Positions 1 through 32,000 of a stretch of DNA of 32,000 nucleotides are shown one piece after another. Both the position numbers and the translations under genes were made by a program. Source of the stretch: Candidatus Saccharimonadota bacterium (GTDB lineage: Bacteria; Patescibacteriota; Saccharimonadia; Saccharimonadales; UBA4665); the NCBI GenBank assembly GCA_016700375.1, contig CP065016.1, positions 1,224,495 to 1,256,494 on the forward strand, given 5' to 3'. The notes under the pieces were generated by a model. The model worked only from the letters and a program-made list of their open reading frames with translations. It made no database searches and was not told where the DNA came from. How positions within the stretch are numbered: the first letter of the stretch is position 1; each line of letters starts with the position of its first letter.

Positions 1-208
1 CGTAAAAGAATGCGACGAACTCGCTTATAAGAGGATCGGATACCCAGTATGGCATTTGTATAACGCCATTTTCGTCAGTCTCACCACCCTGAGTCTTGCC
101 CCAACTACCCTCATGGGACTGGACGCGATTGTTGATATCAACAAATTGCTCCCAAGTCTCATCACTGAGTTCCGAAAATGCTTTTACCGATTCTTCTGTT
201 GCGTCCAT
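1..208 (-). CDS. hypothetical protein, N-terminal 69 codons only (gene runs off the left edge)
   Basis: Own minus-strand translation from ATG 208-206 gives MDATEESVKAFSELSDETWEQFVDINNRVQSHEGSWGKTQGGETDENGVIQMPYWVSDPLISEFVAFFY, open to position 1. The start abuts the upstream stop (TAAATG) and is preceded by GAGGAGGA. It is absent from the ORF track because it is truncated. Confidence 0.5.
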   Translation of the reverse strand, partial: MDATEESVKAFSELSDETWEQFVDINNRVQSHEGSWGKTQGGETDENGVIQMPYWVSDPLISEFVAFFY

Positions 209-2392
209 TTATTCATCCTCCTCATCAGTCGTCTTTTTGGCAGTGAGTTCGGCTTTGATATCATCATGTGCGAGATTGAACGTACTTCCAAGTGCAGCAA
301 TAAGCCGCCGTTTGCTGTTTGTGTTTGTTCCGGTGTCGATGAAGTACCCAGTGTCTAATATCTCGGCGCTGTTATAGAACGCGCTGGCATCCTGTCGGAT
401 AAAGCGCGAAAGATATTCATCCTCAGTTACCATCTCGATAAAGTCGGGATTTCGGCTGTAAATAGCTTCTGCGATAGCGTCCAGCGCCTCGGCCCAAGTT
501 GTCACCGAACTCTCTTCGCCGAATACTTCGACCGAACGGATACCTGCGCCTTTCAGATCCATTTCATCGAGCAAGTATATCGTGGTGTCTTCTTCTACCG
601 GCTGGAAAGCGGTTACAGGGAGTGGCCATACTTTTTTGAGACTGGTAACCCACCAATTCTGACGCTCCTTGAGAGTATCTTCGTTCCAGGTATCGTGTTT
701 CGCAATCCATTCATTGAGTGGTAATTTGCTATCAGCGAAGCCGACTTTTCGCACTTCTCCCGTTTTCTTATCCTTGACCTCAAGATTCATTTTGTCGAGA
801 TATGGACGGTTAGAATACTCAGAGTTATAGCCAGTTAGCGTGAGGTTGGCTAGTGTATGGAGATAATCACGGTGAATGCGCTCAAAGTCATCACCGAGCA
901 TAGCCTGCCAGTCTTTGCTTGCCAGCGTCTGGGGCATGACATGCTCAATTGAGAGTTTTAGCTTGCCATCGGAAATCTGATGCAGCGTATGGACGGCCTC
1001 TTTTGATGATTCCTCGGCAGCAGTGAGAACATAGACGAGGAATGAGTTTCGCTGGTAGTACGCCTCGCGCGAGCGAATCGCGTTTTCATACTCTGCGTCG
1101 TCTGGCATGCGCGTTTGACCGATACGGTTAAGCAGAATATATCGAAGTACCTCTACGTAATCTGCGTCGGGGCTTGTCTTCTGGTAGCTTAATACATCTT
1201 TGTGAAGCGATGCCAAGAAGCGGTCTACGCTCGTAGTATCTATGCCGCTCACGATACGACGCGAGAAGTACGTTTCGATGAGCTTAAAGACATCCTCAAG
1301 CTGTAAATCGGTAAGTTCACCAGCCGCATGATGGCGCAACACATTCATGGCGAACGGAATATACAAATCAATCTGCAAGTAGCGCATCTTGAAGATGGTT
1401 TCACTAATGCCTTTGTACTTTGGCTCAAACTCGCTCGTGTCAATCAGCTTCAGGAGCTTGTAAAATCCAAGTGACTCGACGATATCGCTATAGAATACGT
1501 CAATCTTGTCTTCTTCTTGTGCTTCACCGACATGCTTATCAAACTGCTTCTTGAACTCCGGGTAGACGGCATCCAATCGTACAATAGCTTGGCGCTTCGA
1601 GATTATGTAGCTACGGAAGAAATCAGTAATATGGTCTTTGTTAGAGTCCACCAGCGATTCTTCGATAATTGACCAGTACTTTTCATAAACTTGGTTGCGG
1701 AGCTGATCATTGCTAAGCATGAGTGCAAAGTTACGAATTTTGTCACCATCTGTCAAAGGCTTGCCGGTCGAGTTAATGCTCTCGAAGACGCGCTGAGGGT
1801 TGTCGTCGTTGCCGTTGAGAGTGATGGAAATAACCTCAAACATACGCAAGCCGTCAATGTACTTATCAAGGCCGGTACGCGCCTGGAAGTACTTGCGGAA
1901 TGTCGAGTAGACCTGATAGATATTGCTCACGCGTTCGCGAGGTTCGAGGCGCGATTCTTCGCCATCTTTATCAAAAATATGTTGCAAAATCTGGTTGTCA
2001 GTTGTGACGGTACGGAGCTTGACTTTGTTCTTGTCAATATTCGCGTTGAAGAGATAACGATCGCGGATAAGTTCTGGTGTCGTCTCTGGGTTTTCAATCA
2101 GCGATGGATCTTTTTTGACGAGGTGATAAATTGCCGTTACCATCAAAAGCGACGTCGTGACGCGCTGTTGACCGTCAATAATAGCTACTGAATAGCTGCT
2201 GGCGGTGTCTTCGACAAGCACAACCGTACCGAAATAATGGTTTCTCCGCTTAGCAACACTCTCTTCGAGATCAATCAGAAACTCATTCGCATTGTTTGTT
2301 TGCCATGCATAGGGTCGTTGGAAGTTCGGTATCTCATAGTATGTCTCTGAGGCGTTGAGAATCTTCTGGATATTAGTCTGTGCCGAAATCAT
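209..2392 (-). CDS. DUF262/DUF1524 family protein (GmrSD-like, putative modification-dependent nuclease)
   Basis: N-terminal DUF262 signatures FQRPYAW and IIDGQQR. C-terminal DUF1524-type His-Me motif IEHVMPQT. I prefer ATG 2392 (AGGAGGA 8 nt upstream, 1 nt after the upstream stop). The ORF-track start 2440 would overlap the upstream gene by 47 nt. Confidence 0.85.
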   Translation of the reverse strand: MISAQTNIQKILNASETYYEIPNFQRPYAWQTNNANEFLIDLEESVAKRRNHYFGTVVLVEDTASSYSVAIIDGQQRVTTSLLMVTAIYHLVKKDPSLIENPETTPELIRDRYLFNANIDKNKVKLRTVTTDNQILQHIFDKDGEESRLEPRERVSNIYQVYSTFRKYFQARTGLDKYIDGLRMFEVISITLNGNDDNPQRVFESINSTGKPLTDGDKIRNFALMLSNDQLRNQVYEKYWSIIEESLVDSNKDHITDFFRSYIISKRQAIVRLDAVYPEFKKQFDKHVGEAQEEDKIDVFYSDIVESLGFYKLLKLIDTSEFEPKYKGISETIFKMRYLQIDLYIPFAMNVLRHHAAGELTDLQLEDVFKLIETYFSRRIVSGIDTTSVDRFLASLHKDVLSYQKTSPDADYVEVLRYILLNRIGQTRMPDDAEYENAIRSREAYYQRNSFLVYVLTAAEESSKEAVHTLHQISDGKLKLSIEHVMPQTLASKDWQAMLGDDFERIHRDYLHTLANLTLTGYNSEYSNRPYLDKMNLEVKDKKTGEVRKVGFADSKLPLNEWIAKHDTWNEDTLKERQNWWVTSLKKVWPLPVTAFQPVEEDTTIYLLDEMDLKGAGIRSVEVFGEESSVTTWAEALDAIAEAIYSRNPDFIEMVTEDEYLSRFIRQDASAFYNSAEILDTGYFIDTGTNTNSKRRLIAALGSTFNLAHDDIKAELTAKKTTDEEDE

Positions 2393-2393
2393 A

Positions 2394-3557
2394 TTATTCA
2401 TCCTCCTTGTTCGGCACAATCGCCTGTAAATCTTTGTCATAGTGAAAATCTACGATATCGCCGTTCTGTAGCATGTTGACTGCCTGCTCAATGGCAAGCA
2501 GTGGCACTGAGTACCACTCACTCGGCGTATAGTCACGTCCGTCTTTGTCGATAATCGTCAGGTCTACTTTTGCATCGGCAAATATTCGATGAATAAAATG
2601 TTCTACTTTTTGAGGATTATAGTCTCCAGTCAGTACATAGCTATCGACGACTTCTACGCCAGACATCAAGTATGTTGGGTCTTTTTCTGCATCTTTAATA
2701 CGATCAGCCACAGTGGTAGTTGCGAATCCAATCTTGTGTAGATTCTTGATATTTTGCACTTGTGGACTATCGCTCAGTGAACGTAAAACGTAAATGTAGC
2801 CCACAATAGTATCAGTGTCACTTAGCTCTTCGTATACGGATTCATCTGCTATCGGTACAATCTCATATCCATCTTCGTATAGACGCATAGAAAGTGATCG
2901 CCGGTACATATTTGATTCAGTGCCATTTTCGTATATGATTCTAAACCGTTCTTTGTTCCGGTCGTATACCCATTTCTTCTCACCGGCATCAATGATGCGA
3001 AGCATCTGGCCAGCATGCACATAGTACGCCCCCATATGTAGTTGATTGACTGACACGTAACGACGGAGCTTTAGCTTGCCCTCTGCGAGAAGTTGCTGTT
3101 GTTCGACAAATCCAGGTTTATACTCCTGAAAATCTGCTGCGTGTTTGCGGTCGGCTCGTTCTTTAACGGGTCGCGGCTTGGACAGTACTTTACTGACTTT
3201 TAGGATGTCGTCGCCATCGCTACTAAATAATCCATATGTATCATCAGAAAATAGTTCGTCTATTGATTCTGGCGCTTCAAGTTCTTCGAGCAGTCCAAGA
3301 CTATCGACGGGCTTGAGCGCTTCAACCTTGTCTTTATTTGTTTTTATCGAGTTCAAACGAGCCGCTAATGATGCCTCGCTAATATCGGTTGCATTGATAT
3401 CGGGCAAGCGATCATTGATTTCTACAAACTCGGTGATCTGTTTGAATGATGAGGTCAGTCGATCATCGGCAGTAATAGGCTTGGCTTTTTCCTGCGCAGT
3501 AAATAGACCCTCGTTATCTGTATCGAATAGATTTATTAACTCATCAGAAAAGTCCAT
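2394..3557 (-). CDS. T5orf172 domain protein (GIY-YIG superfamily nuclease-like) with an acidic N-terminal region
   Basis: The C-terminal half has GYIYVLRS ... LHKIGFATTTVADRI ... EHFIHRIF, the pattern of T5orf172/GIY-YIG domains. The start ATG 3557 overlaps the helicase stop by 1 nt (TAATG). Confidence 0.8.
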   Translation of the reverse strand: MDFSDELINLFDTDNEGLFTAQEKAKPITADDRLTSSFKQITEFVEINDRLPDINATDISEASLAARLNSIKTNKDKVEALKPVDSLGLLEELEAPESIDELFSDDTYGLFSSDGDDILKVSKVLSKPRPVKERADRKHAADFQEYKPGFVEQQQLLAEGKLKLRRYVSVNQLHMGAYYVHAGQMLRIIDAGEKKWVYDRNKERFRIIYENGTESNMYRRSLSMRLYEDGYEIVPIADESVYEELSDTDTIVGYIYVLRSLSDSPQVQNIKNLHKIGFATTTVADRIKDAEKDPTYLMSGVEVVDSYVLTGDYNPQKVEHFIHRIFADAKVDLTIIDKDGRDYTPSEWYSVPLLAIEQAVNMLQNGDIVDFHYDKDLQAIVPNKEDE

Positions 3558-5527
3558 TATGCCTGCTTTTCTTTCTCTCTAAGCCATGCTGCTTTACGAG
3601 CAGTCAGGTATGCTTGCGCCTGAGCAAGTAACTTCTCATTTTTATCAGGGCTATTGATTGCTGGGTACTTGCCGTCATGAGCCACGACGAATGCTTTGAT
3701 CTGTGGCACGAGGGCAAGGGCATCTTCGTCTGACATGTCGATACGTGAGCCTGCTATCGTGTCTTGGATGACGCGGAATACATCAGCGCCAACGCGCTTC
3801 GAGATGACTTCAAATGCGTGCTGGAATGGGTTTATAGAATCAATCAGGTCGATACTGAGTTCGTCAAGGTTCACAAAACTATTGGCGAGCGTGATAAACT
3901 TTTTGTCGCCATCTTCGGTAATCTTAGCAGTCTTAAATGCAAGATTACTTGCTAGGTACTGTCGGGTTACTTCGACTTCTTCCTCGTTAAGTCCAGGTAG
4001 ACGTTCACGAATGATTTTAGACTGTAAGTGCTTCATGTAGTCACCAGTATGGCCATTTGCCGCTGCACGCTGAATCTGTGTATCTTGCAGTACGGCTGCC
4101 GTTAGGTCTTCGAGTTCGGTGGCAAGAATATGTTTAACCTTTTCTGATGGTGGTTTTTTGAGGCCTTTAACAAATACTTCACCAGCCTTTGCTTTTTGGT
4201 CGGGTGATGTACGTGGCGTGAATGTAAAGTTAGGCGCTAGTACTTGTTCCATCAAGAGAGAGGCGGTGATCGCCTTGAGCATGTTATTGACTGAAACTTG
4301 TATGTCGTCACTTGTGCCATTTGGCTGCACGATTAGATTTGTAAACTGCGCGTGAGACTTGTTGTAGCTATCACGAGTACAGCGGCCAATGATCTGCACG
4401 ATCTCCGTCAGGCTTGCCCTGTAGCCTATAGTTAGCGCCTGTTCACAGTAGGGCCAGTCAAAGCCCTCCTTTGCCATACCGAGTGCGATAATGATGTCTA
4501 CGCCAGCAATATCGTTTTTAGCAACGTCACTGAGGTACTGGGTGATCTTAGCCCTATGCAACGGGTCATCCTCTACGAGATTGGCGACTTTTACACGACG
4601 ACCATCTGGCGTTTCTATGATTTCTACACCGGTCTCGCTGTCTTGTTCTATCCATGTCCCAATAAGGTCAAAAATGCGCGTAACTTCTTCGTGCTTACCA
4701 ACTTGAGTCGATTCTTTTGAGTTGACGTTTGGAATGTGAATAATTGTCTTTTTATTCGTATCTAGCACAGCATCTAGTGCGCCGTCATCGAGATAACTAC
4801 CAGTGTAGAAGTGATAGCCAATACCAAGCGTCTTGAGGTATGTATACCCATTGAGCTGTTCGTAATAGGTATAGGTTACTTTATCGAACTCTGATTCGTC
4901 TTCTGGCGTAAGGATTGGAATGGCATCGCCACGGAAGTATGAGCCGGTCATAGCAATAATCTGAATGTTAGTGCCGTTCATGACACGGTGCAGCAGTTCA
5001 CCCAATCGGCTGTTTTCGCTAACAGACACATGGTGGAACTCGTCGATAGCCAGAACGGTATCATTAAACAACTCCATAGGGAGTTCTTCGGCCTCAAATG
5101 CAAAACGTAGGGTTGCATGAGTACAGACAAGTATCTTGTCATCGGACTTCATGAAGCTTGTAAATGATTTCACTTTTGATTTGTCGTCGCCAGTACCGAG
5201 GCAGAGATTGTTGCGATCTTCTACTTCCCAGTCTGCGAAAAAGCCTGCTTCTGTCAGATTTGTGTTACCGAATGATGAACCGATAGATTTTTCTGGTACG
5301 GCAACGATGACTTTTTTCTTGCCTTGGTTGATAAGTTTATCGAGGCCGACATACATAAGGGCACGAGACTTACCCGATGCTGGTGGCGCTTTGATGAGTA
5401 GATGATTGCTGTTGCGCTTATCAAATGCGCGGCGCTGCATTTCGCGCATTCCCATTTCATCAGTCTTGGTACTTTCGCCAGTCTGTTCATAGGTTACATC
5501 AATAATGTTCAGGGTTTCGTCGTTCAT
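3557..5527 (-). CDS. SF2 DExH-box helicase (type III restriction Res-like helicase core), C-terminal ~200 aa unknown
   Basis: Motif I KAPPASGKSRAL, motif II AIDEFHHV, motif VI QIIGRCTRD. There is a 4-nt ATGA overlap with the methyltransferase gene. Confidence 0.85.
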   Translation of the reverse strand: MNDETLNIIDVTYEQTGESTKTDEMGMREMQRRAFDKRNSNHLLIKAPPASGKSRALMYVGLDKLINQGKKKVIVAVPEKSIGSSFGNTNLTEAGFFADWEVEDRNNLCLGTGDDKSKVKSFTSFMKSDDKILVCTHATLRFAFEAEELPMELFNDTVLAIDEFHHVSVSENSRLGELLHRVMNGTNIQIIAMTGSYFRGDAIPILTPEDESEFDKVTYTYYEQLNGYTYLKTLGIGYHFYTGSYLDDGALDAVLDTNKKTIIHIPNVNSKESTQVGKHEEVTRIFDLIGTWIEQDSETGVEIIETPDGRRVKVANLVEDDPLHRAKITQYLSDVAKNDIAGVDIIIALGMAKEGFDWPYCEQALTIGYRASLTEIVQIIGRCTRDSYNKSHAQFTNLIVQPNGTSDDIQVSVNNMLKAITASLLMEQVLAPNFTFTPRTSPDQKAKAGEVFVKGLKKPPSEKVKHILATELEDLTAAVLQDTQIQRAAANGHTGDYMKHLQSKIIRERLPGLNEEEVEVTRQYLASNLAFKTAKITEDGDKKFITLANSFVNLDELSIDLIDSINPFQHAFEVISKRVGADVFRVIQDTIAGSRIDMSDEDALALVPQIKAFVVAHDGKYPAINSPDKNEKLLAQAQAYLTARKAAWLREKEKQA

Positions 5528-8349
5528 TTTGTTTTCTCCTTTTCAGTAGCGGTCATTTGTTCAAATAGTGCGAATAGATCGGCGAGTCGTTCTTCGTCAT
5601 TACCGTATGGTCTTGGTCGATATAGTTTATCTACCGCAAGATCAAGTTCATGATGAGCCTGTCGCAAATCTTCCGGCATCTTGATTGGATCGTACATTTC
5701 GGCAAGAGTTTTTTCGCTATGGTTTTCACGAACAAGAAGCACATTGCGTGCAGCAGAAGTGAGCATCTGCTTTTGTGGCTCAGTTAGTGGCGGTACAGGA
5801 TAGTTAGCATAAACAATTGCAGAAGAGTATCGTAGCCGATCTTCAAGTTTCCCAGCAACGGAACGAATCCATGCCATGTGCATGCGAGAAGATATGATTC
5901 CAAATAGCCAAATAGGAGCATCATATACTATATTCGCAGCATTTGAGGCTACAGTGTTGCCGTCTAAGAACCCAATTGGTATGTATTCACGACGTTCCGA
6001 CGAAACACTAGGTATGATAATTGCTTGACCATTTTTATGTGCTCGCTGACGGAATCGATGTGGGTATTTAGCATACTCAACCGTTGAGGGTGTATCTTTG
6101 CGACTAGCCCTAAACTCTGCGACATTCGCAATCATTTCGGCAATAGGAGGAATCGTTTTTGCTTCATCAGCATCCGCATCGCTAATCCATAAACAGTACC
6201 TAGTTTTGCCATTGATGTAATCGCCCGAACCAGTGAACCCTTTAATGAACTTGGCAGCATCAGGATATTCAGAAATTATCTTCTCTCTCTTTTCTTCATC
6301 GAATATCAAGAATCCACCATCTGTTGGCTTACTCCCCATTACGCAGTCAGGTAGTCCACTGATTGACTTGGCCCGACGAGTAAAGAATATCGAGTCTGAA
6401 CCGGCAGTAAGATACGCGCTAATACTAGGTACTTCTGTACGAACAAGATTGTCGTAGATAAACTTCTTAGCCTTACTTGTTGAACGTAAATTGATAACGA
6501 CAACTGTTACACCGGCTACATTGCGAGCGCCGTTTGTCCATTTGAATGAAGTATAGGCAAAGCCTATCTCTACATTCTTGTCGAAGACGTATGGCCACAA
6601 TAAGGCCACTTGTTCGCCCTGGCAAATAGAGTTTGTTGATACGAATGCGAGCTGTGCTTTAGAATCCTGTATATAGTCTGCACCTATCTTGAACCATGCA
6701 GCAATGAGGTCGAGATTCTTGTAGTTCTTAAAACTCTTGAATACGTGCGTCATGTCTCGCTTTTGGTCTGCATCTTGCAAGCTAGAGCCAAGATATGGAG
6801 GGTTGCCGATTAAGTAAATCTCATCCCAATACTTTTGCTTTAGGTCTTCGTCAGAGATTAAAGCTTCTTGTTCGTTTTCGACTTCGATATCGAGGAGGTA
6901 TTGCTGATCTGGCTGAGTATTATCTATGACGTGTTCGATATTTGGACAAACTTCTCGCCAGTCAATTTGCATAGAGTTACCCTGTACGATTTTTGCGTTA
7001 TCCTTGAGCGGGATCAGGATAATTTCTTTACCAAAGTGCTGCTCAAACTCGATGTTCATCTGGTGTTTAGCAAGGTATAGCGAAAGAATGGCAATCTCAT
7101 GTGCGAAATCGTCAATCTCTATTCCATAAAAGTTATCGAGCTTGATCTTTGATTCAAGCTTGCCAGATAGCATCGCACGCTGGTAGTCGCTGCTAAACAG
7201 ACGGTCGATAATACCATGCTCGATTTTGCGCAGTTCTTTGTAGGCAATAATCAGGAAATTACCAGAACCACAGGCAGGGTCGAACACCTTGATTTTGCTA
7301 ATCCGCGACCATATGTTATTGAGCTTATTTGGATTGTCGTAATACTTGTCGAACTCTTCGCGTAGCTCATCGAGGAATAGAGGTTCGATAGTCCGCATGA
7401 TGTTTGGCACGCTGGTATAGTGCATGCCGTTAGTCGCGCGGTGCTCTTCGTCAACGATACTTTGGAACATAGAACCGAAAATATCTGGGTTAATCGTTGA
7501 CCAGTCCAAGTTTCCGCAATCAAGCATAAGTTTTCGAGCTTGCGCATTAAACTTCGGGATGGCGATACTGTGCTTCTTGGTGTCGAAAATCGTACCGTTG
7601 ACGTACGGGAACTTTGAATAAGGGCTAGTGAAGCTCGACTTATCGTCAGTATCTAAAGCATCAAATAGTGTATTGAGGAAAACGTCCAGGTCGCTACCGT
7701 CTGTCTGTGTATAGTCCTTGATGGAGCTGGTAAAGATGGTCTTTTCATCTTTACTAAAGACCTTTGTATCTTCTGCAAAGAAACAAAACAACAACCTTGA
7801 AAAGAATACGTTGAGGTCGTGTCTGAATGTATTTTTTGGATCGGTAAGCTTTTCCTGATTGACCTTTTCTATCTCAGCATAGAGGTCTTTCATCTTATCG
7901 GCAGCGCGACGATCGGCCACTGCTTCTGTCTTTTCGCTTGTAACTTCATCGCCAGTCCAACCGTAGAAGAAATCTACGTTGCGGTCGATATCACGAAGTT
8001 TTATGTCTAGGGTTGTGTCTTTTTTCGTATCTTTGGCTACAAGCTGGTCATAATCAGTTGCTATGAGATAACGAGGGTTATATCGGACCACAAGAGGGTC
8101 TTGATCGAGCGAATCAACAACAGATAGTAAGTTGCCATTCGGGACGTGTTTGAAGTAGACAACTCCACGCTGCAATACGTCATTTTCTTTGTCAGTAGCT
8201 AGGTTGAGCGCACCACTACGAAGCTTTGTGATCGCCGAAGCAGAACGACCATATGCGGCCAATAGTTCAAATATAACATCGAGGCTATATGACTCCCGAT
8301 TGGCAATTTCTGTTACATTTCTTTGGGCATCAGCAAAAGTCAGTCGCAT
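5524..8349 (-). CDS. MmeI-family (type IIL/IIG-like) N6-adenine DNA methyltransferase, 941 aa
   Basis: Collinear by-eye similarity to MmeI: LLFCFFAEDT, DGSDL, FPYVNG, LDWSTINPDIFGSMFQS, HYTS, EPLFLDEL. SAM motif I is VFDPACGSGNFLI and motif IV is IGNPPYLG. The C-terminal blocks are FVSTNSICQGEQVALLWP, SKPTDGG, IPIGF and YDPIKMPEDLRQAHHELD. Confidence 0.9.
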   Translation of the reverse strand: MRLTFADAQRNVTEIANRESYSLDVIFELLAAYGRSASAITKLRSGALNLATDKENDVLQRGVVYFKHVPNGNLLSVVDSLDQDPLVVRYNPRYLIATDYDQLVAKDTKKDTTLDIKLRDIDRNVDFFYGWTGDEVTSEKTEAVADRRAADKMKDLYAEIEKVNQEKLTDPKNTFRHDLNVFFSRLLFCFFAEDTKVFSKDEKTIFTSSIKDYTQTDGSDLDVFLNTLFDALDTDDKSSFTSPYSKFPYVNGTIFDTKKHSIAIPKFNAQARKLMLDCGNLDWSTINPDIFGSMFQSIVDEEHRATNGMHYTSVPNIMRTIEPLFLDELREEFDKYYDNPNKLNNIWSRISKIKVFDPACGSGNFLIIAYKELRKIEHGIIDRLFSSDYQRAMLSGKLESKIKLDNFYGIEIDDFAHEIAILSLYLAKHQMNIEFEQHFGKEIILIPLKDNAKIVQGNSMQIDWREVCPNIEHVIDNTQPDQQYLLDIEVENEQEALISDEDLKQKYWDEIYLIGNPPYLGSSLQDADQKRDMTHVFKSFKNYKNLDLIAAWFKIGADYIQDSKAQLAFVSTNSICQGEQVALLWPYVFDKNVEIGFAYTSFKWTNGARNVAGVTVVVINLRSTSKAKKFIYDNLVRTEVPSISAYLTAGSDSIFFTRRAKSISGLPDCVMGSKPTDGGFLIFDEEKREKIISEYPDAAKFIKGFTGSGDYINGKTRYCLWISDADADEAKTIPPIAEMIANVAEFRASRKDTPSTVEYAKYPHRFRQRAHKNGQAIIIPSVSSERREYIPIGFLDGNTVASNAANIVYDAPIWLFGIISSRMHMAWIRSVAGKLEDRLRYSSAIVYANYPVPPLTEPQKQMLTSAARNVLLVRENHSEKTLAEMYDPIKMPEDLRQAHHELDLAVDKLYRPRPYGNDEERLADLFALFEQMTATEKEKTK

Positions 8350-8435
8350 TAAATTAAATCTTCCCCTGTATACAGACAGTAATCATTGTTTAATATTATA
8401 CCGTATTTTGTGTAATTAGTAATACCAATTAGCGT

Positions 8436-8463
8436 TTGACTTTACATAAATCCTTGCTATTCT
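8436..8463 (+). promoter_or_regulatory. candidate sigma70-type promoter for the T4SS operon
   Basis: TTGACT (8436-8441), 16-nt spacer, TATTCT (8458-8463), in the 320-bp divergent intergenic region. The -10 is weak. Confidence 0.3.
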
Positions 8464-8669
8464 AGGAAAATCCATTCGGAACGAAAAACGTCTCCGACAT
8501 TGCTCCCTTATACGGTCATGATGTGGTAATCAGTTGTAGAATTAACTACACCATTGACAGAAGTAGAAAAAGCTTGTGTTTTCGCTGAAAATGTTTATGC
8601 TAAACAAGCTATGACACGTTTCGTGATATATTCAAATCACAATATTTTATATATTCACGGAGGGTTATA

Positions 8670-9014
8670 ATGATCAGAAGTTCCACGGAAATAAAAATAG
8701 TAGGGCTTATTGTGGCCGTCGGAGCGCCAATTGTACTTGCTGCTCCAGCGTTTGCCGCAGGGGGTGACGTTGCGCAAGTCGAGAGCTTCATACGCAATGT
8801 CATTAAAGTTATCGCAGGTTTAGCTGGTCTTGTCGCGACCGGCTTTTTTGTTGCTGGCGGTTTCACCTACATTACTAGCTCGGGCAATCCTGAGCAGCTC
8901 GACAAAGCAAAGCGTACATTGACATGGTCGGCTATTGGCCTCGCTATTGTCATCGCAGCGTTCGTCATAAGCAATATCGTTACGACACTGGCCACCCAAT
9001 CATTCGGAGGGTAG
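8670..9014 (+). CDS. TrbC/VirB2-like conjugative pilin
   Basis: The sequence has a signal-like N-terminus (LAAPAFAAG) followed by two hydrophobic helices flanking TSSGNPEQLDKAK, which is the VirB2/TrbC topology. The RBS is GGAGGG. Confidence 0.6.
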   Translation: MIRSSTEIKIVGLIVAVGAPIVLAAPAFAAGGDVAQVESFIRNVIKVIAGLAGLVATGFFVAGGFTYITSSGNPEQLDKAKRTLTWSAIGLAIVIAAFVISNIVTTLATQSFGG

Positions 9015-9021
9015 CTAGGAT

Positions 9022-10515
9022 ATGTTTTGGGGTATGGGTGACGTCCTGGCGACGAGTTTAACGCTGTTTGCTGATACGTCCGGTGCTGTAACGGCCATGC
9101 AAAATTACGTTGCACCGACGATACAAACACTTGCTGCACTTGCTTCGATAGCTTGCGTGTTCTTTATTGTAAACGCTGGCTACCTTTACATGACAAGCAG
9201 CGGCAAGCCAGAGCAAATGGATCACGCTAAGCATGTTCTGAAAAATGCACTCTTAGGATTGCTGATTGTTCTGGCCGCCGCAACCCTTGTTTCAATACTG
9301 TCGAATGCTTACGGATCGCCGCACGATGTTAATAACGCGACCTTGCCAAACCTACAGTCAATCCCTCCAAACGACGTAGGTAATGGACTGATAGATATTC
9401 TGATTAAGGCAGTTACGGGCTTCCTCAACAACATCATACAGGCAGTCGCAACGCCATTCCTGGATGCGCTCAACTTCTTCACGAAGTCAACGCCTCTAAT
9501 GGCAGAGAATCAAAGTGTTTTCAACTTCTGGCTGGCAATGGTTGGTATATCCGACGTGCTGTTCGTCGTGATTATCGCGCTCTTGGGCTTCCATGTCATG
9601 AGTGCTTCGACATTCGGATTCGATGAGATCGAGTTCAAGCATCTTCTCCCCCGTGTTGCGTTAGTTTTCTTGCTCATGAATACGTCCATATTCTTTATTG
9701 ATGGAATCATTGAGTTATCGAACGCGCTCATAACTGCGGTAGGCAAAGTGTCTGGCGCATCATCAGTCTGGGACACTCTAACATCTGTCGTAAAAGAGGC
9801 AGGGGGTCAAGGATTGGCAGCGCTAATCATGATGATGGCGTTTATTGTCTTCTCGGTCATCCTGCTCGTGTACTATGTCGGACGTTTAGTGACACTATTC
9901 ATCGGTGCAGTCTTGTCTCCACTGGTGACACTACTCTGGCTTGTACCTGGCTTCCGGGATTTTGCAGAGACAGCATTCAAAACGTACCTCTCAACCATCT
10001 TTGTACTATTCGTACATGTCGTCATTCTTCAGCTATCCGCATCACTGTTCACCGGTATGGCGGCAAGTAGCGGTAATGATGTACCAGACACGCTCATGGC
10101 CATGGTCGTTGGGCTGGCTACCGTCATGGCCCTACTGAAAACTCAGAGTGTCATGATGCAATTCAGCTACGTCAGCATGGGAGCGCGAAACATGCGAAAG
10201 CTAGGCGGTCAGTTTATCAATGGCGTAAGCTACATGACCGGCAAAGGCAAAGCCGCCGCCAGCACCGTTCGCTCAAAGACTGACAGTGCTAAAAAGGCTC
10301 GTGCAATGTCAAGCGTAGAGTCGCGAGCTGTTCGCACTGGTAAAACCCAAAGTGTCAGCTACTCGAACAAGAAAGGTAACGCAGAAATTACCCATACCGC
10401 AACACCAAATCCAAAAGGGACACCAAAATCCACTGGCACGACCTATGAAGCTCCGGCAGTCAAAGTCACCAGAATCAACCACCCTAAAAACAATAGCAAG
10501 GACAAAATAGGATGA
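9022..10515 (+). CDS. fusion of a second VirB2-like module with a polytopic VirB6/TrbL-like membrane domain
   Basis: The N-terminal region (IACVFFIVNAGYLYMTSSGKPEQMDHAKHVLKNALLGLLIVLAAA) is paralogous to the upstream pilin. It is followed by at least 6 hydrophobic segments and a basic, Ser/Thr/Lys-rich tail. Confidence 0.6.
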   Translation: MFWGMGDVLATSLTLFADTSGAVTAMQNYVAPTIQTLAALASIACVFFIVNAGYLYMTSSGKPEQMDHAKHVLKNALLGLLIVLAAATLVSILSNAYGSPHDVNNATLPNLQSIPPNDVGNGLIDILIKAVTGFLNNIIQAVATPFLDALNFFTKSTPLMAENQSVFNFWLAMVGISDVLFVVIIALLGFHVMSASTFGFDEIEFKHLLPRVALVFLLMNTSIFFIDGIIELSNALITAVGKVSGASSVWDTLTSVVKEAGGQGLAALIMMMAFIVFSVILLVYYVGRLVTLFIGAVLSPLVTLLWLVPGFRDFAETAFKTYLSTIFVLFVHVVILQLSASLFTGMAASSGNDVPDTLMAMVVGLATVMALLKTQSVMMQFSYVSMGARNMRKLGGQFINGVSYMTGKGKAAASTVRSKTDSAKKARAMSSVESRAVRTGKTQSVSYSNKKGNAEITHTATPNPKGTPKSTGTTYEAPAVKVTRINHPKNNSKDKIG

Positions 10516-11021
10516 AAGTAACAGTCGTACCAGCTCAGGTTACAACCGTAGAAGATCGAATTATTGGTAATCTTGGCTTCTCTCAGATGCTCTTGATGAT
10601 TATCCCTGTATTTGTAAGTGCGGCACTGTTCGCCCTCCTCCCTCCGTTTATGGGGAGCGCTCTGTATAAATATCTCATCATGGGCATATTGGCGCTCGTC
10701 TGCTGCATCCTTGCGATACGCATAAAAGGAAGAATCCTCGCCTCGTGGCTCGTAACAATATCTCGCTATAATGTCCGGCCGAAGTATTATCTCTTTAACA
10801 AAAATGTGTTGACCCTACGACAAGATTATCCAGTCGTCTCTGAGGTAAAAGAGGAAGATAAAACGACTGCCAAAAGCAAAGAACGAATTGCATTACCTCG
10901 TCTGAATACCCCCGATACCGCAAGAATCCTCGCAACCATTGAAAATCCTGCCGCAAGAGTTCGTTTTGAAACCACAAAGAAAGGAGGCCTAAATGTTCGC
11001 CTTACAGAAATCGAAGAGTAA
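10512..11021 (+). CDS. PrgI/VirB3-like small T4SS membrane protein
   Basis: N-terminal PAQVTTVEDRIIGNLGFSQMLLMI is followed by two TM helices, and the gene sits immediately upstream of VirB4. There is a 4-nt overlap with the preceding gene. Confidence 0.55.
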   Translation: MKVTVVPAQVTTVEDRIIGNLGFSQMLLMIIPVFVSAALFALLPPFMGSALYKYLIMGILALVCCILAIRIKGRILASWLVTISRYNVRPKYYLFNKNVLTLRQDYPVVSEVKEEDKTTAKSKERIALPRLNTPDTARILATIENPAARVRFETTKKGGLNVRLTEIEE

Positions 11022-11652
11022 AACCAGTTCACGTAATCAGATCGCGATCAAAGGTGTACGCGATGGTGTACTTATGCTGCCAAATAACGAGTACCGTGCA
11101 ATTCTGCAAGTCTCATCGCTTAATTTTGAATTGCGCAGCGAAGAGGAGCAAGACGCAATCATCGACATATATGAGAGTTTTCTAAACTCCGTCGGATCAT
11201 CCCTCCAGATACTAATACGTACTCGTGAAATTGATATGGATAAGTACCTTGAAGACCTGACAGAACGACTAGACGACGAGACTGAGGAAATCTACCGCTC
11301 TCAGTTGATTAATTACGACGAGTTCATTAGATCGCTCATCACAAACAACAAGATTCTCACCCGACACTTCTATGTCATTGTTCCGTACAGGCCGAATGGT
11401 AAAGCGGATTTTGAGCTTATCGAAGAACAACTAAACATTAAGCTCGACATTGTGGCCAAAGGTATGACGCGACTCGGTATGCACACTAATCAACTGGATA
11501 GTCTTGAGGTGCTTGATTTGTTCTATAGCTTCTATAGTCCAACTCAGGCAAAGATACAGCCGCTAACCGAACAGGCATTGCAGTTGATACATACCGCACT
11601 TGTTGAGAAAGGAGAAGAAACCCATGCCCGTAAAACTCGAAAAACTAAATAA
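10993..11652 (+). CDS. VirB4-type N-terminal domain protein (separate ORF)
   Basis: IAIKGVRDGVLMLPNNEYRAILQVSSLNFELRSEEEQDAIIDIYESFLNS matches the N-terminal domain pattern of VirB4/TraE/PrgJ ATPases. The RBS is AAAGGAGG. Confidence 0.6.
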   Translation: MFALQKSKSKTSSRNQIAIKGVRDGVLMLPNNEYRAILQVSSLNFELRSEEEQDAIIDIYESFLNSVGSSLQILIRTREIDMDKYLEDLTERLDDETEEIYRSQLINYDEFIRSLITNNKILTRHFYVIVPYRPNGKADFELIEEQLNIKLDIVAKGMTRLGMHTNQLDSLEVLDLFYSFYSPTQAKIQPLTEQALQLIHTALVEKGEETHARKTRKTK

Positions 11653-13402
11653 GCTCAGTCATAAAGTTGTTGACCCTATTATGACGCCAATTAAGAAGCG
11701 TCAGCAAGCACGGATTGACCGCCAGAAAGAGCTAACTATTGCTTTTGGCGAACAGGATGCAATCGACACGCTGTCATACGCAGGACTTGAAGAAAACGTT
11801 GATTATCTTTGTATCGACGGCGTATATATTCGCACTCTCTACATATCGGGATATCCTTTTGTCGCGAACTCTGGCTGGATGGACAGCCTCATCAATTTCA
11901 ACCACAACTCGGATATCAGCTACCATTTACATGAAGTGAGCGCATTATCGGCATTGCCGAAATTGCATCGTAAGATCACTGAGCTTGAATCTACTAAACG
12001 TGCCATGATGCGTGCTGGGAAGATCGTCGGCTCGGAGATTACTGATCCGCTAGAATCTGCGATGGAGCTACGTGACAAAATCCAACGTGGCCAAGAAAAG
12101 CTATTCCAAATGGCAATCTATGTCAGTATTCGGGCCGAGAGTCTAGAGGAGCTAGATAAGACGACACAGCTACTCGAAGCTACAATGTCAGCACGGTTGT
12201 TCTATTCAAAAGTCGCACGCTATCAGCAGCTCGAAGCGTTGCAATCTATCTTGCCTCGTGGCGAAGATCAACTTGGTCAGAAACGAAACCTGGACAGTAG
12301 TTCGGCCGCCTTGACATTCCCATTCATGTCTTCGGAGCTTGTACAGGAATCTGGTATTTTGTACGGAGTCAATAAATCAAACAACTCACTCGTTATCCTC
12401 GATCGGTTTAGTCTGCATAATGCGAATAGTATTGTGTTCGCTCAGTCCGGTTCAGGCAAGAGCTACACGACAAAAGTGGAGATTTTACGCCAGCTCATGC
12501 AAGGTACTAAAGTCATCGTCATCGACCCGGAGCGTGAATACAAACGACTTACTGAATCCGTCAAAGGCACGTACATCAAGCTATCTGCCAAGAGCAAGCA
12601 AAAGATCAATCCGTTTGATTTGGCGACGACGTTTCATAAGATTAGCGACCTGTCTGAACATGCCCAAGACCTTACTGAAGTAATTAGTCTGATGGCCGAG
12701 GGATTATCCTCCCGCGAGAAAGCCTCAGTTGATAAAGCAATCCTCAAAATCTACAAGAAAGCCAAGAAGCAGCAGCCCCTTCTTGAAGACTTGTACGCGG
12801 AGTTGCAGTCTCTCGGACAGCTAAAACTCTGCGAACGACTCGAGAGGTATATATCAGGCTCACTAGCGGATGTATTTAACGCACAGACAAACATCAAGCT
12901 TGATAATCGACTCGTGATTTTCGACATCAAGGATTTGCCTGAAAGTTTGCGTCAGATCATGATGCTCATCATCAGCAACTTCGTGAAGAATCAGGTCATG
13001 GCCGCTCCAGAAAAGCGTCTGTTGATAATAGACGAGGGTTGGATGCTCCTGGAACACGAAGAGTCAGCTCGGTTTGTTGCCGGTCTAGTTCGTCGCGCAC
13101 GTAAGTACTATCTTGGTGTGTCTATCATTTCGCAGCAAGCAAATGACTTCCTGCGCAGTGATTATGGCCGTGCCATTGCATCACAGTCTGCACTGCGTAT
13201 TCTGATGCGTCAGGATACAACCACGATTAAAAATGTTGTCTCAGAGTTTAACCTGAGTGAGTACGAACAAAGCTTTCTGCTTACTTGCGAACGAGGTGAT
13301 GCACTTATCATTGCCGATCAGAACCACGTAGCCGTCAAGGTGGTGGCATCTGACAAAGAACATCCTCTCATCACCACTAACCCTGCGGAGCTGTACTCGT
13401 GA
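11624..13402 (+). CDS. VirB4-like T4SS ATPase (middle and ATPase domains)
   Basis: Walker A FAQSGSGKSYT and Walker B LLIIDEGWMLL. I prefer ATG 11624 (AAAGGAG upstream) over the track TTG 11600. Confidence 0.85.
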   Translation: MPVKLEKLNKLSHKVVDPIMTPIKKRQQARIDRQKELTIAFGEQDAIDTLSYAGLEENVDYLCIDGVYIRTLYISGYPFVANSGWMDSLINFNHNSDISYHLHEVSALSALPKLHRKITELESTKRAMMRAGKIVGSEITDPLESAMELRDKIQRGQEKLFQMAIYVSIRAESLEELDKTTQLLEATMSARLFYSKVARYQQLEALQSILPRGEDQLGQKRNLDSSSAALTFPFMSSELVQESGILYGVNKSNNSLVILDRFSLHNANSIVFAQSGSGKSYTTKVEILRQLMQGTKVIVIDPEREYKRLTESVKGTYIKLSAKSKQKINPFDLATTFHKISDLSEHAQDLTEVISLMAEGLSSREKASVDKAILKIYKKAKKQQPLLEDLYAELQSLGQLKLCERLERYISGSLADVFNAQTNIKLDNRLVIFDIKDLPESLRQIMMLIISNFVKNQVMAAPEKRLLIIDEGWMLLEHEESARFVAGLVRRARKYYLGVSIISQQANDFLRSDYGRAIASQSALRILMRQDTTTIKNVVSEFNLSEYEQSFLLTCERGDALIIADQNHVAVKVVASDKEHPLITTNPAELYS

Positions 13403-14010
13403 ATCCAGCCGTAGTGCTATTTGGTGTCGCTGGATATAATCCGAAGCGCACTATATCACTCGTGCTTGCAACCCTTGTCGTCATATTGTCATTGCCATTC
13501 ATGGCCGTCATGTCGATGGGTACAGATGTCCTGAGCTTTTTATCTGGCACACCAGATGCAAAAGCTGCCGAGACTCAAGGTTTCTATATGGGTGGCCCTG
13601 TTCCTGGAGATACCTACGAATGGGGCAACTGTACCTATTGGTCATTCGCGATGCGGCTTTGGGCTGGTACTCCGATACCTACAACCTGGGGTAATGCGAA
13701 TACATGGGATGATCGCGCTCGTGCCGATGGCTATGAAGTTAACCACACGCCAGCCGTAAATGCCGTTTTCCAGACTGATGAGGGCGATTGGGGTCACGTT
13801 GCCTATGTCATTAAAGTCGATGACAAAACTGGAGACTGGACGATATCAGAGATGAACGCACCGCATCTGAATGTAGTTTCGCAGCGGACGTTCTCGAAAG
13901 ATTCGGCGCAGTATTATAGCTTTATACACGGCAAGAAAGGAGAGCCATGGACACCAAAGCCTATCTTGAATCCATCGTTGAACATTGGCAGCCCATCGTT
14001 GTCGTTCTAG
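13399..14010 (+). CDS. membrane-anchored CHAP-domain peptidoglycan hydrolase (VirB1 functional analogue)
   Basis: N-terminal TM helix, with Cys/His CHAP signatures GNCTYWSFAMRLW and WGHVAYVIKV. The GTG start overlaps the VirB4 stop. Confidence 0.8.
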   Translation: MNPAVVLFGVAGYNPKRTISLVLATLVVILSLPFMAVMSMGTDVLSFLSGTPDAKAAETQGFYMGGPVPGDTYEWGNCTYWSFAMRLWAGTPIPTTWGNANTWDDRARADGYEVNHTPAVNAVFQTDEGDWGHVAYVIKVDDKTGDWTISEMNAPHLNVVSQRTFSKDSAQYYSFIHGKKGEPWTPKPILNPSLNIGSPSLSF

Positions 14011-16565
14011 CGGCTATCGTCGTTACGTTCTTCGTGGTTATCTTTGTACGCGCACTTTTCAACCGTCGTCATCTCCTACGCCGCGATATGGTTTGGCTTG
14101 AGATTACGCCACCGGCCAGTATTGCAAAAACACCAGAGGCTACTGAACAACTCTTTTCTGTAATCCACGGTGCTCGTGCCGCTAGGCAGCTCAAGGAGAA
14201 ACTGTACAATCGTGCGCCAGTGATGAGTTTTGAGATTGTATCGACGCGCAAAGACGGTATTCGCTATTTGCTACAGGTTGAGAAAACACGCTCGAAAAAC
14301 ATACAAAAGACGATCACATCGTATATTCCGGATTCCAAGGTTAAAGAAGTTACTCGTGACATAGGTGACGTCGATAAGGTCATCGACTTTAAGGAAACTG
14401 GACACTATGTTCTACCCCTTACATTGACCTCTGTGATCGAACAACACGACCCTTTGTCATACGTCACAGGTGCGATGACAAAGCTAAACGACGACGAAGA
14501 AATTACTCTACAAATCGTCGCTACACCGGTCAGGCTACGTGAAGCCGATATACTTTCACATAAGATTCTCGGCAACGAAAATATCTTGCAGCAAGTGAGC
14601 GGTAAACAGCTAACCATACTCGGACGTTTTACAAACATTTTTGGCAAAGCTTCATCGGGACTTACCGATCTAGCTGGTGAAGTGTATATGGGTACGACAT
14701 TTGGTCATAAAGAGTACTACAGTTCTAAATCGCGCACAGTGCAGCAGCAAGCGCGAGTAACCACACACGACAGACCATCACGAACACTAAGCGCCTTTGA
14801 ACTGGAACTCATGGAAACAATGCACCAAAAAGTGACACGTCCACTTTTTCAAGTCAGCTTGAGAGTTTTGGTCAAAAGCCCAGAGGCAAAACAACACATC
14901 TCAGCACTAAGATCGGCACTTGATGGCTATAGCGTTCCGCCTTATCAATCGCTCAAAGCAAAAATGTCTCTGCCTATTCTCGATACAATCCGACAAAAAG
15001 CTGCTGCAAACCGGTTGCCGACGTTTTCGCGTCGTGCCTCGCTGATTCTTGCATCAACTGAGCTAGCGAGCCTCTACCACTTCCCGTCGAGCCAGGTTAG
15101 CAAAACAGACAATCTCATCACATCACTTAGTCGCACACTGCCTGCGCCGGTGTCGCTAAAGTCCGGCAAGAAACTGGCAATCAAGATTGGTGAAAACCAT
15201 CATCACGAGACTATTACTCCAATCGGCTTGACGGAAGCAGAGCGCGAACGACATATGTATATTATCGGTGGTACGGGCAACGGTAAAACAACCATGCTGT
15301 TTTATGAAATCCTGCAAGATATTCGCGCTGGCAATGGCCTCGCGGTCATTGATCCGCACGGTGACTTAGCAGAGAGGATTTTGCGCTATATCCCTGAGGA
15401 TCGCGTAAAGGACGTGATATACATGAATCCTGACGACCTCATGTACCCAATTGGCATGAATCTATTGGAGCTATCGCCTGATCTTACGGGGGATGACTTG
15501 CTGCGCGAGAAAGACCTTATCACAGAAGCCACGATATCTGTATTACGTAAGATATTCTCCGATGATGACTCTGGCGGCCATCGCATTGAATACGTGCTGC
15601 GAAATGCGATTCAGACTGCTTTAACGCTCGAAGAGCCGACACTTTTCACTATCTTTGAATTACTGAATGACGCAAAGTTCAGGCGCAAGGTAGTGAAAGG
15701 CCTTGAGGACAAAAACTTGAAAGACTTTTGGAGCAATGAGATTGGCAAAGCCGGTGATATGCAGAAAGTTAAGATGGCGGCTGGCATCACGGCCAAAATC
15801 GGTCGCTTCCTATTCTCGGCTTCAGCACGCCGGATGCTTGAACAGCCAAAATCAACTATCAACTTTGAAGATGTCCTTGCTGGCAAAAAGATATTGATCT
15901 GCAACTTCTCAAAGGGCTTGCTCGGTGAAGACACGTCAGCACTTTTCGGCACGACAGTACTCGCAAAGATACAAACAGCGGCCTTGCGCCGTGCCCGTAT
16001 CGGCCAAAGTGATCGCTCGCCATACTATCTCTATGTTGACGAGTTTCAAAACTTCGCTACAACTGGGTTTGTGCAAATGCTATCAGAGGCTCGCAAGTAC
16101 AAGCTATTCCTGACGATGGCAGAACAGTCTACTTCACAGCAAGACGAGCAGCGCCTTGTCGACATCATACTTGCGAATGTGGGTACGGTCGTATGTTTCC
16201 GATCTGGTAGTCCAGCGGACGAACGCCTCGTCTTACCACTTTTCATGCCATTCATTGACCAGGGTGAAATAGCCAATCTGCCAGCGTATTCGTACTACGT
16301 CCGAATCTCAGCCGTAAATGCGCAAGAACCTATGTCCGGCATAACTATTGTTGTTGAGGAGAATGGTAGTGGGTCTACTGCCGAACAAGTCCTTAAATCC
16401 TCAAGAGAACTTTATGCAAAGAGGATTGAAGTAGAGGCAGAAGTAGCAACAATCGAGCCAGAACCAAAACCTATTAAAAAGCCGAGTGCAAAGCGTAAAC
16501 CAAAGACAAATCACGCGACCAAAAAAGCCAGTGATGAATTATCGGAGATGAAGCCGGTCGCATAA
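13947..16565 (+). CDS. type IV coupling protein (VirD4/TraG/TraD-like ATPase)
   Basis: N-terminal TM helix, Walker A IIGGTGNGKTT, Walker B YYLYVDEFQNF, and a Lys/Pro-rich C-terminal tail. The RBS is AAAGGAG. Confidence 0.85.
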   Translation: MDTKAYLESIVEHWQPIVVVLAAIVVTFFVVIFVRALFNRRHLLRRDMVWLEITPPASIAKTPEATEQLFSVIHGARAARQLKEKLYNRAPVMSFEIVSTRKDGIRYLLQVEKTRSKNIQKTITSYIPDSKVKEVTRDIGDVDKVIDFKETGHYVLPLTLTSVIEQHDPLSYVTGAMTKLNDDEEITLQIVATPVRLREADILSHKILGNENILQQVSGKQLTILGRFTNIFGKASSGLTDLAGEVYMGTTFGHKEYYSSKSRTVQQQARVTTHDRPSRTLSAFELELMETMHQKVTRPLFQVSLRVLVKSPEAKQHISALRSALDGYSVPPYQSLKAKMSLPILDTIRQKAAANRLPTFSRRASLILASTELASLYHFPSSQVSKTDNLITSLSRTLPAPVSLKSGKKLAIKIGENHHHETITPIGLTEAERERHMYIIGGTGNGKTTMLFYEILQDIRAGNGLAVIDPHGDLAERILRYIPEDRVKDVIYMNPDDLMYPIGMNLLELSPDLTGDDLLREKDLITEATISVLRKIFSDDDSGGHRIEYVLRNAIQTALTLEEPTLFTIFELLNDAKFRRKVVKGLEDKNLKDFWSNEIGKAGDMQKVKMAAGITAKIGRFLFSASARRMLEQPKSTINFEDVLAGKKILICNFSKGLLGEDTSALFGTTVLAKIQTAALRRARIGQSDRSPYYLYVDEFQNFATTGFVQMLSEARKYKLFLTMAEQSTSQQDEQRLVDIILANVGTVVCFRSGSPADERLVLPLFMPFIDQGEIANLPAYSYYVRISAVNAQEPMSGITIVVEENGSGSTAEQVLKSSRELYAKRIEVEAEVATIEPEPKPIKKPSAKRKPKTNHATKKASDELSEMKPVA

Positions 16566-16588
16566 TTAGGGTCACATAGATCAAGCTA

Positions 16589-16617
16589 TTGCTTATTTTC
16601 TTATTTCGTGCTATAAT
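16589..16617 (+). promoter_or_regulatory. candidate promoter of the DGR target gene
   Basis: TTGCTT (16589-16594), 17-nt spacer, extended -10 TGcTATAAT (16609-16617). Confidence 0.5.
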
Positions 16618-16652
16618 AGTCATCGAACCTTAACAGTTTAGCACTCCCTACT

Positions 16653-16699
16653 GAGAACGGCGTTTTGTATACAAATCTTGCATGTAATACGCCGTTCTC
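16653..16699 (+). promoter_or_regulatory. 5' leader stem-loop upstream of the DGR target gene
   Basis: Perfect 11-bp inverted repeat GAGAACGGCGT (16653-16663) / ACGCCGTTCTC (16689-16699). The 25-nt loop contains the palindrome TTGTATACAA. Confidence 0.45.
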
Positions 16700-16779
16700 A
16701 AACCAAAGATAAGCTCGTCGCATCCATATGCGAACCATCGAGTAAGTCTACGGCGATCACAGAAAGGAAGTGAGCCATC

Positions 16780-17505
16780 ATGGCAAGCTTCTTCGACACC
16801 ACCATCGGTCAGCAGGTCGAGTTCCAGCGCGTGCTGGCCTCGGCAGGTTTCACCGACAGCGACATTGCCCGCATCATCAAGGAGCCGAATCTGGCCTCCA
16901 CGATGTACGTGGCGATCCAGCCCAAGGCCGTCGCGACTGTGCCGTCCTGGTACGTCTCGCCCGAGCGTCAGCTCGAATGTGCCCGTCAGCTCTGGCCGAA
17001 CGCCGTTCTGCCCGAGCCGCCCAAGGAGTTCACGCCCCGGACGAAGTCCGAGGTACTGCTTCTCCACGTGCCGGACACGTTCGATAACCTGTGGAACCTG
17101 GTCAACGCCCCTGAGGGCTACACCAAGTACCGCTGGGAGGGCGTCAAGTCAGACAAGCGGAATCTGCGTCTCGCGCCCAACAAGGTCGAGTACACGGAGC
17201 CCGTCTGGCTGGCCTTCGACCCCGAACGTGGCAAGGGTGAGCGTCCCGACTCCTTCTGGGGTCAGGCCGACACCGCTGCCAGCGAGGTCTTCTCGGCGCT
17301 GATCCAGTTCCCTGAGTGGTCACTCGCGTGGTTCAATGGTGCTTCGGCTCCGAACCTCACGGGCTACCAGCTCAAATACGACGGGAACTGGTCGAACGTT
17401 CCGTACCTCGGCCGGTGGGACGTCGACCGCCAGCTGGGGCTGCGCGACCGCTGGGCTGACAGCCGGAGTGACAGCTGGTCGTCTCCGTCGGTCAGGGAGT
17501 GCTGA
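16780..17505 (+). CDS. DGR variable (target) protein, 241 aa, no obvious signal peptide
   Basis: GC-rich ORF whose last 39 codons form the VR. The RBS is AAAGGAAG. The other ORFs overlapping this span are GC-composition artefacts. Confidence 0.85.
   Translation: MASFFDTTIGQQVEFQRVLASAGFTDSDIARIIKEPNLASTMYVAIQPKAVATVPSWYVSPERQLECARQLWPNAVLPEPPKEFTPRTKSEVLLLHVPDTFDNLWNLVNAPEGYTKYRWEGVKSDKRNLRLAPNKVEYTEPVWLAFDPERGKGERPDSFWGQADTAASEVFSALIQFPEWSLAWFNGASAPNLTGYQLKYDGNWSNVPYLGRWDVDRQLGLRDRWADSRSDSWSSPSVREC
17387..17503 (+). repeat. DGR variable region (VR)
   Basis: 117 nt aligning without gaps to 17882-17998 (offset 495). There are 13 differences, and 12 of them lie opposite TR adenines. The 3' 24 nt CTGGTCGTCTCCGTCGGTCAGGGA are invariant (IMH-like). 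Confidence 0.9.
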
Positions 17506-17509
17506 TACT

Positions 17510-17589
17510 GGAACCTTGGTTCCTTGGTATCCGGAGGGGTCTTGTATTCTTGGACTTTGGTCCTTGAAAACTTTACCTCTCCGGATACC
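17510..17589 (+). other. stem-loops immediately downstream of VR
   Basis: GGAACC-TT-GGTTCC (17510-17523). GGTATCCGGAG (17526-17536) pairs with CTCCGGATACC (17579-17589), extendable to about 14 bp with one G-T. Confidence 0.4.
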
Positions 17590-17623
17590 TGCACTCACTT
17601 TTTGAATTTGTCTCTTATCTGTT

Positions 17624-17656
17624 CCTCTGCTTTAGCAGAGGCGCTTTTAATTTTTT
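17624..17656 (+). terminator. rho-independent terminator after the target gene
   Basis: CCTCTGC-TTTA-GCAGAGG followed by CGCTTTTAATTTTTT. Confidence 0.6.
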
Positions 17657-17881
17657 GCTAAAATAGGAAATGAATTGGTTACTGAACGTATGTTCATGGA
17701 TGTACGTCACCGATTCCGTGTTTTGAAACTGACAGAATTATCTTATTTACGGATGAGGTAAGTGCGCAGGCAAAATATCGAGCACTCCGTGCAATCCGCT
17801 AGAGATATGTATCTCGTATAAAATACAGAGTTTGGATGCGTCTGGACTCAGTGGCACCGGACGGTGGATTGCGCTATACCG

Positions 17882-17986
17882 ACTGGTCGAACGTTCCGTA
17901 CCTCAACCGGTGGGACGACGACCGCCAGCTGAAGCTGAACGACAACTGGGCTGACAACCGGAATGACAACTGGTCGTCTCCGTCGG

Positions 17987-17998
<12 letters not shown>
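17882..17998 (+). repeat. DGR template region (TR)
   Basis: Read in the VR register it gives AAC, GAC, AAG, AAC, AAC, AAC, AAT, AAC at the 8 codons that differ in VR (G, V, G, R, R, S, S, S). Confidence 0.9.
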
Positions 17999-19441
<1,443 letters not shown>

Positions 19442-19457
19442 CTAGTAGGTCGCGTGA

Positions 19458-19489
19458 GACTTCGACTTTTCTAAAGAAAAATCGAAGTG
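19458..19489. repeat. hairpin element copy 1 (probable bidirectional terminator between RT and the HAD-like gene)
   Basis: GACTTCGACTTTTCT-AA-AGAAAAATCGAAGTG. The arms are identical to 20903-20935. Confidence 0.6.
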
Positions 19490-19565
19490 GTAGTAAAAGT
19501 CGCCAAAAAAGAAGACTCCTGTTCCCTCGCAAGCGGTGAAACACGAATCTTCTGAGCCTATTGTA

Positions 19566-19988
19566 TCAAACGTTTATTTTTTCAGTAAAAGTTTGAAGTG
19601 TAACGAGTTCCTTAATCATTTGGTCAGGCACATTACGAAGGTCTATCTCAATCCACGAGTTTACTGCGTTGTGCTCATGCAGATCTATTTTCTCGCCAGT
19701 GAAGCAGTCATCATCAAACCAAAGAAACGGCTTAGTGAAGTCGATTGCTTCCGTCTTTTTCAAGCTCCATGTTACCGGCTTGAACTTTTCAAGCCATGGA
19801 CGGATGTTCTCATGACTCGCACGTTGGAGATACTCAATGGCATGTTCTGTCGTGCCATCCATGCAATGAGTCGTAAGCCAGTAGACATCAAAGTGTTCGA
19901 CGGCATACTTGATGAACTCGGTTGCACCGATTGCAAGGTTCTCTTCATTGGCAAGTAGAACGCCATCAATATCTAGGTAGACGTTCAA
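19566..19988 (-). CDS. HAD-superfamily hydrolase-like protein
   Basis: N-terminal VYLDIDGVLL (DxDG motif I) and a later WFDDD acidic motif. There is a 4-nt overlap with the upstream FtsK-like gene. Confidence 0.65.
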   Translation of the reverse strand: MNVYLDIDGVLLANEENLAIGATEFIKYAVEHFDVYWLTTHCMDGTTEHAIEYLQRASHENIRPWLEKFKPVTWSLKKTEAIDFTKPFLWFDDDCFTGEKIDLHEHNAVNSWIEIDLRNVPDQMIKELVTLQTFTEKINV

Positions 19989-20833
19989 GCTTCTTCCTTT
20001 AGATACTCGACAATCTTCATTACTTCCTCATCTGACACATAAGGCGCTTGAAGTTGGACAACATCTTTTGTAGTTAGATCGCTATATAGAAGTGCACCTT
20101 GGGAAGATAACTTTTCAGCGCCTGTACTATTAAGTAATCGTACGCTATCAATTTCAGATGCAACTGCAAAAACAATGCGGCCAAAGATATTAGCTAACAG
20201 TATATCTGTGACGACATCCTTGCTTGGTCGCTGAGTTGCCAGATACATGTGTATGCCAACTGCTTTTGCTTTTTGACTTAATGTGATAAATGCTTTTTCA
20301 TAAAACGAGCCATTGACCATCATGAGATCGGCAATTTCCGTGGCGACTATTACGATATAAGGTAGCTTGCCTTGAGCTTGATTGTATTGGTCAATATTAT
20401 TCACTCCTGCATTCGCAAAAAGTTCAAATCGTCGATCCATCTCTTCAAGTACCTGACTAACCGCTCGCTCTGCTGATTCGGGGTCTTGAACAATCGGAGC
20501 AAGAAGATGAGGAATGCCCTCATACGGAGTTAATTGCACCATCTTTGGATCAATCAATACCAGCTTTAGGTCATCAGGGGTGTATCTATACAGCAAGCTC
20601 AGCACGAACGCCCCCTCATCATAGCTAGCGTGGCCCGATCCTACATGGCCGCTTGAGATAAAATGTCCAGTGGCGCGAAAATCGGCTACCGTTAGTACGC
20701 CATCGGCATTTGTGCCAACAGGAAATACCAGGGGTGAAGCTGCATTTATAAGCTCTTCTGATTCAATAGCGCTACGCAAAGAGCTCTGTTCTTTCAATAG
20801 GTCTATCGGTGGCAGTATGGAGGAGTTATTCAT
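19985..20833 (-). CDS. stand-alone FtsK/SpoIIIE motor-domain homologue with degenerate Walker A and B
   Basis: LIDPKMVQLTPYEGIPHLLAPIV, LPYIVIVATEIADLMM and HMYLATQRPSKDVVT are collinear with the FtsK alpha/beta domain. However, the P-loop reads GSGHA (not GSGKS/T) and Walker B reads ATE (not DE). Confidence 0.8.
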   Translation of the reverse strand: MNNSSILPPIDLLKEQSSLRSAIESEELINAASPLVFPVGTNADGVLTVADFRATGHFISSGHVGSGHASYDEGAFVLSLLYRYTPDDLKLVLIDPKMVQLTPYEGIPHLLAPIVQDPESAERAVSQVLEEMDRRFELFANAGVNNIDQYNQAQGKLPYIVIVATEIADLMMVNGSFYEKAFITLSQKAKAVGIHMYLATQRPSKDVVTDILLANIFGRIVFAVASEIDSVRLLNSTGAEKLSSQGALLYSDLTTKDVVQLQAPYVSDEEVMKIVEYLKEEA

Positions 20834-20902
20834 ATTGTTTAGTATAGCAAGTATCGCTTAATGATTTTCTAGTATACGGCCATCCTAGTTTTACTAGGAT
20901 GG

Positions 20903-20935
20903 GACTTCGACTTTTCTTGCAGAAAAATCGAAGTG
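20903..20935. repeat. hairpin element copy 2 (downstream of the 104-aa gene)
   Basis: GACTTCGACTTTTCT-TGC-AGAAAAATCGAAGTG. It is preceded by a second hairpin, CCATCCTAG-TTTTA-CTAGGATGG (20880-20902). Confidence 0.6.
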
Positions 20936-20936
20936 A

Positions 20937-21251
20937 TTAAAAACCTAGCCAGTAGCTTTCGGTATCGTCAGGGATGTTTTTATACTCTATGAACTTCTCG
21001 CAGTCTTCCTGCTTTGCGCTGCGCTCAAAGATAAAGTAATCACTCTTAATATCTCCTGTTTTACCGCGTTGAACTCGTGCCTCACAAATCAAGTTCTTCT
21101 CATCTGTTTCGGCTTCTTTGCTCAGCTCACTCGCTTCCTTGTCTTTGTAGTGCTGAGAGGTGAAATAAAAACCCCCATAAGCACCACCAGCCAGTGCAGC
21201 AATAATAAAGGCGACGAGTACATATTTATTGATAGATACGGTATTTTTCAT
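20937..21251 (-). CDS. small membrane-anchored hypothetical protein
   Basis: 104-aa ORF with one N-terminal TM helix (YVLVAFIIAALAGGAYGGFYF), co-directional with the operon. Confidence 0.6.
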   Translation of the reverse strand: MKNTVSINKYVLVAFIIAALAGGAYGGFYFTSQHYKDKEASELSKEAETDEKNLICEARVQRGKTGDIKSDYFIFERSAKQEDCEKFIEYKNIPDDTESYWLGF

Positions 21252-21253
21252 AT

Positions 21254-21628
21254 TTAATATCTCGGAACAGGATTCTCTCTACAATCGAAATTACTTTTAA
21301 TGTCCTGTTGATAGTATGCATCCAAGGATGCAGATGATTTAAGACCACTCCACGTACTGCTAGGCATGCCACAATAATGATAATAGGTACTGCCAAGCTT
21401 GATGACCAAATACTCGTTCACACTATCATACCAAGCACCTTTTACAGTTGAGTCTGACTTGTCGAGTGGCTCAAAATTGCTAGCTGAAATATTTACTTTA
21501 TCATCACGGTATTTAACATTCACATAGCCAGAGCCAGGGGATGCAAAGATTGCATATAGTATAACAACACCTATTAGTATCGCGAGTCCGATATATACCC
21601 ATGAATAGTTTTCTTTATGCTGTGTCAT
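21254..21628 (-). CDS. membrane-anchored KTSC-domain protein
   Basis: N-terminal TM helix. The C-terminal AWYDSVNEYLVIKLGSTYYHYCGMPSSTWSGLKSSASLDAYYQQDIK fits the KTSC domain pattern. Confidence 0.6.
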   Translation of the reverse strand: MTQHKENYSWVYIGLAILIGVVILYAIFASPGSGYVNVKYRDDKVNISASNFEPLDKSDSTVKGAWYDSVNEYLVIKLGSTYYHYCGMPSSTWSGLKSSASLDAYYQQDIKSNFDCRENPVPRY

Positions 21629-22470
21629 TTCGTTAGCGTAGCCTTTACCCGCTTAGAAACAAGGAAGTATGGGATCCAGATACAAGAAAAGATAATGGCT
21701 CGACCAATAGACCCACCTTGCTTACTCATCTCGCTATCGACATTTATGTTGTACTCGCTAAAGATTGAGCTTGCCCATGCGTAATCTACGACACCAAGAA
21801 CTATATTTGCCACCAAGAATGCGATAGCAACATGTTTGGCGAGTCGTTTATGCTGCGCAAGGAGCACAATTAACCAGATTGCTACAGCGGCTAGTGCTGC
21901 GAACTGGAAGACTTCAAACCATAGAGCAGGCATCATGGCCGCAACGAACCCGGGAGCTTGTGACCTTACAGATTCAATCTCGTTGAATGCGGATGGGTAC
22001 GTAAAGATTTGAAAGATATTATAAATGATCGCGATACCTAGCCCGACAATAAAGTATGCCAGCCAGCCTTCAAGTCCGATCTTCTGATCGCGTCGTTGCT
22101 CTTTTGTTATTTTGTCGGGATTAGTGGTTTTTGTAAGGTAGGAATCTCCAGGCGACAATTGATTTTTCAGCTTTTCTGCTTTCGCATAAGTTTCGCCACG
22201 CATATCTATCGCTTGATTGATAAAATCTAGCGCATCATCGTCATGTCCATTGAAGTAATGAACTAACGCCTGTAACTCATAAAGTTTATATCTCGCCGTA
22301 CCGATTTCGTCACTATATTGGTACTTTTCAGCTAAGGAATCGAGTCGTTTTTGAACTAGAGCCAGTAGTGCTTTATCTTTTTCGCGAGATGTTGCATCTT
22401 TGAGGTTTGCCTCGACGACTTTAATTTGTTCTATATAAGTCTGGCGAGTTTTTGAGTGTGGAAGTTGCAC
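21625..22470 (-). CDS. membrane protein: helical-repeat N-terminal domain plus a 4-TM DUF2569-like C-terminal domain (tentative)
   Basis: GLEGWLAYFIVGLGIAI and three further hydrophobic segments. The GTG start overlaps the upstream stop by 1 nt (TAGTG). Confidence 0.6.
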   Translation of the reverse strand: MQLPHSKTRQTYIEQIKVVEANLKDATSREKDKALLALVQKRLDSLAEKYQYSDEIGTARYKLYELQALVHYFNGHDDDALDFINQAIDMRGETYAKAEKLKNQLSPGDSYLTKTTNPDKITKEQRRDQKIGLEGWLAYFIVGLGIAIIYNIFQIFTYPSAFNEIESVRSQAPGFVAAMMPALWFEVFQFAALAAVAIWLIVLLAQHKRLAKHVAIAFLVANIVLGVVDYAWASSIFSEYNINVDSEMSKQGGSIGRAIIFSCIWIPYFLVSKRVKATLTK

Positions 22471-22862
22471 TATTCTAAATCTCCCCAGTCTCGCGAATCT
22501 TTATCTTTTGTAGCAGTCGCAGTACTCCCTTGAGGATTGCGACGCTTATTGAGAATGATAATACCGAAGACGAGGCATGGCACAAAAGCTAGCATGCTTC
22601 CGGCACCGAGTAGGAACAGTACGACATTCGAGATAGTCCGAAACATTGACGTATTGTCACTGCCGTTCAGTTCCTGTCCGTCTACACCTTGCGCTATGCT
22701 TGCACCATCCGAAAGACTTGGTGATGAAGTATCAGACACGGGCGCGGAGCCTGCAAGAATAAAGTTGATAATTGCATACAAAATAATTGATAATATGAGT
22801 CCGAGTGCTGGCCCGATAATCAAAAATATTGGTAGTTTTAGGCTTTGTTTTTGTTGCGTCAT
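22470..22862 (-). CDS. small membrane protein ending in WGDLE
   Basis: Two TM helices. I prefer ATG 22862 (1-nt overlap TAATG, GGGGAG 9 nt upstream) over the track start 22880. Confidence 0.6.
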   Translation of the reverse strand: MTQQKQSLKLPIFLIIGPALGLILSIILYAIINFILAGSAPVSDTSSPSLSDGASIAQGVDGQELNGSDNTSMFRTISNVVLFLLGAGSMLAFVPCLVFGIIILNKRRNPQGSTATATKDKDSRDWGDLE

Positions 22863-23530
22863 TACTCTAGGTCTCCCCATGTTCGTTTAGTGTCATCTGG
22901 CTGCTCGATATCTATAACTTCATCGTGTCGGGTTGCGTGTTTTTCGGCACGAGTAAGAGCATATGTAAACAGTAGTTGAATAACCAATGAGATGATGAGG
23001 ATAGTAACAAGCACAGGGAATGCTTGCCCGAGAGTCATGCCGAATATACCAATACAGATCATAAGTGCGACAACACCGAGTGCAAGGAAAAATGTTGTCA
23101 TACCTGTCGAGGTATTGTCCTGTTCTTTAGATGCCATGTATTGCCATGGCGCAAGCACAACAGCATAGAGCCATAGGAGACTTGCCCAAAGCGGTGCGGA
23201 TGGCGAGCTTAACGCAATATCTGCGATGTAATATGTCGAGACAGCGATAAGCCCATACGTATACGCAATACCCAGCAAGCCAAAGATGAAAAACAATACA
23301 TATTTACGCTTTTCGGCAAAAGCCGCCGCTGGTGCGGCAAAGAGCAAGCTAGGCATAAGGAATAGACCAATAATCATCGCGCCAAACATCATATAGAGTA
23401 AGCCACCGATAAATAGTGACCACTCACCAGCGACCATTAGCCATATACCGCCAACAATTCCACCGAGTACGTTCAGTATGAGAATAGGAGCGCTTAGCGC
23501 TGTAATGAGACCGGTAAAGAATCGTTCCAT
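22862..23530 (-). CDS. polytopic membrane protein (about 6 TM) ending in WGDLE
   Basis: 222-aa hydrophobic ORF in the same operon. Confidence 0.65.
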   Translation of the reverse strand: MERFFTGLITALSAPILILNVLGGIVGGIWLMVAGEWSLFIGGLLYMMFGAMIIGLFLMPSLLFAAPAAAFAEKRKYVLFFIFGLLGIAYTYGLIAVSTYYIADIALSSPSAPLWASLLWLYAVVLAPWQYMASKEQDNTSTGMTTFFLALGVVALMICIGIFGMTLGQAFPVLVTILIISLVIQLLFTYALTRAEKHATRHDEVIDIEQPDDTKRTWGDLE

Positions 23531-23538
23531 ATTAACAC

Positions 23539-24078
23539 CTACGAACCCTGGCAGTATGTTGAACCGTTCTCAAGGAGAATAGTGATTGAGTAAGCACGCT
23601 CAGATGATGCACCATCGCAGTTTTTACCGACTGAATAGACGGCGCTATCTGTTGTTGGGTCACCCTCACTAGTGAGAGCTGTAACCTGACCAAGACTAGA
23701 GGTTGAAAGATCGCTTGGAGCTGGAAGCTGTCCGCGATTAGTCGTTTGGAAGTTCAGTACATCAGTAGTCAAAACGGTAACGTCATTTTTACGGGCAGTA
23801 TCGCGCTGGCTCTTCTGTAATGCGGGAAGTGCAGCTTGTACCATCCAAACGATCAGTAAGCTAATAACGATGCCAATGACGCCCGTAACAATACCCGCTA
23901 CTGCCTTTTTGTGACCTTGTTTCTTGAGAGAGTTCACGCCAAGGATAATAGCAATAACACCTAAAGGAATGCCAATATACCATACGATAGAAGCAACGAT
24001 TGCCAAAATGCCAAGTACTAATGCCGCCGTTGAGTGTCCTTGACCACCCGTCTGTTCTGTTTTGCTCGCTTCTGACAT
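23539..24078 (-). CDS. DUF4190-like double-TM protein with a pilin-like C-terminal domain (tentative)
   Basis: AALVLGILAIVASIVWYIGIPLGVIAIILG fits the DUF4190 pattern. LLIVWMVQAALPALQKSQRDTARKNDVTVLTTDV resembles the hydrophobic helix plus ARDxxRKxD stretch of type IV pilins. No G/FTLIE prepilin cleavage motif is present. Confidence 0.55.
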   Translation of the reverse strand: MSEASKTEQTGGQGHSTAALVLGILAIVASIVWYIGIPLGVIAIILGVNSLKKQGHKKAVAGIVTGVIGIVISLLIVWMVQAALPALQKSQRDTARKNDVTVLTTDVLNFQTTNRGQLPAPSDLSTSSLGQVTALTSEGDPTTDSAVYSVGKNCDGASSERAYSITILLENGSTYCQGS

Positions 24079-24104
24079 GTCGTATGTTCCTCACTTTCTC
24101 TAAA

Positions 24105-24135
24105 ATTAAAAAAACGACAACCATTCTAGGTTGTC
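24105..24135 (-). terminator. rho-independent terminator/attenuator just upstream of the 179-aa gene
   Basis: On the minus strand: GACAACC-TAGAAT-GGTTGTC followed by GTTTTTTTAATTTT, ending about 25 nt before the RBS/ATG at 24078. Confidence 0.5.
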
Positions 24136-24406
24136 TAGGCCAAACAACAAGAGTCAAGCTCCAGTGTCTTTCGAATGGTTGCCGCTTTCAAAGCTTGACC
24201 AAGATCAAAAGACCTTTCGTGTTGTTTAACCTAGACATTTCCGATTATAGCTGTTAGTGGTCAGTTTTACTACATGCATCAGCTATTTATCAGTAAATAT
24301 TTTTTCGCGTTGCTTCCTTACCCGTTCTGGTTGATTGTAGGTAGAATGACGGTAATAATCTCGTCAGTCTCCTGTTGAGTCAGTGGTCGTCTCTTCTTTT
24401 TCGAAC

Positions 24407-24829
24407 TCATACGATGAAATCCTCGATATATTCAATCAAGGCGGGGTGAGCATCAAGTGAATTCGCCAGCCCCTGCGGTGCTGTAAATCCACGCTTCTTC
24501 AACTCTTTGAGAGGGATAACCCCATCCTCAGCTTCACCTAAAAGCTTCAAGCGAAAAATTCGTGGAAAGCTTGCGAGGTCTTTAGGGTAGACACCCCCAG
24601 CCCAGAATCGACGGTCATCAATTTTAGTGGCCATCGTAATATCGTCAGCCACCACTTCCAACTTATAAACTATTCCACCTCGCCCACGGGGAGGGATAAC
24701 TTCGTATACATACACGAAATCACCAACCTCAAACTTATTGTTCGTTACCCAGTCCATTTGGCCATTAGTTTGAAGCGATGCCTCGGCATTGTAGGTTGCT
24801 GGATTTGATGCGATTACCCATGTACTCAT
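24407..24829 (-). CDS. PUA-like/EVE-family domain protein (tentative)
   Basis: STWVIASNPATYNAEASL...WVTNNKFEVGDFVYVYEV...GIVYKLEVVA resembles the EVE/PUA-like fold pattern. The function is not established. Confidence 0.55.
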   Translation of the reverse strand: MSTWVIASNPATYNAEASLQTNGQMDWVTNNKFEVGDFVYVYEVIPPRGRGGIVYKLEVVADDITMATKIDDRRFWAGGVYPKDLASFPRIFRLKLLGEAEDGVIPLKELKKRGFTAPQGLANSLDAHPALIEYIEDFIV

Positions 24830-24831
24830 AG

Positions 24832-25734
24832 TTACGCCCTTGTGAAAGTTAGTGATGAACGGTCGATATACTTATTGCAGGTATTTAGGACATATTGAGA
24901 CAGGTACTTATCGGAAACTTCTGTGCAGTAGAAACTAAACAGTTCTGTCGGCAATAGCATGTTCGTGTCCGAATACCAGTTAGTGCGGTCTTTGATCCAC
25001 TCGTCATTCCCGTAAAGCGTCATAAGCTGGCTCGTCAGGTCATGTAGCGTTTGCTGGTCAAGCTGCGCTTGCCAGATGTGGTGCAAATACTCGTGCGCTA
25101 CAACAGTTTTTTCATAGGTTGGATCGACGCCCTTTTTGACAGTGATCGTACCGTATGAGAAGGTGCCGTCGCTATTTATGACTGGTGAGTATTCACCATT
25201 GGTCGTGGCATTATCATACCCGTCTACATACTTCATAGTTACATTATCAGTAAGCTCGTCTTTACCACCGACGGCATGCAGTATGGCGACTATGTTGTCA
25301 TCGCGTGACACCGGCGGCTTAATTGCCTCAGGATTGCGCGTAATGAAAGCCATTGTTAGTCCTGTAGCAAAGATACCAACCCAAATATATACGCCAAGAA
25401 CTTTTGCGCCTGATCGGAAGAATAGACGCTTACGCGTCTTTAGTAGCCACTTAACGAGTAGTAGCACGGCAACTAGAATGGTCACGAAACCAAAGAAGTA
25501 TAGCTCAAGGAGGAATATACCTTGCGTGCCTACGGTATCAGCAAACTCTTTATTCTGAATATTGTTCGTTAGCACGACCCCAAGGATAGATAGCATCACA
25601 ATGAATGCAGGAACAGCTATTACGATTGGCCATATTGCTGCCCACGATAGTCCATAGAGGAATCGACGAAGCCTGGTTGGTTTTTTGTTCTCAGTCTTTT
25701 CTTTTACTTCGGTACTCATGGCTCGATTATACAA
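24832..25734 (-). CDS. membrane-anchored putative zinc metallopeptidase (HExxH)
   Basis: Four N-terminal TM helices and an extracytoplasmic domain with VAHEYLHHIW. An alternative start is ATG 25719, 6 nt after a TATAAT (possibly a leaderless mRNA). Confidence 0.65.
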   Translation of the reverse strand: MYNRAMSTEVKEKTENKKPTRLRRFLYGLSWAAIWPIVIAVPAFIVMLSILGVVLTNNIQNKEFADTVGTQGIFLLELYFFGFVTILVAVLLLVKWLLKTRKRLFFRSGAKVLGVYIWVGIFATGLTMAFITRNPEAIKPPVSRDDNIVAILHAVGGKDELTDNVTMKYVDGYDNATTNGEYSPVINSDGTFSYGTITVKKGVDPTYEKTVVAHEYLHHIWQAQLDQQTLHDLTSQLMTLYGNDEWIKDRTNWYSDTNMLLPTELFSFYCTEVSDKYLSQYVLNTCNKYIDRSSLTFTRA

Positions 25735-25807
25735 TAAAAAGTATTATTAATTAATCTCTTCACTTCACGTACTCGTTCATTATACGGGTCGAGCAAACGC
25801 ATCAAGG

Positions 25808-25839
25808 TCGTATTCACCCCTGAATACGATTTTTCTTTT
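25808..25839 (+). terminator. terminator-like hairpin inside the leader of the 97-aa gene
   Basis: TCGTATTCA-CCCC-TGAATACGA followed by TTTTTCTTTT. No plus-strand gene lies upstream, so this is more likely an attenuator. Confidence 0.45.
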
Positions 25840-25931
25840 AATTGATGTATTCAAGGGGAATCTCCACCTGTGACGCCTTTGCCATGCGACCCCGTACTGG
25901 CAAGCCGTTACGTAAAGTAAAGGAGGAAGAC

Positions 25932-26225
25932 ATGACTAGCGTAGCTCTAGAATCATCAACTGTAACCACCGAGTACAACGGGTGGACTAATCGCGAGACG
26001 TGGCTCACGAACCTGTGGCTGAACAACGACATGGGTAGTTACGAGCAATTGCAAGAAATCTGCCGCAAGGATTGCAAGCTGTGGGAGAAGGCCGAAGAGC
26101 TTGAGACGCAGTTCCAAGACCAGCTTGAAGATATGTACGACTATCCGACCTTTTGGTCAGACATCATCGGCACGGCACTCGATAGAGTGGACTGGCACCG
26201 AATTGTCGAAGCTAACATGGAGTAG
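25932..26225 (+). CDS. small acidic hypothetical protein (97 aa)
   Basis: ATG 25932 follows AAGGAGG. My count is 20 D/E versus 7 K/R. It contains the motif GWTNRETWLTNLWLNND. Confidence 0.6.
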   Translation: MTSVALESSTVTTEYNGWTNRETWLTNLWLNNDMGSYEQLQEICRKDCKLWEKAEELETQFQDQLEDMYDYPTFWSDIIGTALDRVDWHRIVEANME

Positions 26226-26262
26226 CCACGACACGTCCTGAGTATGACGAAAAACTGCTTTT

Positions 26263-26937
26263 TTACGAAGCCTTTATGAGACTAATCGCACTCAAGGCTG
26301 GAGTAGCCTCATCTAGCTGACTAGCTTCATCGCAGACCGCTCGAATATCTATGTAGCCACTATCTAGTGGGATGTAACCCTGCGCATTACCTCGCTTGAA
26401 CGTCTCGCCGCCATTCGTGTTGTAATCAAATTGGTGAAGAACGTATGATGTATCTCCGTCTGGCGTGTTCATTGTTAAGGTTTTACTCCCAACCTCTGTA
26501 ACGGTCGTGCCCCATCCTTTGTTTTGGCTAATCATGTCGGCGATAGCCTTATCGGGTTCGATCGTACCGTCCATATAGAATGTTGAGACGAAGCAGTGCG
26601 CGCCTGCTGTATCTTGCTCGGGATTACTACATTTTGTCGTGACCTTACACTGATGCAGAGAAATATCAGCGATAGGCCACTTAGTATCTTTTGGCGTATT
26701 ACTGTCAGCAGTACTAGGATCTGGATAATTGTTGCCAGATGTCCACCAGCCTGGAGTTTTTGCGTTATCGTACACAAATTTTACGGGATGGGTCTTTTCT
26801 TGAGCGGTAGATGCAGCCTCCGACTTTTGATGCCATACCCATAATGTAATACCGAGTGTAACAATTGCGATTAAGACAATCAGCGCGATAAGTAGTTTTG
26901 ATTTTTGAAAATGAATTGTTTGTTTCCTAGTATTCAT
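26263..26937 (-). CDS. membrane-anchored/secreted hypothetical protein
   Basis: 224-aa ORF with an N-terminal TM helix (LLIALIVLIAIVTLGITLWVW), convergent with the 97-aa gene. Confidence 0.65.
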   Translation of the reverse strand: MNTRKQTIHFQKSKLLIALIVLIAIVTLGITLWVWHQKSEAASTAQEKTHPVKFVYDNAKTPGWWTSGNNYPDPSTADSNTPKDTKWPIADISLHQCKVTTKCSNPEQDTAGAHCFVSTFYMDGTIEPDKAIADMISQNKGWGTTVTEVGSKTLTMNTPDGDTSYVLHQFDYNTNGGETFKRGNAQGYIPLDSGYIDIRAVCDEASQLDEATPALSAISLIKAS

Positions 26938-27169
26938 ACCCGTAGTATACCTTGTTGCATCAAAATGGCATAAGCGTTACAAGCATCAGTGTGTTCATGT
27001 AAGAGGCTTCCTCCCTCTGTCTTTTCATTATACGGGTGAACCACAAGCCCCAAGGTCGTTCGTCCCTTGGTAAACGTCAAGGGGCGCTCCACCTTGACCC
27101 TTGCGGATTCATCCCGAGCCCTTTTGACAGAGAGGCAGGAAGTCCTCTCGATAAAGCAAGGAGGGTCTT

Positions 27170-27505
27170 ATGGACACCGAAACAATAGCAAACGAAACAT
27201 CAGCAAAGATTGCTGCGTTGAATGACGCGGCACGCAGTAATGCTGCGAACTACATGGCGACACGAGGCATCATGTCGCTCGATGAAGTGACTATCGGTGA
27301 AATCTTCGTCGCCGTGCAGGACTTTAGCAAATTCACGGAAGACAACGATCCCTACGGCGAGCATGATTTTGGCTCGTTTACGGTAGCCGGTAACAAAGTC
27401 TTTTGGAAGATAGATTACTACACACAGGACTTGTCTAGTGGGTGCGATCCGCTAGACCCGGGGTGTAGACGAGTTCTCACCATCATGTTAGCCGAGGAGT
27501 ACTAG
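27170..27505 (+). CDS. DUF3768-like protein
   Basis: DNDPYGEHDFGSFTVAGNKVFWKIDYY matches the DUF3768 core as I remember it. The RBS is AAGGAGG. Confidence 0.65.
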   Translation: MDTETIANETSAKIAALNDAARSNAANYMATRGIMSLDEVTIGEIFVAVQDFSKFTEDNDPYGEHDFGSFTVAGNKVFWKIDYYTQDLSSGCDPLDPGCRRVLTIMLAEEY

Positions 27506-27519
27506 CTCCTCGGTTTTTT
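27492..27519 (+). terminator. rho-independent terminator overlapping the DUF3768 stop codon
   Basis: CCGAGGAG-TACTAG-CTCCTCGG followed by TTTTTT. Confidence 0.6.
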
Positions 27520-27578
27520 AGTCCTGGGTAGGACTTATGAAACTGCCCGACAAAGTTTAATCCTAAAGGAGTTTAGAT

Positions 27579-28055
27579 ATGCATTACTTAGTACGATTAA
27601 TAGTTGAAGCTGATAGCGCTGAAGAAGCGAATAGTCAGGCAGATTCCGTGATGATGGATCTCATCGAATGGAGAGAGTTTGACTGGTATCACACCGAAGC
27701 TGACGATAGCCGGTGGGAAGATTGCTGGAAACCGATGCGTCTGAGCACCAAGAAAGCGCAAGCTATGGTACAGGATGCGATGCAAGGTCAACTTGCAGAG
27801 TTCAAGCAAACAATAGCGACTATCCGCATTATGCTAGACAGCTATAGTGACGAGCAGATATTTAACGAGGAGTTCCAGCAAGTGGATGGACACTACCTGT
27901 CTCGATATCAGTTCAGTCGAGCGAGCGGCTACCATGCGAATGCGTGCCAGCTTTTCGGTGAGGGTGGAGATTCCATCACGAGCCAGAAGCAGCTTGAATG
28001 GTACTTGAAAGATACCACTAGATTATGGGTTGTCCAAGTAGACTGCCATAACTAA
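27579..28055 (+). CDS. hypothetical protein (158 aa)
   Basis: The RBS is AAAGGAG. The ORF is in the same orientation as its neighbours, and I recognised no family. Confidence 0.65.
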   Translation: MHYLVRLIVEADSAEEANSQADSVMMDLIEWREFDWYHTEADDSRWEDCWKPMRLSTKKAQAMVQDAMQGQLAEFKQTIATIRIMLDSYSDEQIFNEEFQQVDGHYLSRYQFSRASGYHANACQLFGEGGDSITSQKQLEWYLKDTTRLWVVQVDCHN

Positions 28056-28113
28056 GCAGTACGTCCTGAGCATGACGATAAACGGCTCGCTTTTTTAATT
28101 TAAGGAGAATGTT

Positions 28114-28419
28114 ATGAAGATTAGTGAAAATATCCTACGAGAAGAATATAGCTACCGTGGCGGCGGTTGCGAGCTGAACTTGACTGAGTTTGGCTACGAA
28201 GATGAGCTTTTGAGTGCTTACCAAAACTATCTAGGTGGTGGCATGCTTGGCTCGATTGGTAATAGCTGTACTGTCGAGGATTGGCGGCAAGATGAGAAAC
28301 TCATCAAGCTAGCCGATGAGCTGCGAGAATACTATCAGGATCGGATGTATGAGTTCGAGTGTATCGACGAATATAACGAGATAACCGAGGGGCGACCCAT
28401 CAGTTATCCAGGGCTGTAA
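28114..28419 (+). CDS. small acidic hypothetical protein (101 aa)
   Basis: The RBS is AAGGAG. My count is about 22 D/E versus 9 K/R. Confidence 0.65.
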   Translation: MKISENILREEYSYRGGGCELNLTEFGYEDELLSAYQNYLGGGMLGSIGNSCTVEDWRQDEKLIKLADELREYYQDRMYEFECIDEYNEITEGRPISYPGL

Positions 28420-28825
28420 GTAGCCCTCATCCTGAGTAAGATGTAAAACTACTCATCAGGAACAGGCACACTGGCCGCACCATGCAACATAGCCCTTTGG
28501 GCTAGTTGCATCGTCCGTCCAGCTCAAGCAGCAGATAACGACACCGCTCCATACTTACCCCCTCGGACTATCACATGCGTCCCGCAGTGAAGTCCTCGTG
28601 TGCAAGAATGAATCATGTCCTGGACGTACCTCTGGTACGACATCGGTTAATAATTAAATGATTAGTCACCATCAAGCACGACGGGCGGCACGTATTCTCC
28701 TTTGGAGAAAACGTACACACCCGACGCACTCGCTGGCAACAAAGGCTCGTAATAGATCAAACAGGCGCGACCATGACACGACGCAAGCTTACGCGTCATC
28801 GTCACGCTATCCTCATATCCGTAAA

Positions 28826-29611
28826 CTAATCGAAAAGCGCAGTCTGTTTTTTCGGGTTAAAGGGGGAAGACCAGATATGTGCGGCTGGTTTGTCGAACGC
28901 CGTGAGTGCTGAGGCGAGTATCGGCAGTTCACCCTCATCCATGCCCATGCCCTCTAGCTTCTTGTTTGTGGTATAGAGAAAGCTGAACTTTGCGGCGCTA
29001 TCTTTTAAGACAAAACATATATGGGGATAGTTATCACCCTCCCAGCTTTCATCTTCGCTATGCGTGATAATTTCATCGAGGCGCTTGCGGACTATATATG
29101 GTGGCTTATCATCGGCAATGACTACGATAGCCTCTTTACCGTCTGGTGTGCGTATGTAGAGGTCTGGACGGTTTTTGGGGAATTGTCGGAAACGGTTGAT
29201 CTCGGTCTTTGAGAACACGGCCGAGTCTTTAGGCAGGTATTTGATAATAGCCGTGTAGCATTGTATGAGCTTCATGCTATGACTAACGAAATCATCAGTC
29301 ATTTCATCATTCTTGTACAGGGCATGTACAACAGACTCTTTGACATCCATGAGCTTGCGGACGGCCGTAACGCCGCTTTTATTCAGGTAATAATAGGCAG
29401 GCTTTCTATCAATACGGAACTTCGGCTCATAGACTTTTGCCACTAACTTTTTACTAACTAATTGCTCTAATACTTCATAGACACTGACCCTATGAATACC
29501 CATAACATCTGCTAATAATCCTGCTGATACAAATCGAAACTTGAATAATAACTTTAAGACACGTTGCTGCTGACCTGTTAGTTTTTGACCTTTTACATCT
29601 CCATCCATCAC
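28826..29611 (-). CDS. replication-relaxation (Replic_Relax)-like winged-helix protein
   Basis: N-terminal LTGQQQRVLKLLFKFRFVSAGLLADVMGIHRVSVYEVLEQLVSKKLVAKV is a MarR-like wHTH. The size and layout resemble Replic_Relax proteins of Gram-positive mobile elements. Confidence 0.6.
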   Translation of the reverse strand: MMDGDVKGQKLTGQQQRVLKLLFKFRFVSAGLLADVMGIHRVSVYEVLEQLVSKKLVAKVYEPKFRIDRKPAYYYLNKSGVTAVRKLMDVKESVVHALYKNDEMTDDFVSHSMKLIQCYTAIIKYLPKDSAVFSKTEINRFRQFPKNRPDLYIRTPDGKEAIVVIADDKPPYIVRKRLDEIITHSEDESWEGDNYPHICFVLKDSAAKFSFLYTTNKKLEGMGMDEGELPILASALTAFDKPAAHIWSSPFNPKKQTALFD

Positions 29612-29826
29612 TACTTCTCTCTCCTATACGTAGTATATATAAAGGGAGAGTAAATGTATAGCTTCTGTATCTGTTAATAAATACCTATTTACCTGCTATG
29701 CACAGTAGGTAAATTATACATCAAGATATTGGGTAATTAGTATTGCTTTTTATTTTAATTAGTAATACTATTTATATAGAGGTTGTACATTAATAATTCG
29801 GCTAGTTACAGGTAAAAAGGAGGGGT

Positions 29827-29979
29827 ATGATTGACAGAGAATTACTCGAAAAAGAAGCAATGGCGGAAGTGTGTGCGTGCTGGTATTACGACCTAGCGGA
29901 CACGCTTTATGAGACACCAGACAGCGACTTACAGGCTATCGTTAGCCATTCACATAAATGTGAGACTTGTGGCCATTAA
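29827..29979 (+). CDS. small Cys-containing hypothetical protein (50 aa)
   Basis: Own translation gives MIDRELLEKEAMAEVCACWYYDLADTLYETPDSDLQAIVSHSHKCETCGH. It follows AAAGGAGGGGT and is below the ORF-track size cutoff. Confidence 0.4.
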   Translation: MIDRELLEKEAMAEVCACWYYDLADTLYETPDSDLQAIVSHSHKCETCGH

Positions 29980-30007
29980 ATAGCATTACATGTTAAAATA
30001 AGGACAT

Positions 30008-30211
30008 ATGTCCAGAAAGATAGTCAGTATGCAAATTCGTGTCACAGACGACCTGCGCGAACGAGCAAAGGTTGTTGCAAAGAAAAATGGGCTTACGTTA
30101 AGTGAGCTTATACTTCAACTGCTGGCAAGCACTGGAGACAAGCAGCTCAAAGAGCTAGCTAAAAAAGAACTCGATGAGCGCCCAAAGCCAGGACGACCCT
30201 GGGATAAATAA
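30008..30211 (+). CDS. ribbon-helix-helix (CopG/Arc-like) DNA-binding protein
   Basis: MQIRVTDDLRERAKVVAKKNGLTLSELILQLL fits a beta-strand, helix, helix pattern. Confidence 0.6.
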   Translation: MSRKIVSMQIRVTDDLRERAKVVAKKNGLTLSELILQLLASTGDKQLKELAKKELDERPKPGRPWDK

Positions 30212-30284
30212 AACTATTATCTAGCCGAATTGTTAAGACGTACCAGCCTCGGAACGTCTTTTTTAACGTATTACGGAGGGTAAT

Positions 30285-30509
30285 ATGGATCGCAACAGTA
30301 CAAACAATTCGCAGGAAGTCGCCGCAGGCTTCTACTCTCCGAGTGAGGAGCAGATTGTATTGCTGCAATCTATATTGCAGAAAGAATCACATGAATCAGT
30401 TTCGCTCAAAGAAGCGCAGGAGGTGGGCATACAGCTCGTGTCACTCTACGAGTGTCTGGCAAGGGATAGGACGCCCCCTATTGGAGTAAGAGGAAATGAT
30501 GAATCCTGA
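30285..30509 (+). CDS. hypothetical protein upstream of the recombinase (possible directionality factor, speculative)
   Basis: The RBS is GGAGGG. The 3' end overlaps the recombinase start by 14 nt. Confidence 0.5.
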   Translation: MDRNSTNNSQEVAAGFYSPSEEQIVLLQSILQKESHESVSLKEAQEVGIQLVSLYECLARDRTPPIGVRGNDES

Positions 30510-31995
30510 TGAAATAGGCGTTATTCTCGCTCGTGTCTCAACTAAGGGGCAGGAAGATGAGGGTTATTCGCTTGAGGCTCAGGTTAAAAATCTGAGGATG
30601 TATTGTACGAATACGCGAATCAATCCGATTAAAGTCTTCAAGATTGCTGAGTCCGCATCAAAGACTGAGCAGCGCAAGATATTCAAAGAAGCCATGCAGT
30701 TTGTGGAGAAAAAACACGTTAAGAACCTCATTGTCGAAAAGGTAGACCGCCATGTGCGCAATCTGCATGATGCGGTCGAGACGCATGACTGGCTCACTAA
30801 AGACGAGACGAGAAAAGTACACTTCGTTAAAGATGCAATTGTTCTACATAAAAACTCTCGATCTCAAGAGTGGCTTAACTGGGGTATGCGTGTCGTTCTT
30901 GCTAAGAACTACATCGATAACCTACGTGAAGAAGCCATGAAAGGATGGGCCGAAAAACTAGCGCAAGGCTGGATGCCAGCACCACCACCCCCAGGCTATA
31001 TGACCGTTGTTCGCGATGGTAAGCGTATTCACGACTTCAACCCCGAAACCTACAAGTCTATGCAGCGAATTTTTCAGCTCATGCTTGAACCTCAGTACAC
31101 CATAGAAACGATCCGTCATAAAATGACAGAGTTTGGGCTGGTGACCGGTAAAGGCAGACCATTCTCCAAGAGCCATGCACATAGAATACTGACAAATCCA
31201 TTCTACATAGGAACCATTCGCTTTAATGGCAACGAATACCCAGGTAAGCAGCCACACCTGATATCCGAAGAGCTGTTTAATGCAGTACAAGCCAAAATCT
31301 CACGCAAACGACCTGCGAAGTATCGCAAGCACAACCCATTACTCAAGGGTGTAATGATCTGTGAACACTGTGGTAAGAACATTACGTGGCAGCTCCAGAA
31401 AGGCCGATTGTACGGCTCATGTCAGCGTAAGTTAGAGGCTTGCAAGAAACAGAGCTTTGTCCGCGAAGATGCCGTCCTAGAGCTTATCCAAGGCAAGCTG
31501 GACGAACTTATCTGCCCATCTCCTGAGGTTATAACGTGGCTGACGACGTTACTGCATCAAGACTTCCAACTGTCAGTCAACAACGTCGAAGAGGCCCAGA
31601 AAGCCCTTGACGAGCGAATTGAGCGTATCAAGCGGATGGATGACATGCTGTATGACGATAAGCTGGCCGGACTTATTTCTGGCGAGCGCTATCAGAGTAA
31701 GCATGATTCATTCATTAGTGAAATTAATGATCTGCAAAAGCAGAAAGGAGGCGTAAGCCAAGAATACGAAACTAAGTACATGAATGGGATATCCGAGATA
31801 GAGCTGTCACAGGACGCTAAACGGCTATTCGCAGACGAAAATACAAGCAGTGACGACAAACGAATAATTTTAACCAAACTATTCGAGAAGATCAGCCTAA
31901 AAGACAATTCCGTATCTGTTACGTACACCAAACTGACACAGGCAATAGCTCGAAATAGCGGTTTAAGTAAGGAGATTTTGGGATATGCAAAATAA
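30496..31995 (+). CDS. large serine recombinase (integrase)
   Basis: N-terminal resolvase domain GVILARVSTKGQEDEGYSLEAQ with the catalytic Ser, a recombinase domain, the Cys cluster CEHCGKNITWQ...GSCQRKLEAC, and a coiled-coil tail. Confidence 0.9.
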   Translation: MMNPDEIGVILARVSTKGQEDEGYSLEAQVKNLRMYCTNTRINPIKVFKIAESASKTEQRKIFKEAMQFVEKKHVKNLIVEKVDRHVRNLHDAVETHDWLTKDETRKVHFVKDAIVLHKNSRSQEWLNWGMRVVLAKNYIDNLREEAMKGWAEKLAQGWMPAPPPPGYMTVVRDGKRIHDFNPETYKSMQRIFQLMLEPQYTIETIRHKMTEFGLVTGKGRPFSKSHAHRILTNPFYIGTIRFNGNEYPGKQPHLISEELFNAVQAKISRKRPAKYRKHNPLLKGVMICEHCGKNITWQLQKGRLYGSCQRKLEACKKQSFVREDAVLELIQGKLDELICPSPEVITWLTTLLHQDFQLSVNNVEEAQKALDERIERIKRMDDMLYDDKLAGLISGERYQSKHDSFISEINDLQKQKGGVSQEYETKYMNGISEIELSQDAKRLFADENTSSDDKRIILTKLFEKISLKDNSVSVTYTKLTQAIARNSGLSKEILGYAK

Positions 31996-32000
31996 CGATA

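Follow-up and report, generated by a model that had tools for sequence, protein, structure and literature searches.

A probable stacked defence operon on an ICE-like Saccharibacteria element: a DnmA(YeeA)-YeeB-YeeC-type trio followed by a GmrSD-like gene

The window analysed here, a 32,000-nucleotide stretch of a Saccharibacteria genome, begins with five minus-strand open reading frames, four of them complete and one running off the window at position 1. Together with the adjoining intergenic region they are:

8350..8669, no strand: intergenic region between the operon and the divergent pilin gene of a type IV secretion module; likely promoter region, candidate only
5527..8349, minus strand: gene 1, YeeA/DnmA-like MmeI-family predicted m6A DNA methyltransferase with a target-recognition domain (TRD), 941 aa; stop codon 5524-5526 (ORF with stop, 5524..8349)
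3560..5527, minus strand: gene 2, YeeB-like SF2 DExH helicase/translocase, 656 aa; stop codon 3557-3559 (ORF with stop, 3557..5527)
2397..3557, minus strand: gene 3, YeeC-like T5orf172/MUG113 (GIY-YIG superfamily) putative nuclease, 387 aa; stop codon 2394-2396 (ORF with stop, 2394..3557)
212..2392, minus strand: gene 4, GmrSD-like (DUF262 + DUF1524) putative type IV restriction enzyme, 727 aa from the ATG at 2392; stop codon 209-211 (ORF with stop, 209..2392)
1..208, minus strand: gene 5, first 69 codons of a DUF6508 protein of 145 aa, cut by the window edge

Genes 1 and 2 overlap by 4 nt (ATGA, 5524-5527), genes 2 and 3 share the single base 3557 (TAATG, 1-nt overlap), genes 3 and 4 lie 1 nt apart (TAA-T-ATG, 2390-2396) and genes 4 and 5 lie 0 nt apart (TAAATG, 206-211). 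The sequences AAGGAG, AGGAGG and GAGGAGG are located 7-12 nt 5' of three of the downstream starts and a purine run precedes the fourth. The same starts are used in the gene calls of near-identical contigs; an alternative start of gene 4 at 2440 gives a longer reading of 743 aa. An earlier, sequence-only reading of this DNA had described five coupled minus-strand genes, these four junctions, a Shine-Dalgarno (SD)-like purine run before each junction start and the domains of the first four products, and all of this was confirmed, the domain calls by Pfam annotation. Promoter-like matches in a consensus scan (18 versus 17.0 expected) and terminator-like matches (10 versus 8.1 expected) occur inside the operon at chance level, which fits a single transcription unit. 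In the intergenic region a TATAAT hexamer can be read on the minus strand at 8395-8400, and a 10-bp palindrome, CTGTATACAG, lies between it and the gene 1 ATG at 8366-8375; since the consensus scan did not call the hexamer, the promoter is a candidate only. An Rfam scan of the whole window returned zero matches.

As proposed before, the operon sits beside a conjugation module: a type IV secretion module adjoins it, and the host element is an ICE-like Saccharibacteria element carrying a serine recombinase. The earlier description of the operon stands for the five genes and fails for its end at gene 5, as in a contig 96.5% identical to window positions 1-15527 (L090) another four genes, closely packed and on the same strand, follow beyond the window edge, encoding a DUF2779/Cas4-like protein of 491 aa and then proteins of 105, 547 and 135 aa. 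The operon is followed in that contig by a small convergent gene with a weak PLDc_2 match.

Gene 1 has matches to every MmeI domain of Pfam, five in all (MmeI_N, MmeI_hel, MmeI_Mtase, MmeI_TRD and MmeI_C), and its helicase-spacer, methyltransferase, TRD and C-terminal domains are homologous to those of the type IIL/IIG enzyme MmeI (PDB 5HR4; 7e-168 over residues 87-935). Its methyltransferase domain carries motif I (DPACGSGNF) at 357, NPPY at 516 and an insertion of about 40 aa relative to MmeI. At its N-terminus the protein keeps a domain that is homologous to the MmeI nuclease domain but degenerate, the catalytic ExK being lost. The N-terminal 168 aa alone left MmeI unmatched in a phmmer search; a profile of 58 YeeA-like N-terminal sequences aligned by hhalign with MmeI residues 1-151 (the MmeI sequence having been checked against 5HR4) at a probability of 87% (E 4e-6), indicating distant homology. 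MmeI residues D70, E80 and K82 map there to D57, K67 and V69 of gene 1, so that D70 alone is retained; across the 58 sequences the K67 position is K or R in 88% and the V69 position is variable. The MmeI-like protein is thus devoid of cutting residues of its own, which supports the earlier suggestion of cleavage supplied in trans, and a domain lacking ExK cannot cut in the MmeI manner. The other strongly conserved charged residues of the YeeA-like N-terminal domain (D/E57, R93, D99, D107 and K109) are compatible with a relocated active site or with a role at an interface, between which they do not distinguish.

The product of gene 2 matches the Pfam families DEAD and ResIII, displays the motifs GKS (52-54), DEFH (162), TGS (194) and QIIGRCTR (378), and has full-length homologues of 44-58% identity in methyltransferase-helicase-GIY-YIG trios of plasmids and genomes; no DrmA or DrmD match was obtained for it. 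In the gene 3 product the Pfam T5orf172/MUG113 domain spans residues 253-362, and GYIYV at 253, KIG at 275-277, R286 and the E347-W-Y motif are invariant or nearly so in 31 homologues; the N-terminal 250 aa matched no known domain. Foldseek comparison of an AF2 model of this protein (pLDDT 74) with PDB gave nothing at E <= 1e-3, weak eIF5A/EF-P-like similarities apart, and the GIY-YIG assignment therefore rests on Pfam and the motifs only. PDB sequence searches with the helicase and the T5orf172 protein produced nothing useful. We know of no biochemical demonstration, for any family member, that YeeB or YeeC translocates or cuts DNA.

The linkage of these three genes was surveyed in 80 loci from 80 species of many phyla, with flanks of up to 9 kb or to the contig end. 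In 76 loci the helicase is followed directly, on the same strand, by a T5orf172 homologue, and the contigs of the other four end there; in 71 an MmeI-like gene precedes the helicase on its strand, the remaining nine having less than 2.4 kb of upstream sequence; the trio is complete in every locus whose contig reached far enough. The linkage of helicase and T5orf172 genes to the MmeI-like gene, which the sequence-only reading had proposed to check in gene neighbourhoods, is thus near universal. The helicase family comprises 2069 representatives at 50% clustering, occurs in 265 plasmid records and was confirmed in at least 599 stretches of species-representative genomes. Full-length homologues of all three proteins are found in Bacillus, Staphylococcus, Vibrio and many other phyla, homology having been shown to three Bacillus records (L003, L039 and L072) and to Vibrio renipiscarius (L029). 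Annotated plasmids of Bacillus, S. aureus, Synechococcus and Falsirhodobacter carry the same trio, the last reached through the single match (116 nt) of a nucleotide search of window positions 1-9000 against plasmids; the same search against E. coli genomes found nothing. In a Proteus plasmid the methylase gene is truncated, abutting IS26, and the GIY-YIG gene is called as two ORFs. Between YeeA and YeeB, other loci hold Hachiman HamB, PD-Lambda-4_A, PDC-M59A, SLFN_AlbA_2+HATPase_c_4 (five times), Fic or a RelE/ParE pair.

Judged by sequence, genes 1-3 are the DnmA(YeeA)-YeeB-YeeC cluster: a PD-ExK-less MmeI-like methylase, a DEAD-like helicase and a GIY-YIG/T5orf172 protein follow one another in the same order and orientation, with overlapping or adjacent junctions, at a locus that is mobile or in a defence island. 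The present locus differs in its host, a Saccharibacterium (CPR), in its position on an ICE-like element and in the GmrSD and further genes joined onto its 3' end. The sequence-only reading could not place the set in a canonical system, which no longer holds, as MmeI homologues without the PD-ExK motif, always adjoining helicase and GIY-YIG genes, were published by Morgan et al. in 2009 (PMC2731913) as their second group of MmeI homologues. The division of labour suggested for this DNA, in which the MmeI-like protein reads and methylates and translocation and cleavage are supplied in trans, remains reasonable and is not new, the same hypothesis having been put forward in that study. The trio was revisited by Nye 2020 (PMC7261158) and Fernandez 2023 (PMC9973331); literature searches for a newer name of the system found none.

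The trio shares with type I restriction-modification (HsdRMS) the logic of a methylase/specificity unit working with an SF2 ATP-dependent motor and a nuclease in trans, and both are frequent hosts of embedded defence genes. It differs in having no HsdS, in keeping motor and nuclease on separate polypeptides and in a GIY-YIG rather than PD-ExK nuclease; unlike MmeI, the gene 1 protein needs a helicase and a GIY-YIG protein encoded apart from it, or is at any rate invariably accompanied by them. BREX PglX and DISARM DrmMI are likewise MmeI-related methyltransferases inside multi-gene defence systems, but gene 1 matches their models only weakly in PADLOC and NCBIfam, far below the family cut-offs (NCBIfam PglX, 16-47 bits versus 400-900); the PglX matches and one dnd_restrict_1 match, also below threshold, were all that NCBIfam returned for the operon proteins, which thus received no family name. 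The lack of marker proteins of BREX, DISARM, type I and type III systems, as stated in the sequence-only reading, was borne out for the operon genes by Pfam, NCBIfam and the PADLOC matches listed. In the five window genes and the five downstream genes of a near-identical relative (L007), Pfam and the PADLOC matches listed gave no PglZ, BrxC or BrxL for BREX and no DrmA, DrmB (DUF1998), DrmC (PLD) or DrmD for DISARM; among the operon proteins HsdS and HsdR were unmatched in Pfam, NCBIfam and the PADLOC matches listed. No PADLOC model for Hma was among the matches listed for the five proteins (the best 25 of 31 for gene 1 and the best 25 of 28 for gene 4).

Gene 4 encodes in one polypeptide the Pfam domains GmrSD_N (1.6e-33) and GmrSD_C (6.7e-24), with DGQQR at 73 and EHVMP at 483, and its best PADLOC matches are 'Orf5' (2.3e-100) and HEC-06 (1.2e-50). 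It thereby has the DUF262 (DGQQR) plus DUF1524 (His-Me) architecture of the GmrSD family, which includes HEC-06, BrxU (HEC-05), SspE and 'Orf5'. Like BrxU and HEC-05/06 it adjoins a methylation-based system in the same orientation. It differs from the family in its last stretch, residues 590-727, a C-terminal addition of about 135 aa that returned no match, and in the DUF6508 gene that follows. A 14-nt repeat, AGGAGGATGAATAA, exact at both ends of gene 4, was considered as a cassette boundary and rejected; it decays in the relatives L007 and L096 and is therefore probably SD-plus-stop context. DUF6508 was recognised by Pfam at 7.4e-6 on the window fragment and at 2.3e-33 on a full-length homologue (L007:8348-8785); the full-length protein of the window genome is probably P0399. 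Its AF2 model (pLDDT 92) had no match in PDB or BFVD, and its profile found nothing useful among PDB sequences. Elsewhere DUF6508 recurs in fusion with a protein that bears a GIY-YIG nuclease annotation, or beside GmrSD, HEPN and AAA_15-type ATPase genes.

We consider it probable, at about three chances in four, that the locus is a stacked defence operon on the ICE-like element, made up of at least two independent modules, a YeeABC-type restriction-modification system and a GmrSD-family type IV enzyme. This explanation draws on the domain content, the loss of catalytic residues, the conserved synteny of the trio, to which gene 4 does not belong, and the signs of purifying selection and of TRD swapping. 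In the first module (genes 1-3), a type-I-like system of YeeA(DnmA)-YeeB-YeeC type, the MmeI-like subunit would use its TRD to recognise a short asymmetric site and would mark self DNA by methylating an adenine (NPPY, m6A); judging from MmeI and DnmA, the site probably lacks symmetry and carries the modification on one strand. At an unmethylated foreign site the same subunit may call in the YeeB motor and the YeeC GIY-YIG/T5orf172 nuclease, or license them, for translocation and cleavage. The second module (gene 4), with its DUF262 NTPase/ParB-like domain and DUF1524 His-Me nuclease, would attack modified phage DNA that escapes the first, a pairing logic already known from BrxU within BREX.

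The distribution of genes 4 and 5 speaks for independent modules. A GmrSD homologue lies near the trio in two of the 80 loci and is absent from 78, including those of other Saccharibacteria species (L009, L011, L012 and L014), and DUF6508 is near the trio in none of the 80 (flanks of up to 9 kb or to the contig end). In the close relative L089 a full-length Avs4 (PADLOC score 1970) fills the slot of both genes. The sequence-only reading had treated the five genes as one composite system and had itself named an unconserved linkage as the sign of a juxtaposition of independent systems; on that reasoning the joining of genes 4 and 5 to the trio is such a juxtaposition. Comparison of the loci indicates that gene 4 is a separate defence module outside the trio and that it and the DUF6508 gene accompany the trio in this narrow Saccharibacteria lineage alone. 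DUF6508, together with the four genes past the window edge, forms variable cargo of the same slot.

Two broader readings of the array have to be set against these data. We hold it unlikely that the nine-gene same-strand array (YeeABC, GmrSD, DUF6508, the DUF2779/Cas4-like gene and the genes for 105, 547 and 135 aa) is one co-regulated layered defence operon in which DUF6508 would be a new partner (sensor, regulator or immunity factor) of nuclease effectors. Quite improbable is a single integrated system of five or more components, in which the MmeI-like, helicase and T5orf172 proteins could not do without the GmrSD-like and DUF6508 proteins. The minimal spacing of genes 3-4 and 4-5 with their strong SD sequences speaks for it, as do the retention of this arrangement in L096, although its DUF6508 is only 73% identical, and an Orf5/HEC-06-type GmrSD gene directly after YeeC in a Flavobacterium (L059). 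The rarity of GmrSD and the absence of DUF6508 at the 80 trio loci and the Avs4 replacement weigh against it, and so does the ability of GmrSD-like genes of this type to work alone, HEC-06-type proteins being validated stand-alone defences that frequently sit inside methylation-based systems. Gene 4 is tightly coupled in translation to gene 3, which would fit functional cooperation as well.

The stacked-operon reading also assumes that the trio acts in defence. In B. subtilis dnmA-yeeB-yeeC neither restricted plasmid transformation nor protected against phage, and DnmA was described as a regulatory orphan methylase (PMC9973331, PMC7261158); S. mutans SMU.43, which has a YeeA motif, has likewise been described as an orphan methylase. 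These cases favour a methyltransferase that serves gene regulation with relic partners and has no part in defence, to which we give little credence here. The four complete genes, with dN/dS values of 0.01-0.03 (0.015-0.03 for the trio), evolve under strong purifying selection. When the window is compared with L007, the TRD is only 47% identical while gene 1 residues 1-330 are 100% and the helicase 99.8% identical; the methylase TRD has been swapped between near-identical relatives, as is typical of systems under diversifying selection. Because of these dN/dS values, the intact catalytic motifs and the TRD swapping, we regard the trio as functional rather than a relic. The locus, moreover, lies on a mobile element amid other defence genes, and yeeAB of Vibrio crassostreae protects against some phages (Piel et al., bioRxiv 10.1101/2021.05.05.442762). 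That gene 1 is a complete single-polypeptide type IIG/IIL enzyme like MmeI with the helicase and T5orf172 genes as unrelated neighbours is hardly credible despite the full-length PADLOC match to REase_MTase_IIG (1.9e-286), the MmeI_N domain and the alignment of D57 with the catalytic D70, given the family-wide loss of the E80/K82 equivalents, the absence of endonuclease activity in two members of the PD-ExK-less subgroup (Morgan 2009, PMC2731913) and the linkage of helicase and GIY-YIG genes in essentially all testable loci.

The operon is thus real and is not a new kind of system, genes 1-3 being a known trio class and gene 4 a known nuclease type. Although trios of the YeeABC type occur very widely, PADLOC v2.0.0 offers no model of their helicase or nuclease, and automated annotation therefore wrongly reports the methylase as a complete type IIG enzyme standing alone. 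The locus provides a clean, intact and strongly constrained example from an episymbiotic CPR bacterium on an ICE-like element, and displays TRD swapping as well as a slot next to the trio in which Avs4 can take the place of GmrSD. Without introducing a new principle, it is useful for the curation of defence databases and as a candidate for mechanistic work. Should the nine-gene layered operon prove true, its YeeABC core would offer a tractable route to understanding the handover of unmodified sites from a nuclease-dead MmeI scaffold to a split helicase/GIY-YIG pair.

Pfam assigned the five genes of the minus-strand operon to the same domains that the sequence-only reading had proposed, and the coupled junctions claimed there were read directly in the sequence: ATGA at 5524-5527, TAATG sharing base 3557, TAA-T-ATG at 2390-2396 and TAAATG at 206-211, each with AAGGAG, AGGAGG, GAGGAGG or a purine run upstream. 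Promoter-like and terminator-like matches within the operon region were at chance level in a consensus scan.

Features of the operon and its neighbourhood (window coordinates unless a relative's contig is named)
5524-8349, minus strand: gene 1, MmeI-like methyltransferase (YeeA/DnmA-like); complete ORF, all five MmeI domains in Pfam
6817-6945, within gene 1: acidic insertion of ~40 aa (residues ~469-511) in the methyltransferase domain, before NPPY; the phmmer alignment splits there
3557-5527, minus strand: gene 2, YeeB-like helicase; complete ORF, Pfam DEAD/ResIII
2394-3557, minus strand: gene 3, YeeC-like protein; complete ORF, Pfam T5orf172/MUG113
209-2392, minus strand: gene 4, GmrSD-like; complete ORF, Pfam GmrSD_N and GmrSD_C
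212-622, minus strand: C-terminal extension of gene 4, ~135 aa (residues ~590-727), beyond the PADLOC 'Orf5' and HEC-06 models
1-208, minus strand: gene 5, Pfam DUF6508; incomplete, leaving the window at position 1
L090:15320-19604 and L007:8348-12632, same strand as the operon: genes past the window edge in two relatives, DUF6508 (145 aa) and four more genes
8366-8375, minus strand: perfect 10-bp palindrome CTGTATACAG, between a TATAAT hexamer (8395-8400) and the methylase ATG
18302-19441, plus strand: reverse transcriptase, 379 aa (Pfam RVT_1, 2e-20; PADLOC 'RT', 2.6e-53)

The contig of the relative L090, 96.5% identical to window positions 1-15527, carries the operon beyond window position 1. 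There DUF6508 is followed, the genes lying 0-3 nt apart or overlapping slightly, by a DUF2779/Cas4-like gene (491 aa) and by genes for proteins of 105, 547 and 135 aa, the last three of which gave no significant Pfam or PADLOC match. A small convergent gene with a weak PLDc_2 match lies beyond the 135-aa gene at the end of this extended operon.

The sequence-only reading could not place the genes in a canonical system. Genes 1-3 (the trio) match both a class and a division-of-labour hypothesis published by Morgan et al. in 2009 (PMC2731913); published work on this gene combination points to the dnmA(yeeA)-yeeB-yeeC cluster of B. subtilis. In that scheme MmeI homologues form two groups, with and without a PD-ExK motif. 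Members of the latter differ in their first ~100 residues, a DEAD-like helicase and a GIY-YIG protein 'invariably' accompany them as neighbours, and two of them showed no endonuclease activity; the MmeI-like subunit was proposed to provide specificity and protective methylation, and the helicase and nuclease subunits to cut (PMC2731913). DnmA deposits m6A at GACGAG, and the B. subtilis cluster was found neither to restrict nor to protect from phage (PMC9973331, PMC7261158). In Vibrio crassostreae 7F1_18, yeeAB confers resistance to a subset of phages (bioRxiv 10.1101/2021.05.05.442762). In PADLOC v2.0.0, gene 1 was labelled REase_MTase_IIG (1.9e-286), the best helicase match was a partial PbeA (8.6e-11) and the T5orf172 protein matched nothing. 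The reported absence of BREX, DISARM and type I markers was upheld, with no component of these systems or of Hma, apart from PglX and DrmMI matches far below the family cut-offs, among the PADLOC matches listed (for genes 1 and 4 the best 25 of 31 and of 28) or in NCBIfam. The trio is a member, in a CPR host, of the class described in 2009, for which PADLOC v2.0.0 holds no model.

The helicase family comprises 2069 representatives at 50% clustering, with matches in 265 plasmid records; close homologues of the window's helicase and of its T5orf172 protein bear source names that point to Candidatus Saccharibacteria/Saccharimonadales. The order methyltransferase, helicase, GIY-YIG recurs on annotated plasmids from Bacillus, S. 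aureus, Synechococcus and Falsirhodobacter, and also on a Proteus plasmid on which the methylase gene is truncated and abuts IS26 and the GIY-YIG gene is called as two ORFs. All three plasmid proteins are full-length homologues of those in the window. By scanning species-representative genomes with a helicase alignment, we examined 80 loci from 80 species of Saccharibacteria, Pseudomonadota, Bacillota, Actinomycetota, Bacteroidota, Campylobacterota, Cyanobacteriota, Planctomycetota, Chlamydiota, Spirochaetota and others. A T5orf172 homologue lay directly 3' of the helicase on the same strand in 76 of them, the other four being contig ends, and an MmeI-like gene lay 5' on the same strand in 71, the remaining nine having less than 2.4 kb upstream. 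The gene-neighbourhood check proposed earlier therefore found the helicase and T5orf172 genes linked to an MmeI-like gene wherever the contig of these 80 loci reached far enough.

For the methylase N-terminal domain, the corresponding MmeI sequence, first verified against PDB 5HR4, was aligned by hhalign with a profile built on 58 YeeA-like N-termini of the genome loci; the match had a probability of 87% and E 4e-6. MmeI D70 aligns with D57 of the window protein (D/E in 86% of the YeeA-like family), the nuclease residue E80 with K67 (K/R in 88%) and K82 with V69, an unconserved position. With E80 and K82 so replaced, this domain is a homologue of the nuclease domain from which ExK has been lost. 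Charged positions R93, D99, D107 and K109 are strongly conserved across the family, and the domain is therefore under constraint; it may hold a relocated active site, and is most simply read as an interaction surface. A further difference from MmeI is the ~40-aa acidic insertion of the methyltransferase domain, which MmeI lacks.

That the trio is a relic, as was concluded for B. subtilis, is argued against by several observations. Motifs are intact in the methylase (DPACGSGNF, NPPY), the helicase (GKS, DEFH, TGS, QIIGRCTR) and the T5orf172 protein (GYIYV, KIG, R286, E347), and dN/dS of the three genes against close relatives is 0.015-0.027. Moreover, between the window and the relative L007 (L007:213-3032) the helicase is 99.8% and methylase residues 1-330 are 100% identical, whereas the methylase target-recognition domain (TRD; window 5800-6400, residues ~650-856) is just 47% identical. 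This disparity points to a recombinational swap of the TRD, which would imply different specificities. Such a swap is expected where target choice is under diversifying selection, and thus counts against a relic here.

Gene 4 is of a separate, known kind outside this conserved unit. It carries DGQQR in DUF262 and EHVMP in DUF1524, matches PADLOC 'Orf5' (2.3e-100) and HEC-06 (1.2e-50) over about 575 residues, and is strongly constrained (dN/dS 0.011-0.017). Its C-terminal extension (residues ~590-727) gave no family match; the counterpart in Flavobacterium (L059) has a PDC-S11-like domain in its place. HEC-06 itself has been validated by experiment as a GmrSD-like defence that works alone, and genes of its type, as with BrxU in BREX, often sit inside methylation-based systems in the same orientation (bioRxiv 10.1101/2024.01.29.577857). 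A GmrSD homologue was found near the trio in 2 of the 80 loci, the Flavobacterium locus being an independent case, and near the trio of no other Saccharibacteria species among them. The relative L089, with a helicase 93% identical, has a full-length Avs4 (PADLOC score 1970; L089:13206-17951) in the slot after the T5orf172 gene, replacing GmrSD and DUF6508, with DUF2779 still downstream; L096 retains GmrSD and DUF6508 and lacks DUF2779 and the 105-aa gene. The operon's 3' portion is therefore a slot for cargo in which defence genes are exchanged. The earlier interpretation accordingly stands in part: the division of labour within the trio coincides with a published hypothesis, and the five-gene 'composite system' is instead a lineage-specific stack. 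Genes for a serine recombinase, a terminase-like protein and a ParB-methylase lie on the flanks of the L089 locus. The 14-mer AGGAGGATGAATAA, which occurs in the window only at 209-225 and 2394-2410 (minus strand), at both ends of the GmrSD gene, was rejected as a cassette boundary; since it decays in relatives, it is probably SD-plus-stop context.

In about a quarter of trio loci, genes on the same strand, 1-6 kb in all, are inserted between methylase and helicase. Those sampled (L087:3611-8732, L083:2830-8683, L028:7429-8502, L038, L050, L065, L040 and L006:6304-6833) encode Hachiman HamB, PD-Lambda-4_A, PDC-M59A, a Fic-HTH protein, SLFN_AlbA_2+HATPase_c_4 proteins (five cases) and, on a Synechococcus plasmid, a RelE/ParE pair. 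Such 'embedding' has been described for Hma, BREX, DISARM and type I systems (bioRxiv 10.1101/2024.01.29.577857), and this likeness supports placing the trio in one general class of defence systems with them.

The AF2 model of DUF6508 (window 1-208) is a confident one (pLDDT 92) and had no structural neighbour in PDB or BFVD (viral). Elsewhere (L093:7176-8429, L094:5311-6381, L095:5965-6384, L097 and L099), DUF6508 is fused to a protein annotated as a GIY-YIG nuclease, adjoins a GIY-YIG gene, directly follows a HEPN gene, lies upstream of an AAA_15/21/23 ATPase or sits a few genes away from a GmrSD_N gene. These settings are suggestive, no more, of a putative defence accessory.

A 320-bp intergenic region separates the operon from a divergent type IV secretion set (VirB2-like pilin, TrbL/VirB6, PrgI, VirB4-like ATPase, CHAP hydrolase and coupling protein), so that describing the operon as cargo next to a conjugation module was fair. 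The palindrome CTGTATACAG may be an operator; no call was made at the hexamer/palindrome site (8366-8400) in the consensus promoter scan. Farther along lie the reverse transcriptase, an FtsK-like protein and a large serine recombinase. The next-best PADLOC matches of the reverse transcriptase were RT_UG17 and RT_UG4, an Rfam scan matched neither a group II intron nor a retron RNA, and GC reaches 56% in the kilobase ahead of it (17001-18000) against ~45% elsewhere.

Alongside the domain composition, ExK loss, obligatory gene linkage, constraint and TRD exchange observed for the trio, a mechanism can be proposed. From family knowledge, the methylase would read an asymmetric site and deposit m6A, probably on one strand as with MmeI and DnmA. 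The SF2 motor and the GIY-YIG nuclease would be licensed by unmethylated sites, with a division of labour like that of type I systems, and the GmrSD enzyme would cover phages whose DNA modifications evade the trio. The interest of the locus comes mainly from the under-studied and under-annotated YeeABC class, and from DUF6508.
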